Shown here: one piece after another, positions 1 to 37,391 of the stretch | Numbering within the stretch: position 1 is the first letter of the stretch | Layout of the letters: each line of letters starts with the position of its first letter | Source of the DNA: Candidatus Woesearchaeota archaeon | GTDB lineage: Archaea > Nanobdellota > Nanobdellia > SCGC-AAA011-G17 > GW2011-AR18 | Length of the DNA: 37,391 bases | Direction: 5' to 3' | Assembly (NCBI GenBank): GCA_018303515.1 | Contig: JAGVXZ010000025.1 | Coordinates: 1 to 37,391 of the forward strand | Program-made: the position numbers and the translations under genes | Notes under the pieces: model-generated | Told to the model about the DNA's origin: nothing | Database searches by the model: none | The model's input: the letters and a program-made list of their open reading frames with translations, nothing else

Positions 1-615
1 TCCTACTTCATTCAGCTCTTTATATTCTTCAATTCCAATTCCAGCTCTAATTAAATTTTCAAAAACAAGTTGGGCACCTGTACAAAGATCACAATTGCTT
101 GGATTAATTATATTAATACTCACTTTTCCAACAATTCTATTCTCTTTAATACTAAAGAATGGTGGTAATATATCTGAAAAAACTAAACCATTACTTACTT
201 TTGTAAAACTTTTTCCAAAATCCAATTTTTCAATTTCTCCTTCTATCAAAAAAGCAGGTAATTTTTTTAAATCATATTTGCTTATATAATCAGAAGCCTC
301 AGAAGCTTTCAACGTAACTTCTTTTACAACCTTAACATTTAATTTCTTAAATTCTTCAACTTTATTTTCTATTAAGAAACATCCTTCACAAGATTTATCC
401 GGTTTAATTATTAAGATTTCTACATCAGCTGGTCTTGCTTCTTCAATAGACTTGTCTATTTCTTTAATTAAACTACTACTCAAAGTAAATGTTTGATAAA
501 TATTAAAAATTAAAAGAATTAATAGAAGAAAAGCTAGAGTTTTAAACCACTTTAAAAAGTCAATTTTATCTAAATTAAACTTTCTAAGATCCAATTTAAT
601 CTTTTCTTCTACCAT
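1..615 (-). CDS. membrane-anchored thioredoxin-fold / protein-disulfide-oxidoreductase-like protein; C-terminus lies beyond the window edge
   Basis: Absent from the ORF track because no stop lies in the window. ATG at 615..613, and the frame stays open for all 205 codons to base 1. My translation starts MVEEKIKLDLRKFNLDKIDFLKWFKTLAFLLLILLIFNIYQ (one N-terminal TM helix). Two CxxC motifs follow (KSCEGCF and SNCDLCT), suggesting two Trx-like half-domains as in archaeal PDO-type oxidoreductases. The family assignment is inference. Confidence 0.6.
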   Translation of the reverse strand, partial: MVEEKIKLDLRKFNLDKIDFLKWFKTLAFLLLILLIFNIYQTFTLSSSLIKEIDKSIEEARPADVEILIIKPDKSCEGCFLIENKVEEFKKLNVKVVKEVTLKASEASDYISKYDLKKLPAFLIEGEIEKLDFGKSFTKVSNGLVFSDILPPFFSIKENRIVGKVSINIINPSNCDLCTGAQLVFENLIRAGIGIEEYKELNEVG

Positions 616-628
616 TTTAAATTAAAAA

Positions 629-648
629 CTAACACCCTCCTACCATTT
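629..648. repeat. 20-nt exact direct repeat, copy 1 (ctaacaccctcctaccattt)
   Basis: Identical to 846..865. On the minus strand it reads AAATGGTAGGAGGGTGTTAG, i.e. MVGGC-stop. Confidence 0.9.
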
Positions 649-841
649 GTGGAAGATTATCCAAGCTATTTCCTGAAACACTTGCACTTCCAGAACTACT
701 TGATGATACTGAAGAGCTACCACCTAACTTTACTTTACCATCATCTATTTTGTCCTTTAATGTAGTTAATTGAAATGCTTGAACTCCTGATACTATTACA
801 AGCAAAGCTACAACAACTACTAAAACCATATTCTTATTCAT
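629..841 (-). CDS. small signal-anchored Ser-rich protein with C-terminal LPQMVGGC tail
   Basis: 70-aa ORF with an ATG start. Hydrophobic N-terminus (MVLVVVVALLVIVSGVQA), then a Ser/Gly-rich linker, ending LDNLPQMVGGC-stop. Only a 4-nt gap to the upstream gene on the same strand. Confidence 0.6.
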   Translation of the reverse strand: MNKNMVLVVVVALLVIVSGVQAFQLTTLKDKIDDGKVKLGGSSSVSSSSSGSASVSGNSLDNLPQMVGGC

Positions 842-845
842 TTTT

Positions 846-865
846 CTAACACCCTCCTACCATTT
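846..865. repeat. 20-nt exact direct repeat, copy 2 (ctaacaccctcctaccattt)
   Basis: Identical to 629..648. The GGAGG inside it (857..853) lies 11 nt upstream of the ATG (841) of the next gene. Confidence 0.9.
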
Positions 866-1544
866 CAGGTAAACTTTGTGAAGCCTGGCCTCCATTACCT
901 GCTACCTTCATAGTTAATTCCACCATATACTTCGGAAACCATATTGCTTTCCATCTCATTACTTCTTTTAAAATTTCCGCGTCCGTATAATCAGTATTCA
1001 GCATTAACCAAAAAGTTAAAGTTTGTACTGCAGGATTATGCTTACATCCACATCTTGATTTTCCTTTTGCATCAACCCCCTGTGCTCCGATTCCACAACA
1101 AAATTCACATGAAATGCCTCTTGGATTAGCTGCTAAATTCAGATATCTACTCCATACTTCTGGGTTTGTCTCTACCTTTGCCTTTAATGCATTATATCCG
1201 GATGCCATTTTATCCAAAGAAACAACTGGATCATCAAATGAGATTCCCATCTCTGCACCATATTCAGGAACCCCCCTAGGAACAATCATAGAAATTGCAT
1301 CATCTGCTGCCCTTACATCCTGCACGGGAAACAAAGCTGCAATTGCATCTGCAGTTGATTTAATTTCATTAATATTAACATTACTTAAATCTCCACCAGA
1401 AAAAGAAGTATATCTTATCCCTAAACTACTTGTGATTAAAGATAGTTGCACTTGATTAAATATCAGAAAAACTGCCACAACCCCTATGAGAATAAATCCA
1501 GATCTATTAAGTGAACTTTTTTCTTTCACAATTTTAGTGGACAT
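846..1544 (-). CDS. exported Cys-rich (PCYCGC-motif-like) putative metal-binding protein with C-terminal LPEMVGGC tail
   Basis: 232-aa ORF with an ATG start and an N-terminal TM anchor (GFILIGVVAVFLIF). The Cys cluster ISCEFCCGIGAQGVDAKGKSRCGCKHNP resembles, by eye, the PCYCGC-motif family seen next to copper genes. Ends QSLPEMVGGC-stop. Confidence 0.7.
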   Translation of the reverse strand: MSTKIVKEKSSLNRSGFILIGVVAVFLIFNQVQLSLITSSLGIRYTSFSGGDLSNVNINEIKSTADAIAALFPVQDVRAADDAISMIVPRGVPEYGAEMGISFDDPVVSLDKMASGYNALKAKVETNPEVWSRYLNLAANPRGISCEFCCGIGAQGVDAKGKSRCGCKHNPAVQTLTFWLMLNTDYTDAEILKEVMRWKAIWFPKYMVELTMKVAGNGGQASQSLPEMVGGC

Positions 1545-1643
1545 AAACCAACACTAAGTTTAACATTTATATATCACTATGGGTATAAACGAACCATAAA
1601 AAACAACCCCATTAACTCAAATTTAGGGATTATATTGTTTATT

Positions 1644-2162
1644 TCACCATTTCCCAGAAAAATATATCAACTTTGTTTTTTTCTTATCAATTCTTTTAAT
1701 TAAACCTTTTTTTTCCAGATCCTGAAGAATTTGACTAAGCTTTGCCTTAGACATTTTCACTTTTAAAAATAGACTACTTTGTGAAATTCCTTCATCATCT
1801 TTTATAAATTTAATGACTTCCTTTGTTGATTCATCTAACCCCATTAACAAAATTTTAAATTTTTCATCAGATTCTAACTTAGATTTATTTTCTTCCAGTC
1901 TCTTTAATATTTCTTCTTCACCTTTATAAAAAAAGAGAAGATAAGCACCTAAAGCAATTATAAATCCTACAACTCCAAAAGCAAAATGTGTTATGTTAAG
2001 ATTTTTTTCAATTGATTTACATCCAGGTTCTTGAAAACAACCCATTTTTTCACTTTTACTATCCAACTGCGAAAAAATATTAACAAGTATAAAACCAACA
2101 ACAAAACCTAATGCAAGAACTACAATTCCTATTTTTTTAAGATTCACAATAAAAAGATACAT
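1644..2162 (-). CDS. membrane-tethered winged-helix transcription regulator (2 TM + C-terminal wHTH)
   Basis: 172 aa. TM1 is IGIVVLALGFVVGFILVNIF, followed by a loop GCFQEPGCKSIEKNLNITH and TM2 FAFGVVGFIIALGAYLLFFY. A MarR/ArsR-like wHTH follows (ISQSSLFLKVKMSKAKLSQILQDLEKKGLIKRI). Same architecture as 6253..6732. Confidence 0.7.
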   Translation of the reverse strand: MYLFIVNLKKIGIVVLALGFVVGFILVNIFSQLDSKSEKMGCFQEPGCKSIEKNLNITHFAFGVVGFIIALGAYLLFFYKGEEEILKRLEENKSKLESDEKFKILLMGLDESTKEVIKFIKDDEGISQSSLFLKVKMSKAKLSQILQDLEKKGLIKRIDKKKTKLIYFSGKW

Positions 2163-2236
2163 CCTTTAATTTATAAAATTAACTCTTCATATACTTGAAA
2201 CTCTAAAGTTAAAAAATAAAATTAAAAAAATAAAAA

Positions 2237-2482
2237 CTAAAATTTATTATATAAATACGCAAAGATGTACAGAGTAATAAATGTCCAAACTCCTGCTTCA
2301 ATCATCCCACCAACAATTCCTATTAAACTGGATGAGAAAAACAAGTGCCATTTACTCATTGCTTCAGCTGCATTAACATATATACCTACATTCCAACCAA
2401 TGCCTAGAAGTAACATACAAGCTGCTGCAATAACTGCCCCTGCAAATCCTAATTCTTTTTCCTCTAATTTTTGTTTTGCCAT
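2237..2482 (-). CDS. small multi-pass membrane protein, function unknown
   Basis: 81 aa with a strong SD (GGAGGTG, 5-nt spacer) before the ATG. Hydrophobic segments include GAVIAAACMLLLGIGW and LIGIVGGMIEAGVWTFITLYIFAYLY. Confidence 0.6.
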   Translation of the reverse strand: MAKQKLEEKELGFAGAVIAAACMLLLGIGWNVGIYVNAAEAMSKWHLFFSSSLIGIVGGMIEAGVWTFITLYIFAYLYNKF

Positions 2483-2497
2483 TTTTTCACCTCCCTT

Positions 2498-2899
2498 TCA
2501 ATTCCATATAAAAATTCTTTTATCCATTTTAGGAATACCTTCAATTACGAGAGAATATTCCCCAATTATTTCTTCATTAGTTTTAAAAATTAGTAAACCT
2601 CCAGAATGATGGCTTCCCAGTATTGGTACAGAATCTGGTTTAATTTTTTTACCATTAATCTCTAAGGTTGTAATCTCTTTAAGATTATAAGGTTCTAAAT
2701 TAACAGAATGAGTATTTACCAAGATACTAAATTCTAATTTCCCCTCACCAATTTGTGTTGGTGTAATATCAATACTTACATCGCCATCTTCAAAGCTCCC
2801 TGTAGATTTAGTTTCAAATTTTTGTTCTTGAAACTCATTATTTTCTTTTGTACATCCAAATATTAATACAATTATAAGAATAATAAATAATCTCTTCAT
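2498..2899 (-). CDS. secreted lipoprotein, beta-rich, with His pair (GSHHSGG)
   Basis: 133 aa with a lipobox-like LIFGC (Cys16). It overlaps the upstream gene 2896..3300 by 4 nt, which suggests an operon. No family recognised. Confidence 0.65.
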   Translation of the reverse strand: MKRLFIILIIVLIFGCTKENNEFQEQKFETKSTGSFEDGDVSIDITPTQIGEGKLEFSILVNTHSVNLEPYNLKEITTLEINGKKIKPDSVPILGSHHSGGLLIFKTNEEIIGEYSLVIEGIPKMDKRIFIWN

Positions 2900-3300
2900 T
2901 TTTTCTTTCTCCCTTTAATATAACTAATTATGCTAACGAAAACTAAAATACTTCCAATTATCCAGAAAACAATTCTAAAATTTTCTAGAAATTTAAAGGG
3001 TATCCCTGCAAGAATAATTCCTAGATTAAATAAAATTAATTCTCTTGAAATACATCCCCTTTTAATATAAAAATAAAAGACTAGAATTAACATTAAAACT
3101 GCAAATATCCAGACTGGAACTGCAATTTTTGTAAGAAAAAAGAGAGGCATACCTATAAGTGTAATCCCTACTAAACTTAAGAGAGTAATCAAACCAAGAC
3201 AAATATTATGACACACTTGCCAAGATCCCAATATACTAGTAATACCAGAGAGACTTCCAGTTATCCCTACAAGTTTTTCTTTAAATCTGTTAATAACCAT
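2896..3300 (-). CDS. 4-TM membrane protein with CxxxC in first helix (WQVCHNICLG)
   Basis: 134 aa, ATG at 3300, four hydrophobic helices. It sits in the operon between the TRASH micro-gene and the lipoprotein gene. Confidence 0.6.
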   Translation of the reverse strand: MVINRFKEKLVGITGSLSGITSILGSWQVCHNICLGLITLLSLVGITLIGMPLFFLTKIAVPVWIFAVLMLILVFYFYIKRGCISRELILFNLGIILAGIPFKFLENFRIVFWIIGSILVFVSIISYIKGRKKK

Positions 3301-3306
3301 TTGTAA

Positions 3307-3462
3307 TCAATGACAACATGAACCTCCATGATTTTTTTGACTCTTTTCAAATTCATTAACACATTTTTCACTACAGAACCACTTGCCATTTTTTGTAATA
3401 CCACTTCCTTTTTTTTCTTTCATCCCACATACGGGATCTTTTTTCTTAAAAATTTCTAACAT
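3307..3462 (-). CDS. 51-aa TRASH/YHS-domain metal-binding micro-protein
   Basis: Not in the ORF track (under 60 aa). ATG at 3462..3460 is preceded by GGAGGG. My translation is MLEIFKKKDPVCGMKEKKGSGITKNGKWFCSEKCVNEFEKSQKNHGGSCCH-stop (TGA at 3309..3307). DPVCGM...WFCSEKC is the TRASH/YHS Cys signature, also present at the CopA N-terminus. Confidence 0.7.
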   Translation of the reverse strand: MLEIFKKKDPVCGMKEKKGSGITKNGKWFCSEKCVNEFEKSQKNHGGSCCH

Positions 3463-3508
3463 TTTTCTCCCTCCTAACTTAAAGACTAGGTATTTAAATT
3501 ACCAGAAT

Positions 3509-5857
3509 CTATTTTGGCCTCCATCTTTTCATAATTAAAGAATTGCCTACAACACTAATTGAAGAGAACCCCATTGCTATACCTGCTATAACAGGTGATA
3601 ATAACCATCCCGTAAAAGGAAATAAAACACCAGCAGCAACTGGAATTCCAACAAGATTATAGAAAAAAGCCCAAAACAAATTTTGTTTTATTTTTCTCAT
3701 AGTATATTTACTTAAATCAATGGAATAAATAACATCTCTAAGATCATCTTTAATTAAAACAATGTCACCTGATTCTATTGCTACATCAGTACCAGTACCT
3801 ATTGCAATTCCTATATCTGATTGTGTTAATGCTGGTGCATCATTAATGCCATCTCCTACCATTGCCACAACCCCCTTTTTTTGTAGTTCCTTAATATTTT
3901 CAGATTTTTCAGAAGGCAATACTTCTGCTAAAACTTGATCAATATCTAATTGCTTTGCTATTGCTTCCCCGGTTCTTTTATTATCTCCGGTTATCATAAC
4001 AACTTTGATTTTTCTTTCATGTAATTTTTGTATAGCCTCTAAAGAATGCTCTTTTAAAGTATCAGCCACCGCAATACAACCAATAAAACTATTATTAACA
4101 GAAACCAACATTACAGTTTTACCTTCACGTTCTAATTTAGATATTTTTTCCTCATGTGATCTAAAATTTATTTTATTAGAATTCATTAATTCTCTGTTTC
4201 CTAACAATATTTTTTTATTCCCATAATTTCCACTAACCCCTTTTCCAGTAAACGATTCGAAACCTTTGACTTCCGGAATTTTCATTCTCAAACTTTTTGC
4301 TTTCATTACTATCGCTTCACCAAGCGGATGTTCAGAATGTTTTTCAACTAATGCTCCAAATTTAATTAGATCATTATCTTTATACTTATTTAATGATAAG
4401 ATATCTGTAACTTCTGGTTTACCTTTCGTTAATGTCCCAGTCTTATCAAAAACAACAGTATTTATTTTAGAAAATTTTTGTAATGCATCAGCAGTTTTTA
4501 TTAAAACCCCTCTCTCAGCTCCTAACCCTACACCCACCATAATAGCTGTCGGTGTAGCTAATCCTAAAGCACAAGGACAAGCTATAATTAGTACAGCTAC
4601 AAAAGCAGTTAATGCAAATGTTACTCCTGCTCCTAAAAAATACCACACTAAAAATGTTATTATTGCAAGAATAACAACTATTGGTACAAAGTAGTAAGAA
4701 ACTTTATCAGCAAGCTCTTGAATTGGTGCTTTTGATCCCTGTGCTTCTTTAACTAATTTTACAATTTGTGCTAATACAGTATCTGATCCAACTTTAGTAG
4801 CCTTAAATTTAAAACTACCAGTCTTATTGATTGTTGCTCCAATCACTTGATTTCCTTTATTCTTTTCTACAGGAATACTCTCTCCCGTAATCATACTTTC
4901 ATCCACAGAAGAATTTCCAGAAATTACAATCCCATCAACTGGAATTTTAGCTCCAGGTTTAACTAAAATAATATCTCCAACTCTAACATTCTCAATTGGA
5001 ATTCTAATTTCTTTATTATTTCTAATTACTATTGCAGTTTTTGCTTGTAAACCAATTAATTTTTTAATTGCTGCTGAAGTTTTTCCTTTAGTAATTACTT
5101 CTAAATATTTTCCAAGTAAAATAAATGTAATTAAAACCCCAGCCACTTCAAAATAAGCACCTTCACCCCCCAAAAACATAACACTGACACTATAAATAAT
5201 TGCAGCCCATACTCCTATAGTTATAAGGGAATCCATATTTGGAGTAAAATTAACTAAAGATTTTAAACCGGAACTAAAAATCTTCCAACCCGCAATTAGA
5301 ACTGGTATAATTAATATTACCTGTAAAAAATAGAGTTTGAATTCAGATACATTTAGAGAAGGCCATACAAACAAATCTAAGAACATAAAATATAATAATG
5401 GTAATGAAAAAATTAAAGAAATAATAAATCTCCTTTTTAAATTTTTAATTTCCTTAAGCTCATCTTCTTCATGAGACGATTCTTTAGTAACATGATTTTC
5501 ATAGCCAGCATTTTTAACAGCTGCCATTAATGAACTTTCATTAGTTTTAGAAGAATTGAATCTTATTTCAACCTCTTTTACAGCAACATTCGTTTTAACA
5601 TTACTAACTCCACCCACCCTCAACAACGAAGTTTCTACTATTCCAGCACAATGTTGTGATCCCATCCCAGGAACAGATAAGATTACAATATTATTTGCAT
5701 TATTTTCTTTTTTAATTTCAATTTTCTTTTCATCTTTTCCAAGAAATTTATCTAAACAGTCTTTATTACAAAAATAATAAGTCTTATTATTTGAAGTATG
5801 TATAAATTTAGTTCGTTTTGGATTTACTTCCATCCCACAAATTGGATCCTTAACCAT
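3509..5857 (-). CDS. copA: copper(I)-translocating P1B-type ATPase with N-terminal TRASH/YHS domain
   Basis: P-type ATPase motifs are present: [20 protein letters not shown] (CPC), FDKTGTLT and GDGINDAP. The N-terminus reads KDPICGMEV...YYFCNKDC (TRASH). An HMA-like domain follows, with GMGSQHCAG in place of GMTCxxC. The track ORF begins at a TTG (5887). The ATG at 5857 gives MVKDPICGM and overlaps the upstream stop by 1 nt (TGATG). Confidence 0.95.
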
Positions 5858-6183
5858 CAAATCTTTCTCCCAATTAGATGAACACAATATATTCCCATAT
5901 GTTCATCAATTAATTTCATTAGGGGTTTAATTGTTTTTTTATTTAAGGAATAATATCTTTGCTTTCCTTTTTGTTCAGAAAAAACCATCCCGCATCTTTC
6001 TAATCTTTTTAGGTTATGGGAAACCATTGTTTGTTCAAATTTAGTATAATTACAAATCTCTCCAACATTAAGATTCTTATTTCTTAACACATTTAAAATT
6101 TTCAATCTGTTTGGGTTTGATAAAGACCCAAAAAATAAATTGTAAGTTTCAAGTGAATGTTTCATATATGAAATAAGCATCAT
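5857..6183 (-). CDS. ArsR/SmtB-family metal-responsive transcription regulator
   Basis: 108 aa with the typical ArsR wHTH core: [50 protein letters not shown]...RYYSLN. It is translationally coupled to copA. Confidence 0.85.
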
Positions 6184-6252
6184 ATGATATTTAAATCTTA
6201 TGTTTTTGAATGAATTAACAAAATTTATATACTCCTACCTCAGACATTATTT

Positions 6253-6732
6253 ATGGAAAATTTTGATACAAAGAATTTAGGTAAGATCCTAATAATCTTA
6301 TCAATTTTACTTCTATTCATACTCACGTCTGTTAAAATGAACTATGATAAAAATGGAGCTGTCCTTTGTGAAGCAATTGCTGAAAGCCCATCAATGGATA
6401 TGGAAAACTGTCCATATCATAATAACAATAATTCTTGGTTAATCGTTTTAGCATTTAGTATTGTATTCCTAATTCTTGGTGGAGGAATTTTTCTTTTTTT
6501 AAGAAATAAGCAATTAGATTATAAGCAGATTGACTTTTCAAGATTAAACGAAGAAGAAAAACAAATTTATAATCTAATTAAAGAAAAAGATGGTTCAATT
6601 TATCAAAGTGAAATTATGAAAGAACTTGAATTTTCAAAGGTTAAAACCACAAGACTTCTTGATCTTATGGAAAGCAAAAAGATTTTAGAAAGAAAAAGAA
6701 GGGGCATGACAAACATTATCATTCTTAAATAA
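6253..6732 (+). CDS. membrane-tethered winged-helix transcription regulator (2 TM + C-terminal wHTH), paralogue of 1644..2162
   Basis: 159 aa. TM1 is ILIILSILLLFILTSV, followed by a loop LCEAIAESPSMDMENCPYH (Cys/Met/His rich) and TM2 WLIVLAFSIVFLILGGGIFLF. A wHTH follows (SIYQSEIMKELEFSKVKTTRLLDLMESKKILERK). A TATA-like tttatata lies about 25 nt upstream of the ATG. Confidence 0.7.
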   Translation: MENFDTKNLGKILIILSILLLFILTSVKMNYDKNGAVLCEAIAESPSMDMENCPYHNNNNSWLIVLAFSIVFLILGGGIFLFLRNKQLDYKQIDFSRLNEEEKQIYNLIKEKDGSIYQSEIMKELEFSKVKTTRLLDLMESKKILERKRRGMTNIIILK

Positions 6733-6733
6733 A

Positions 6734-8260
6734 CTAATTTACAACAATCTTACCTTTCATTCCAGCTTCTGTATGCCCTGGAAGATTGCAAGTAAACAAA
6801 AACTCTCCAGTTTTTTTTGGAGTAAACTCTACTAATGTGGTACTATCACCTTTAAGAATTTCATGTACATTTAACTCATCAATATCAAAAGAATGAGTAA
6901 AATCAAGATTTTTTATTTCCATTACAGTTTTAGTATCCACTTTTATATTTATAATATTAGGTGAAAATCCCATACTATACGCATTCATATGAATTATCTC
7001 TCCCGGAGTTACTGTGACTTCAGTGTTTTGCGTATCAATATTCGCTGGAATAAGTAGTAATGCCCAAAGAGAGAAAATTATAATTAAGAAAATTAATTGA
7101 AGAATTTTAACAAAGAAATTAGAATATGCTTTTTTAATTAAATATGCACTCCACATTCCACTAATTATTAAAATAATTGCCTTTGAATAACTAATAAAAC
7201 CATCTTTGAAGTGTAAAGTTGGTCCAAGAAAACCAAAGAAAATTGTAAAGAACATAATCCCAAATACTATTGGAAGATAATAATAACCAGATTCTGTTAA
7301 AAATCCTTTTAATTTTATTTGATTAAGTTTAGCACAAACAATCCCAAACAAACTAAAAACTAATAAAAAGATTCCAATAGAGAATACAAAATCGAATCCA
7401 CGAAGTAAATATCCAGTAACTTCTAAATTAAATAATAAAATTATTTTTCTTATTAAAAAAACTCCTTTATTTGTTAATATAAAACTTAAACCCAAAAGTG
7501 CAATTATAAAATAAGATTCACTTAATGTAAAGTTAATTCTATTTTCTATTTCCTTTCCAGGTCTCGTTATTCCAATGTGTGCAGAAGAATAAGGACAATT
7601 TTTTATACAATTAGTACATATCAAACAATCCTTATTACTTTGAATATTTGGAACATCATTAAACATTGGACAAGGTTGTTCTTTACGTCCTAATATGCAC
7701 CATTTTTCACTACATTTTTCACATATTTTTTTTCTTACTCGAACTCCTATAATCGAAAGTCTGCTAAAAACTCCAAGTAAGGTTCCAATCGGGCAAAATA
7801 ATCTACAAAATAATCCTCTTTTAAGAAAAATACCTGTAAGAATAGATAAAATTAGAAAACCAATGAAGAAACTAAGAGTTATTTTTGTAGATAAGAATAA
7901 TCCTGAAATCTGTTCAATATATACAACAATAAAGAATAATACAAACGGAATAAAACTCCATTTTCTAAAATTAATTAGTTTGCCCTCATTTAATTTATTT
8001 CCCAACTGGTTAGTAAATCTTAAGGGGCATAAAAATCCACACCAACTTCTTCCAAGAAAAAAGAGTGTAAGATATAATAATGGCCACCAAAGGATCCATA
8101 CAACCCACATAGCAGACTTACTAGTAAATTCGTAAGAAAAGATCTTAATTGTTCCAAGAAGAAAAGTTAAAATTATTCCTATAAAAATAATTAACCCAAT
8201 TACCCTTATAAAAAGATTTATTTTTTTAATTACAAGATTAACTCTTTCTTCTAATTCCAT
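6734..8260 (-). CDS. NapH/CcoG-like polyferredoxin membrane protein fused to a C-terminal cupredoxin (type-1 copper) domain
   Basis: 508 aa. It has two CxxxCP motifs (WCGFLCP, FCRLFCPIG) and Fe-S Cys clusters (CEKCSEKWC...CP, CLICTNCIKNCP). Many TM helices follow. The C-terminus carries H...C-x4-H-x4-M ligands (FTHSFDI...FTCNLPGHTEAGMKGKIVV). Confidence 0.8.
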   Translation of the reverse strand: MELEERVNLVIKKINLFIRVIGLIIFIGIILTFLLGTIKIFSYEFTSKSAMWVVWILWWPLLYLTLFFLGRSWCGFLCPLRFTNQLGNKLNEGKLINFRKWSFIPFVLFFIVVYIEQISGLFLSTKITLSFFIGFLILSILTGIFLKRGLFCRLFCPIGTLLGVFSRLSIIGVRVRKKICEKCSEKWCILGRKEQPCPMFNDVPNIQSNKDCLICTNCIKNCPYSSAHIGITRPGKEIENRINFTLSESYFIIALLGLSFILTNKGVFLIRKIILLFNLEVTGYLLRGFDFVFSIGIFLLVFSLFGIVCAKLNQIKLKGFLTESGYYYLPIVFGIMFFTIFFGFLGPTLHFKDGFISYSKAIILIISGMWSAYLIKKAYSNFFVKILQLIFLIIIFSLWALLLIPANIDTQNTEVTVTPGEIIHMNAYSMGFSPNIINIKVDTKTVMEIKNLDFTHSFDIDELNVHEILKGDSTTLVEFTPKKTGEFLFTCNLPGHTEAGMKGKIVVN

Positions 8261-8379
8261 ATTTTATATTCCATTAGAACTTCTTTAATTACTTTTATCT
8301 GAAACTAGTTTCATAAGTATTTAGTTATGTTGTTTCTATCTTTAAAATATCATGAGTTATATAAGGAGGTTGTAAAAAA

Positions 8380-8820
8380 ATGAAAAAGAAAATCTTAATT
8401 GGATTATTTATAATTATATTATTCATTACAGCAGCATGTACAAAAAATGATTTAACAGATAATGCAGTTCTTTACAAATCAACATTTTGTGGTTGTTGTG
8501 AGGGTTACACCTCAAAACTAACAGGTGCTGGCATGAATATTGACGTAAAAAATATGGATGATGTATCACCAATAAAAGTAAAACACAAAATTCCTAGCGA
8601 AATGCAAAGTTGTCATACAATGGAAATTGAAGGTTACTTTGTAGAGGGTCACGTTCCATTTGAAGCTATACAAAAATTACTTAACGAAAAACCAGATATT
8701 GATGGAATTGCTCTTCCTGGAATGCCATCTGGTTCACCTGGAATGCCTGGAATGAAAAATGGTCCATTCATAATTTATTCCTTAAAAGATGGTGAAGCAA
8801 AGGAATTTATGACTATTTAA
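8380..8820 (+). CDS. DUF411/CopG-family periplasmic-type copper-resistance lipoprotein
   Basis: 146 aa with SD AAGGAGGT and a lipobox ITAAC. Hallmark motifs are present: FCGCCEGY, SCHTMEIEGYFVEGHVP and LPGMPSGSPGMPGM. Confidence 0.85.
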   Translation: MKKKILIGLFIIILFITAACTKNDLTDNAVLYKSTFCGCCEGYTSKLTGAGMNIDVKNMDDVSPIKVKHKIPSEMQSCHTMEIEGYFVEGHVPFEAIQKLLNEKPDIDGIALPGMPSGSPGMPGMKNGPFIIYSLKDGEAKEFMTI

Positions 8821-8821
8821 A

Positions 8822-9229
8822 ATGAGGAAAAAAAACATATTTATGGGGATGTCTTTGGCCATATTATTTATTGGTTTTTTTCAATTCACAAATAATATGG
8901 ACATGGAAATCTCAACCTTTTTATATTTAAAAGAAGATCTAATTTCTAAACACTTAGAGCATGGCACTTATAGGTGTTGTTTAAACAAACCATGTAGTTA
9001 TTGCATTGGTGATGCTCACGATGGAAGAAAAGGTTGCTATTGTCTTGAAAATATAATGAATGGTAAATCTCCCTGTGGTGAATGTGTAGGAGAAATATTA
9101 GAAGGCAATGGAAATAAATTTCTAGCTCCTTATTTTGCCAAGGCAATTTCTGAAAATACTGGACACGAAGAAACCGTAAAACAAATAATCTCAGAGAAAT
9201 ATAATATTCCAATAGAAAAACAAGTTTAA
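8822..9229 (+). CDS. exported Cys-rich (PCYCGC-motif-like) putative metal-binding protein
   Basis: 135 aa starting 1 nt after the DUF411 stop. It has an N-terminal hydrophobic helix. The Cys cluster reads YRCCLNKPCSYCIGDAHDGRKGCYCLENIMNGKSPCGECVGE. The family resemblance is by eye only. Confidence 0.65.
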   Translation: MRKKNIFMGMSLAILFIGFFQFTNNMDMEISTFLYLKEDLISKHLEHGTYRCCLNKPCSYCIGDAHDGRKGCYCLENIMNGKSPCGECVGEILEGNGNKFLAPYFAKAISENTGHEETVKQIISEKYNIPIEKQV

Positions 9230-9244
9230 TGGAGGTAATTTAAA

Positions 9245-9454
9245 ATGGTAAATTTAAAATGTGGTTGTAAAGTGAATAGTAATGGATGTTTTATTCTTGG
9301 TAATAATTGTTTAGAGAAAAACTGTAAGGAATGCCAAACAGTTTCTAAAATACATCCATTTGGTGATAAAAGATTTAAGAAGATATATCTAATATTAAAT
9401 TTATTTTTTAATTTTGAAACTAAGATTTTTTTTATATTCACTTACTTCAAATAA
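9245..9454 (+). CDS. small Cys-rich protein (hypothetical)
   Basis: 69 aa with GGAGGT 7 nt upstream of the ATG and eight Cys in the first 31 residues (KCGCKVNSNGCFILGNNCLEKNCKEC). The C-terminal half has odd composition, so confidence is modest. Confidence 0.4.
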   Translation: MVNLKCGCKVNSNGCFILGNNCLEKNCKECQTVSKIHPFGDKRFKKIYLILNLFFNFETKIFFIFTYFK

Positions 9455-9481
9455 GAAATATACTTCTCTAAAATAGATAAT

Positions 9482-9591
9482 TGCGGAGGACAGGTTTCGA
9501 ACCTGCGCAGGCACTAAGCCACTGGATATCTCATCAGTTACTCTAAGAATGATCTTAAGTCCAGCCCGTTTGACCACTCCGGCACCCCCGC
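9482..9591 (-). tRNA. tRNA-Leu (anticodon UAA) with a 26-nt intron
   Basis: The reverse complement folds as a cloverleaf. The acceptor stem is GCGGGGG/CCTCCGC (one G:U pair) and the D arm is CCG-GAGTGGTCAAA-CGG. The anticodon stem is CTGGA/TCCAG with loop CTTAAG[intron]A. The long variable arm is GGC-TTAGT-GCC and the T arm is GCAGG-TTCGAAA-CCTGT. The discriminator is A and no CCA is encoded. Confidence 0.85.
9528..9553 (-). other. tRNA intron at the canonical 37/38 position (boundary can slide by 1 nt)
   Basis: ATCATTCTTAGAGTAACTGATGAGAT interrupts the anticodon loop directly 3' of UAA-G. Removing it restores a 7-nt loop and a 5-bp stem. Confidence 0.75.
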
Positions 9592-9707
9592 ATAATATAA
9601 TAATTGGTTTCTAAGAATACCTTATAAAACTTTTCACTCTTATATTAAGGGGGTAAATAACTCTTTTTAAAACTAAATTTCCCTCAAAATAGAGGATTTT
9701 TAAAAGA

Positions 9708-10322
9708 TTACTTTAAAATCTTTCCAGTTTTCAAATACCACATATACAAATCTAATTCTCCCAAAGACATTTTAACTTCATCAGCAATTTTTCTAAATTC
9801 CTTCTCAATTTCTAAATACCCTTTTTTATTTATTTTCTTAGGTTTTTCTATTCTCCCATTATCAGCCATTAAGTTAATTATATGCCTATCTAAAATAGAA
9901 TAATCAAAATATCCAACATTGCGTAAGAAATGTGAAGCCTCTTTATATCCCAATCCTTTAATATTCTTAACTAACCATTCTCTAGGATTATTCAAAGAAA
10001 CGATTATCTTTTTAATAGATTTATAGTTCCTTGCATCAACAATATAACTCCCTTTATTATTATGGAATCTATGTTTGTTTCTCTTTATTGTTTCTCTTAT
10101 TTCTTCTAAGTTTTTATTCAAGAATCCTTTATGACCTAACTCATTTTGAATATTGATTGCAGTAGATGCTTTAGAATTTGCAGTTAATAAACAGAAACAT
10201 AATTCACTAAACCATTCTTTATCATTTTTAGTTTCAAAAGATGAAAATTCTCTTAATCTTGATTCTATTACCACTTTTATTTCAGAATTTCTAAGTTTAT
10301 TAATATCTTGAATAAGTCTCAT
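9708..10322 (-). CDS. ogg: 8-oxoguanine DNA glycosylase/AP lyase, archaeal Ogg2 (MJ0724) type
   Basis: 204 aa with near-colinear similarity to M. jannaschii Ogg as I recall it (EWFSELCFCLLTAN, IKGLGYKEASHFLRNVGY...ILDRHI, LDLYMWYLKTGKILK). HhH-GPD fold. Confidence 0.9.
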   Translation of the reverse strand: MRLIQDINKLRNSEIKVVIESRLREFSSFETKNDKEWFSELCFCLLTANSKASTAINIQNELGHKGFLNKNLEEIRETIKRNKHRFHNNKGSYIVDARNYKSIKKIIVSLNNPREWLVKNIKGLGYKEASHFLRNVGYFDYSILDRHIINLMADNGRIEKPKKINKKGYLEIEKEFRKIADEVKMSLGELDLYMWYLKTGKILK

Positions 10323-10780
10323 AATGTTTGAATAAAATACAGGACTTCTTTGGAATGATTTTTTGGATTTACTTTATCATAAACTTGGATGACTTTATTT
10401 GACTTATCTAACACATAAGTTATTCTACTAATACCCAAATATTCTATTCCCATAAATTTTCTCTTCCCATAAACACCATATTTCTTTGAAACAGAAAAAT
10501 CAATATCAGATAACAATAATATTTTTAAATTATGTTTATCACAAAATTTAGTTTTAGTTTTTTCATCTCCTCCAGAAATCCCAATAACTTGAATATTTAA
10601 TTTTTCAAATTCTTTAAGATCGCTAGTAAACTCTTTAGCCTCTATTGTACATCCAGGAGTATTATCTTTTGGATAGAAATAAACTACTTTATATTTGGAT
10701 TTACTTAAAGAATGAACTTTACCTTCCTTATCCTTTAATTTAAACTCAGGAGCTTTATCACCAATTTTAAGTAATACCAT
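10319..10780 (-). CDS. bcp: thiol peroxidase / peroxiredoxin Bcp
   Basis: 153 aa with the YFYPKDNTPGCTIEA peroxidatic-Cys motif. It overlaps ogg by 4 nt. Confidence 0.9.
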   Translation of the reverse strand: MVLLKIGDKAPEFKLKDKEGKVHSLSKSKYKVVYFYPKDNTPGCTIEAKEFTSDLKEFEKLNIQVIGISGGDEKTKTKFCDKHNLKILLLSDIDFSVSKKYGVYGKRKFMGIEYLGISRITYVLDKSNKVIQVYDKVNPKNHSKEVLYFIQTL

Positions 10781-10846
10781 TTCAGTTTTAAGTTTAATTC
10801 TTTTTATTAAGATTTGGGTATTTTAACAATTAAAAGTATTTTCTAC

Positions 10847-11542
10847 TTATTTTAATTTTCTCACATCTTTCACTTTTCCAAAATCAAATATTCCTTTTTC
10901 ACCAACAACCTTAACTTTAAAATTTTCAACTTTAGAAATAAAAGGACTCAAAAAATCCCCCTGTAAAATATCAGTTCCTTCAGATAAAACATTAAATGAT
11001 GGCATTACAATTAATTCCTTTTTTTTATAATTCCCTATTAAGAAACACTTATACTTCTCATCACGTGGATATTCTTTAATCGTAATCGCAGGATGTTCAT
11101 GCCCAATAACTATAGTTTTAATTTTATCAAAAGAAAAATCTACAGAATCACCATGGCAAATAAATATTTCCTTAAATTTAATGAAACTACATAACTCTAC
11201 ATTTTTACGAATAGCAATAGGATATAAAATATTATCATGATTGCCTTTAATTAAAATTACTCTTTTACAATTTAATCTTAAAAAATCAATAAAGTTACAA
11301 ATCTCTTTCCATTCGTCTTTTAGAATGGTCCCAAATTCATGTTTTAAATCCCCGTTAATAACAATTGTATTAATCTTAACAGTTTCAAATATTTTCTTTA
11401 ACTTTGAAACTGTTTTAGAATATTGTATTTTTGGAATTAAACTTCCCTTGTTATGTAGAGAAGCTTCATACCCTAAATGTATATCCCCAAAAACTAAAAC
11501 CTTTTCTTCCTCTAAATATAAACATAAATCAATAAATTTCAT
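10847..11542 (-). CDS. calcineurin-like metallophosphoesterase (archaeal SbcD/Mre11-related, MJ0037-like)
   Basis: Motifs GDIHLGYE, NGDLKHEF, KGNHD and IGHEHP are present. The track ORF starts at a TTG (11584). The first ATG (11542, MKFIDL...) is preferred and leaves a 52-bp divergent intergenic region. Confidence 0.8.
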   Translation of the reverse strand: MKFIDLCLYLEEEKVLVFGDIHLGYEASLHNKGSLIPKIQYSKTVSKLKKIFETVKINTIVINGDLKHEFGTILKDEWKEICNFIDFLRLNCKRVILIKGNHDNILYPIAIRKNVELCSFIKFKEIFICHGDSVDFSFDKIKTIVIGHEHPAITIKEYPRDEKYKCFLIGNYKKKELIVMPSFNVLSEGTDILQGDFLSPFISKVENFKVKVVGEKGIFDFGKVKDVRKLK

Positions 11543-11594
11543 ACTTTGAAGAACCACATAAAACTTAAATATCCTTTCTTTCAAAGATTAATCT

Positions 11595-12266
11595 ATGGAT
11601 ATTAAAGAGAAGAGATCAAAGAAACAACTAATCTCAGATATCTTAATAAGATTAAAACAAATTGAAGATTCAATAAATAATCAAAATACTGTTCTATTAA
11701 AATCAGCATCATTTGTAATAAGGCGTGATATTGAAGATTTAATAATTCTAATTGCAAAAGAAGGTTCAAATCAAGAAAAATCAATTGTAAGTGCCCATGA
11801 ATTTTATGAGTTTGTTAACTTCATCGAAGCTGAAATACTCTTACTTTCACATGATGAAATAAATTCTGACCAATTCTATTTTAAATTATTTAAAGATGAA
11901 TTTTTTCCTACTTCTCTGATAGTAAAAGACAAAATTAAAGAGCTTTTAGAATTAATAAGTCTTGATCCAATTACTGTAAAGCATAGTTCCACATACGATC
12001 GAAAATTAAAAAAGAACCCCTATTTAGGAGCCAGTCATACAATAAAAAAAACTGAGATTTCAATTATTAATTATTTTGAAAAGGGAGGAAAAATTGGTCA
12101 GAGCAATTATGCAAAAATATCTCGTGAAGACACGATATTACACTCCTGGATCCCAGCTCCAATGGATGACTACAGGATAGAGTATATATTTAATCCACAA
12201 AAGAGAGAAATCTTATTTTTAGATATTGGAAGGGCCGGTGCCGATTTTGGTTACAGTGGCCATTAA
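11595..12266 (+). CDS. hypothetical protein with RelE/ParE-like C-terminal segment
   Basis: 223 aa with an ATG start. The C-terminal DDYRIEYIFNPQKREILFLDIGRAG resembles the RelE/ParE core strand motif (GDYRiiY...v.il.igHR). The N-terminal ~150 aa is helical and unrecognised. Confidence 0.5.
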   Translation: MDIKEKRSKKQLISDILIRLKQIEDSINNQNTVLLKSASFVIRRDIEDLIILIAKEGSNQEKSIVSAHEFYEFVNFIEAEILLLSHDEINSDQFYFKLFKDEFFPTSLIVKDKIKELLELISLDPITVKHSSTYDRKLKKNPYLGASHTIKKTEISIINYFEKGGKIGQSNYAKISREDTILHSWIPAPMDDYRIEYIFNPQKREILFLDIGRAGADFGYSGH

Positions 12267-12586
12267 GCAAAATATTTTTGTACCACTTCAACAACTTGTT
12301 CAGAATCAGTATCACTGCACTCTTGTCTAAAACTATAATAGCTTACCTCCGGATCTCTATCTATTTTTTTAACTGCATTTCTAAATACCCTTGCAACTAA
12401 ATTTCCGGGAGATTCAGAAATTATTGCATTAAACCTTTCTAGGGAATAGTCAGGGTCTGGAGTATTATGAGTTACAGCATCACTATAAACTACAAAGCCA
12501 TTTTCATAATCAGTACCATAAAATATATAGTCTTCCTCTACACTATTTGGTATGTCTAAACTTCCCATTTTTTCTCTTAAACTCAT
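12263..12586 (-). CDS. small acidic hypothetical protein
   Basis: 107 aa, ATG start, 52 nt downstream of lhr on the same strand. No motif recognised. Confidence 0.5.
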   Translation of the reverse strand: MSLREKMGSLDIPNSVEEDYIFYGTDYENGFVVYSDAVTHNTPDPDYSLERFNAIISESPGNLVARVFRNAVKKIDRDPEVSYYSFRQECSDTDSEQVVEVVQKYFA

Positions 12587-12638
12587 AAAGTAAGATCAAT
12601 ACCACAAAGCATATAAAACATACTAAATCAAAAAATTC

Positions 12639-15251
12639 TTAAGAACTAAGAAGCAATTCTTTAATATCTCTTTTATTGTTTAAAGAGATCTTAGCTAAAA
12701 CCATATTATGCATTCTTTGTAAGAACTCTTGTCTATCTTCTAATTTGATTATATCCATTACGCCTTGTAGTGCAATATTGAAAGCAAATGGGCTAGGGAT
12801 TTTAGTTTCAATTTCTTCAAACTCTAATTTTCCTTCTTCAATTAACTGAATCACTAACATTGCATTTATTATATCCATTTGATCTTCTAAGACTTCTCTC
12901 CTAGCTTCCTTAAGAATTACAAAATCCTCAGAGATTTCTCTTACTGTTTTTAATAATCTCATTGAATTAACTTGTTGCCTTCCTGCTCTTTTTTGTTTTC
13001 CCTTATAATTTCTTAAAATCATTAAAGATCTTCCCGCACAATGTCTAAATCTCCTTTTCAAAACTTCAGAGTTGTCAATCGCTTTATCCATTATTTTTCT
13101 TAGTTCTTTAGATTTTATTAAATCAATAACCTTCAATACCTGAACTCCTTTACTAATTCCCAAATAAAATCCATTATCATTAATTCCAATAGTTACTGCT
13201 TTTTTTTGAGTTTTAGAAATTGCATAAGCTATTGCCCTTGACAAGACATCATTTACTCTTCTTCCAAATAAAGAGTGGAATATTACCTTTTTATTTCCAT
13301 ACTCATCAATATAATTCTCAACTATTATTTTTTTATCCGATGGAATTATTTTCAAGTAAGCATACTGTTCTAAAAAGTATTTATATATTGCTTCGGCAGA
13401 ATTATCATCTAAATATAAATAATCATTAATAAAATCAATAATCTCTTTCTTATTAATATTATTCTCAAACTGATCTAACATCAACCTTCTAAATCTATTT
13501 ATTTCCATTGCCAAGTCAAAACTTAGAGGTAACATCTCTGAAAACCAAGATGGTACTGTAGGTTGTTTATCCGACGCAACAGAAACATTTGCTACCATTC
13601 CTCTTGCATGTTTAAACAAATAAGTCTTTCCACCCAATACAAATCTATCCCCTTTCTCTAATCTTTCTAAGAAACTTTCATCTATAGTTCCAATAGGATG
13701 GCCATCTACTTTTACTGTAATTCCTGACTGATCTGGTATAGTTCCAATATTAGTCATATAAAGAACCCTAGCTAACTTCCCTCTTTTTCCAATTTTACCT
13801 TCTTCCCTCCAGATTTTAGCATAAATATATCTCTCTTCTAAAGAAACAAAATCACCTGCTAAATATTTTAAAACTTCTTCAAAATCGCTCCTTTCTAAAT
13901 AAGAATAACAATAACTCTTTTTAATTAAGGAAAACATTTCTTCTTCATCCCATATTTTTTCTAATGCTAGTCCAAAGATCTGCTGTGATAAAACATCCAA
14001 TGCATTTTTCGGAATATGAATTCTATCTATTTTTTTTTCAATTCCTGATTTTAATAACAAAGAACATTCAACCAAATCATCCCTGTCTAATACAATTATT
14101 CTTCCTTTTGTAATTCCATGAAGTTTATGATTACTTCTTCCCATTCTTTGCAATGCTCTTGCAACTGACTTTGGACTTCCTAAACAAATTACTAGATTAA
14201 TAGAACCTATATCAATTCCTAATTCTAATGAGGTAGAACAACTAACAACCTTTATTTTCCCATCTTTCAATCTACTCTCCACATCAGTTCTATGTTCTTT
14301 ACTTAAACTTCCATGATGAGCTGCAACATTATCATCACCATATAATTTAGGAAATTTATCTTTTAATTTATGAATAACTCTTTCAGTTCCAGCTCTGGTG
14401 TTAGTAAAGATTAATGTAGTTTTATGTTCTTGCACTAGATCATTGATAGTTTTATACAAAGCATTTTGCATTTGTTCATAAGAACTATTAATTAAATCTT
14501 TAACTGGACAAACAACTTTCAAATCCATTTTCTTAAAATATTCAATATCAATTATCTTACAACTTCTTTCAGTTCCAACCAAACACTTTGCAACTTCTTC
14601 TAAAGGTGAAACCGTTGCACTTAACCCTATCCTTACCATGTAACCACATAAATTTTCTAACCTCTCCATACTCAAACTTAAATGTACCCCTCTTTTATTT
14701 TCAAACAAAGAATGTACTTCATCAGCAATAAACCACTGAACATTTTTTAAATTCTCACAAAATTTAACAGAAGAAAGTAAAATAGCTAAACTTTCAGGTG
14801 TTGTTATTAAAATATGCGGACTCTTTTTTAACATCTTAGATCTTTCAGTTGTAGTTGTATCACCAGTTCTTACAGCAATTCTAATTCCTAACTCTTTTCC
14901 ATAAAGTTTCTCTATTTCTTCTAAAGGTTCAATAAGATTTTTATATATATCAGCATTCAAAGCTTTTAATGGACTCACATATACACAATAAACTTGATCT
15001 TCTAATTCATTCCTAATTGATCTTTCAACTAATTCATTTAATATTGCTATGAAACCAGTTAAAGTTTTTCCACATCCTGTTGGAGCTGATACTAACACAT
15101 TTTGCCTATTATGAATTTCAGATACTGCAAATAACTGTGGTTTAGAAAAACTATCAAATTTACTAAAAAACCATTCTCTAACTAGTGGATTAAGTAAATC
15201 TTTTACTATTTCTTGATTATCAGCCTTCTGCTTATATCTTATTTGATCCAT
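12639..15251 (-). CDS. lhr: Lhr-type ATP-dependent DNA helicase (superfamily 2, DEAD/DEAH with Lhr C-terminal domains)
   Basis: 870 aa with Walker A APTGCGKT, DEVH box (IADEVHSL), SAT and motif VI QRMGRSNH. The long C-terminal region is typical of Lhr-core. Confidence 0.9.
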   Translation of the reverse strand: MDQIRYKQKADNQEIVKDLLNPLVREWFFSKFDSFSKPQLFAVSEIHNRQNVLVSAPTGCGKTLTGFIAILNELVERSIRNELEDQVYCVYVSPLKALNADIYKNLIEPLEEIEKLYGKELGIRIAVRTGDTTTTERSKMLKKSPHILITTPESLAILLSSVKFCENLKNVQWFIADEVHSLFENKRGVHLSLSMERLENLCGYMVRIGLSATVSPLEEVAKCLVGTERSCKIIDIEYFKKMDLKVVCPVKDLINSSYEQMQNALYKTINDLVQEHKTTLIFTNTRAGTERVIHKLKDKFPKLYGDDNVAAHHGSLSKEHRTDVESRLKDGKIKVVSCSTSLELGIDIGSINLVICLGSPKSVARALQRMGRSNHKLHGITKGRIIVLDRDDLVECSLLLKSGIEKKIDRIHIPKNALDVLSQQIFGLALEKIWDEEEMFSLIKKSYCYSYLERSDFEEVLKYLAGDFVSLEERYIYAKIWREEGKIGKRGKLARVLYMTNIGTIPDQSGITVKVDGHPIGTIDESFLERLEKGDRFVLGGKTYLFKHARGMVANVSVASDKQPTVPSWFSEMLPLSFDLAMEINRFRRLMLDQFENNINKKEIIDFINDYLYLDDNSAEAIYKYFLEQYAYLKIIPSDKKIIVENYIDEYGNKKVIFHSLFGRRVNDVLSRAIAYAISKTQKKAVTIGINDNGFYLGISKGVQVLKVIDLIKSKELRKIMDKAIDNSEVLKRRFRHCAGRSLMILRNYKGKQKRAGRQQVNSMRLLKTVREISEDFVILKEARREVLEDQMDIINAMLVIQLIEEGKLEFEEIETKIPSPFAFNIALQGVMDIIKLEDRQEFLQRMHNMVLAKISLNNKRDIKELLLSS

Positions 15252-15406
15252 TAATAAAACCTCAATAATAGCAAAACCAGAAACTTAAAAAGTCTTATGA
15301 GTAATTGTCAAGTGTGGTTATATCCTCTAATTAAAATGATTTATAGAAGGAAACCTTAAGGGACAAAAAAAGTAAATCTTAAAACTATTTACAAACTTAC
15401 AAAAGC

Positions 15407-16060
15407 ATGAAAAAATTATTCTGGGAAGACCCATACAGAACTGAATGTAAAGCAATAGTAACCGAAATAAAAGGAAATAAAATTAAAGTTAATCAATCAA
15501 TTTTCTACGCATTCTCGGGTGGTCAAGCATCAGACGAGGGTACAATTAATGGTATTAAAGTAAAAGAAGCAACTAAAGAAGGAGATAAAGAAGATATTAT
15601 AGACATTACTTACGAATTAGAAGAAGCACCAAACTTCAAAGTTGGAGAAGAAGTCGAAATTAAAATAAACAAAGAAAGAAGAGATAATTTAAGAAACTTA
15701 CATTCCGCAGCACATATATTATACTATATCACTATAGAAATTTTAGGTAAATTAAACATCGTAGGTTCTAATGTTTCTCCAGATAAAGCAAGAATGGATT
15801 TTCTTTACGAAAAACCTTTAACAGATAAAATCCCAATAATAGAAGATAGGATAAACAAGTTCATAGAAGAAGGACACGATATTATTATGAAACCTGATGA
15901 AAACAAATCGGATTTAAAGTGGTGGACATGTAATGATTGGAAAATGCCTTGTGGAGGAACACATGTTAAGAATTCTAAAGAGATTAGAAAAATAAAATTA
16001 AAAAGAAAGAACGTTGGTAAAGAAAAAGAAAGGATAGAAGTTACTTTTGCTTACTTATAA
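15407..16060 (+). CDS. alaX: alanyl-tRNA editing protein AlaX (AlaX-M type)
   Basis: 217 aa with the Zn-binding editing motifs HSAAHIL and CGGTHV of the Ala/Thr-tRNA synthetase second additional domain. Confidence 0.85.
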   Translation: MKKLFWEDPYRTECKAIVTEIKGNKIKVNQSIFYAFSGGQASDEGTINGIKVKEATKEGDKEDIIDITYELEEAPNFKVGEEVEIKINKERRDNLRNLHSAAHILYYITIEILGKLNIVGSNVSPDKARMDFLYEKPLTDKIPIIEDRINKFIEEGHDIIMKPDENKSDLKWWTCNDWKMPCGGTHVKNSKEIRKIKLKRKNVGKEKERIEVTFAYL

Positions 16061-16109
16061 AAAAATTTTACATAAAACAAACCTATCACTCCAAACAATA
16101 AACTTGAAA

Positions 16110-16670
16110 TTAAAATCTACTAGAAACAACATCCCAATCAATTGCATCTATAAAAGATTTAATGTAAGAAGCTCTATCCATACCATAATCAAGAATAAAA
16201 GCATGTTCAAACACATCCATAACTAATAAAGGAACACATCCACTCAAATGCCCAACATCATGTTCATTAATCCATGTATTAAATATTCTATCTCCTTTTT
16301 TATCATAAACCATTATTACCCATCCAATACCTCTTAATTTTCCACAAGAAATAAAATCCTCTTCACATTTTTCTAGAGAACCAAAATCTTCATTTAATTT
16401 TTCCATTAATTTTAAATTTTTAAGCTCTTTTTTTTCTTTAGTAATATTTTCAAAATATAATTCATGTAATCTCATTCCATTAAATTCCCACCCAAACCTT
16501 CTTTTCAGCTCGGCCCATTCTGGTGTTCCAGATTCAATTGATTTTAACTTTTCAATTAATAAATTTGTATTTTTCACATAACCATTATACAACCCAAAAT
16601 GTGTTTCTAATAATTTATTGCTAAAACCAGATGTCCCTAAAATTTTACTATAATCTTTAGTAGTATACAT
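16110..16670 (-). CDS. Fe/Mn-family superoxide dismutase
   Basis: 186 aa with metal-ligand contexts LETHFGLYNGY, MRLHELYF and MDVFEHAFILDY (the D-x-[WF]-E-H-A motif). Confidence 0.85.
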   Translation of the reverse strand: MYTTKDYSKILGTSGFSNKLLETHFGLYNGYVKNTNLLIEKLKSIESGTPEWAELKRRFGWEFNGMRLHELYFENITKEKKELKNLKLMEKLNEDFGSLEKCEEDFISCGKLRGIGWVIMVYDKKGDRIFNTWINEHDVGHLSGCVPLLVMDVFEHAFILDYGMDRASYIKSFIDAIDWDVVSSRF

Positions 16671-16727
16671 ATAAATTTTAAAATTAACAATTGTTTATAA
16701 CCTTTATTGTTATTGGAAATTTAAGAT

Positions 16728-17372
16728 TTAGATTGATTTAGAAAGCCTATCAAATAATTCCTTTTTAATTAGGATTTTCTCCTTAAGTCTTTGCATGGTT
16801 TCTTCTAAATCTAGAATAATCCTTTTATCACCATGATTACCTTGCCAAATTGCTTCATCCACAATTAATCCCCAATTAATATTGTTCTCTTTTTCAATTA
16901 TGTTAAGTATATCATCAAAATCTTTTTCTCTGTTTGTTACAGACTTTAAAAGAATAATATCTTCTTTTGATAAAACCATTACACTTAAAGTGTTTTCTTT
17001 CATAATAAAATCAAACCTTCCGTAAGTCCTTTCTGTCATAGCTTTACTTAATTTTGTAAGAAAAATATTTCTTACAAAAATATAAAATCTTTCATCACCT
17101 TTGGTATATATCTCTGGTTTATTTTTGTCTTTTTGATGTTTTTCTGAATAAATCGTAACTAAACTTGTCTTTGAGTACCCCAATTCTTTCAATGCACTAA
17201 CAAATTCACTTTTAGATCTTTCATCTTCAAAAATAATATCCACATCTTTAGTAGCGCCTTTGTAACCATAATACATCATCGCATTTCCACCAAAAGCATA
17301 ACATTTTATGTCTTTCTTCAAATATGCACTGATAAGTTTAAACAAACTAGTCATATCTTCTAAACTTATCAT
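16728..17372 (-). CDS. Pol-beta-superfamily nucleotidyltransferase (AbiEii/DUF-type, putative toxin-like partner)
   Basis: 214 aa with the NTase signature GGNAMMYYGYKGATKDVDI (GG-x13-DxD). The C-terminal motif is LSKEDIILLKSVTNREKDFDDILNII. It overlaps the upstream wHTH gene by 4 nt. Confidence 0.6.
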   Translation of the reverse strand: MISLEDMTSLFKLISAYLKKDIKCYAFGGNAMMYYGYKGATKDVDIIFEDERSKSEFVSALKELGYSKTSLVTIYSEKHQKDKNKPEIYTKGDERFYIFVRNIFLTKLSKAMTERTYGRFDFIMKENTLSVMVLSKEDIILLKSVTNREKDFDDILNIIEKENNINWGLIVDEAIWQGNHGDKRIILDLEETMQRLKEKILIKKELFDRLSKSI

Positions 17373-18004
17373 TTTAATTCCTCTAAGTCTTGCTTAGAAA
17401 ATGGAATTATAATATTCCACTCTCTCTCAACTTTCTTTGCAATTTCGCTATTAGTTTTCAAATCCTTTAAGATAATTTTCTTTTTTGTCATCTCTTTTTT
17501 CAAACTTATTCTAATATTTGAAGGCATTTTTCTAGTCCTTATAAAATTTCTACTTACATCATATAATGCACCAAGTTCTCTTTCAACATTTTTAGATTTT
17601 GCAATTTTATGGAGTTTTGTCCAATTTCTTATATGGTTAAATAAATACAAACTAGAAAATATTATCCTAAAATTTCTTGTTAGGATTGCATCGACAAGAG
17701 CATTTTCAACACTATACTTCCCAAAAATCTCATGTTTAAAAGTGGGGGCAAGTTTAAATTTAGAATATTTATTAATTATATCAAAAAGGTTCTTTTCACC
17801 TTTGACAAACTTTTTTTGACTTATCGTATAGATCCTCTTTTGTTTACCTCCACCTTGTGTTTTAAGGTATCCTTCTCCTCTTAGTTTACTTATTATATTT
17901 GCAGCTGTTCCTTGTTTGACTTTTAATGCGCTTGCAATTGTCTCGATTGTTTGTTTTCCTTCCAACCTTTTAACTAAATTTCCCCTTTCCATAGGGTTAA
18001 GCAT
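17369..18004 (-). CDS. wHTH DNA-binding protein (AbiEi-like partner of the nucleotidyltransferase)
   Basis: 211 aa with an N-terminal wHTH (QTIETIASALKVKQGTAANIISKLRGEGYLK). An alternative start at M5 (17992) would sit about 26 nt downstream of a TATA-like element. Confidence 0.6.
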   Translation of the reverse strand: MLNPMERGNLVKRLEGKQTIETIASALKVKQGTAANIISKLRGEGYLKTQGGGKQKRIYTISQKKFVKGEKNLFDIINKYSKFKLAPTFKHEIFGKYSVENALVDAILTRNFRIIFSSLYLFNHIRNWTKLHKIAKSKNVERELGALYDVSRNFIRTRKMPSNIRISLKKEMTKKKIILKDLKTNSEIAKKVEREWNIIIPFSKQDLEELK

Positions 18005-18134
18005 ACAAACAGATATATAAATGTTCTGTTTATGGGATGAAGTTATATCCCTTAAGTTAGATGAGCCATAATTTCTAAAGGTTTAAAATCTTCAATTTTG
18101 TGTAACTTAACATCTTTTTGAATTTTTTTTAAAC

Positions 18135-18713
18135 TTAGATTTTTCCAACTAAATCTAATCCAGGTTTCAAGGTTTTACTTCCTGGTTTCCATGAGGCAGG
18201 ACAAACTTCTCCATCATGCTCACGAACAAATTTAGCAGCTTGTAATTTACGTAACAATTCATCAGCACTTCTTCCTATGGAATTATCATGTAATTCATAA
18301 CATTTCAAAATTCCATCTGGATCAATAATAAAACTTCCACGTAAAGATAGTCCTTCACCTTCAATATAAGTTCCAAATTGTTTACACAATTTTCCAGTTG
18401 GATCTGCTAACATGGGATATTTTATCTTTTTAATAGACTCTGAATTATCATGCCAAGCCTTATGTACAAAAACAGTATCAGTACTTACAGATAATAACTC
18501 AGCCCCTTCACTTTGAAACTCCTTATATTTATTAGCTAATTCAACTAATTCAGTTGGACAAATAAAAGTAAAATCTGCCGGATAAAAAACTAAACATACC
18601 CATTTTCCTTTATAAGAACTTAACTTAATTTTCTTAACTTCTTCATTATGATACGCCTGAACTTCAATATCTTCAATTTTGTCCCCAATTTTTACAATCT
18701 TATAATCTTCCAT
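18135..18713 (-). CDS. typical 2-Cys peroxiredoxin (AhpC/Prx1 type)
   Basis: Peroxidatic DFTFICPTE and resolving EVCPASW motifs are present. The track ORF starts at a TTG (18719), and the ATG at 18713 (MEDYKIV) is preferred. Confidence 0.9.
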   Translation of the reverse strand: MEDYKIVKIGDKIEDIEVQAYHNEEVKKIKLSSYKGKWVCLVFYPADFTFICPTELVELANKYKEFQSEGAELLSVSTDTVFVHKAWHDNSESIKKIKYPMLADPTGKLCKQFGTYIEGEGLSLRGSFIIDPDGILKCYELHDNSIGRSADELLRKLQAAKFVREHDGEVCPASWKPGSKTLKPGLDLVGKI

Positions 18714-18808
18714 AAACAAAAGAGAATTAATTTATTTATATCTTTTATTGTATTTTAGTTTTACTTAATTTCAAAGGGTATATTAATCTATTGTAACTTA
18801 ACAAATTT

Positions 18809-19462
18809 ATGTTTTCAGATTCACCTTTAGATCACATTGAAACATGGATATTTGATATAAATGGGACTTTAATTTATAACCCCTTTTATTATATTAAAGC
18901 AACTTTTAGTTTCGTTTTCTTACAAATGAACCTAGAAATTCCTGAGGACCCTTTATTAAAAAGAATTTGGTTCTCAAATCACAGAAATGAGTTGATTAAA
19001 GGATTAGAAGTTGATCCAGATATATTTTGGGGTTTATTTAATAAAGTTACTAAGGATAGGTGGGGTTTAGAAAACAGTTCTCAACCTTATGCTGATAGTA
19101 TTGTTCTTGACGAATTATTTGCCAAAGGTAAAAAAATTGCTGCATTCACAAACGCACCTTTATCTAGGGCAAAAATAGAAACTAGTTTAGCCTCACCCAA
19201 TTTTAATGGAAATATTTTATCTGCATATGAATATGGTACTTTAAAACCTAAACCAGATGGACTTTTATATTTAATGGAAAAAATGGGAGCAAAACCAAAT
19301 ACAACCGCTTATGTTGGGAATGGTGATGAAGATATTCAGTGTGGTAATGAAGCTAGAGTAACTACCGTAAGGATTTATAGAAATGAACATTCAATTACTA
19401 GATGTGGAGAAGATTTCACAATAGATTCTTTATTTGAATTAAGAAAACTTTCAGGATTATAG
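18809..19462 (+). CDS. HAD-superfamily hydrolase (phosphatase-like)
   Basis: 217 aa. Motif I is WIFDINGTL (D-x-N instead of D-x-D), motif II is FTNAP, and motif IV is GNGDEDI. Confidence 0.7.
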   Translation: MFSDSPLDHIETWIFDINGTLIYNPFYYIKATFSFVFLQMNLEIPEDPLLKRIWFSNHRNELIKGLEVDPDIFWGLFNKVTKDRWGLENSSQPYADSIVLDELFAKGKKIAAFTNAPLSRAKIETSLASPNFNGNILSAYEYGTLKPKPDGLLYLMEKMGAKPNTTAYVGNGDEDIQCGNEARVTTVRIYRNEHSITRCGEDFTIDSLFELRKLSGL

Positions 19463-19464
19463 TT

Positions 19465-19761
19465 TTAACTAGGAGCATATCTACACTTTCCAAATCTACA
19501 TCTAGCATTTCCTGGGCATGCAATATACTCAAAATCCGCAGCACCATTATTACATACTGCTTCTTTCACTCTTCTTGTTGTTACACACTCATCTTCAAAT
19601 TTATAAATCAAACCAGAATCAGAAAAAATAACTTCCCCTCTGGTAAATTCATCTAAACCATCACTATCTTCACAAACATTAAAATCATCTACGACTTTTC
19701 CAGTATTAACACAAGCTGTAATTAAAAAGAATAAAACTATTAATATCATAACTATTTTCAT
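19465..19761 (-). CDS. small secreted Cys-rich lipoprotein (hypothetical)
   Basis: 98 aa with a signal peptide, lipobox-like LITAC and eight further Cys. Confidence 0.5.
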   Translation of the reverse strand: MKIVMILIVLFFLITACVNTGKVVDDFNVCEDSDGLDEFTRGEVIFSDSGLIYKFEDECVTTRRVKEAVCNNGAADFEYIACPGNARCRFGKCRYAPS

Positions 19762-19838
19762 AAAATAAATTTAGTTTCAAATGTATTTAAACCTTTTTAT
19801 GAATTAAAAATTATTCATCTATATATTCTTTCAATTTA

Positions 19839-20336
19839 TCAAGCAATTTTCCTCATACTAATTTTATTCTTCTCTTCCAAACTCATTTCAGCAAAAGTTT
19901 TACTGAAATCAGAAGGCTGGAATATAGAGTCCCATCCAAAACCATTTTCACCTCTGGGTAAAACAATTTTTCCTTCAATTACACCTTCAAAATACTTAAT
20001 ATTTTCACCATCAGTATAACCAATAGTACATTTAGCCCAAGCTTTATTGTTTCCATATTTAGAAACGAGTTCACTTAACCCACTATACCCAATACTCTTT
20101 CCAAACCACTTAATTAAAGTTCCAGGCAATCCATTCAAACATTCAATTTCAAGTGTAATATCGTCGACAATAAGTTTGCCTTTAACTTTTTTCATTGCCT
20201 CTTTTAATTTATGTTCGATAACTTCTTTAGAACTTAAACTTTGGATTTCCTCAAGTTCAATCTCATAACCCTTTATTAAAGGAAATATTTCTTGTGCTTC
20301 CATTAATTTTTCTTTATTGCCTGTTAAAAATTTCAT
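19839..20336 (-). CDS. rdgB: non-canonical purine NTP pyrophosphatase (ITPase, RdgB/HAM1 family)
   Basis: 165 aa with FLTGNKEKL, VDDITLEIECLNGLPG, GFGWDSIFQP and EEKNKISMR. It overlaps guaB by 4 nt. Confidence 0.85.
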   Translation of the reverse strand: MKFLTGNKEKLMEAQEIFPLIKGYEIELEEIQSLSSKEVIEHKLKEAMKKVKGKLIVDDITLEIECLNGLPGTLIKWFGKSIGYSGLSELVSKYGNNKAWAKCTIGYTDGENIKYFEGVIEGKIVLPRGENGFGWDSIFQPSDFSKTFAEMSLEEKNKISMRKIA

Positions 20337-21802
20337 ATTAACTCTACATCATGTGGTTTACTCTCTTGCCAAGATGCTGGACTTATTCTTACAAATTCAG
20401 CTTTCTTCCAGAAATCTTCAATAGTATAGGCACCAGTATAACTCATTCCAGATTTAAGTCCTTTAACTAATGGTTTAATTAATTCCTCTGCTGTCCCAGT
20501 ATAATGTACTAATGCTTCCACCCCTTCTGGATTATATTCCACATCAACATCTTCTCCCATTTTTTGATTTCTAGTCATGTTTGCTCCGAAACTTGCACTA
20601 CCCCTATAAATCTTATACTTCCTTCCGTTTCTCATTATTGTAATTCCTGGACTTTCAGCAGTGCCAGCTAAAGATCTATTTCTCATTACAGTACTTGCAC
20701 CAGCACCAATTGCTTTTGCAATATTACCTGCCATTCCTCCAATTCCTCCATCAGCCATAACTGGCACATTATATTCATGACCTATTCTTGAACAGTCTAA
20801 CACAGCAGTAAACTGTGGAACACCAGCACCAGCAACTAACCTTGTGGTACAAATTGCTCCACTACCAATTCCTATCTTAACACAATCCGCTCCTGCAGAA
20901 ATAAGGTCTTGTGTAGCAAGTGCAGTAGCAACATTACCAACAATCAATTCAGTTTCAAATCTTTTTTTAATTTGTTTTGTTGCATTTATTGCTAATTTAT
21001 TGTGGCCATGTGCAACATCAATAAGAATACAATCACAACCTGAATTTAATAATGCCTCAGTCCTTTCTAAATAATCTCTCTTAACACCAACAGCAGCTCC
21101 AACCAACAATCTTCCTTTTTTGTCTTTAGAGGCCAAAGGATACTTGTCTCTATTTTCAATATCTTTTGAAGTTATTAATCCAAAAATATTTCCTTCCTCA
21201 TCAACTAAAGGTAATTTTTCTATTCTGTATTTTTGTAATATTCCCCTTGCAGCTTCCGTCCCAGTTCCAATAGGTGCAGTTATTGGATTTTTAGTCATTA
21301 TTTCTTTTACTGCAACCCTCTCATCATCAATAAATTTAATATCTCTATTACTTAAAATTCCAACTAATTTTTCATATTCATCTACAACTAACAACCCATG
21401 TATTTCCTGTTTTAACATTAATGACTTAGCATCATGTAAACTCTGATTTTCACTTATAATAAATGGTCTTTCAATAATTACAGACTCGGCCCTTTTAACT
21501 TTAAGAACTTCGTTAGCTTGATCCTCTATTTTCATGTACCTATGTATTATTCCAATTCCACCTATCCTTGCCATTGAAATTGCCATTTTACTTTCAGTTA
21601 CAGTATCCATGTTACCTGATACAAATGGGATTTTCAATCTAATTTTTTTTGTAAGTTGTGCAGAAACATTAACCTCATTTCTTGAATTAATTTCAGAATA
21701 TTGTGGAACAAGTAAAACATCATTATAAGTTAAACCCATACCTGGTAAAATCTTAGGTTTTTGTATCATTTCATAATCAAGATCTAACCTCTCTTTTTCC
21801 AT
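20333..21802 (-). CDS. guaB: IMP dehydrogenase with CBS pair
   Basis: 489 aa with the catalytic loop [13 protein letters not shown], a CBS insert ([21 protein letters not shown]) and [13 protein letters not shown]. Confidence 0.95.
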
Positions 21803-21856
21803 AAAATAAACCCCCAGACAGACAATTAAAACCTTCTTAATAAGGATTTCTGTAAT

Positions 21857-24139
21857 TTAATAATCAAACAAACTTTTCTGTTTTCCTTCAATTAAACTCT
21901 CAAAATTCGTATCAAAGAAACAAAGCACAGAATCTGCAATAGGTTTTATTTGTTTCTCAATATAATGTTTATAATCTAAATCATGCCTTATATCTTGAAT
22001 AGGTTCTGGCCCATCTGTCGTAATTACATATTCTATTAAATTGCTCTCAAGAACTTTCAATTTTCTAGCCGCTTTAACATGTGGTGGAGAAGTTTTAGTA
22101 TAATCACTCAAATCCTTTCTTATCTGTTTTTTATAAATTAATTTCTCATCTAATTTTCCTTTTATAATCTTATCTACAAATTTCTTAACAAATACATCAA
22201 CTTCTTCTTTCTCAAAAACTTTTTTTAAAAGTTCTTGCTGAAATTCTTTTGCTGCTTCCGTCCAATCACCACGAACTGATTCTAATCCCACAGTCTCAAG
22301 TTTTCCATTCACTAATCCAGCATATCTTTTCTTTGCACCTTTTTCTCTTCCTCTTAATTTTGGCATTAAAAACCGGGAATAAACTTTTTCAAATTCCATT
22401 TCAAGTATAGAATTTCTTTTATATTTTTCTTTTACATATTTTTTATAATATTTATTTATTTCTTCTCGTAATCTAGTTCCAATTTTTTCAGCATCTTTCA
22501 AATTTTTCGCATTTGAAACTACAAAGAAACTATCAGTGTCATTATAGATTATTTTATAGCCTAAATTCTCAATAACTTTGTCAGTTAATTTAATAATATA
22601 ATGCCCAAAATGTGTTATTGCATTTGCAATAGATGGATTATAAAATCTACAATTGGGCGAAGCCAAAACACCATACATTGAATTCAATTGTATTTTAAGA
22701 GCATATCTTGTTAATTCATCTTTTTTCTTTTTTGCCTCATCTCTTTCTTTCCAAATTTTTTCTAATAAAATTGGCATTATTCCATCTTCATTTCTGAAAC
22801 AAGCACCATTAGGTGCTTTAATCATATCCAATTTACAATTTTCAACATAAGAATAAGGATCTATATTAAAAGTCCTCATAATAGAGGGATAAAGAGATTT
22901 AAAATCCAATACAATAATATTATCATAAATGCCAGGTATTGGATCTTTAACATATCCACCTGTGGTTCTTATCTCCATACCTTTATAACTCAAGGTTGGG
23001 CAGACTACTCTTCTGCTCATAGCTTCTTTAATATATAAGAAATCCAAAGCAGCAATAGAACCATTAACCCTTTCTAAAGGTAAACCTGTAATAATTGATT
23101 TTTTAATATTTAATTCTAAAACCTTAGATTTATATAAAAGTTCATAAACTAACTCAGCATCTCTTAAATTATAATTTACTAACTTTTGTTGATCTTTTTC
23201 ATAATACTCCTGAATTTTATAACCTCTTCCAGATCCAGTTAATAGTTTCCCATAACCTAAAACTTTTTGGGACGCAGTTTCAAGTTTATAATCCTGTAGA
23301 TCAATAAAAGAATTTCTTAACAGATGCATCCCATCTAAACAAGCTCTTCCGGTTACATACGCTGTTGAACTTTTAATAAAACTTGATTCTAATCTTAATT
23401 TTACCTGTGAATTGTCCCTTCCTAAAAGAAATGGGATTTTATTTTCTTTGAATCTTTCCTTAAGAAAAGCCATATCTAAATCAATAAAATTCCATCCAGT
23501 TAAAACATCTGGATCAATCTCAAGAACTTTTTCTTTAAATTTTTCTAACATCTCAGATTCATTTTTACAACTCACTGCATTTTTCAGTTTCTTCTCTGAA
23601 ACTATAAATACTTTCTTAAACTCTTCAGAATAAATTGAAACACATAGTATTTTAGTTCCTTCCAAATCAAGTTCAATATCAAAAGATAAAACTTTCAAAT
23701 TTGGAATATATTCACAAGAATCTATTATTGGATTTTTATAAACTCTATCAACGTAATCATTACTTTCATATTCTCCATTAATTTCAATACAACCTTGTAG
23801 TTTATTATCAATCAAAAATCTATAAGCAAATTTAATATCAGCTTCATAACAATCTATTTTTCCTTTAATTAGTTTTTCTCTTAAAGGTGGAACTTCAGAA
23901 GGTAGATTAACTAAAACTTTCACAACTTCTTCATTATCAAAATTTTTAAAATTACATTTCTGAATCTCAAATTCTCCATAGTTTAAAGCCTTTTTTTGTT
24001 CATTTCTTTTAATATAAAAATAAGGTTTCTGTTCATTAATTGTAACAAAACTTTCACCATTTTCTAATTTTCCAAATAAGAAAACATAAGCTTTATCATT
24101 TACTATTCTATAAGTAGGATCTATAACAAAACCTTTCAT
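21857..24139 (-). CDS. polB: family-B DNA polymerase
   Basis: 760 aa with exonuclease motifs SFDIELD and YNLRDAEL. Polymerase motifs are DFKSLYPSIM, KIQLNSMYGVL and YNDTDSFF. Confidence 0.95.
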   Translation of the reverse strand: MKGFVIDPTYRIVNDKAYVFLFGKLENGESFVTINEQKPYFYIKRNEQKKALNYGEFEIQKCNFKNFDNEEVVKVLVNLPSEVPPLREKLIKGKIDCYEADIKFAYRFLIDNKLQGCIEINGEYESNDYVDRVYKNPIIDSCEYIPNLKVLSFDIELDLEGTKILCVSIYSEEFKKVFIVSEKKLKNAVSCKNESEMLEKFKEKVLEIDPDVLTGWNFIDLDMAFLKERFKENKIPFLLGRDNSQVKLRLESSFIKSSTAYVTGRACLDGMHLLRNSFIDLQDYKLETASQKVLGYGKLLTGSGRGYKIQEYYEKDQQKLVNYNLRDAELVYELLYKSKVLELNIKKSIITGLPLERVNGSIAALDFLYIKEAMSRRVVCPTLSYKGMEIRTTGGYVKDPIPGIYDNIIVLDFKSLYPSIMRTFNIDPYSYVENCKLDMIKAPNGACFRNEDGIMPILLEKIWKERDEAKKKKDELTRYALKIQLNSMYGVLASPNCRFYNPSIANAITHFGHYIIKLTDKVIENLGYKIIYNDTDSFFVVSNAKNLKDAEKIGTRLREEINKYYKKYVKEKYKRNSILEMEFEKVYSRFLMPKLRGREKGAKKRYAGLVNGKLETVGLESVRGDWTEAAKEFQQELLKKVFEKEEVDVFVKKFVDKIIKGKLDEKLIYKKQIRKDLSDYTKTSPPHVKAARKLKVLESNLIEYVITTDGPEPIQDIRHDLDYKHYIEKQIKPIADSVLCFFDTNFESLIEGKQKSLFDY

Positions 24140-24370
24140 TAGAATAATAATCTCCTTCTAACTTATAAAATTATTTGAAAACTAAACCATCAAGTAAATA
24201 CAATGATTTTTGAACAAAAAATTAAAATTAATTTACAATCAATATTTTTTATTTAACTCCTTGATTTTATATATTAAATCCCCTTTTTATTTAATATATT
24301 TTCTACAATTGAGAATTTGTCCTAAACTTTTAAATAAGGATTAGGATTTTTATTTCTTTTATAAGCTTAA

Positions 24371-24741
24371 CATTTTCAACCAGCAGACGAGCCTTTGCTA
24401 CGTTTTGTGTTTGAGAATTCTGCATATCGAGAAGAACTAAAGCAGTTCAAAAAGAAACTATGGCTCCCCAAGCCAGAATTATTGCTTGCCACAAAATAAA
24501 TGCTTTAAAGTACAGGGATAAAGAGCATAAGAAAATCAAAGACTTGTGCGATATTTTTGTGTTGTTATGGTCTTCTGAAGAAAAACCGCAAGAATTGAAA
24601 AAGAAAATAGTGCAATTTGTTACGACTGAGGAAATTCATGCTTCTATATCAATCATTAACGAAGATGATTATCAAAAAACCAGCCAACAATTGAATCATA
24701 GTGTTGAAGAAATACGAAGGGTAATTGAATTATTGAGTTGA
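24371..24741 (+). pseudogene. 5'-truncated, frameshifted remnant of a nucleotidyltransferase-family gene
   Basis: The frame 24371..24499 reads HFQPADEPLLRFVFENSAYREELKQFKKKLWLPKPELLLATK-stop. The track ORF 24460..24741, in the -1 frame, continues ...KINALKYRDKEHKKIKDLCDIFVLLW.... One extra A in the A4 run 24493..24496 would join them as PELLLATKINALKYRDKEHKKIKDLCDI. That joined sequence has the same C-terminal motif as the NTase at 16728..17372. No N-terminal NTase half is present. Confidence 0.45.
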
Positions 24742-24840
24742 CTTTAACACTTCTTCAAAATTCTCTACAAATTTTATGTTTATCCCATTAAGTTCTCTCA
24801 TTATTTTTTAGTTTGGATTAATTATATTATTAATTAAAAT

Positions 24841-25081
24841 CTATTCTTTAACAACAACTTTAAACTTCTTAGAAAGTCCCATACAAGGTTTAACAATTTC
24901 ATAATTCTTTAACTTCTTTTCTTCAGCCCATTTCCTAGCACTCTCTTCACTAGAAAATGATTTTGTTTTATTCCTGGGCCTTCTAAATCCACCAAAACTT
25001 GTAGAAATCAGTTTAAATCTTAAAACATTTTTAAACCTTTCTAATATATTTTCAACAAGAGAAATTCTTTTTAATAATCAT
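24841..25081 (-). pseudogene. possible frameshifted small gene (about 79 aa if repaired)
   Basis: A minus-strand frame is open for 78 codons (24844..25077, stop at 24841..24843). It reads ...LVENILERFKNVLRFKLISTSFGGFRRPRNKTKSFSSEESARKWAEEKKLKNYEIVKPCMGLSKKFKVVVKE, but has no start codon. The ATG at 25081 is in another frame (MIIKKNFSC-stop). Losing one A from the A5 run (25068..25072) would fuse them. Only 24 bp separate it from the dNK start, so it may be non-functional. Confidence 0.25.
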
Positions 25082-25105
25082 TTAAGCTTCTTAAAAAGAA
25101 AAAAG

Positions 25106-25897
25106 ATGGCAATTTCAGGTGGCATAGCAGGTATCATGGGCAACATAGGTGCTGGTAAAAGTACTTTAGCTAATTTTCTTCAATCTAAAAGAGGTTTAGA
25201 AATCCTAAGAGAACATATTCCAGAAAAGATTCCAATAAGAATAATTAACGAACCAACTGATCCTTATGCAAGAAAAGCATTTTATTCTGATCGGGAAAAA
25301 TATACAGACAGGTTTGAAATTTCTCAAGCTCATCTAAGAATTTTAAGACACATTTTTGCAAATAGATTTAATCTTGATGATAAAACCAAGAAAGAAGAAC
25401 CAGGTATAGTAATCTTTGATAGAACTTTAATAGAAGGTTATAGTATCTTTGGATTAAACTCTTTTGATGATGGATTCTTAACACACCGTGGTTTAGAAGA
25501 ATATAATGATTTAATAAGAAATGCCTGTGATGAATTGGGAAGAAATTTTCCAAGAGAATGTAGTTGGTTAGAGAGTACTTTATTTTATTTAGAAGTAATT
25601 GATTCGAAAATTCTTCAGAAAAGGCAATCTGAGAGAGATGATGTTGACGGAAGCGATGGTGGACAAATTCCATTAGAATATTTACAAAAAATAAATAAAA
25701 GGTATGAAGACCTTACAATAAACACGAAAGAATATTATAAAAAATTTGGATTAAGTGATCCAAAAATAATAAAGCTTAACGGTTCAATTAATATAAGAGA
25801 AAAACCAGAACATTTAGAAGAATGTGCCGACAAAATGGGAAAAAACATCTGGGAGATGGTTGAGGCTTGTTCAGATCTAAGTGGGAGATATAAATGA
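25106..25897 (+). CDS. deoxynucleoside kinase family protein (dNK/dCK/dGK fold), copy 1
   Basis: 263 aa with P-loop GNIGAGKST and the substrate-cleft pattern NEPTDPYARKAFYSD...FEISQAHLRILR. A DRS-type motif is present (FDRTLIEGYSIF), as is a lid-like KRQSERDD. Confidence 0.8.
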   Translation: MAISGGIAGIMGNIGAGKSTLANFLQSKRGLEILREHIPEKIPIRIINEPTDPYARKAFYSDREKYTDRFEISQAHLRILRHIFANRFNLDDKTKKEEPGIVIFDRTLIEGYSIFGLNSFDDGFLTHRGLEEYNDLIRNACDELGRNFPRECSWLESTLFYLEVIDSKILQKRQSERDDVDGSDGGQIPLEYLQKINKRYEDLTINTKEYYKKFGLSDPKIIKLNGSINIREKPEHLEECADKMGKNIWEMVEACSDLSGRYK

Positions 25898-26796
25898 CAC
25901 AGAATAATTTGATAGATGTAGATGAAATATTAGGTTTGGAAGATCACGAATTAATTGATAGAGATGGTGAAGCTAATGAAAGAATTAAAAGATTTTTAAA
26001 CGAAAAATTACCCGTAATCACAGTTGATGGGAATATTGGTTTTGGAAAAACAAGAATAGCTAAAACAATTGCAAAACACGGTGCGGTAATTTCATTGGAA
26101 GACGATACTGATCCCGTTCTTACTCAATTATATTATGAAGTTGGTCGTGATGTATTTGGAACTATATTACAAGCATACTTACTAGCTAAAAGAGCAGCAC
26201 AAAGTTGGGATGGTTTTTTAGAAGTAGTTTCAGGTAGACCTTTTTGTACTGACCGCTCACCATATGGGGAACTGATGTTTATTGATGCCTTAAATAAAAT
26301 TGAGGACGAAAATGGTAAAAAGAATATTGAGGATGAAGCTGCAGCAGGACTTTATAAGGCCTTTGAATTAGTATTTTCTAGAGGCAAAGAATATAAAAAT
26401 GCTTTATTAAATTACAAATCAGATTTATTAGATAGTACCCACGTTGCCAGATCAAAATTATTAAACTTTAAACAGAAAGGTGGCTCCCCTCCACCCGACA
26501 TTCTTGTTCTTTTACATGGTGATAGACAAGTTGCTTGGAATAGATTGAGTGTTAGGGGGAGAGATTACGAGGGCAGTGGAGATTCAACCCAAGGTTTACC
26601 CGAAAAATTGCATATGGCATTACATTGTGCTTATGATAATTTTGAGGAAATAGTTAGAACAAAAGGACTTTATGATGGCCAAATAATATATCTCGAACAA
26701 CCAAAAGTAAACCTTGCAACTAAAAAAGGTGAGTTAGTTTTACTAGAAAGCCTTCTTGCTTTAGAAGATAGATTAGATAACAGAAATGGATTATAA
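25894..26796 (+). CDS. deoxynucleoside kinase family protein, copy 2 (divergent, N-terminal extension)
   Basis: 300 aa with an ATGA overlap with copy 1. It has P-loop DGNIGFGKT, EDDTDPVLTQLYYE...LQAYLLAKR, TDRSPYGELMF and lid RLSVRGRDYEG. Confidence 0.75.
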   Translation: MTQNNLIDVDEILGLEDHELIDRDGEANERIKRFLNEKLPVITVDGNIGFGKTRIAKTIAKHGAVISLEDDTDPVLTQLYYEVGRDVFGTILQAYLLAKRAAQSWDGFLEVVSGRPFCTDRSPYGELMFIDALNKIEDENGKKNIEDEAAAGLYKAFELVFSRGKEYKNALLNYKSDLLDSTHVARSKLLNFKQKGGSPPPDILVLLHGDRQVAWNRLSVRGRDYEGSGDSTQGLPEKLHMALHCAYDNFEEIVRTKGLYDGQIIYLEQPKVNLATKKGELVLLESLLALEDRLDNRNGL

Positions 26797-26943
26797 CAAC
26801 TCATCTTTAAAATGTTTATTCTTCTTTTGACAAGAATTACAAACTACTTTTTTTTTACCGTTTATAATTACATAACTACCAACAATTTTTCCTAAAAAAG
26901 TCTCTTCAATCTTTTCCTTGCATAACTCACATTTTAAGGCCAT
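26791..26943 (-). CDS. 50-aa zinc-ribbon micro-protein (hypothetical)
   Basis: Not in the ORF track. My codon-by-codon translation is MALKCELCKEKIEETFLGKIVGSYVIINGKKKVVCNSCQKKNKHFKDELL-stop, containing CxxC...CxxC. TTTATATA lies about 25-30 nt upstream of the ATG, a leaderless-type geometry. It is 30 nt downstream of the TK1-like gene. Confidence 0.45.
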   Translation of the reverse strand: MALKCELCKEKIEETFLGKIVGSYVIINGKKKVVCNSCQKKNKHFKDELL

Positions 26944-26973
26944 ATCATAAAGTTAATTTAAAAATATATAAAG

Positions 26974-27837
26974 CTAATCAAATTTAGTAAATAACTCCCC
27001 ATCATTAGTTTCAATCACCATTCTCGCAACTTCATCATTAACTAAAAAGTTTAAAATCTCTTCTATGTTAGGCGTACTCTCAAATCTTCTTTTAACAGCT
27101 TCCCTCTTTCTCCCAGGATGTTCATCGACAAATTCAGCAATTTCTAAGACCTCTTCTTTGTAAGGTACTTCAAAGTGTTCTTCACATAATATAGCATATG
27201 GACTATCCCCATCCCTAATAGTTCTATCAAAATAAGGTGCTCTACTTAATCCATTCTCTACTTTACCTTCTCTATGAACCGCAACATTCCCAGAATTAGA
27301 TAAAAACCTTCCTGTATAGCTTGATTTTTTTCCACAAGGTTTTCCATTAACATCAATCATACAATAACCATGAAAAATTTCAACATTTTCAGGTCCAGCA
27401 AGTTGCATTAAATCTCCCATTGGCCCAAATGGATTTCCTCTAAAATCTAAATCTAATCCCCCAACAAGAACCGCCCTTTTTTTTCTAGCTATTCCTGTTA
27501 AAACTGTTGGTAATTCTCTATCCCAAAAATTCCCTTCGTCAACAATTAAAGTAGAAACCCTCTCCCCTCTTTCTCTCTCAAGAGTTGCAATATACCTTGG
27601 AATTTCACTGGATTTATTCAAAACTTTTGCTTGAATAATTTTTCCTGTTCTACTTCTTATTATCTCACCATGGGTAGTGTCTCTTCCGTTTATTGCACTA
27701 TTGACTGCAGCATAACCAACACTTGCATGCGAAAGATCCTGTGCAAAGGCAATTAACTCATCAGTTTTCCTTGTCCACATAGAACCAGCAAGAACATGAA
27801 CCCTCCCAACAATATCATAATAAGAAATTCTTCCCAT
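26974..27837 (-). CDS. thymidine-kinase (TK1/type II)-like protein with non-canonical Walker A and C-terminal extension
   Basis: 287 aa, colinear with TK1 blocks. HVLAGSMWTRKTDELI aligns with GPMFSGKSTELI, LIVDEGNFW with IDEAQFF, and VLVGGLDLDFRGNPFGPMGDL with GLDxDFrxxpF. The Zn/lasso region reads YCMIDVNGKPCGKKSSYTGRF...YAILCEEHF. About 65 extra C-terminal residues are present. Confidence 0.75.
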   Translation of the reverse strand: MGRISYYDIVGRVHVLAGSMWTRKTDELIAFAQDLSHASVGYAAVNSAINGRDTTHGEIIRSRTGKIIQAKVLNKSSEIPRYIATLERERGERVSTLIVDEGNFWDRELPTVLTGIARKKRAVLVGGLDLDFRGNPFGPMGDLMQLAGPENVEIFHGYCMIDVNGKPCGKKSSYTGRFLSNSGNVAVHREGKVENGLSRAPYFDRTIRDGDSPYAILCEEHFEVPYKEEVLEIAEFVDEHPGRKREAVKRRFESTPNIEEILNFLVNDEVARMVIETNDGELFTKFD

Positions 27838-28042
27838 AAAAATGCAATACTAGAAGAATATTAAAACCTTCATCAAAACTTTAAAGTGAAAACTCCTTCC
27901 AAAGAAAAAATCTCCTCTCTTTTAGTAAACCTTTTTTCATAAGATAAAATGAGTAACAAAAGCCTATAAATCTTACTCACAAAATTTTATACATGGTGTT
28001 ATACAAATACTTATAAACTTTAAAATTAATGAATCTCTATAG

Positions 28043-28891
28043 GTGGTTTTGACAAAAATAATTAGACAAAAGGTCCAAGATTTTGTATTTCAAAAGCCTA
28101 GAACAGTTCAAGAAATTTCTGAATTAATTAAAATAAATTGGAGAACTGCAGATAGATATATTGAGAGAATAGGACAAGAGGAAGGAACAATAGCTGTTCA
28201 AACTTTTAGAGAAGGAACAAGAGGGTCATTAAAAATAGTTTATTGGATCAACCAACCTCAACAACAATCTTCTAATATTCAAGAAAGACTATTTAAATTG
28301 ATAGAATCCTCAAGGCATAAGGATGATTTTTCTCCCTTTGATATTTATCAATATTTAAATGATGAAAAAAGAAGGGCTTTTATTGAAGAAGATGTTGAAA
28401 AGAGTGAGAAATATTTAGATCAGGATTTAATAGAACTAATTTTAGAAACTAAAGAACAGTTATTAATCTTTTCAGGCAATTTATCTTGGGTAAACATTGA
28501 AAAGAAAAATAAAAGTTTTCTCAGTGGATTAAAGGAACTTCTCCAAAATGGAGTTTCAGTAAAAATACTTTGTAATATCGATATTGCAAGTATTCAAAAT
28601 GTAGAAAAGGTATTAGAATTAAATTTTCATTATCCCAAAAATCCAATTGAAATAAAACATTCAGAACAACCATTAAGAGCGTTTGTAGTTGATAACAAGT
28701 TTGCAAGATTTAAAGAATCAAAACACCCACACAATTATACTTTGCTTAAGAGAAAAACTTATATTTTCTATGAAATATTAGATGATTCTTGGATTGAATG
28801 GACAAAGAGAGTATTCTGGAATTTATTTAGATCTGGGATACCTGCAGAAAAGAGAATAAAGGACATTTGGTCAATTCAAAATCTAAAATAA
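28043..28891 (+). CDS. TrmB-like transcription regulator: N-terminal wHTH plus degenerate PLD-like domain
   Basis: 282 aa with a GTG start (no in-frame ATG nearby). The wHTH is PRTVQEISELIKINWRTADRYIERIGQEEG. The later segment IEIKHSEQPLRAFVVDNKF looks like an HKD motif with K replaced by E, as in the TrmB middle domain. Confidence 0.6.
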   Translation: MVLTKIIRQKVQDFVFQKPRTVQEISELIKINWRTADRYIERIGQEEGTIAVQTFREGTRGSLKIVYWINQPQQQSSNIQERLFKLIESSRHKDDFSPFDIYQYLNDEKRRAFIEEDVEKSEKYLDQDLIELILETKEQLLIFSGNLSWVNIEKKNKSFLSGLKELLQNGVSVKILCNIDIASIQNVEKVLELNFHYPKNPIEIKHSEQPLRAFVVDNKFARFKESKHPHNYTLLKRKTYIFYEILDDSWIEWTKRVFWNLFRSGIPAEKRIKDIWSIQNLK

Positions 28892-28939
28892 ATTTTATTC
28901 AATCTAAATTATTTTAAATAGTACTTAAACAGTTAACTC

Positions 28940-30076
28940 ATGGAAGGATATGTTCTCTCATCACAAGATATAGTTTCATTAATTGATCATGGATCAATAT
29001 TTTCAGAAAATCCAATTGATCTTAAAAATAGAATCAAACCTGCAAGTTTTGAGCCCACATTTGGTTCAGAAGCATTTGAAATTACTGCCGCATTTCTTCC
29101 AGAAATTGGAAAAAATATAGAAGAACAGATTGAACGAAGATTAGTAAAAAAAATCAATCTCAGAAATAGTTATAGACTTGAAGTTGGTAAAGCCTATGTT
29201 ATTCCATTACAAGAAGGATTTGATCTTTCTGGTGAAAAAGAAATTCATGCAAAATGTAATCCAAGAAGTAGATGTGGGAGAATAGATTTTTTCTTAAGGC
29301 TACTAGTTGATGGTGTTGATTCCTATGATAAAATCCCCCTTAATTACGTTGGTAAAGCTTATGTACTAGCCATTCCCCATTCATTTCCAATTATAGCTTA
29401 TACAGGATTTCCTGGTGTTCAATTAAGATTCATGATTGGAAATCCAGAACTGTCTGATTCAGAAATAAAAAAATCAATTAATGGAAAAGATAGTTTAGAA
29501 CTTTTTAGACAAAATGGGAGTAAAATATTTTCTCCTGACGTTGGAATAAAAAAAGGTTTAATTAACACAGTTAATCTAACACCAGGAAGTTTATTGGGAT
29601 TTAAAGCAAAAAAATTTGAAGGCACAAATGAATCATGGCCAGCAATAGATTTAAAAAAAATAGGGTGGCATGATGTAAATCTTTTTTTTATTCCATTAAC
29701 AGAATCAATAAATGGTTCACTAATACTTGAACCAGATACATTTTATTTGTTTCAAACATTACAAGTGATAAAAGTCCCCGATAACTTCGCAACAGACATT
29801 GTTCCGATTGATGCAACACTGGGCGAATATAGATCACACTATGCTGGTTTTGTAGACCCGGGGTTTAATGGAACACTTACTTTAGAAGTAAGGGTTTTTT
29901 CAAGAACAGAATTAAGACATAATCAAGCTGTATGCAGGATTGTATGTGAAAAGTTAAATAAATTTACGAATATAAAATATTCTGAAATAAACTCTGCACA
30001 TTTTAACCAGAATTGGCCAAATCCAGGTGCATTTTTTAATATGAATACAATTAAAGAGTTAATAAATCAAAATTAA
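28940..30076 (+). CDS. dcd: long (two-domain) 2'-deoxycytidine 5'-triphosphate deaminase-like protein, dUTPase fold
   Basis: 378 aa. The N-terminal half reads GYVLSSQDIVSLIDHGSI...IKPASFEPTFGSEAF. The C-terminal half has the Dcd/Dut signature YAGFVDPGFNGTLTLEVRVFS...LRHNQAVCRIVCEKL. A T6 run follows the stop. Confidence 0.75.
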   Translation: MEGYVLSSQDIVSLIDHGSIFSENPIDLKNRIKPASFEPTFGSEAFEITAAFLPEIGKNIEEQIERRLVKKINLRNSYRLEVGKAYVIPLQEGFDLSGEKEIHAKCNPRSRCGRIDFFLRLLVDGVDSYDKIPLNYVGKAYVLAIPHSFPIIAYTGFPGVQLRFMIGNPELSDSEIKKSINGKDSLELFRQNGSKIFSPDVGIKKGLINTVNLTPGSLLGFKAKKFEGTNESWPAIDLKKIGWHDVNLFFIPLTESINGSLILEPDTFYLFQTLQVIKVPDNFATDIVPIDATLGEYRSHYAGFVDPGFNGTLTLEVRVFSRTELRHNQAVCRIVCEKLNKFTNIKYSEINSAHFNQNWPNPGAFFNMNTIKELINQN

Positions 30077-30204
30077 TTTTTTAATTCCACATAAAAAAAC
30101 TAGTAGTCTCATACTAAAATTCTACTACTAAAAAATAAAATGTTTGTAACAACTTGATAGTTTAAGTCCTTTTTTATATAATTATTTACTCTAAACACAA
30201 AATC

Positions 30205-30213
30205 TTTATAAAA
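30205..30213 (+). promoter_or_regulatory. TATA-box-like element of the nrdR-nrdJ promoter
   Basis: tttataaaa, followed by NrdR box 1 about 8 nt downstream. The predicted TSS, about 25 nt downstream, falls within or next to box 1. Confidence 0.45.
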
Positions 30214-30220
30214 GGGACAA

Positions 30221-30268
30221 ACACTAGATGTCTTACATTTCAAACAAATCAAACACTAGATATAGTGT
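30221..30268 (+). promoter_or_regulatory. tandem NrdR boxes
   Basis: Box 2, acactagatatagtgt (30253..30268), has perfect 6-nt inverted arms. It matches 15/16 positions of the bacterial NrdR-box consensus as I recall it (acaCwAtATaTwGtgt). Box 1, acactagatgtcttac (30221..30236), matches 10/16. The 12-mer caaacactagat is repeated exactly 32 bp apart. Confidence 0.6.
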
Positions 30269-30277
30269 ATTTACAAA

Positions 30278-30763
30278 ATGCAATGCCCATACTGTTTAAC
30301 AGAAGATACAAAAGTCCTTGAGACTAGAGAAAATGATAATTCCACAAGAAGAAGACGTGAATGTTTGAAATGTGAAAAAAGATTTACCACTTATGAAAGA
30401 GTTGAATCATTAGATATCACAGTAATAAAAAAGAATGGTTCAAAAGAATCATTTGATAGAGAAAAGTTTAAGAGAAGTTTGCTTAAGGCATGTGAAAAAA
30501 GACCTGTTACGTTAGAAGTAATAGATAAAAATGTAGACAAACTTGAAACGAAATTAAGATCTCTAAATTCCACAGAAATAAACTCAAAGTTTTTAGGGCA
30601 AATTGCCATGCGTGCATTAAAAAATATTGATAATGTGGCCTACATAAGATTTGCATCTATTTACAAAGAATTTGAAGATGTGGGTGATTATGAAAAAGAA
30701 ATTATAAAAATAAAAGGGGTAATTAAAAATGAACGAACAACAAATTCAAATACAAAAAAGTAA
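30278..30763 (+). CDS. nrdR: NrdR transcriptional repressor (Zn-ribbon + ATP-cone)
   Basis: 161 aa starting MQCPYCLTEDTKVLETR...RRRRECLKCEKRFTTYE, followed by an ATP-cone (VIKKNGSKESFDREKFKRSL...VAYIRFASIYKEF). Confidence 0.9.
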   Translation: MQCPYCLTEDTKVLETRENDNSTRRRRECLKCEKRFTTYERVESLDITVIKKNGSKESFDREKFKRSLLKACEKRPVTLEVIDKNVDKLETKLRSLNSTEINSKFLGQIAMRALKNIDNVAYIRFASIYKEFEDVGDYEKEIIKIKGVIKNERTTNSNTKK

Positions 30764-33700
30764 AATTGAATTAACTGAAAACCAATTAAAAGTTATAAAA
30801 GATAAATATCTTAAGGATTCTCCCACAGTTGAAGATTGGCTTTATGGAATTGCAACAAATGTTGCATTGGGAGATATTCTTCATATTCCTGGTGTTAATG
30901 AAAATCAAATCTTTGATGGTGTAAAAATAACAAAAGAGATTACAGAACCTATAAGGGGAAATATTTCTAAGGTTTATCTTTTTCATAAAGGAATAAATGA
31001 ATACAATATAAGGAATGATAACATTAAGAAATTTTTAGAGAATTTAAAAGAACTCGCAACTACTGATATAAAATGTAAAAATATTGTAGAAGAGACTGCA
31101 CAGAAATTTTATAATTTAATGTCTAATTTTGAATTTTTACCAAATTCTCCAACTTTAATGAATGCAGGAAGGGATTTACAACAGTTAAGTGCATGTTTTA
31201 GAGAAGATCAGCCTATAATGACTGCAAATGGAATAAAACCAATTATTGAGATTAAACAAGGCGACCGAGTTCTAACTGCTTCAGGTAATTACAAAGAAGT
31301 TACTCATGTAATGCAAAGATTTGTTGAAAGTTATAGGGTAATAGATGTATGGAAACTTCCAAATAAAACTCTGCGTGTAACAGACGAACATCCAATATTA
31401 TGTTTAGATAAAGAATCAAAAAAACCAATATGGAAATTAGCCGGTAATCTTCAAGAAGAAGATTTCGTAGCAGTTTCATACCCAAAACAAATAGTAGATC
31501 TAAAAAAATTAGAAGTAATTAATTACATGGATTCTAAATTCGTAGTTCATGAAAATAAAATATATAAATTAAATAAAGATAAAAGATGTCCAAGATATAA
31601 TAAACAAATAAAACCAGTCTATAATGAGATAGATGTGGATGCAGACCTAATGAAGATTTTTGGATATTTTTTAAGTGAAGGGGATATAGATGGAAGAGAT
31701 AGTGTGAGATTTACCTTCAATTCTGATGAATTAGAATATATGGAAGATGTAATTTATTTAATGAAAAAAAAATTTGGTTTAGGATCTAAGATTGAAAAAT
31801 CTAATTCTGGTCACTGGTCGAATGTACGCTTCCATTCAATTATTCTAGTTGGATTATTTGAAAAAATTTTAGGCAAAGGTTTCAGCAAAAAAAGGGTTCC
31901 CTCTTGGATATTAACTCTCCCAAAAGAAAAACAAAAGGGATTATTATTTGGTTTATTGAGAGGGGATGGTTATAGTTTCCAAAATCGTCACAATACAAAT
32001 ATAAAAGCAGTACTTTCAAATAAAGATTTGGTTTATTGTATTTGGGCAATATTTGCAAGATTAGGTATTTTATCATCATTCAAGAAAAATAATCTTCAAA
32101 AATTAAGTACAACTAATTCATATACTTGCCAATTAAATGGTTTTGAATCTGGGAAGCTCTTTAATGAAATATTTGTAGGGAGAGAATTTAAGGGTCTCAG
32201 CCAGTTAAATATGAGGCGTGTTAAATGCTTATGTATAGGAGAAATGTTTTATCTACCAATAAAAAATATTACCGTTGTGTTCGAACCAACCACGGTCTAC
32301 AATTTCGAGGTTGAAGGTGAACACACATACGTTGCAAATAATATTGCTGTTCACAATTGTTACGTATTGCCTGTTGAAGATTCAATTGAAGGTTGGTTAA
32401 AAGCAGTAACTTCTGCAGGAATAATTCATAAGTCTGGCGGTGGTACAGGATTTTCAGTTTCAAGAGTAAGGCCTAAAGGTTCTAATGTTAAATCTACAAA
32501 AGGTGTTGCATCAGGCCCCTTATCTCCTTTAAGGATGATAGATGGAATGACTGCAGAAATTAAACAGGGTGGGCAACGAAGGGGAGCGAACATGGGAATC
32601 TTATCAGTGCATCATCCTGATATAAAAGATTTTATTTCCATTAAAAAAACACCTGGGCAATTAGAAAATTTCAATATTTCAGTTGCAATTGACGATGAGT
32701 TTATGGAAGCAGTCAGAACAAATTCAGAGTATGATTTAATTGATCCTAACACAAATAAAGTTGTAAGAAAAGAATCTGCAAGAAAAATTTGGGATGAAAT
32801 GGTAAAGGGTGCATGGGAAACTGGAGACCCTGGCTTTGTTGTTATTGATAGAATTAATAATACAGATTCAAATCCAACTCCCCATCTAGGTTTGATTGAG
32901 TCAACTAATCCTTGCGGTGAACAACCTTTATTACCAAATGAGCCCTGTTTTGCACCCGATACATTAATTACAACAAAGGGGGGTCTAGAAACTATAGAGG
33001 GGTTATATCAAAAACAAATAAATGGTGAAAAGATTATCATTGCAACTGATAATATTGTAGATAGCAGAGTGGGAATTGAGTTTAAACCTTGTTTAGTTTC
33101 AAAAACAGGATATAAAAAAATAGTCGAAGTAAACTTAAACAACGGGCAGGAAATTAAGGTCACACCAAACCACCAGATTTTTACAACTAAAGGATGGAAA
33201 AGAGCAGAAAAATTAACAAGAGAAGATGAAGTATTTATTCAAAGTAGTTCAATATATCAAAGTGTAGACGAAGGGATCGTTTCTTCTGAAATAGTGGAAG
33301 AATCACTTCTTGGTTGGTTATGTGGTGATGGATGGTTTACGAGAGGAAAAAGATATTCGATAGGTATCTGTTTTGGACAAGAAGAAACGTTTGCACAAAA
33401 AAAATTAATTCCACTATTTAAGAAATATTTCAACTGCAACTCAAACAGTTATATTGATAAAAATGATGTGATACAAATCTCAACAGAAAAAAATTATGCA
33501 GTTGAGAAATTAATTGAATTAGGTTTAAAACCTGGAAGGGCCCCGCATAAAGAGATTCCAGATTATATTCTCACAACAAAAAAAGAAAAAATATCTAGTT
33601 ATTTAGGAGCATTATTTAGTGCAGATGGTGAAGTAAGTTTATATAGGAGGAGGGTAAGATTTACAAGTGCTTCACCTAAATTAATTAAACAAGTACAGCT

Positions 33701-35501
33701 TCTACTTTTGAATTTTGGAATTAAATCAAGGAGAAGTAAAAATTCCATAGATAAAAGAGTGTGGTATGAATTAGCTATTAATGGTGAAAGCTATAATATT
33801 TATGCTAAAGAGATAGGATTTCCTCTTGCTCCAAGAAAACAAGAGCTAATGAATATAAGAAATGTACAGATAAGAAGAAAAAAAGAACAAAAATATAGCA
33901 AAGTTTTATCTGTTAGAGAGGTGGGATTTTCTGATGTATATGATATTACCGAACCAGAAACACATTCATTAATTGCTAATGGAATGGTTGTGCATAACTG
34001 CAATCTTGGTTCAATAAATTTGTCTAAATTTATTCGGAAAGATGGATCTGATTTTGATTGGGAGAGATTAAAAGATTGTGTCTGGAACACTACTCATTTT
34101 TTAGACAATGTAATTGAAGTTAACAACTATCCTTTAGAAGAGATCGAAGAAATTTCTAAAAAAAATAGAAGAATTGGTTTAGGTGTAATGGGGTGGGCAG
34201 AATCATTAGTAATATTAAACTTACCTTACAATTCTCAAGGAGCATTAGATAAAGCAGAAAAAGTAATGCATTTTATTAATGATAATTGTTTGTTTGCTTC
34301 AATTGAATTGGGAAATAAAAGGGGAATCTTTTTTAACTACAGAAATTCAATCTTCGATCCTGACGGTGAACATTTTAGAGGCCATGATCTAAAACCTAGG
34401 AATTGTGCAAGAACAACAATTGCTCCAACAGGGACAATTGGAATTACTGCTGGTTTGCAAGGTGCTGGTATTGAACCTTTTTTTGCAATTGCTTATACAA
34501 GATATAATGCAAAAGGAATTGATTGTTTAAAAGAAGGAAAAACCCCACCTGCAGAATGTACATTCTGGGAGATAAATCCTTTATTTAAAGAAATAGCAAA
34601 GAAAAATAATTTCTTCGGATTAAAAGAAGAAGAGTTATGGAAAAAAGTTGAAAAAAATCATAAATCTGTAAAGGGTATTGAAGAAATACCAGAAAAAATT
34701 CAAGATATTTTTTTAACTTCACACGACTTAGAGCCTAAAGATCATATTTTAATGCAAGCAGCATTCCAAAAATACACTAACAATGCAGTTTCTAAAACAA
34801 TTAATTTAAGAAATGAAGCTACAATTGAAGATGTTGAAGAATGTTACATGCTGGCTTACGATAATGGTTGTAAAGGTGTAACAATTTATAGGGATGGTTC
34901 AAAACAATTTCAGGTACTTAATTTATCTGATAAAAAAGTTGAAAAAAAAGAAGAAACAAAAATAATTTATCAACCAAAAATAAGGATTGGTAAAGGTGAA
35001 GCCGAATTATCAACTTATTACAAAGTTCCTACAGGTTATGGAGATCTACATATGCACATAAATTATGATGACGAAGGTCCATTAAGAATCTTTGCGAACA
35101 TTTCACCAACAGGAACTGAAGTATCAGGCTTGACTTGTGTTATTGGAATTTTATTATCTAAATATTTTGAATATGGTGGAGATCCAATTAAAGTGTTGAA
35201 ACATTTAAATTCTATAAAAGGTGATAAACCATATGGATTTGGTACAAAGAGAATAGACTCAATTCCACATGCAATGGCACAAGCATTAAGGGATCATTTA
35301 ATTAAAACAGGTAAATTGGCAATTAAAGTTGGCGGTGATGCTACACAAAAAGATGATAAGAAACAGTTAAGATTAGATGTTGAAGGTCACAAAGCAACGA
35401 TATCAATCTACTGCCCACAATGTTACAGCTCAAATGTAGAAATGGTTTCAGGTTGTTCTGAACCAACCTGCTTTGATTGTGGTTTTTCAAAATGTAGTTA
35501 G
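30729..35501 (+). CDS. nrdJ: class II (adenosylcobalamin-dependent) ribonucleotide reductase with two inteins
   Basis: 1590-aa precursor, 851 aa after removing the inteins. Extein motifs are PNSPTLMNAG...QLSA|CYVLPVEDS, STNPCGEQPLLPNEP|CNLGSINL, and a C-terminal Cys-rich tail (CPQC...CSEPTCFDCGFSKC). GGGGT lies 8 nt upstream of the ATG. The start overlaps nrdR by 35 nt. Confidence 0.95.
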   Translation: MNEQQIQIQKSKIELTENQLKVIKDKYLKDSPTVEDWLYGIATNVALGDILHIPGVNENQIFDGVKITKEITEPIRGNISKVYLFHKGINEYNIRNDNIKKFLENLKELATTDIKCKNIVEETAQKFYNLMSNFEFLPNSPTLMNAGRDLQQLSACFREDQPIMTANGIKPIIEIKQGDRVLTASGNYKEVTHVMQRFVESYRVIDVWKLPNKTLRVTDEHPILCLDKESKKPIWKLAGNLQEEDFVAVSYPKQIVDLKKLEVINYMDSKFVVHENKIYKLNKDKRCPRYNKQIKPVYNEIDVDADLMKIFGYFLSEGDIDGRDSVRFTFNSDELEYMEDVIYLMKKKFGLGSKIEKSNSGHWSNVRFHSIILVGLFEKILGKGFSKKRVPSWILTLPKEKQKGLLFGLLRGDGYSFQNRHNTNIKAVLSNKDLVYCIWAIFARLGILSSFKKNNLQKLSTTNSYTCQLNGFESGKLFNEIFVGREFKGLSQLNMRRVKCLCIGEMFYLPIKNITVVFEPTTVYNFEVEGEHTYVANNIAVHNCYVLPVEDSIEGWLKAVTSAGIIHKSGGGTGFSVSRVRPKGSNVKSTKGVASGPLSPLRMIDGMTAEIKQGGQRRGANMGILSVHHPDIKDFISIKKTPGQLENFNISVAIDDEFMEAVRTNSEYDLIDPNTNKVVRKESARKIWDEMVKGAWETGDPGFVVIDRINNTDSNPTPHLGLIESTNPCGEQPLLPNEPCFAPDTLITTKGGLETIEGLYQKQINGEKIIIATDNIVDSRVGIEFKPCLVSKTGYKKIVEVNLNNGQEIKVTPNHQIFTTKGWKRAEKLTREDEVFIQSSSIYQSVDEGIVSSEIVEESLLGWLCGDGWFTRGKRYSIGICFGQEETFAQKKLIPLFKKYFNCNSNSYIDKNDVIQISTEKNYAVEKLIELGLKPGRAPHKEIPDYILTTKKEKISSYLGALFSADGEVSLYRRRVRFTSASPKLIKQVQLLLLNFGIKSRRSKNSIDKRVWYELAINGESYNIYAKEIGFPLAPRKQELMNIRNVQIRRKKEQKYSKVLSVREVGFSDVYDITEPETHSLIANGMVVHNCNLGSINLSKFIRKDGSDFDWERLKDCVWNTTHFLDNVIEVNNYPLEEIEEISKKNRRIGLGVMGWAESLVILNLPYNSQGALDKAEKVMHFINDNCLFASIELGNKRGIFFNYRNSIFDPDGEHFRGHDLKPRNCARTTIAPTGTIGITAGLQGAGIEPFFAIAYTRYNAKGIDCLKEGKTPPAECTFWEINPLFKEIAKKNNFFGLKEEELWKKVEKNHKSVKGIEEIPEKIQDIFLTSHDLEPKDHILMQAAFQKYTNNAVSKTINLRNEATIEDVEECYMLAYDNGCKGVTIYRDGSKQFQVLNLSDKKVEKKEETKIIYQPKIRIGKGEAELSTYYKVPTGYGDLHMHINYDDEGPLRIFANISPTGTEVSGLTCVIGILLSKYFEYGGDPIKVLKHLNSIKGDKPYGFGTKRIDSIPHAMAQALRDHLIKTGKLAIKVGGDATQKDDKKQLRLDVEGHKATISIYCPQCYSSNVEMVSGCSEPTCFDCGFSKCS
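31194..32357 (+). mobile_element. intein 1 (388 aa) with LAGLIDADG homing-endonuclease domain
   Basis: It begins CFREDQPIMTANG (block A) and contains LRVTDEHPIL (block B). LAGLIDADG motifs are KIFGYFLSEGDIDG and LLFGLLRGDGYS. It ends VYNFEVEGEHTYVANNIAVHN, followed by Cys+1. Both boundaries are in frame. Confidence 0.9.
32946..33998 (+). mobile_element. intein 2 (351 aa) with LAGLIDADG homing-endonuclease domain
   Basis: It begins CFAPDTLITTKGG and contains IKVTPNHQIFT. LAGLIDADG motifs are LLGWLCGDGWF and YLGALFSADGEV. It ends VYDITEPETHSLIANGMVVHN, followed by Cys+1. Confidence 0.9.
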
Positions 35502-35565
35502 AGATACATACTAAGATTGAAAATAAATTGAATCCAATTACCAATAATGATTTCAAAAGTTAAAC

Positions 35566-35595
35566 AGAGAAATTTATTCTCTTTATTCTTTTTTG
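35566..35595 (+). terminator. hairpin plus T-tract downstream of nrdJ
   Basis: agagaa-attta-ttctct (6-bp stem) followed by ttattcttttttg. Archaeal termination at oligo-T is established, but the role of the hairpin here is inference. Confidence 0.35.
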
Positions 35596-35649
35596 AATGT
35601 TTATTTGGTCAACAATAAAATATATAAAGAACTTAGGAATTAACAAAAT

Positions 35650-35967
35650 ATGACTGTTAAAGAAATCAATTCCTCAAACTTTAAAGAAGAAGTTTTGAAT
35701 TCTAAGAAGCCTGTAGTAATTGATAATTTTGCTGTTTGGTGTGGTCCATGCCAATCAATGAAACCCATTTTTAAAGAATTATCTGAAGAGATGAAAGAAA
35801 TTAAATTTGTTTCTGTTGATGTTGATGAATCTGGGGATATCGCGACTCAATATGGAGTAAGAAGTATCCCAACATTTATTCTATTAAAAAATGGAAAAGT
35901 AATAACCCAATTTGTAGGTGGAATGTCAAAAGCTCAACTTAAAGAAAAGATTAAATCTAATCTATAA
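35650..35967 (+). CDS. trxA: thioredoxin
   Basis: 105 aa with the WCGPC active site and RSIPTFILLKNGK. It lies directly downstream of nrdJ. Confidence 0.9.
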   Translation: MTVKEINSSNFKEEVLNSKKPVVIDNFAVWCGPCQSMKPIFKELSEEMKEIKFVSVDVDESGDIATQYGVRSIPTFILLKNGKVITQFVGGMSKAQLKEKIKSNL

Positions 35968-36994
35968 TTTCCGTTTTTATTTTTTCTAAATCACAAAAAT
36001 CGGTTGTAAAATTATAAGCTCCAGCATTAAGAAAAGTTAATTTATTTCCTATCTTTGGATTTTCCAAATAAACTCTATATCTAAACAAATCCATTGAACA
36101 AGGTGTTATCCCCTTTATCACATAAGGATCTCCATCATCTTTAGAAAGTTCACCCTCAACTAACAATTTTACTGGCACTATTAATGCATCCATATCGGTA
36201 TTATAAACAGAAGCATCTACAATAATATTCTTCTCATAAATACCAATTATTTCAGTTTCAAGTTTAACTGCTGAAGCAGCAATGAACCTTCCCGGTTCTA
36301 TGATTAATTTTATTTCTCCTAATAATTCTTTGAACTTCTTTATCTTATTAAATATTATATCAATCACATCAACATTAGTATTTGCATATTCAGAGGGTAA
36401 TCCTCCACCAATACAAACTAAATCAATTTTCACATTTTTCTCTAAAATATTTTTCATTTCAGAAGTATAATCCCATTCACTAATATTCTGGGTTTTTCTA
36501 TGGAAATGAATCCCCAGTTTATCTATATTCTTATTATTTCTTAATTCCCTTAATTTTTTATTCACTGTCTCTGAATTCATCCCGAATACAAAATATTTTT
36601 CAGTTCGTAAAGTATTTTCTTTAAGTTTAATTCTTAATAACAAATTTATTTGTCCAAAAATCTCATAAATATTCCCATTTAAAAATTGAATTAAAATATT
36701 CAAATCACTTTCATTATCAACTACAAACCATCTTATTTTATGTTCTAATAATCCTTGAATTAATTCTTCATCCCACGCTTGAGCTAAAAATATAACCCTT
36801 GATTTATCTTTAATATTTTTAAGTTCATTAACCATATGTAGACTAAACATAGAATCTGTATTTTCTTCTAACACCTTTGAGATTAAAGGATTTGTTTTAG
36901 AACTATATGAAACAAACTCACATAAAGATTTAATTTTTTTATACTGTTCAATTACTTTCGATTTTGATAGAATGAATTTAGACTTACTTTGCAT
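35957..36994 (-). CDS. PLP-dependent decarboxylase, Orn/DAP/Arg decarboxylase (alanine-racemase fold) family
   Basis: 345 aa with PLP-Lys context YSSKTNP, plus GIHFH, IGGGLPSEY, EPGRFIAASA, ITPCSMDLF and NAGAYNF. Substrate cannot be assigned by eye. Confidence 0.75.
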   Translation of the reverse strand: MQSKSKFILSKSKVIEQYKKIKSLCEFVSYSSKTNPLISKVLEENTDSMFSLHMVNELKNIKDKSRVIFLAQAWDEELIQGLLEHKIRWFVVDNESDLNILIQFLNGNIYEIFGQINLLLRIKLKENTLRTEKYFVFGMNSETVNKKLRELRNNKNIDKLGIHFHRKTQNISEWDYTSEMKNILEKNVKIDLVCIGGGLPSEYANTNVDVIDIIFNKIKKFKELLGEIKLIIEPGRFIAASAVKLETEIIGIYEKNIIVDASVYNTDMDALIVPVKLLVEGELSKDDGDPYVIKGITPCSMDLFRYRVYLENPKIGNKLTFLNAGAYNFTTDFCDLEKIKTEIID

Positions 36995-37001
36995 TTTATG
37001 A

Positions 37002-37391
37002 TTATTCCCTTTTTATTTTATCTAGTAACCCTTCTTTGGATAATTCATCTAAAGCACTACACATTGCTAAAGGAAACATTATTGTTACATCTCCAATTAC
37101 TGTACAAACATCAGAATCTTCCTTTACTTTTCCCCAGGATTTTGCTTCATCAGTTGTAGCACCCGAAACACTTCCAGAAGTTTTTTGTGCTGTCGTCATA
37201 TATAATGCATATTCTGCTCCACCATTTAAGAGAGTACATAAAATTGCATGGTGTTTTGAGATACTTCCACCTAATGCAATAACAGCTTTTTTTTCATCAA
37301 AAGAAGTTGTTAACAAAATATTTCCAAAATCCTTCACAACATCAATTACAAAATCATTATGTTTTTTTTGAAATAAATATAAATGAAATCC
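37002..37391 (-). CDS. dys: deoxyhypusine synthase, C-terminal part (N-terminus beyond window)
   Basis: The frame stays open to base 37391, and the track's 'M' at 37337 is an internal GTG. The sequence reads ALGGSISKHHAILCTLLNGGAEYALYMTTAQKTSGSVSGATTDEAKSWGKV, which contains the DHS signature with the catalytic Lys region (SWGK). Confidence 0.85.
   Translation of the reverse strand, partial: GFHLYLFQKKHNDFVIDVVKDFGNILLTTSFDEKKAVIALGGSISKHHAILCTLLNGGAEYALYMTTAQKTSGSVSGATTDEAKSWGKVKEDSDVCTVIGDVTIMFPLAMCSALDELSKEGLLDKIKRE

What the first reader, a model, noticed from the sequence alone, without database searches (positions are those of the whole stretch)
629..1544. Two unrelated exported proteins share an LPxMVGGC-COOH tail encoded by a 20-nt identical repeat that also carries a Shine-Dalgarno
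Seen: the 70-aa protein ends LDNLPQMVGGC-stop and the 232-aa protein ends QSLPEMVGGC-stop. The stretches 629..648 and 846..865 are identical nucleotide for nucleotide, although the rest of the proteins are unrelated (Ser-rich linker vs Cys-rich domain). Both have a single N-terminal TM/signal anchor, so the tail should be extracytoplasmic. On the coding strand the repeat contains GGAGG, which for the upstream copy lies 11 nt before the ATG of the next gene, so the tail codons may double as an RBS. The TRASH micro-protein in the same island ends similarly, in HGGSCCH. Inference, option (a): a C-terminal processing, sorting or lipid/thioester-attachment signal (LPx... followed by Gly-Gly-Cys, with no TM segment after it, so unlike sortase or archaeosortase signals). 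Option (b): a flexible Met/Cys Cu(I)-binding tail. Option (c): recent gene conversion. I do not recognise this motif as a described sorting signal, but I cannot check databases.
Basis: partly seen in the sequence, partly recalled or inferred. Interest (0 to 1): 0.65.

Follow-up and report, generated by a model that had tools for sequence, protein, structure and literature searches.

The report
Shared cysteine tail, two envelope proteins
Two neighbouring membrane-anchored proteins of a tiny archaeon end in the same eight residues, finishing on a cysteine. This pairing is conserved in over a hundred related loci from ultra-small archaea and bacteria, usually beside thioredoxin-like and copper-handling genes, and matches no described protein family.

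Summary
Positions 629..648 and 846..865 are identical, and the 70-aa and 232-aa minus-strand proteins end in LPQMVGGC and LPEMVGGC.

It is not a local curiosity. 116 of 120 homologues of the 232-aa protein end in MVGGC, and the terminal Cys is kept even in distant members.

A DNA scan found the tail in pairs, one large and one small protein, in DPANN archaea and CPR bacteria. No third cargo family carried it.

The core cassette is:
- a large protein with a Cys5-His domain (no fold match in the PDB);
- a small protein, which is just an anchor, a linker and the tail;
- a membrane-anchored protein with two or three thioredoxin-like units, often next to CcdA.

About half of the loci, including this window, also carry copper genes (CopA, YHS, cupredoxin, DUF411).

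Where Met becomes Gln in one tail, the partner's tail is usually Gln too (13 of 15 pairs). Within genomes the two tails share more synonymous codons than codon usage predicts, which points to concerted evolution.

GGAGG in the upstream tail is enriched when the small gene follows tightly.

My best reading, which is inferred, is an exposed cysteine arm in an envelope copper/thiol relay kept reduced by CcdA and the thioredoxin-like protein. A sorting signal is not supported.

The parts
846..1544 (-). Gene for the 232-aa 'large' tail protein: N-terminal membrane anchor, all-alpha domain with an invariant CE[FY]CC...CGCxH cluster (C146, C149, C150, C165, C167, H169), and the C-terminal LPEMVGGC
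   Evidence: ORF. 163 homologues, none with a Pfam hit. Invariant columns. AF2 pLDDT 90. No Foldseek match in the PDB, no PDB sequence match, no Pfam or NCBIfam match.
846..872 (-). Tail codons L-P-E-M-V-G-G-C plus stop of the large protein
853..857 (-). GGAGG inside the Gly-Gly codons of the large protein's tail, 11 nt upstream of the ATG of the small gene; probable Shine-Dalgarno for the tightly coupled small gene
   Evidence: Position. Enrichment test across genomes.
629..841 (-). Gene for the 70-aa 'small' tail protein: anchor ending in VQAFQL, a Ser/Gly-rich linker, and LPQMVGGC. Its only Cys is the last residue.
   Evidence: ORF. 30 homologues. Alignment A3. 71 small ORFs from other genomes.
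629..655 (-). Tail codons L-P-Q-M-V-G-G-C plus stop of the small protein
629..648 (.). Downstream copy of the 20-nt identical repeat
846..865 (.). Upstream copy of the 20-nt identical repeat
1..615 (-). 5' part of the third cassette gene (it runs off the window): a membrane-anchored protein of thioredoxin-like units with CEGC and CDLC sites
   Evidence: Translation. Weak PDO/thioredoxin hit. tblastn to the L001 partner, E 2e-14. The full-length partners in 61 loci have 2-3 CxxC sites.
1644..2162 (-). Membrane-bound winged-helix regulator (DUF7343-type) with an outward-facing Cys pair (GCFQEPGC), directly upstream of the cassette
   Evidence: Pfam. The same kind of protein sits next to the cassette in 16 loci. 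Sequence.
2896..3300 (-). 134-aa multi-pass membrane protein with WQVCHNICLG in a helix; recurrent neighbour of tail cassettes
   Evidence: No Pfam match. Found in 10 of 119 loci.
3307..3462 (-). 51-aa YHS/TRASH-type metal-binding micro-protein
   Evidence: Pfam YHS, E 9e-6.
3509..5887 (-). CopA-type P1B copper ATPase
   Evidence: ORF. CPC-containing relatives lie in about 20 tail loci.
5857..6183 (-). ArsR-family metalloregulator
   Evidence: Pfam HTH_5, E 6e-12.
6734..8260 (-). 508-aa membrane protein with a Fer4_5 domain and a C-terminal cupredoxin domain
8380..8820 (+). DUF411 (CopG-like) protein
   Evidence: Pfam DUF411, E 3.5e-26.

Best explanation
What is shown. The two genes are the first two members of a conserved three-gene envelope cassette found in DPANN archaea and CPR bacteria:
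- a large protein: membrane anchor, a Cys5-His domain with no known fold relative, and the tail;
- a small protein: the same kind of anchor, a flexible linker and the same tail, with nothing else;
- a membrane-anchored protein with two or three thioredoxin-like units, each carrying a CxxC site. It is often next to, and once fused to, the CcdA/DsbD-type membrane electron transporter.

The cassette, the invariance of the terminal Cys, the pairing, the concordance of the two tails, the copper-gene context and the overlap with a ribosome-binding site are all shown here.

What is inferred. The [LV]Px[MQ]VGGC end places a single reactive thiol, next to the free carboxylate, at the very end of the chain outside the cell. 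I propose that this terminal cysteine is a working arm. It takes up Cu(I) (or another thiol-seeking ion) or forms a mixed disulfide. It then docks into one shared receptor site, either the Cys/His pocket of the large protein or a CxxC site of the thioredoxin-like partner. CcdA and the thioredoxin-like protein keep it reduced.

On this reading the system is an envelope copper and thiol-stress relay. It would work like Scs or DsbD systems, with a C-terminal arm in the manner of the SoxY, MerA or Ctr1 tails. Extracytoplasmic location, metal or disulfide chemistry, and the identity of the receptor are all inferred.

The nucleotide identity of the two tails in this window is a by-product of concerted evolution (short gene conversion) between the two genes. 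The Gly-Gly codons of the upstream tail also serve as the ribosome-binding site of the small gene.
For: Conservation of the tail:
- 116 of 120 homologues end in MVGGC. P226, M228, G230, G231 and C232 are invariant in alignment A1.
- The family is small, with 279 clusters at E <= 0.001. Among the 150 listed cluster representatives the last residue is Cys in nearly all complete proteins.

Cysteine count: 42 of 45 large tail ORFs have CE[FY]CC..CGCxH, 41 of them with exactly six Cys, five in the domain and one in the tail. Small proteins have one Cys.

Pairing: the tail occurs in pairs in DPANN and CPR genomes. Where 3 kb of flank is available, 15 of 15 large genes have a small gene nearby and 12 of 15 have the thioredoxin-like gene.

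Cassette and redox partners:
- Gene order is large, small, thioredoxin-like, with DsbD_TM and DoxX alongside.
- The thioredoxin-like partner is in 68 of 119 loci and CcdA in 30. It has 2-3 CxxC sites, and L212 encodes a CcdA fusion.

Copper context: of 119 loci, a CopA-type ATPase is in 23, cupredoxin in 16, DUF411 in 14 and YHS in 10, and 60 have at least one metal-linked neighbour (those four plus the CHNIC membrane protein and the window's lipoprotein). In the window, CopA, YHS, ArsR, cupredoxin and DUF411 all lie within 9 kb. Some small proteins carry a Met/His-rich insert, ETYEEMMARMHPDQ.

The two tails change together:
- There are 13 Q-Q pairs, 2 Q-M pairs, 41 M-M pairs and no M-Q pair.
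- The Q-Q pairs sit at seven or more separate places in a neighbour-joining tree.
- Met is replaced almost only by Gln and never by Leu.

Structure: the tail is modelled with pLDDT around 87 in a model of mean 90. It is therefore predicted to pack against the domain rather than be disordered.

Fusions: some large proteins are fused to a multi-pass membrane domain carrying GCPxCG. That domain is also a stand-alone neighbour in at least 18 loci.

Published parallels: Cu-induced Scs thiol oxidoreductases and their Cu(I) binding (PMC10907172, PMC8900818, PMC3322552), and the SoxY carrier arm (PMC5336275).
Against: - There is no experimental datum on any member.
- About half of the loci show no copper gene within the DNA I held. 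The core partners (thioredoxin-like protein, CcdA) fit a purely redox role equally well.
- Gln replaces Met in 24 of 150 representatives, which weakens the case for Met as a Cu(I) ligand.
- I could not read the model's coordinates, so contact between the tail and the Cys cluster is not shown.
- A column-by-column search for domain positions that follow the M/Q state gave only signals explained by relatedness.
- The concordance of the tails may be produced by gene conversion alone. The recent switches L125 and L157 differ at only 1 of 18 nt. That does not require a shared receptor.
- CcdA is not visible in this window, because the window ends inside the third gene.
Confidence: 0.45

Rival explanations
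1. A purely thiol-disulfide system for oxidative folding or disulfide isomerisation, with no role for metal. The large protein's Cys cluster would hold redox-active disulfides. The terminal Cys of both proteins would act as a shuttle thiol that forms mixed disulfides with the thioredoxin-like partner, as the flexible shuttle cysteines of Erv2/Ero1 do, or as ERp44 captures tail cysteines.
For: - The most constant partners are the thioredoxin-like protein (68 of 119 loci) and CcdA (30 of 119), and one locus encodes them fused.
- The large protein has an even total of six Cys.
- One representative carries a fusion to an FKBP folding catalyst.
- A monothiol WCxxT thioredoxin-like neighbour occurs in 21 loci.
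- Half of the loci show no copper gene.
Against: - Copper genes are present far more often than position by chance would give in genomes of about 1 Mb.
- Some small proteins carry Met/His-rich inserts.
- The invariant His169 next to the CGC motif suggests a metal site.
- The window itself is a copper island.
Confidence: 0.22
2. The tail is a carrier arm on which a small-molecule intermediate, for example sulfane sulfur or a persulfide, is covalently carried between enzymes, as on the GGCGG end of SoxY.
For: - The end of the chain is Gly-Gly-Cys, and the small protein has a flexible linker.
- DoxX/DoxD-like genes sit next to the cassette in L001-L004.
- SoxY is a published precedent (PMC5336275).
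Against: - No Sox, rhodanese, Dsr or other sulfur-enzyme genes appear among the recurrent neighbours.
- DoxX is present in only 4 of 119 loci.
- The carrier organisms have very limited metabolism (my own knowledge).
Confidence: 0.08
3. The tail is a recognition signal for processing, sorting or covalent anchoring. The terminal Cys would be lipidated or linked to the envelope by an enzyme not yet recognised.
For: - The motif is invariant and terminal, follows a Pro-containing stretch, and sits on exported proteins.
- Several uncharacterised multi-pass membrane proteins recur nearby.
Against: - Among the tail ORFs examined from the genome scan, only two cargo families carry the tail (apart from a few isolated chance or unclassified ORFs), and they are always encoded together.
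- Both proteins already have an N-terminal anchor.
- Nothing follows the Cys that could be cleaved, and no hydrophobic segment follows it.
- No sortase, archaeosortase, exosortase, rhombosortase or prenyltransferase-type neighbour recurs.
- No sorting-signal model in NCBIfam matches.
Confidence: 0.1
4. A meaningless local duplication or gene conversion confined to this genome.
For: - The two copies are identical over 20 nt.
- Within genomes the two tails share more synonymous codons than expected.
Against: - The motif is conserved at the protein level in more than 100 loci from two domains of life.
- Synonymous sites differ in most pairs: 36 of 41 M-M pairs are not identical.
Confidence: 0.02

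Closest known systems
Scs (suppressor of copper sensitivity) and DsbD/CcdA reductive pathways of the bacterial envelope
   Same: A membrane electron transporter of the DsbD_TM/CcdA type sits with exported or anchored thioredoxin-fold CxxC proteins. There is a genetic link to copper stress, and Cu(I) binding by the thiol proteins is reported (PMC10907172, PMC8900818, PMC3322552). Here CcdA and a multi-thioredoxin partner flank the cassette.
   Different: The two tail proteins have no counterpart in Scs or Dsb systems. They have no thioredoxin fold and no CxxC in the small protein, only a single terminal Cys. The hosts are DPANN archaea and CPR bacteria. No sequence similarity to ScsA-D was detected (Pfam and NCBIfam gave nothing).
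SoxY carrier protein with its C-terminal GGCGG swinging arm
   Same: An exported protein whose reactive cysteine lies in a Gly-rich C-terminal peptide and is presented to partner proteins (PMC5336275).
   Different: SoxY ends in GGCGG, not GGC. It has an Ig-like fold, pairs with SoxZ and sits in sox operons. None of that is present here.
C-terminal cysteine tails that hand over metal or electrons: MerA C-terminal Cys pair, Ctr1 HCH end, CCS CxC tail, thioredoxin reductase GCUG end (from my own knowledge, not checked in the paper library)
   Same: A flexible C-terminal segment carries the reactive Cys and moves it to and from a buried site.
   Different: Those tails are cytoplasmic, or belong to flavoenzymes or transporters. 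Here the tail is outside the cell, carries a single Cys as the very last residue, and is duplicated on a domain-less partner protein.
C-terminal protein-sorting signals (LPXTG/sortase, PGF-CTERM/archaeosortase, PEP-CTERM/exosortase, GlyGly-CTERM/rhombosortase)
   Same: A short conserved C-terminal motif containing Pro and Gly on exported proteins.
   Different: All of those signals are followed by a hydrophobic helix and basic residues, occur on many cargo families, and come with a dedicated enzyme. None of the three holds here.

Membership tests
Sortase LPXTG signal | LPXTG followed by a hydrophobic segment and a basic tail | tested here: not met
   The chain stops at the Cys, five residues after LPx, with no hydrophobic segment.
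Archaeosortase/exosortase/rhombosortase C-terminal signals (PGF-, PEP-, GlyGly-CTERM) | Motif plus a C-terminal transmembrane helix, many cargo families per genome, and a cognate sorting enzyme | tested here: not met
   There is no helix after the motif. Only two cargo families were found. No sorting enzyme is among the recurrent neighbours. NCBIfam has no hit.
Prenylation boxes (CaaX, Rab CC/CXC) | Cytosolic protein with Cys at position -4, or a terminal Cys pair | tested here: not met
   A single Cys is the last residue. The proteins have an N-terminal anchor and exported partners. The location itself is inferred.
SoxY | GGCGG end, SoxY fold/Pfam family, SoxZ partner, sox operon | tested here: not met
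   The end is GGC. There is no Pfam hit and no sox genes nearby.
HMA/CopZ-type metallochaperones | Ferredoxin-like fold with MxCxxC | tested here: not met
   No HMA hit. The model is all-alpha with a small Cys-rich hairpin.
DsbD/CcdA-thioredoxin reductive relay (as a system) | DsbD_TM-type membrane protein encoded with exported thioredoxin-fold CxxC proteins | tested here: met
   Met in related loci. In the window only the thioredoxin-like gene is visible, because the window ends there.
DsbD/CcdA-thioredoxin reductive relay (as a system) | Electron transfer from CcdA through the thioredoxin-like protein to the tail cysteine | not testable with these tools
   This needs biochemistry.
Any Pfam, NCBIfam or PDB family for the 232-aa and 70-aa proteins | Significant profile or fold match | tested here: not met
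   Pfam and NCBIfam gave none. PDB hmmsearch best E was 0.98. Foldseek against the PDB gave a best E of 4.3 for a model with pLDDT 90. The motif strings MVGGC, CEFCCG and CEYCCG do not occur as protein motifs in the paper library.

The most novel reading that the evidence does not exclude
A previously undescribed envelope system shared across domains by ultra-small DPANN archaea and CPR bacteria. Two single-pass proteins carry the same, jointly evolving C-terminal cysteine arm. One has a Cys5-His domain of new fold, and the other is a bare tethered thiol. Both would be serviced by a multi-thioredoxin protein and CcdA. This would be a new class of protein-tethered thiol carrier or chaperone for copper or oxidant defence in organisms that, as far as I know, lack small-molecule thiol buffers.
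Probability: 0.4. Interest if true: 0.75.

Novelty: new variant of a known kind. Interest (0 to 1): 0.62.

Why it matters
DPANN archaea and CPR bacteria are abundant, mostly uncultured, and full of unannotated genes. This analysis defines a compact cassette with sharp signatures that can be searched for:
- the tail [LV]Px[MQ]VGGC at the very end of the protein;
- the CE[FY]CC...CGCxH cluster;
- a partner with two or three thioredoxin-like units.

That gives annotators a handle on several families now labelled hypothetical. It also links them to copper and thiol stress at the cell surface, where these episymbionts meet their hosts and oxygenated groundwater.

If the terminal cysteine proves to be a metal or disulfide shuttle, it would add an extracytoplasmic, duplicated single-Cys arm to the short list of swinging-arm mechanisms. 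The large protein's domain would probably be a new metal- or redox-active fold.

The case also shows one short peptide module kept identical in two genes by concerted evolution while doubling as a ribosome-binding site.

Tried and rejected
- Family and structure libraries. Pfam and NCBIfam scans of both proteins gave nothing. A PDB profile search gave nothing. Foldseek against the PDB with a pLDDT-90 model gave nothing.
- Literature. Searches for MVGGC, CEFCCG, CEYCCG and for DPANN/CPR copper or thiol systems found no description.
- Fusions as clues. Pfam on ten long family members gave only one FKBP fusion and nothing for the N-terminal membrane domain.
- The GCPxCG membrane domain. BLASTP against the window's CHNIC protein showed no similarity. 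The homologue search found only 8 unnamed proteins. Its AF2 model reached only pLDDT 59, so I ran no fold search on it.
- Looking for the tail's receptor. I searched for domain columns that follow the Met/Gln state of the tail. Every signal was explained by relatedness.
- Tail contacts. I could not obtain model coordinates, so contacts between the tail and the Cys cluster were not measured.
- Readings rejected: sortase or archaeosortase-type signal, prenylation box, SoxY membership and a simple local duplication. The reasons are in the membership table and the rival explanations.
Full report
**1. The observation**

Positions 629..648 and 846..865 both read CTAACACCCTCCTACCATTT. With up to three mismatches allowed there are only these two copies in the window, and none is expected by chance.

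Both copies lie at the 3' ends of minus-strand ORFs: 629..841 (70 aa...LDNLPQMVGGC*) and 846..1544 (232 aa...QSLPEMVGGC*). The identical stretch covers two bases of the Gln/Glu codon, then Met-Val-Gly-Gly-Cys and the stop.

Given identical amino acids and the window's own codon usage, agreement at all five synonymous positions has a probability of 0.5-1.5%.

GGAGG on the coding strand lies at 857..853, 11 nt before the ATG of the 70-aa gene. The other copy is 20 nt before the next start at 615.

**2. The tail is a family signature, not a local accident**

The 232-aa protein has 163 homologues at E <= 0.001. None has a Pfam hit, and the named ones come from Woesearchaeota, Nanoarchaeota and similar lineages. 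Of the 120 listed, 116 end in MVGGC, usually as LPGMVGGC. Two are truncated, one ends in QVGGC and one in MIGGC.

In a 53-sequence alignment these residues are invariant:
- in the tail: P226, M228, G230, G231, C232;
- in the domain: C146, E147, C149, C150, C165, G166, C167, H169.

An exhaustive profile search of 1.8 billion cluster representatives finds only 279 clusters. Among the best 150, the endings are MVGGC in 78 and QVGGC in 24, with a few variants such as MVGSC, MRGGC, MIGGC and IVGGC. In nearly all complete proteins Cys is the very last residue.

The 70-aa protein also has a family. Its invariant residues are Q21, A22, Q24, L25 at the end of the anchor and L63, P64, M66-C70 at the end of the chain. 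Between them lies a low-complexity linker.

**3. A regular-expression census**

After translation, 76 loci hold genuine tail ORFs. The remainder are chance matches in other frames.

The genuine ORFs fall into two kinds.
- Large proteins: 42 of 45 carry CE[FY]CC[GS]...CGCxH, 41 of them with exactly six Cys.
- Small proteins of 50-116 aa with a single Cys.

In 42 loci both kinds are present, 200-900 nt apart.

Carriers are labelled as follows:
- DPANN archaea: Woese-, Pace-, Aenigm-, Nano-, Micr-archaeota and Diapherotrites;
- 'Methanosarcinales' bins;
- CPR bacteria: Paceibacterota, Magasanikiibacteriota, Uhrbacteria, Peribacteria;
- a few soil bins with other labels, which may be mis-binned.

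No third cargo family appeared. Where 3 kb of flank is available on both sides, 15 of 15 large genes have a small gene nearby.

**4. The cassette and its surroundings**

In long contigs the gene order is large, small, then a membrane-anchored protein of about 355 aa with three thioredoxin-like units, each with a CxxC. DoxX and a DsbD_TM/CcdA gene lie alongside.

The window has the same order on the minus strand. The ORF at 1..615 runs off the window, carries CEGC and CDLC, and matches the L001 partner.

Across 119 genuine loci (mean 6.9 kb) the neighbour counts are:

| Neighbour | Loci of 119 |
|---|---|
| Thioredoxin-like partner | 68 |
| CcdA | 30 |
| CopA-type ATPase (about 20 at 39% identity or more) | 23 |
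| Cupredoxin | 16 |
| DUF411 | 14 |
| YHS | 10 |
| At least one metal-linked neighbour (the four Cu genes above plus the CHNIC membrane protein and the window's lipoprotein) | 60 |

The partner has three CxxC sites in most DPANN forms and two in CPR forms. In L212 it is fused to CcdA.

Other recurrent neighbours:
- membrane-bound winged-helix regulators of the DUF7343 type;
- BlaI/CopY-type repressors with M48/M56 peptidases;
- several uncharacterised membrane proteins with Cys motifs inside helices, namely GCPxCG, ACCAHH and CHNIC;
- a monothiol WCxxT thioredoxin-like protein.

The GCPxCG domain is fused to the N-terminus of the large protein in several lineages.

The window itself is a copper island from 1 to about 8.8 kb. 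It holds the cassette, a DUF7343 regulator, the CHNIC protein, YHS, CopA, ArsR, a second DUF7343 regulator, a Fer4_5-cupredoxin fusion and DUF411.

**5. The two tails evolve together**

The one close homologue ending in QVGGC (P0051) has a small partner ending in QVGGC.

A metagenome scan for L-P-x-Q-V-G-G-C-stop gave 12 more Q-Q pairs and 2 pairs with Q in the large protein and M in the small one. The M scan gave 41 M-M pairs and no M-Q pair.

On a rough neighbour-joining tree of the large proteins, with tails removed, the Q-Q pairs sit at seven or more separate places among M-M pairs. At least three of these (L125, L134, L157) are nested among M-type relatives.

The Q codons and neighbouring synonymous sites often differ between the two genes. 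In the most recent switches (L125, L157), however, the tails differ at only 1 of 18 nt.

Over 54 distinct pairs there are 149 synonymous matches against 113 expected from local codon usage, and 5 fully identical pairs against 0.41 expected (simulation P < 5e-5 and P = 1.5e-4).

I read this as concerted evolution. Short conversion tracts occasionally copy one tail onto the other, and selection keeps the two alike. The window's 20-nt identity is one such case. It explains the nucleotide identity, not the existence of the motif. In 36 of 41 M-M pairs the codons differ while the peptide stays the same.

**6. The ribosome-binding site overlap**

I compared how often the tail codons contain GGAGG.

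| Tail | With GGAGG |
|---|---|
| Upstream tail, small gene starts within 8 nt of the large gene's stop | 10 of 13 (the other 3 read GGGGG) |
| Upstream tail, longer gap | 5 of 27 |
| Downstream tail | 8 of 41 |

The differences are significant (Fisher p = 0.001 and 0.0003). The choice of Gly codons in the upstream tail is therefore shaped by translation of the next gene. The downstream copy in the window also carries GGAGG, which fits its origin by conversion.

**7. Structure**

The AF2 model of the window's large protein has mean pLDDT 90. It shows an anchor helix (14-40), a disordered stretch (44-49), an all-alpha domain and a short Cys-rich hairpin (143-167). The last 20 residues are coil but have pLDDT about 87, which predicts that the tail packs on the domain.

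Foldseek finds no PDB relative; the best E-value is 4.3. I could not read coordinates, so contact between the tail and the Cys cluster remains untested.

**8. What it most likely does**

*Shown:* a terminal, invariant, single Cys on two co-encoded anchored proteins; a constant thioredoxin-like/CcdA partnership; frequent copper genes; and tails that stay alike.

*Inferred:*
- The domain and tail face outward. The N-termini before the anchors are basic, and the partners are CcdA-dependent exported thioredoxin folds.
- The tail Cys is a working thiol kept reduced by the path from CcdA to the thioredoxin-like protein.
- It binds Cu(I) or forms mixed disulfides.
- It is presented to one common site.

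The even count of 5 + 1 Cys, together with His169, suggests that C232 completes a metal site or a disulfide with the odd domain Cys. The small protein, which has nothing but the arm, would then act in trans as a tethered thiol.

Met is replaced by Gln and never by Leu. From my own knowledge, this recalls the Met/Gln axial-ligand alternation in cupredoxins. It could equally be a steric preference.

The nearest working analogues are the Cu-induced Scs and DsbD pathways (PMC10907172, PMC8900818, PMC3322552) and C-terminal arms such as SoxY (PMC5336275). I give this reading 0.45.

The rivals are:
- a metal-free disulfide relay, 0.22;
- a covalent anchoring or sorting signal, 0.10;
- a sulfur-carrier arm, 0.08;
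- an accident of duplication, 0.02.

**9. Novelty and verdict**

Neither protein matches any Pfam, NCBIfam or PDB entry, and the motif is absent from the searchable literature.

The system-level logic (CcdA, thioredoxin folds, copper) is of a known kind. The two tail proteins and the duplicated single-Cys arm are new. I therefore class it as a new variant of a known kind, with a substantial chance that it deserves to be called a new class once the chemistry is known.

The finding is real, general and testable.

Noticed in passing
window 6734..8260 (-) and 8380..8820 (+): A 508-aa membrane protein combines a Fer4_5 (NosR/NapH-like) domain with a C-terminal cupredoxin. Next to it is a strong DUF411/CopG-like gene. 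These extend the copper island well beyond the finding.
   Followed up: partly
window 1644..2162 (-) and 6253..6732 (+): Two membrane-bound winged-helix regulators of the DUF7343 type. The first has an outward-facing Cys pair (GCFQEPGC). The same kind of regulator sits beside the tail cassette in 16 other loci, so it may be a surface thiol or metal sensor.
   Followed up: partly
window 2896..3300 (-): A 134-aa multi-pass membrane protein with WQVCHNICLG inside a helix. It has no Pfam match and recurs in 10 of 119 tail loci.
   Followed up: partly
L036:267-923; P0082, P0153, P0155, P0157, P0161; stand-alone e.g. L203:2604-3065: An uncharacterised multi-pass membrane domain with an invariant GCPxCG in a helix and a C-terminal CxxC. 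It is fused to the large tail protein in some lineages and encoded next to the cassette in at least 18 loci. It has no Pfam match and only 8 unnamed homologues. Its AF2 model was too poor (pLDDT 59) for a fold search.
   Followed up: partly
L079:5204-5647 and 20 other loci: A membrane-anchored thioredoxin-like protein resembling the thioredoxin domains attached to VKOR. In most copies the active site is monothiol (WC[HKQ][YF]T instead of WCxxC). Such a site can only form mixed disulfides, which makes it a candidate partner for a single terminal Cys.
   Followed up: no
L041:3287-3793 and 21 other loci: A multi-pass membrane protein with an invariant ACCAHH motif inside a helix. It has no Pfam match and is a frequent neighbour of the cassette.
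   Followed up: no
L212 (693-aa ORF): A natural fusion of a CcdA/DsbD-type membrane domain with the thioredoxin-like partner of the cassette. This supports electron flow from CcdA to that partner.
   Followed up: no
L008, L031, L087, L105, L114, L117 (small tail ORFs): A subset of small tail proteins carries a Met/His-rich insert (ETYEEMMARMHPDQ or similar) before the tail, resembling Cu(I) Met motifs.
   Followed up: partly
window 9482..9591 (-): A 110-nt tRNA match in Rfam (44 bits) that ARAGORN did not report. It is probably an intron-containing archaeal tRNA.
   Followed up: no
window 30729..35501 (+): A ribonucleotide reductase large subunit interrupted by intein and LAGLIDADG segments (1590 aa).
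   Followed up: no
window 9708..10780, 16110..16670, 18135..18719 (-): A cluster of oxidative-stress genes close to the copper island: 8-oxoguanine glycosylase, two peroxiredoxins and an Fe/Mn superoxide dismutase.
   Followed up: no
anchors of window 629..841, 846..1544, 1..615 (-): All three cassette proteins have a polar Asn/Gln motif at the outer end of their single membrane helix: VQAFQL, FNQVQL and FNIYQT. This may mediate association of the three anchors in the membrane.
   Followed up: partly

Follow-up and report, generated by a model that had tools for sequence, protein, structure and literature searches.

The window, the whole 37,391-nucleotide stretch of DNA analysed here, is a chromosome segment of a Woesearchaeota (DPANN) archaeon. 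Proteins identical or homologous to those it encodes carry the name Candidatus Woesearchaeota, and genes for family B DNA polymerase (PolB), IMP dehydrogenase (IMPDH), deoxyhypusine synthase (DS), DnaK/DnaJ/GrpE and L15e are among the core genes of the flanks. The window also holds a tRNA match of 110 nt against a 71-position model, the extra length of which we read as an intron. A run of nine genes at 25106–35967 encodes two deoxynucleoside kinases (dNK1 and dNK2), a 50-aa zinc-ribbon protein (sORF50), a TK1-family protein, the protein P4, a dCTP deaminase (Dcd), NrdR, NrdJ with two inteins, and thioredoxin. This run is real and the open-reading-frame coordinates of the original prediction all match; sORF50, the ninth gene, had been missed. 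Seven dNTP genes among nine consecutive ones have a chance probability of <1e-7, for an assumed genome of 800–1,200 genes containing an assumed 10–20 dNTP genes.

The cluster exceeds its first description, because three further genes, all on the minus strand, adjoin its left side. These encode a Ham1/RdgB-type XTP/dITP diphosphatase (19839–20336; PF01725, 145 bits; TIGR00042, 129 bits, slightly under the cut-off of 145), IMPDH (20333–21802; PF00478, 439 bits; TIGR01302, 493 bits against a cut-off of 481.5) and PolB (21857–24139; NF004421, 747 bits against 570). Ham1/RdgB enzymes clean the nucleotide pool, and IMP dehydrogenase serves guanine nucleotide synthesis. The conserved right flank, also on the minus strand, is unrelated to dNTPs and consists of a PLP-dependent Orn/Arg/DAP-type decarboxylase (ODC; 35957–36994) and DS (from 37002, cut by the window end at 37391). 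As had been noted before, thyA, thyX and dut are absent from the window: none was among the window ORFs scanned, and none was found in the ~9 kb past its right end.

dNK1 (25106–25897, plus strand) matches PF01712 at 65.7 bits and aligns over its full length with human dCK (E 3e-5). It carries the P-loop GNIGAGKS, the NEP Glu, a DRT motif and the lid KRQSER..IPLEYL, and an identical protein is named ‘deoxynucleoside kinase [Candidatus Woesearchaeota archaeon]’ at NCBI. Its divergent paralogue dNK2 (25894–26796, plus strand) has a 40-aa N-terminal extension, the P-loop GNIGFGKT, a DRS motif and the lid RLSVRGRDYE; the PF01712 match (34 bits against a cut-off of 27) covers the N-terminal half of the profile only. 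dNK2 is not a recent duplicate of dNK1. The start of dNK2 overlaps the stop of dNK1 by 4 bp, so the two probably form one operon. In the related loci L011 and L010, dNK1 is 51% and 48% identical, respectively, and dNK2 is 39% identical in L010 and missing from L011. Catalytic motifs are present in both dNKs, in Dcd and, except for one Gly, in the TK.

The TK1-family gene (26974–27837, minus strand; PF00265, 60 bits) encodes a ‘long TK1’ protein, built of a thymidine-kinase-1 core, a zinc lasso and a C-terminal winged-helix-like domain of H-H-H-E-E order (about aa 227–283). The top Foldseek matches of its structural model (pLDDT 88.8, with low confidence past residue 268) are TK1 structures, at target-normalised TM-scores of 0.8–0.9, and its score is under the NCBIfam equivalog cut-off (88 versus 183 bits). 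Gathered by a full HMMER search and then aligned, long TK1 proteins with this C-terminal domain apparently constitute an undescribed subfamily, which is borne by Woesearchaeota in chromosomal contexts.

Directly downstream of the TK gene lies sORF50 (26791–26943, minus strand; CxxC...CxxC), a conserved ORF that is called on sibling contigs and is 70–72% identical in L010 and L011. Its homologues occur in 37 further metagenome loci, none of which has a TK beside it and 7 of which have nrdR within ~1.1 kb; a ~590-aa ORF near sORF50 in some metagenome loci is ABCE1 in the related loci L031 and L012. P4 (28043–28891, plus strand; 282 aa) has no Pfam match, TrmB included. Its AlphaFold model (pLDDT 88.6) matches TrmBL2 and PLD-fold nucleases in Foldseek, which bears out the earlier label ‘wHTH/PLD-like’. 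The best match (E 8e-10), the chromatin protein TrmBL2 of Thermococcales archaea (PDB 5BPD), likewise begins with a winged helix and continues into a PLD-like domain, but sequence identity is 12%, the TM-score is 0.41–0.44 and the domains are arranged differently (rmsd about 20 Å). With 481 homologues at roughly 50% identity, P4 is a conserved Woesearchaeota protein with a predicted DNA-binding function; its position is unchanged in L010 and L011, and its neighbours in three other genomes are unconnected with nucleotide metabolism.

Dcd (28940–30076, plus strand) is a two-domain enzyme (PF06559 and PF22569) of the PDB 2R9Q type (E 5e-46). It shares its architecture with the Agrobacterium tumefaciens 2′-deoxycytidine 5′-triphosphate deaminase of that entry (PF06559; 320 residues aligned), along with the motifs NP[RK]S..GR[IL]D.F and HYAGF.DPGF; its score is under the NCBIfam equivalog cut-off (229 versus 283 bits). 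Its RSRCGR and DPGF..TLE motifs show conservation, and identity in L011 is 67%.

The nrdR gene (30278–30763, plus strand) encodes a repressor with a zinc ribbon and an ATP-cone (PF22811 and PF03477; TIGR00244, 175 bits against a cut-off of 124.65), preceded by a candidate operator (30221–30268; repeat family D11; no strand assigned). The operator comprises the boxes ACACTAGATGTCTTAC (30221–30236) and ACACTAGATATAGTGT (30253–30268), with 32 bp from start to start and 9 bp between the end of the second box and the nrdR ATG. Such pairs precede nrdR here and at 7 of 7 related nrdR loci, whereas 389 kb of control loci contain none, and the NrdR system is predicted to be functional. The two 16-bp partial palindromes, their starts 31–32 bp apart, fit the 15–16 bp linker given in PMC13584703 and PMC9110341, the latter of which reports NrdR in ‘some archaea’. 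The arrangement resembles bacterial nrdR–nrd operons, in which a zinc-ribbon and ATP-cone repressor gene likewise lies directly upstream of, and overlaps, the ribonucleotide reductase (RNR) gene. Differences from those operons are the archaeal host, a class II RNR that carries inteins, and a degenerate box 1 with conservation in its left half only.

NrdJ (30729–35501, plus strand), which overlaps nrdR by 35 bp, is the precursor of a class II (adenosylcobalamin-dependent) ribonucleoside-diphosphate reductase with a TSCPD/zinc C-terminus. Intein 1 (aa 156–543; 31194–32357, plus strand), with a LAGLIDADG endonuclease region, is inserted at ...LSA/C ... VHN/CYVLP, and intein 2 (aa 740–1090; 32946–33998, plus strand), with a LAGLIDADG endonuclease, in the active-site region at NPCGE...NEP/C ... 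VHN/CNLGS. Spliced in silico, the 851-aa NrdJ matches TIGR02504 (NrdJ_Z) at 638.7 bits, against a cut-off of 399.95. Thioredoxin (CGPC; 35650–35967, plus strand; PF00085, 110 bits; TIGR01068, 113.6 bits against 96.8) adjoins NrdJ in L011, L012 and L031 as well, and is likely to be its reductant.

In a comparison of gene order across relatives, the unit does recur, in related Woesearchaeota only and always with PolB, DS and other core flanks; relatives with the same gene order show ~65% protein identity. In L011, a Ca. Woesearchaeota metagenome-assembled genome, the order is DS-ODC-Trx-NrdJ-Dcd-P4-TK-sORF50-dNK1-...-PolB, in L010 it is P4-TK-sORF50-...-dNK2-dNK1, in L012 it is DS-Trx-NrdJ-NrdR-dCMP deaminase-...-ABCE1-TK-sORF50-...-PolB, with the dCMP deaminase filling the slot of Dcd, and in L031 it is Trx-...-NrdJ-NrdR-...-ABCE1-sORF50-...-PolB-DS-IMPDH. 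PolB is 68% identical and syntenic in L011 and 53–55% identical in L012. Because recurrence is confined to related Woesearchaeota and comes with core flanks, it indicates that the cluster has been inherited vertically together with core genes and is not a mobile cassette. Its content is patchy: L011 is without NrdR and dNK2, L031 is without TK, dNK and Dcd, and long TK1 is placed elsewhere in L008 and L009. The lineage-wide stable backbone is the RNR module plus PolB; variation and fast evolution concern the salvage kinases and the dU source. Kinase identities to relatives (29–51%) are far under those of neighbouring genes; between the window and L011, the TK shares 29% identity, versus 61–86% for neighbouring genes. 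This divergence is faster than housekeeping alone accounts for.

The reading that best fits these data, with a probability of about three in four, is that Woesearchaeota (DPANN) inherited the cluster vertically, as a housekeeping neighbourhood that supplies dNTPs to the adjacent replicative PolB. It is based on gene identities, the operator, synteny and selection, with enzyme roles deduced from their protein families. dNK1 and dNK2 would phosphorylate imported purine and cytosine deoxynucleosides, and long TK1 would act on thymidine and deoxyuridine. NrdJ, once its two inteins had been spliced out, would reduce ribonucleoside diphosphates with adenosylcobalamin, the adjacent thioredoxin serving as reductant. 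NrdR, bound to the two-box operator before nrdR–nrdJ, would repress the operon at a high ratio of dATP to ATP. Dcd would convert dCTP to dUTP (or dUMP; to our knowledge, no biochemistry of the PF06559 family, mono- or bifunctional, is established), feeding a thymidylate synthase encoded elsewhere. Ham1 would remove dITP and XTP, and IMPDH would supply guanine nucleotides. Cultivated nanohaloarchaea, also DPANN, have retained no nucleotide enzymes other than downstream and salvage ones, thymidine kinases included (PMC10266531).

Two rival readings concern regulation. Long TK1 could be a pseudo-kinase with a winged helix that senses thymidine or dTTP and regulates neighbouring genes as a DNA-binding protein, an idea that we consider improbable. 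Its Walker A, GSMWTRKT where 1XX6 has GPMYSGKS, had been called broken, and the second glycine is indeed lost by a single change (G to R); Lys and Thr remain, as do the zinc cysteines and the catalytic Glu. Of 31 long forms, 12 have A, L, N, D, E or R in place of the glycine that precedes the P-loop Lys, as against 13 of 110 short forms with a replacement there. The C-terminal domain is common to the subfamily, the TK gene is transcribed divergently from P4–dcd, and dTTP is known, as in PDB titles, to bind TK1 enzymes as a feedback inhibitor. Against a non-kinase role, the P-loop Lys is invariant, Thr/Ser, Glu101, the DFRG motif and the zinc ligands C159, C168 and C218 are retained, 19 of the 31 long forms keep the canonical glycine, and dN/dS is 0.147 for the TK (0.146 for its core), which denotes purifying selection; a search for a target motif found none, and the model of the C-terminal tail is of low confidence, as noted above. 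That the whole cluster forms one NrdR-controlled regulon is very unlikely. The presence and conservation of NrdR and of its operator speak for it, as does a box-like sequence with 2–3 mismatches at 28961–28976, within the 5′ end of dcd; this box is partnerless, though, and chance would yield about one lone match of this kind. The paired operator before nrdR is the only one in the 37-kb window, no regulatory motif common to the kinase and RNR genes was found there, and L011 holds the cluster without NrdR. Of the salvage-plus-reduction regulon in the original prediction, the supply cluster of a reduced-genome host fits the evidence, whereas the term ‘regulon’ is not supported for the whole, since paired boxes occur only upstream of nrdR–nrdJ.

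The other rivals look outside housekeeping. Known antiphage defences deplete nucleotides by means of dCTP deaminase or dGTPase, and the cluster shares with them a dCTP-deaminase-fold enzyme and action on dNTP pools; its kinases and Dcd might deplete or skew these pools on infection. A defensive or viral pool-manipulating module had been proposed on three grounds, which do not have the weight given to them. The kinases are not compositionally foreign: their GC3 of 0.17–0.20 falls inside the 0.13–0.24 of the other scanned window genes (decayed remnant excluded), and their extra GC sits in codon positions 1 and 2. The run does abut decayed genes, but this is trivial. One is a frameshifted remnant (24395–24741, plus strand; a 93-aa ORF at 24460–24741 plus an upstream frame), the sole compositional outlier (GC3 0.32), which has no Pfam match and may be nucleotidyltransferase-like, judging from a K..R..KD..DI motif; a HEPN/DUF6932 pair occupies the equivalent place in L012. 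The other (24841–25015, minus strand) preserves the 3′ portion of a small conserved ORF of 68 aa, whose start codon and 11 codons are missing here through a 42-bp deletion relative to the sibling assembly L002; intact homologues occur in L002, L010 and L011. As for the atypical TK P-loop, the same motif occurs in a 77%-identical homologue, dN/dS is ~0.15 and the position varies frequently within the subfamily. Fast evolution and patchy presence of the kinases would suit a defence role, as would the remnant next door, the HEPN/DUF6932 pair of L012 and the unusual P-loop. However, no cluster protein matched the PADLOC nucleotide-depletion models at E ≤ 0.01, and the sole PADLOC matches were weak (dNK2 to TRIP13, E 0.0013; P4 to DrmC, E 1.8e-4, and to MkoB, E 0.0078). 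Unlike those defences, the cluster has anabolic partner enzymes, which by established family functions build rather than destroy dNTP pools, and a Dcd of the two-domain housekeeping type, without a fused kinase-like sensor domain, and it sits in a conserved core-gene neighbourhood, at the same PolB–NrdJ place in ~65%-identity relatives. We regard a defence module as extremely unlikely and already weakly refuted. Horizontal acquisition of dNK1-dNK2-sORF50-TK as a viral or mobile island in an older PolB...NrdJ backbone is also unlikely. The L031 backbone lacks any kinase and L012 has only the TK, kinase identities are well under those of their neighbours, the remnant alongside is toxin–antitoxin (TA)-like, and among 5.8 billion protein clusters a word-indexed search gave no dNK1 homologue and only one close TK homologue. 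GC3 and codon usage are nevertheless native, and long TK1 belongs to Woesearchaeota chromosomes. Limited-sensitivity searches found no dNK1 match in phage records and no relatives of the three kinases in viral contigs; TK and Dcd had only ~31%-identical, partial-length, family-level matches in phage records, the TKs being ordinary ones, and Dcd one weak partial match in viral contigs. The kinases also keep their places in L010 and L011, so any acquisition would be older than those splits.

The housekeeping neighbourhood has a close parallel in the salvage sets of Firmicutes and Mollicutes, which combine tandem dNK genes (Lactobacillus dAK/dGK, Bacillus dck–dgk) with a TK1-type Tdk. The window likewise has two adjacent, divergent dNK-family genes and one TK1-family gene, which would together cover all four deoxynucleosides. 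Unlike their counterparts, the window kinases are archaeal, extremely divergent (as the dCK alignment shows) and encoded in one cluster with Dcd, RNR and PolB; a variant P-loop and an additional C-terminal domain set the TK apart. An archaeon of the tiny, symbiotic type has its genes for scavenging and synthesizing DNA building blocks grouped beside its DNA polymerase.

The cluster occupies nine consecutive genes between 25106 and 35967, all with coordinates that the ORF table reproduced exactly from the original prediction, and the concentration of seven dNTP genes among these nine is real and far beyond chance under any reasonable assumption. At its left end lie two genes of the deoxynucleoside kinase family, dNK1 (25106–25897, plus strand) and dNK2 (25894–26796, plus strand), followed on the minus strand by a 50-aa ORF with a CxxC...CxxC zinc ribbon (sORF50; 26791–26943), the ninth gene, which sits just downstream of the gene for a TK1-family protein (TK; 26974–27837). 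The remaining genes are on the plus strand and encode P4, a 282-aa protein without a Pfam match (28043–28891), a two-domain dCTP deaminase (Dcd; 28940–30076; PF06559 and PF22569), the regulator NrdR (30278–30763), a 1590-aa ribonucleotide reductase with Hint, intein and LAGLIDADG matches (NrdJ; 30729–35501) and a thioredoxin found by profile search (Trx; 35650–35967). Judged from coordinates, the 4-bp overlap of dNK1 and dNK2, the 35-bp overlap of nrdR and nrdJ and the 30-bp gap between TK and sORF50 suggest three small operons. Profile searches continue the cluster leftwards with Ham1/ITPase, IMPDH and a family B DNA polymerase (PolB), so that the cluster stands as first observed and is a little larger. 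None of thyA, thyX and dut is found within reach of the cluster, in line with the earlier remark that the window holds no thymidylate synthase or stand-alone dUTPase. We consider it probable (about 75%) that the cluster is an inherited neighbourhood for DNA-precursor supply beside PolB.

The two deoxynucleoside kinases both exceed the PF01712 gathering cut-off of 27 (dNK1, 65.7 bits; dNK2, 34.0 bits, for a match to profile positions 1–97 only, the N-terminal half). Both carry a GxxxxGK[ST] P-loop, a catalytic Glu, a (D/E)R(S/T) motif and a lid rich in Arg: in alignment to human dCK, dNK1 carries GNIGAGKS, NEP, FDRT and the lid KRQSER..IPLEYL, and the corresponding motifs of dNK2 are GNIGFGKT, LED, DRS and RLSVRGRDYE. 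An identical dNK1 protein is named ‘deoxynucleoside kinase [Candidatus Woesearchaeota archaeon]’ by NCBI; a literature search found no paper on DPANN deoxynucleoside kinases.

After in-silico splicing, NrdJ is an 851-aa protein that matches the adenosylcobalamin-dependent NDP reductase model TIGR02504 at 638.7 bits (cut-off 399.95) and the class I model TIGR02506 at 296 bits, under its cut-off of 341; no nrdB-like ORF was present among the scanned window genes. The two inteins, at aa 156–543 (LSA|CFRED...AVHN|CYVLP) and aa 740–1090 (NEP|CFAPD...VVHN|CNLGS), contain the Pfam Hint and LAGLIDADG matches and have canonical junctions, with an N-terminal Cys, a C-terminal His-Asn and a +1 Cys, and their removal restores a contiguous extein motif. 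The related locus L011 has two called ORFs (434 and 726 aa; 4189–7858) in place of one for NrdJ, which is split or disrupted around the intein region.

NrdR combines a zinc ribbon and an ATP-cone (PF22811 and PF03477) and reaches 175 bits against TIGR00244 (cut-off 124.65). Its gene is preceded by a perfect-to-consensus NrdR box, ACACTAGATATAGTGT, at 30253–30268, 9 bp upstream of the ATG, and by a half-conserved second box at 30221–30236 that starts 32 bp ahead of the first. This spacing agrees with the two-box architecture with a 15–16-bp linker described in a published study (PMC13584703). In each of the seven related loci with an nrdR gene, paired boxes precede it, and no such pair occurs in 389 kb of other, control loci. 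Elsewhere in the window there is no second pair. A single box-like sequence, TCACAAGATATAGTTT, stands without a partner at 28961–28976 on the plus strand, 22 nt into the dcd coding region; the peptide it encodes is not conserved in L011, and its occurrence is within chance expectation and probably fortuitous. Given the single pair and the dcd box being within chance, predicted NrdR control is most likely limited to nrdR–nrdJ. A regulatory motif common to the whole cluster was also considered and rejected, as the NrdR boxes alone stand out.

Dcd matches both of its domain profiles (DCD_N, 121.6 bits; DCD_C, 98.4 bits) and aligns with the two-domain Agrobacterium enzyme 2R9Q at E 5e-46; its score against the equivalog NF005734 is 228.8 bits, under the cut-off of 283. 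For P4, a confident model (pLDDT 88.6) begins with a winged helix at the N-terminus and also contains a PLD-like domain. The best Foldseek matches are TrmBL2 (E 8e-10, with a TM-score of only 0.41–0.44 and 12% identity) and PLD nucleases of the Nuc/NucT/Zucchini type, so the earlier ‘wHTH/PLD-like’ label is probably correct. At about 50% identity, 481 proteins are homologous to P4, those with names belonging to Woesearchaeota, Nanoarchaeota, Nanohaloarchaea or unclassified archaeal metagenome-assembled genomes (MAGs). It stands between TK and Dcd only in the closer relatives of the window, and in three other Woesearchaeota genomes its neighbours are unrelated to nucleotides, for which reason a role as dedicated cluster regulator was rejected; we treat P4 as a putative general DNA-binding protein that is there by happenstance. 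Homologues of sORF50 were found in 37 further metagenome loci. TK lies beside it in none of the 37, and a role for sORF50 as a TK-specific partner was rejected; nrdR is within about 1.1 kb in 7 of the 37, with NrdR boxes in the divergent intergenic region in 5 of these 7. Some loci also have an ORF of about 590 aa near sORF50, which is ABCE1 in L031 and L012.

Comparison with related loci separates a stable from a variable part of the neighbourhood. In L011, from a Candidatus Woesearchaeota MAG, the order is deoxyhypusine synthase (DS), an Orn/Arg/DAP-type decarboxylase (ODC), Trx, NrdJ, Dcd, P4, TK, sORF50, dNK1 and, further on, PolB, without dNK2 and NrdR. L010 has P4, TK, sORF50, two ORFs of 68 and 106 aa, dNK2 and dNK1. 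L012 runs DS, Trx, NrdJ, NrdR, dCMP deaminase and, after a gap, ABCE1, TK, sORF50 and, after another, PolB; its dCMP deaminase (6144–6596) occupies the slot of Dcd, an apparent non-orthologous displacement. In L031, Trx, NrdJ–NrdR, ABCE1–sORF50 and PolB–DS–IMPDH follow one another with intervening genes and without any kinase or Dcd, and in L008 and L009 a TK1-family gene of the long form described below lies among unrelated core genes. The RNR module and PolB thus form the stable backbone; what varies is the set of kinases and whether Dcd or dCMP deaminase is present as the source of dU. Single-protein scans of genome and metagenome contigs with Dcd gave no match and a two-sequence alignment scan returned the L011 genome only; these negatives are weak because such pattern-based scans reach only close relatives. 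The unit that the original prediction proposed to look for in unrelated archaea, bacteria or viruses therefore does recur, but only within this Woesearchaeota lineage and always with core flanks, which argues for inheritance rather than a mobile cassette.

Within this conserved setting the salvage kinases diverge fast. They are 29–51% identical to their syntenic counterparts in L010 and L011, whereas neighbouring genes are 61–86% identical. In L011 the identities are 86% for DS, 69–82% for the NrdJ exteins, 70% for sORF50 (72% in L010), 68% for PolB, 67% for Dcd, 65% for Trx, 63% for ODC and 61% for P4 (65% in L010). The kinase values are 51% (L011) and 48% (L010) for dNK1, 39% for dNK2 in L010, the gene being absent from L011, and 29% (L011) and 35% (L010) for TK, whose closest relative in the synteny comparison is thus that of L010. 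The L011 dNK1 orthologue has LDTT where the window has FDRT, losing the Arg of the DRT motif. Relaxed selection, xenologous replacement or conflict may account for the rapid divergence of the kinases.

A different origin had been proposed for the cluster, as a defensive or viral module that manipulates nucleotide pools, on the grounds that its kinases are compositionally foreign, that it abuts decayed genes and that its TK1-like protein has a broken Walker A. Composition gives this no footing: GC3 is 0.17 for dNK1, 0.19 for dNK2 and 0.20 for TK, among other scanned window genes at 0.13–0.24, the kinases’ extra GC falls at codon positions 1 and 2 and therefore reflects amino-acid content, and for genes of such length they do not stand out from the rest in codon usage. 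The impression of foreignness probably stems from their fast divergence. Decayed genes do adjoin the cluster, but the decay is that of a toxin–antitoxin-type remnant and of a variant at the level of the population or the assembly rather than of the cluster. The remnant includes the sole compositional outlier of the window, a 93-aa ORF at 24460–24741 (GC3 0.32), which with the shifted frame upstream (24395–24741, plus strand) reads, by its motif, as the tail of a frameshifted gene of the nucleotidyltransferase/toxin type, resembling the C-terminal half of such a gene; the corresponding place in L012 is taken by a HEPN/DUF6932 pair. No similarity was found between the 93-aa ORF and the DUF6036 gene at 16728–17372, of which it was considered a possible copy. 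The DUF6036 gene codes for a nucleotidyltransferase and overlaps the HTH gene upstream of it (16728–18004, minus strand) in a toxin–antitoxin-like, AbiE-like arrangement. The variant is a basic 68-aa ORF (24841–25015, minus strand; 5819–6025 in L002, a sibling assembly from the same population) that is intact in L002, L010 and L011; in the window its start codon and 11 codons are missing owing to a 42-bp deletion relative to L002, which may be a genuine variant or an artefact of assembly.

Searches for defence and viral relatives point the same way. PADLOC, run on seven proteins at E ≤ 0.01, gave no match for Dcd, TK, dNK1 or NrdR, and its sole matches were weak: P4 matched DrmC (E 1.8e-4) and MkoB (E 0.0078), and dNK2 matched TRIP13 (E 0.0013). 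With no relevant match, nucleotide depletion of the dCTP deaminase/dGTPase type was rejected. Instead of the variable, mobile surroundings and sporadic presence in unrelated hosts typical of defence islands, we found a constant neighbourhood of core genes, confined to related Woesearchaeota. PHROGs returned generic, weak family matches only; tblastn against 50,697 phage records gave no match for dNK1, only ordinary thymidine kinases at about 31% identity for TK, and for Dcd a haloviral Dcd over the C-terminal quarter only. Alignment scans of IMG/VR viral contigs found no relatives of dNK1, dNK2 or TK and one weak partial match to Dcd. A viral origin was rejected on these results from searches of limited sensitivity, and the enzymes themselves are anabolic; the cluster does not reveal a new defence system. 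The window, at about 29% GC, is DPANN chromosome rather than a mobile element: it carries ordinary chromosomal genes (Lhr helicase, Ogg, SOD, peroxiredoxins and a CopA cluster), past its right end lie deoxyhypusine synthase, a THUMP protein, DnaJ/DnaK/GrpE and ribosomal L15e, and identical proteins occur on ENA groundwater-type assemblies. Oxidative-damage genes are concentrated at 9708–18719 (the Ogg glycosylase, two peroxiredoxins, an Fe/Mn SOD and the Lhr helicase), and the copper-handling cluster at 3509–9229 comprises the CopA P-type ATPase (HMA/YHS), a cupredoxin/4Fe-4S membrane protein, DUF411 and DUF7343 wHTH proteins. A tRNA at 9482–9591 (minus strand), missed by ARAGORN, has a 110-nt Rfam match (44 bits) to a 71-position model and is read as carrying an intron.

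The third ground, the broken Walker A, proved overstated. TK scores 60 bits against PF00265 (cut-off 20.6), and its predicted model (pLDDT 88.8, pTM 0.85) has the TK1 fold of an alpha/beta core with a zinc lasso and best matches bacterial TK1 structures, at target-normalised TM-scores of 0.8–0.9. Its P-loop, GSMWTRKT, departs from the canonical GxxxxGK[ST] by an Arg for the second Gly but retains Lys24 and Thr25; the catalytic DE(x)xF motif is VDEGNFW, with E101, and the DFRG substrate motif is GLDLDFRGNPFGPM. No equivalog-level thymidine kinase match was reached (best NF003296, 87.9 bits against a cut-off of 183). A word-indexed search found one close homologue, 77% identical, in which GSMWTRKT is unchanged; between the two, Nei–Gojobori dN/dS is 0.147 (pN 0.136, pS 0.556), an approximate value because dS is about 1, near saturation. 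On its sequence and model, TK is best taken as a TK1 derivative that folds, is under constraint and has a single unusual residue in the P-loop, with putative thymidine phosphorylation. Full HMMER searching of 1.84 billion representatives recovered proteins of 293–400 aa that align to both the TK core and its C-terminal extension, which in the model is a winged-helix-looking H-H-H-E-E unit; the named members of this long-TK1 subfamily are Woesearchaeota. In their alignment no change occurs at the P-loop Lys or at the zinc-binding cysteines C159 and C168, and Glu101 and C218 are nearly invariant. The residue before the P-loop Lys is Gly in 19 of 31 long forms, the remaining 12 having R, A, L, N, D or E; among short TK1s in the same list, 13 of 110 have a non-Gly residue there. 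A full-text literature search found no description of the subfamily, which appears undescribed. We regard it as unlikely, though worth stating, that long TK1s form an undescribed class of DNA-binding proteins that sense thymidine or dTTP, or else are kinases anchored to DNA or the replisome. The exceptionally rapid divergence of all three kinases could then mean conflict, for instance with viral inhibitors or with toxic nucleoside analogues from host or virus, rather than relaxed selection.

The reading as an inherited supply neighbourhood fits the pattern of cultivated DPANN archaea, which are described as keeping only downstream and salvage nucleotide enzymes, thymidine kinases among them (PMC10266531). 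Its novelty is modest, with known gene families in an undescribed arrangement; the conserved archaeal NrdR operator and the fast-evolving long-TK1 subfamily may deserve more attention than ordinary annotation would give them. The cluster illustrates how a DPANN archaeon with a reduced genome lays out its DNA-precursor supply beside the replicative polymerase, with scavenging kinases, a B12-dependent reductase and its bacterial-type NrdR switch, a source of dU nucleotides and pool-cleaning enzymes, and it offers a compact candidate gene set for studying what these symbionts obtain from their hosts.

Follow-up and report, generated by a model that had tools for sequence, protein, structure and literature searches.

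Does a thymidine kinase of the TK1 family remain a kinase when the glycine that precedes the lysine of its phosphate loop is replaced by arginine and a further domain is added at its C-terminus? This question is raised by one ORF of the window (the whole stretch of 37,391 nucleotides analyzed here), which comes from a Woesearchaeota-type (DPANN) archaeon found in groundwater, with a genome of approximately 0.7 Mb.

According to the Pfam analysis, residues 11–180 of the ORF product correspond to positions 1–155 of the 176 positions of the PF00265 profile (E 3.4e-16), with a score of 60 bits against a gathering cut-off of 20.6. In addition, thymidine kinases of the PDB match the protein by sequence with E values down to 1.2e-13. 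Both results bear out the proposal of an earlier note on this DNA that the protein is colinear with type II thymidine kinase. The AF2 model of the whole protein (pLDDT 95.4, pTM 0.90) has the two-domain TK1 fold; in the Foldseek search with this model the best match was 1xx6_A (E 2.1e-16, TM on the target 0.88), and all matches printed were, by their titles, thymidine kinases with TM values on the target of 0.76–0.88. The ORF product is thus a member of the TK1 thymidine-kinase family by sequence and by fold, and it is the single PF00265 match in the host genome (700,147 bases, 91%-complete). The features discussed below are listed in Table 1.

Table 1. Coordinates of the thymidine kinase gene, its functional elements and two neighboring genes in the window.
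Feature	Position	Strand	Details	Basis
TK1-family ORF	26974..27837	(-)	287 aa + stop, long-form	ORF list
Walker A / P-loop GSMWTRKT	27763..27786	(-)	residues 18–25	translation; gap-free alignment to the 1xx6, 2b8t and 8y7w P-loops
Arg23 codon AGG	27769..27771	(-)	at the second Walker-A glycine	sequence; no variant in contigs of 4 runs
D100-E101 of VDEGNFW	27535..27540	(-)	Walker-B-like Asp and presumed catalytic base Glu	translation; mapping by motif and spacing
Zinc/lasso domain	27172..27387	(-)	residues 151–222; ligands C159, C168, C218, H221; lasso holders R177, Y214	translation, conservation
Lasso segment	27199..27306	(-)	residues 178–213; ~21-residue insertion, predicted beta-hairpin (E185–189, E192–199)	alignments; model secondary structure
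Winged-helix domain	26977..27171	(-)	residues 223–287 (H227–239, H245–251, H258–267, strands 274–276, 281–284)	full and tail-only models, VIA-align
Zinc-ribbon ORF	26791-26943	(-)	50 aa; downstream of the TK gene, same strand	
NrdR gene	30278-30763		2.4 kb from the TK gene	

With the TK1-type (type II) thymidine kinases of PF00265, for which structures were solved from Clostridium acetobutylicum (1xx6), Ureaplasma (2b8t/2uz3), Thermotoga (2orw/2qq0) and human (1w4r/1xbt), the window protein shares the P-loop alpha/beta domain and the zinc-bound lasso domain, the Walker-A Lys-Thr, the DE catalytic pair, the GLD-x-DFRG-x-PF motif, the lasso Arg and Tyr, and the four zinc ligands. It differs from them by an Arg in place of the second Walker-A Gly, an x8 spacing of the first Cys pair, a lasso longer by approximately 21 residues, an added winged-helix domain of 65 residues, and the hairpin motif N-x-R-D, a trait of the long-form clade described below, where D-x-R-[YF] is usual. 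The protein also lies below the cut-offs of all five NCBIfam thymidine kinase equivalogs (NF003296–NF003300); the best, NF003296, gave 87.9 bits against a required 183, and the remaining four gave 16.5–32 bits against cut-offs of 195–375. It is an unusual variant of a known TK1 enzyme rather than a protein of a novel type.

The canonical Walker A motif G-x4-G-K-[ST] is interrupted at a single place. The loop retains the first Gly as well as the Lys-Thr pair, and in place of the second Gly it has Arg23, which in the HMMER alignments occupies the same column as the Gly of G-K-[ST] in 1xx6, 2b8t and 8y7w. The central observation of the earlier note, a GSMWTRKT loop with Arg for the Walker-A glycine, therefore holds column for column. 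Two details given there do not: no residue is inserted before the following Glu, since RKTDELI is equal in length to GK[ST]xELI and none of the three alignments has a gap, and the catalytic base is not this Glu (E27) but presumably E101.

That the Arg codon is a sequencing or assembly error is practically out of the question. GSMWTRKT was found in all eight related sequences compared (the window protein, P0001, P0162–P0166 and P0002), which were taken from JGI, ENA, NCBI and Logan; contigs of four runs belonging to four different studies contain a single version of the three letters of the codon; and the same eight loop residues are present in a 77%-identical relative. The eight-sequence comparison and the four-run contigs refute the error. 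Within the whole gene, two differences were detected among the contigs of the four runs, a synonymous one at 27334 and K166R at 27341. As judged from the compared sequences, Arg23 is fixed and has been retained over a protein divergence of 23%. The survey of the RKT loop among homologues that the earlier note had proposed gave a divided answer, as the closest homologue has RKT and the more distant relatives mostly have GK[ST].

Apart from Arg23, the catalytic, lasso and zinc residues of the family are all present. In the Leishmania TK, the catalytic base E85 touches the 5'-oxygen, as described in the available portion of PMC4433323, and E101 of the window protein is presumed, by motif and spacing, to correspond to this residue. 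The E101 column is occupied by Glu in 153 of the 156 aligned relatives (128 of 130 proteins with Gly at the Arg23 position and 25 of 26 without it). The structural zinc site has its two ligand pairs, and the lasso is held by R177 and Y214. The ligands are spaced as C159-x8-C168 and C218-x2-H221, which agrees with the earlier remark that the Cys spacing of this region is altered. In the same portion of PMC4433323, the residues R153 and Y169, which match R177 and Y214, are 15 residues apart, and the lasso of the window protein between the two holders comprises 36 residues. C159, C168, Y214 and C218 are nearly invariant among 129 sequences. The lasso insertion is common to the long-form clade and terminates in a conserved APY-x-D-x-T motif.

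Active P-loop NTPases almost always have glycine directly before the lysine of Walker A, and in small GTPases its exchange even for Ala abolishes nucleotide binding. MCM helicases may have Ala or Ser instead of this glycine and would then show that a P-loop NTPase can work without it, but the residues in question are small only, and MCM proteins belong to the AAA+ branch and are not kinases. No confirmation of this precedent was found in the literature search or in the accessible portion of PMC2674469. The search for work on the Walker-A glycine of TK1 returned general P-loop papers only, and PMC3019153, in its available portion, concerns the first Walker-A glycine.

Among the relatives of the window protein, loss of this glycine is recurrent. 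In total, 161 proteins were compared at the Arg23 position; 130 have Gly, 26 have another residue, and five lack the N-terminus, so that non-Gly residues occur in 26 of the 156 nearest cluster representatives. All 26 non-Gly proteins keep K24, [TS]25, C159, C168 and C218, and 25 of them keep E101 and Y214; the rates are similar in the 130 Gly-type proteins (K24 in 130, E101 in 128). At the level of the order, seven of the 29 loci with an N-terminus are non-Gly (R, L, A, A, S, S, H), and in the genome_contigs scan, with mostly bacterial loci, this is true for one of 80, again from a Woesearchaeota MAG. At least 12 changes of state were counted on the tree of 54 rows. The position is occupied by residues without chemical kinship (R, A, S, E, L, N, D, W, K, H), a pattern that speaks for tolerance of the replacement and not for a specific new function of Arg.

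The same variety speaks against the idea that the protein is an active kinase in which the charge of Arg23 suits another donor (another NTP or an inorganic polyphosphate-type compound) or alters feedback inhibition by dTTP. The retained catalytic residues are consistent with this idea, as is the recurrence of Arg in six of the 156 proteins with an N-terminus, four of them outside the lineage of the window protein (P0025, P0035, P0070 and P0127). Phosphate-contacting P-loop arginines are also known in type I thymidylate kinases, at a different position of the loop. On the whole, a changed donor or changed feedback is improbable. The P0025 cluster, an example of the long-form TKs with a winged helix described next, includes P0167 (MBT7902333.1), which its sources name hypothetical protein or thymidine kinase.

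In the phylogenetic tree, the long-form proteins formed a highly supported clade of 31 rows (SH-aLRT 99), apart from 23 short-form rows. Judging by the alignments, the lasso insertion of approximately 21 residues and the predicted winged-helix tail define this long-form TK clade of Woesearchaeota-type archaea. The window protein shares with its other members the enlarged lasso with A-P-Y-x-D-P-T, a second ligand pair C-x-x-[CH] followed by P-G-K, and a C-terminal winged helix whose hydrophobic third helix, x-I-L-x-F-L-V, is conserved. Unlike the window protein, members of the clade mostly have a normal GK[ST] loop, GGKT or SGKT; Gly is present in 12 of the 22 proteins classed as long-form. Some long-form TKs contain a second winged helix and reach 380–400 aa. 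Literature searches on TKs fused to a winged helix and on descriptions of DPANN TKs brought up nothing relevant among the papers listed.

The tail itself, which the earlier note had described as approximately 65 residues without a counterpart in canonical TK1, indeed extends beyond the Foldseek alignments to TK chains, which end at approximately 213–235 columns. Structure prediction, proposed there as a check of its fold, gives a winged helix: the order of secondary structures and the structural matches conform to the topology H1-(S1)-H2-H3-S2-wing-S3. The tail-only model has a pLDDT of 75.2. As part of the full chain, the tail is modelled with pLDDT values of 92–98 (82 in the final, partial block), and alone with 42–91, which is consistent with its docking on the core. 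Comparison of the tail with 48,161 chains in VIA-align gave, in the top 50 rows, Z of 6.3–7.8, with rmsd of 1.9–3.4 over 58–64 of the 65 residues; at Z values below 8 a match may mean no more than a shared general arrangement. These 50 rows, judged by their entry titles, are presumably winged-helix domains, and the nearest structural neighbors include the PolB1-binding subunit SSO6202 (5n41_A), winged helices of RPA2/RPA32, and ESCRT-II. Foldseek with the tail gave no match at E <= 0.001, and its weak rows also read as winged-helix proteins. No significant match of the tail was found in Pfam (DUF3263 at E 0.068 only) or in the PDB profile search (best E 0.016 with an unrelated reductoisomerase, FeoC at E 0.72), and the ESM Atlas gave no usable match.

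The tail has a net charge of -5, and its third helix, with a charge of -4, is acidic and hydrophobic; across the long-form clade the net charge of the tail ranges from -8 to +3, i.e., from acidic to neutral. This is not the usual look of a DNA-recognition winged helix, and in comparison with winged-helix transcription factors of the MarR/ArsR/Fur type no family-level sequence match was found. The modelled winged helix is probably a docked structural or protein-contact module and not a DNA reader.

The lineage of the window protein is strongly diverged. It shows at most 36% identity to all other long-form TKs, its stem branch is 1.21 substitutions per site (the median end branch is 0.52), and, of the 64 columns of the long-form consensus with at least 60% conservation, it departs from 25. 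In a genome of the same genus, the syntenic gene encodes a protein only 29% identical to the window protein, while the neighboring genes are 51–70% identical; this protein has Leu at the place of Arg23 and an end branch of 1.62. Monophyly of this gene with the lineage of the window protein was neither shown nor rejected (AU p = 0.474). Neither genome_contigs nor metagenome_contigs yielded a relative when searched for related loci with the single protein.

Such divergence, together with Arg at a place of the P-loop generally regarded as reserved for glycine, with the lack of this glycine in the 29%-identical syntenic gene as well, and with the fused winged-helix domain, would fit a protein that is kinase-dead or strongly impaired. 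It would keep the TK fold for binding thymidine or dTTP and act on the neighboring dNTP-supply genes as a sensor, regulator or scaffold, with the winged helix contacting partner proteins or nucleic acid. Nevertheless, the winged helix occurs throughout the clade, mostly alongside canonical loops, and both the domain and its hydrophobic third helix are acidic. Moreover, Lys24, Thr25, Asp100 and Glu101, which serve catalysis more than ligand binding, are kept, also in 25–26 of the 26 non-Gly relatives. Loss of kinase activity is thus unlikely, though a serious possibility.

The genomic context bears on the same matter. The neighbors of the TK gene are two dNK genes and those for Dcd, NrdR, an intein-bearing class II RNR and PolB, and a wHTH/PLD-like gene is divergent from it; this position within a nucleotide-metabolism cluster agrees with an active kinase and would also suit a regulatory derivative. 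NrdR, a repressor composed of a zinc ribbon and an ATP-cone, offers an analogy for such a role only in that it combines nucleotide binding with a contact domain in a dNTP-supply locus; its fold is unrelated, the TK tail is acidic, and no operator-like repeat lies upstream of TK. The NrdR-box 12-mer has exact matches only at 30218 and 30250, with none near the region 27838–28042 upstream of the TK gene, and with up to two mismatches five sites were observed against 5.67 expected. The repeats in the upstream intergenic region were weak and AT-rich. The absence of an NrdR-box-like element or notable repeat upstream speaks against a regulatory role. Among the 16 runs listed with the sequence, none was of RNA.

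The zinc-ribbon ORF lies downstream on the same strand in eight of the nine other long-form loci, and in the ninth genome a distance of 2.6 kb within one contig separates the two; it is adjacent in none of the 21 short-form loci of the order and in none of the other scan loci. It was considered as a specific partner of the TK and set aside, because its presence in 175 of the 201 genomes of the order, including family members without a TK match, points to family-level synteny.

Matches to ThyX and thymidylate kinase are present in the host genome. With ThyX, salvage by TK is not needed for the supply of dTMP, which counts against an active kinase and would make such activity dispensable, in line with a kinase-dead derivative. 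By hand counts in which related genomes are not independent, ThyX was found in 32 of the 43 genomes with a TK match and in 68 of the 158 without one; counted in the same way, it accompanies non-Gly TK in 7/7 genomes and Gly-type TK in 19/22. An association of glycine loss with ThyX is thus not discriminating.

The presence of ThyX, which can make dTMP, the patchy distribution of TK1 in the order (43 of 201 genomes, 30 of the 102 high-quality ones) and the long branches in the genus would also agree with a gene drifting under relaxed selection towards loss. However, the reading frame is intact in every sequence seen, identity to a relative is 77% over the full length with all nearly invariant family positions kept, the contigs of the four runs show just the two differences given above, and the genome of 0.7 Mb is streamlined; drift towards loss is accordingly very improbable.

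The explanation favored here, held at about an even chance on the basis of sequence comparison, is a deoxynucleoside kinase that binds nucleotide and is active in spite of an aberrant P-loop, which it tolerates. In the long-form clade the TK1 core carries the enlarged lasso and the acidic C-terminal winged helix. In the lineage of the window protein a single base change, GGG to AGG, would have turned the second Walker-A glycine into arginine and become fixed, with purifying selection retaining the Lys-Thr of Walker A, the Asp-Glu pair, the Arg and Tyr of the lasso, and the zinc ligands. The protein would still bind nucleotide and phosphorylate thymidine or deoxyuridine-type nucleosides. The retention of the catalytic residues and the recurrent loss of glycine in relatives with the same retention make nucleotide binding and kinase activity most likely. 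As to what weighs on the other side, a bulky Arg at a near-invariant glycine is a drastic change, and the long stem and the 29%-identical, Leu-bearing syntenic gene fit relaxed or changed selection on catalysis. The 25 consensus departures and the scores far below all five NCBIfam cut-offs are to be counted there as well.

The earlier note had suggested altered donor chemistry or a ligand-sensing or regulatory derivative; either of these, and an ordinary kinase as well, would be compatible with the results. The argument made there is weakened by the clade-wide occurrence of the tail, mostly with normal loops, by its acidity and by the kept residues, while the fixation of Arg across 23% divergence and the long branch keep the idea alive. 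A combined picture is also conceivable, in which the acidic winged helix tethers the TK1 core to proteins of replication or dNTP supply and, in this genus, with Arg here and Leu in the sister genome, the core is a kinase-dead thymidine or dTTP sensor tuning the dNK/Dcd/NrdR/RNR/PolB cluster; this picture is speculative and rather doubtful.

No description of the long form, with its enlarged lasso and its tail of winged-helix type, turned up in the literature search, and the long form deserves its own family model because the current equivalog models miss it. In the TK1 series examined, a near-absolute P-loop glycine has been replaced at least 12 times by residues such as Arg, Leu, Glu, Trp and His with the other catalytic residues kept. 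If the kinase-dead sensor were real, the protein would represent a pseudo-kinase derived from an enzyme of salvage. Activity of the non-Gly TKs would mean that the P-loop of TK1 tolerates far more than the textbooks grant, with consequences for annotation rules and for the engineering of nucleoside kinases; inactivity would mean that in DPANN archaea a salvage kinase was converted to other ends again and again.

The product of the TK-like ORF in the AT-rich window (26-34% G+C) matched the Pfam family TK (PF00265; E 3.4e-16, residues 11-180), and solved thymidine kinases were found in the PDB sequence search (best E 1.2e-13). Its AlphaFold2 model, obtained with 129 homologues, has a mean pLDDT of 95.4 and a pTM of 0.90; all Foldseek rows listed against PDB were thymidine kinases by title, the best being 1xx6_A (E 2.1e-16, TM normalised on target 0.88). 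On these four results, the assignment to the TK1 thymidine-kinase family is secure, as the earlier note had proposed from colinearity with type II thymidine kinase. With each of the five NCBIfam thymidine-kinase equivalog models, this protein scores far under the cut-off; the plain thymidine kinase of current annotation rules does not take in the long form (TK1 core, enlarged lasso and C-terminal winged helix), whose members are named hypothetical protein or thymidine kinase by their sources.

Features of the TK-like protein and of its gene neighbourhood
Feature	Position	Strand	Description	Source
TK-like ORF	26974-27837	-	287 aa	ORF list
Walker A loop	residues 18-25		GSMWTRKT	translation
Tail	residues 223-287		beyond every solved TK	Foldseek vs solved chains
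Tail secondary structure	H227-239, H245-251, H258-267, strands 274-276, 281-284		predicted, winged-helix order	full model
Zinc-ribbon ORF	26791-26943	-	50 aa, C-x2-C ... C-x2-C, conserved F-L-G-K-I-x-G-T-Y core	
wHTH/PLD-like gene	28043-28891	+	282 aa; weak Pfam hints; divergent from TK-like gene	
RNR frame	30729-35501	+	1,590 aa; Hint/intein-splicing and LAGLIDADG matches at two places	

In three HMMER alignments the Walker A loop aligns gap-free to GPMYSGKS, GPMFAGKT and GSMFSGKS of solved enzymes, so that Arg23 (codon AGG, a single transition from GGG) stands exactly at the second Walker-A glycine. The replacement described in the earlier note was thus borne out; the residue it placed between the P-loop and the next Glu disappears in these alignments, and that Glu is not the catalytic one, the base probably mapping to E101 in VDEGNFW. 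In Leishmania TK, according to an excerpt of PMC4433323, the catalytic base is E85, which contacts the 5'-oxygen; judging from motif and spacing, E101 is probably its counterpart. The zinc ligands read C159-x8-C168 and C218-x2-H221, an altered spacing that had also been pointed out. The lasso between R177 and Y214 comprises 36 residues and is longer than that of Leishmania TK, where the excerpt gives 15 residues between the equivalent R153 and Y169.

The 90%-identity cluster of the protein contains six members (sources JGI, ENA, NCBI, Logan and MetaClust); together with the window protein and P0002, a 77%-identical relative, all eight sequences keep GSMWTRKT. Logan contigs from four runs, each of a different study, were compared over 26700-28100. 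The gene is covered in full by three runs; the fourth spans the P-loop region and shows no deviating letter there. No run differs at the Arg23 codon (27769-27771), and the only differences within the gene are at 27334 (synonymous, codon 168) and 27341 (K166R). A sequence error at Arg23 is ruled out by the eight sequences and the four runs. The nine runs that contain at least half of the words sampled from the stretch bear the label of groundwater or soil metagenomes.

Loss of the glycine is recurrent. The Arg23 column was read in 161 proteins, 12 from one search and 149 from the exhaustive representative search (best 150 by similarity): Gly was found in 130, another residue in 26 (R 6, A 6, S 6, E 3, and L, N, D, W and K one each), and the N-terminus was missing in five. 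These counts take in related, non-independent sequences, the query lineage (window protein and P0002) itself supplying two of the six Arg cases, and the fractions describe the neighbourhood of the window protein rather than the family at large, because the top 150 were chosen by similarity to an Arg-bearing query. Among order-level loci with an N-terminus, 7/29 are non-Gly: R (window), L (same-genus genome), A, A, S, S and H. Scanning 185,579 species genomes by pattern gave 80 loci, of which 79 have Gly and one, once more in a Woesearchaeota MAG, has Ala. A 54-row tree shows no fewer than 12 changes between Gly and non-Gly.

The non-Gly proteins retain K24 (26/26), [TS]25 (26/26), E101 (25/26), D100 (22/26, plus three E), R52 (23/26), the three Cys ligands (26/26) and Y214 (25/26), at rates much like those in the 130 Gly-type proteins. 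A kinase-impaired ligand-binding derivative appears rather unlikely, and altered donor chemistry takes a smaller share still. MCM proteins, with Ala or Ser at the second Walker-A glycine, would be a precedent, of which the literature searched gave no confirmation. P-loop positions vary widely in their tolerance to change, according to an excerpt of work on the first glycine (PMC3019153).

Constraint on the TK-like gene shows signs of having changed in this genus. The genome G044, of the same genus, has the gene order of the window. Identities are 51% for dNK, 70% for the zinc-ribbon protein, 61% for the wHTH/PLD-like protein and 66% for Dcd, and only 29% for the TK-like product, whose loop reads GTMGSLKT. 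Against a median end branch of 0.52, branch lengths on the tree are 1.21 for the query-pair stem and 1.62 for the end branch of G044. Since a clade of the query lineage and the G044 gene was not rejected (p-AU 0.474), accelerated evolution of one orthologue is possible in this genus, as is replacement. Measured against the consensus of the long forms, the query lineage deviates in 25 of the 64 columns conserved at >=60% and keeps every near-invariant column; drift, like altered donor chemistry, is given a smaller share than kinase impairment.

The tail outruns every solved TK, in agreement with the earlier note, and structure prediction gives it the element order of a winged helix. The tail modelled alone (10 sequences, pLDDT 75.2) had no Foldseek match at E <= 0.001, weak rows being winged-helix by title. 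In VIA-align against 48,161 chains, the best 50 (Z 6.3-7.8, rmsd 1.9-3.4, 58-64 of 65 residues aligned) are, as we take them from their entry titles, winged-helix domains, led by SSO6202 of the Sulfolobus PolB1 holoenzyme, MecI, ESCRT-II and RPA2/RPA32 winged helices. The claim for this predicted tail is limited to the fold, because Z < 8 may mean a common arrangement only. Pfam, PDB profile and ESM Atlas searches found no sequence-level family for it. The net charge is -5 (third helix -4), ranging from -8 to +3, neutral to acidic, across the long-form clade, and model confidence is higher in the full chain than for the tail alone. We infer that the tail is probably a docked structural or protein-contact module rather than a DNA reader.

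TK matches were found in 43 of 201 genomes of the order (30 of the 102 high-quality ones). Nine more genomes of the window's family carry a gene matching the query out to residues 266-276; their alignment shows in all of them the enlarged lasso, with its A-P-Y-x-D-P-T motif, and a C-terminal domain whose third helix is hydrophobic and conserved; some of the genes contain this domain twice. The exhaustive search with the query gave 850 proteins at E <= 0.001 and only two at E <= 1e-30, the best non-self match having 36% identity. As the C-terminal domain is shared and the tree splits long forms (31 rows) from short forms (23 rows) with SH-aLRT 99, the tail is a clade feature, not a peculiarity of the window protein. 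Short-form matches in three genomes of one genus (L010, L012 and L014 in G182, G043 and G061) show two TAA stops within the match when reading continues over the query's tail region; this is probably read-through beyond the true stop rather than a sign of broken genes.

The protein's closest relatives with a name come from Candidatus Woesearchaeota MAGs. In the source genome (700,147 bases, 52 contigs, 91% complete), PF00265 matches the TK-like ORF only. ThyX and thymidylate kinase matches are present, so thymidylate can be made without salvage; ThyA was not found there. The presence of ThyX fails to tell genomes with a Gly-type TK from those with a non-Gly TK (19/22 vs 7/7, hand count). In the source genome it lies in one 586-aa frame with two matches (contig C26 of G000, 3800-5086, loci L032/L033); frames of ~520-650 aa with two ThyX matches are common in many genomes of the order, which suggests that a tandem-duplicated ThyX may be typical of the group.

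Neighbours of the TK-like gene are two dNK-family genes, the zinc-ribbon ORF, the wHTH/PLD-like gene and a two-domain Dcd, then NrdR, intein-bearing RNR, PolB and IMPDH. No NrdR box or clear operator was found upstream of the TK-like gene. The NrdR gene precedes the RNR frame in this archaeal genome, and an exact 12-mer repeat lies upstream of nrdR (30218 and 30250). The zinc-ribbon ORF was rejected as a specific TK partner, being near-universal in the order (175/201 genomes; 98/102 high-quality ones). Pfam and NCBIfam searches matched no family to it. A relative is listed by one source as aMBF1-like; the small protein itself is near-universal in these archaea and unnamed. Its 52-nt core (26884-26935) also occurs on other contigs in metagenome runs, with word depths of ~102-227 for the three longest listed. 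The wHTH/PLD-like protein had no NCBIfam match. It has a 61%-identical counterpart in the same-genus locus L008 and a 46%-identical one beside a short-form TK in L027 of a different family, so that its link with TK genes extends over two families. The intergenic segment 27870-28015 between it and the TK-like gene has two alleles differing at 14/146 positions in three of four runs, in contrast to the near-invariant coding region.

Among the entries listed by full-text literature searches, none described a TK1 that carries a winged-helix tail, and none described TK variants of DPANN archaea. The Arg23 relative with this tail is classed as a variant within the known TK1 family. The weight of evidence favours a constrained, folded protein bearing a nucleotide site, and, with chances about even, it would remain an active deoxynucleoside kinase in which the deviant P-loop is tolerated.
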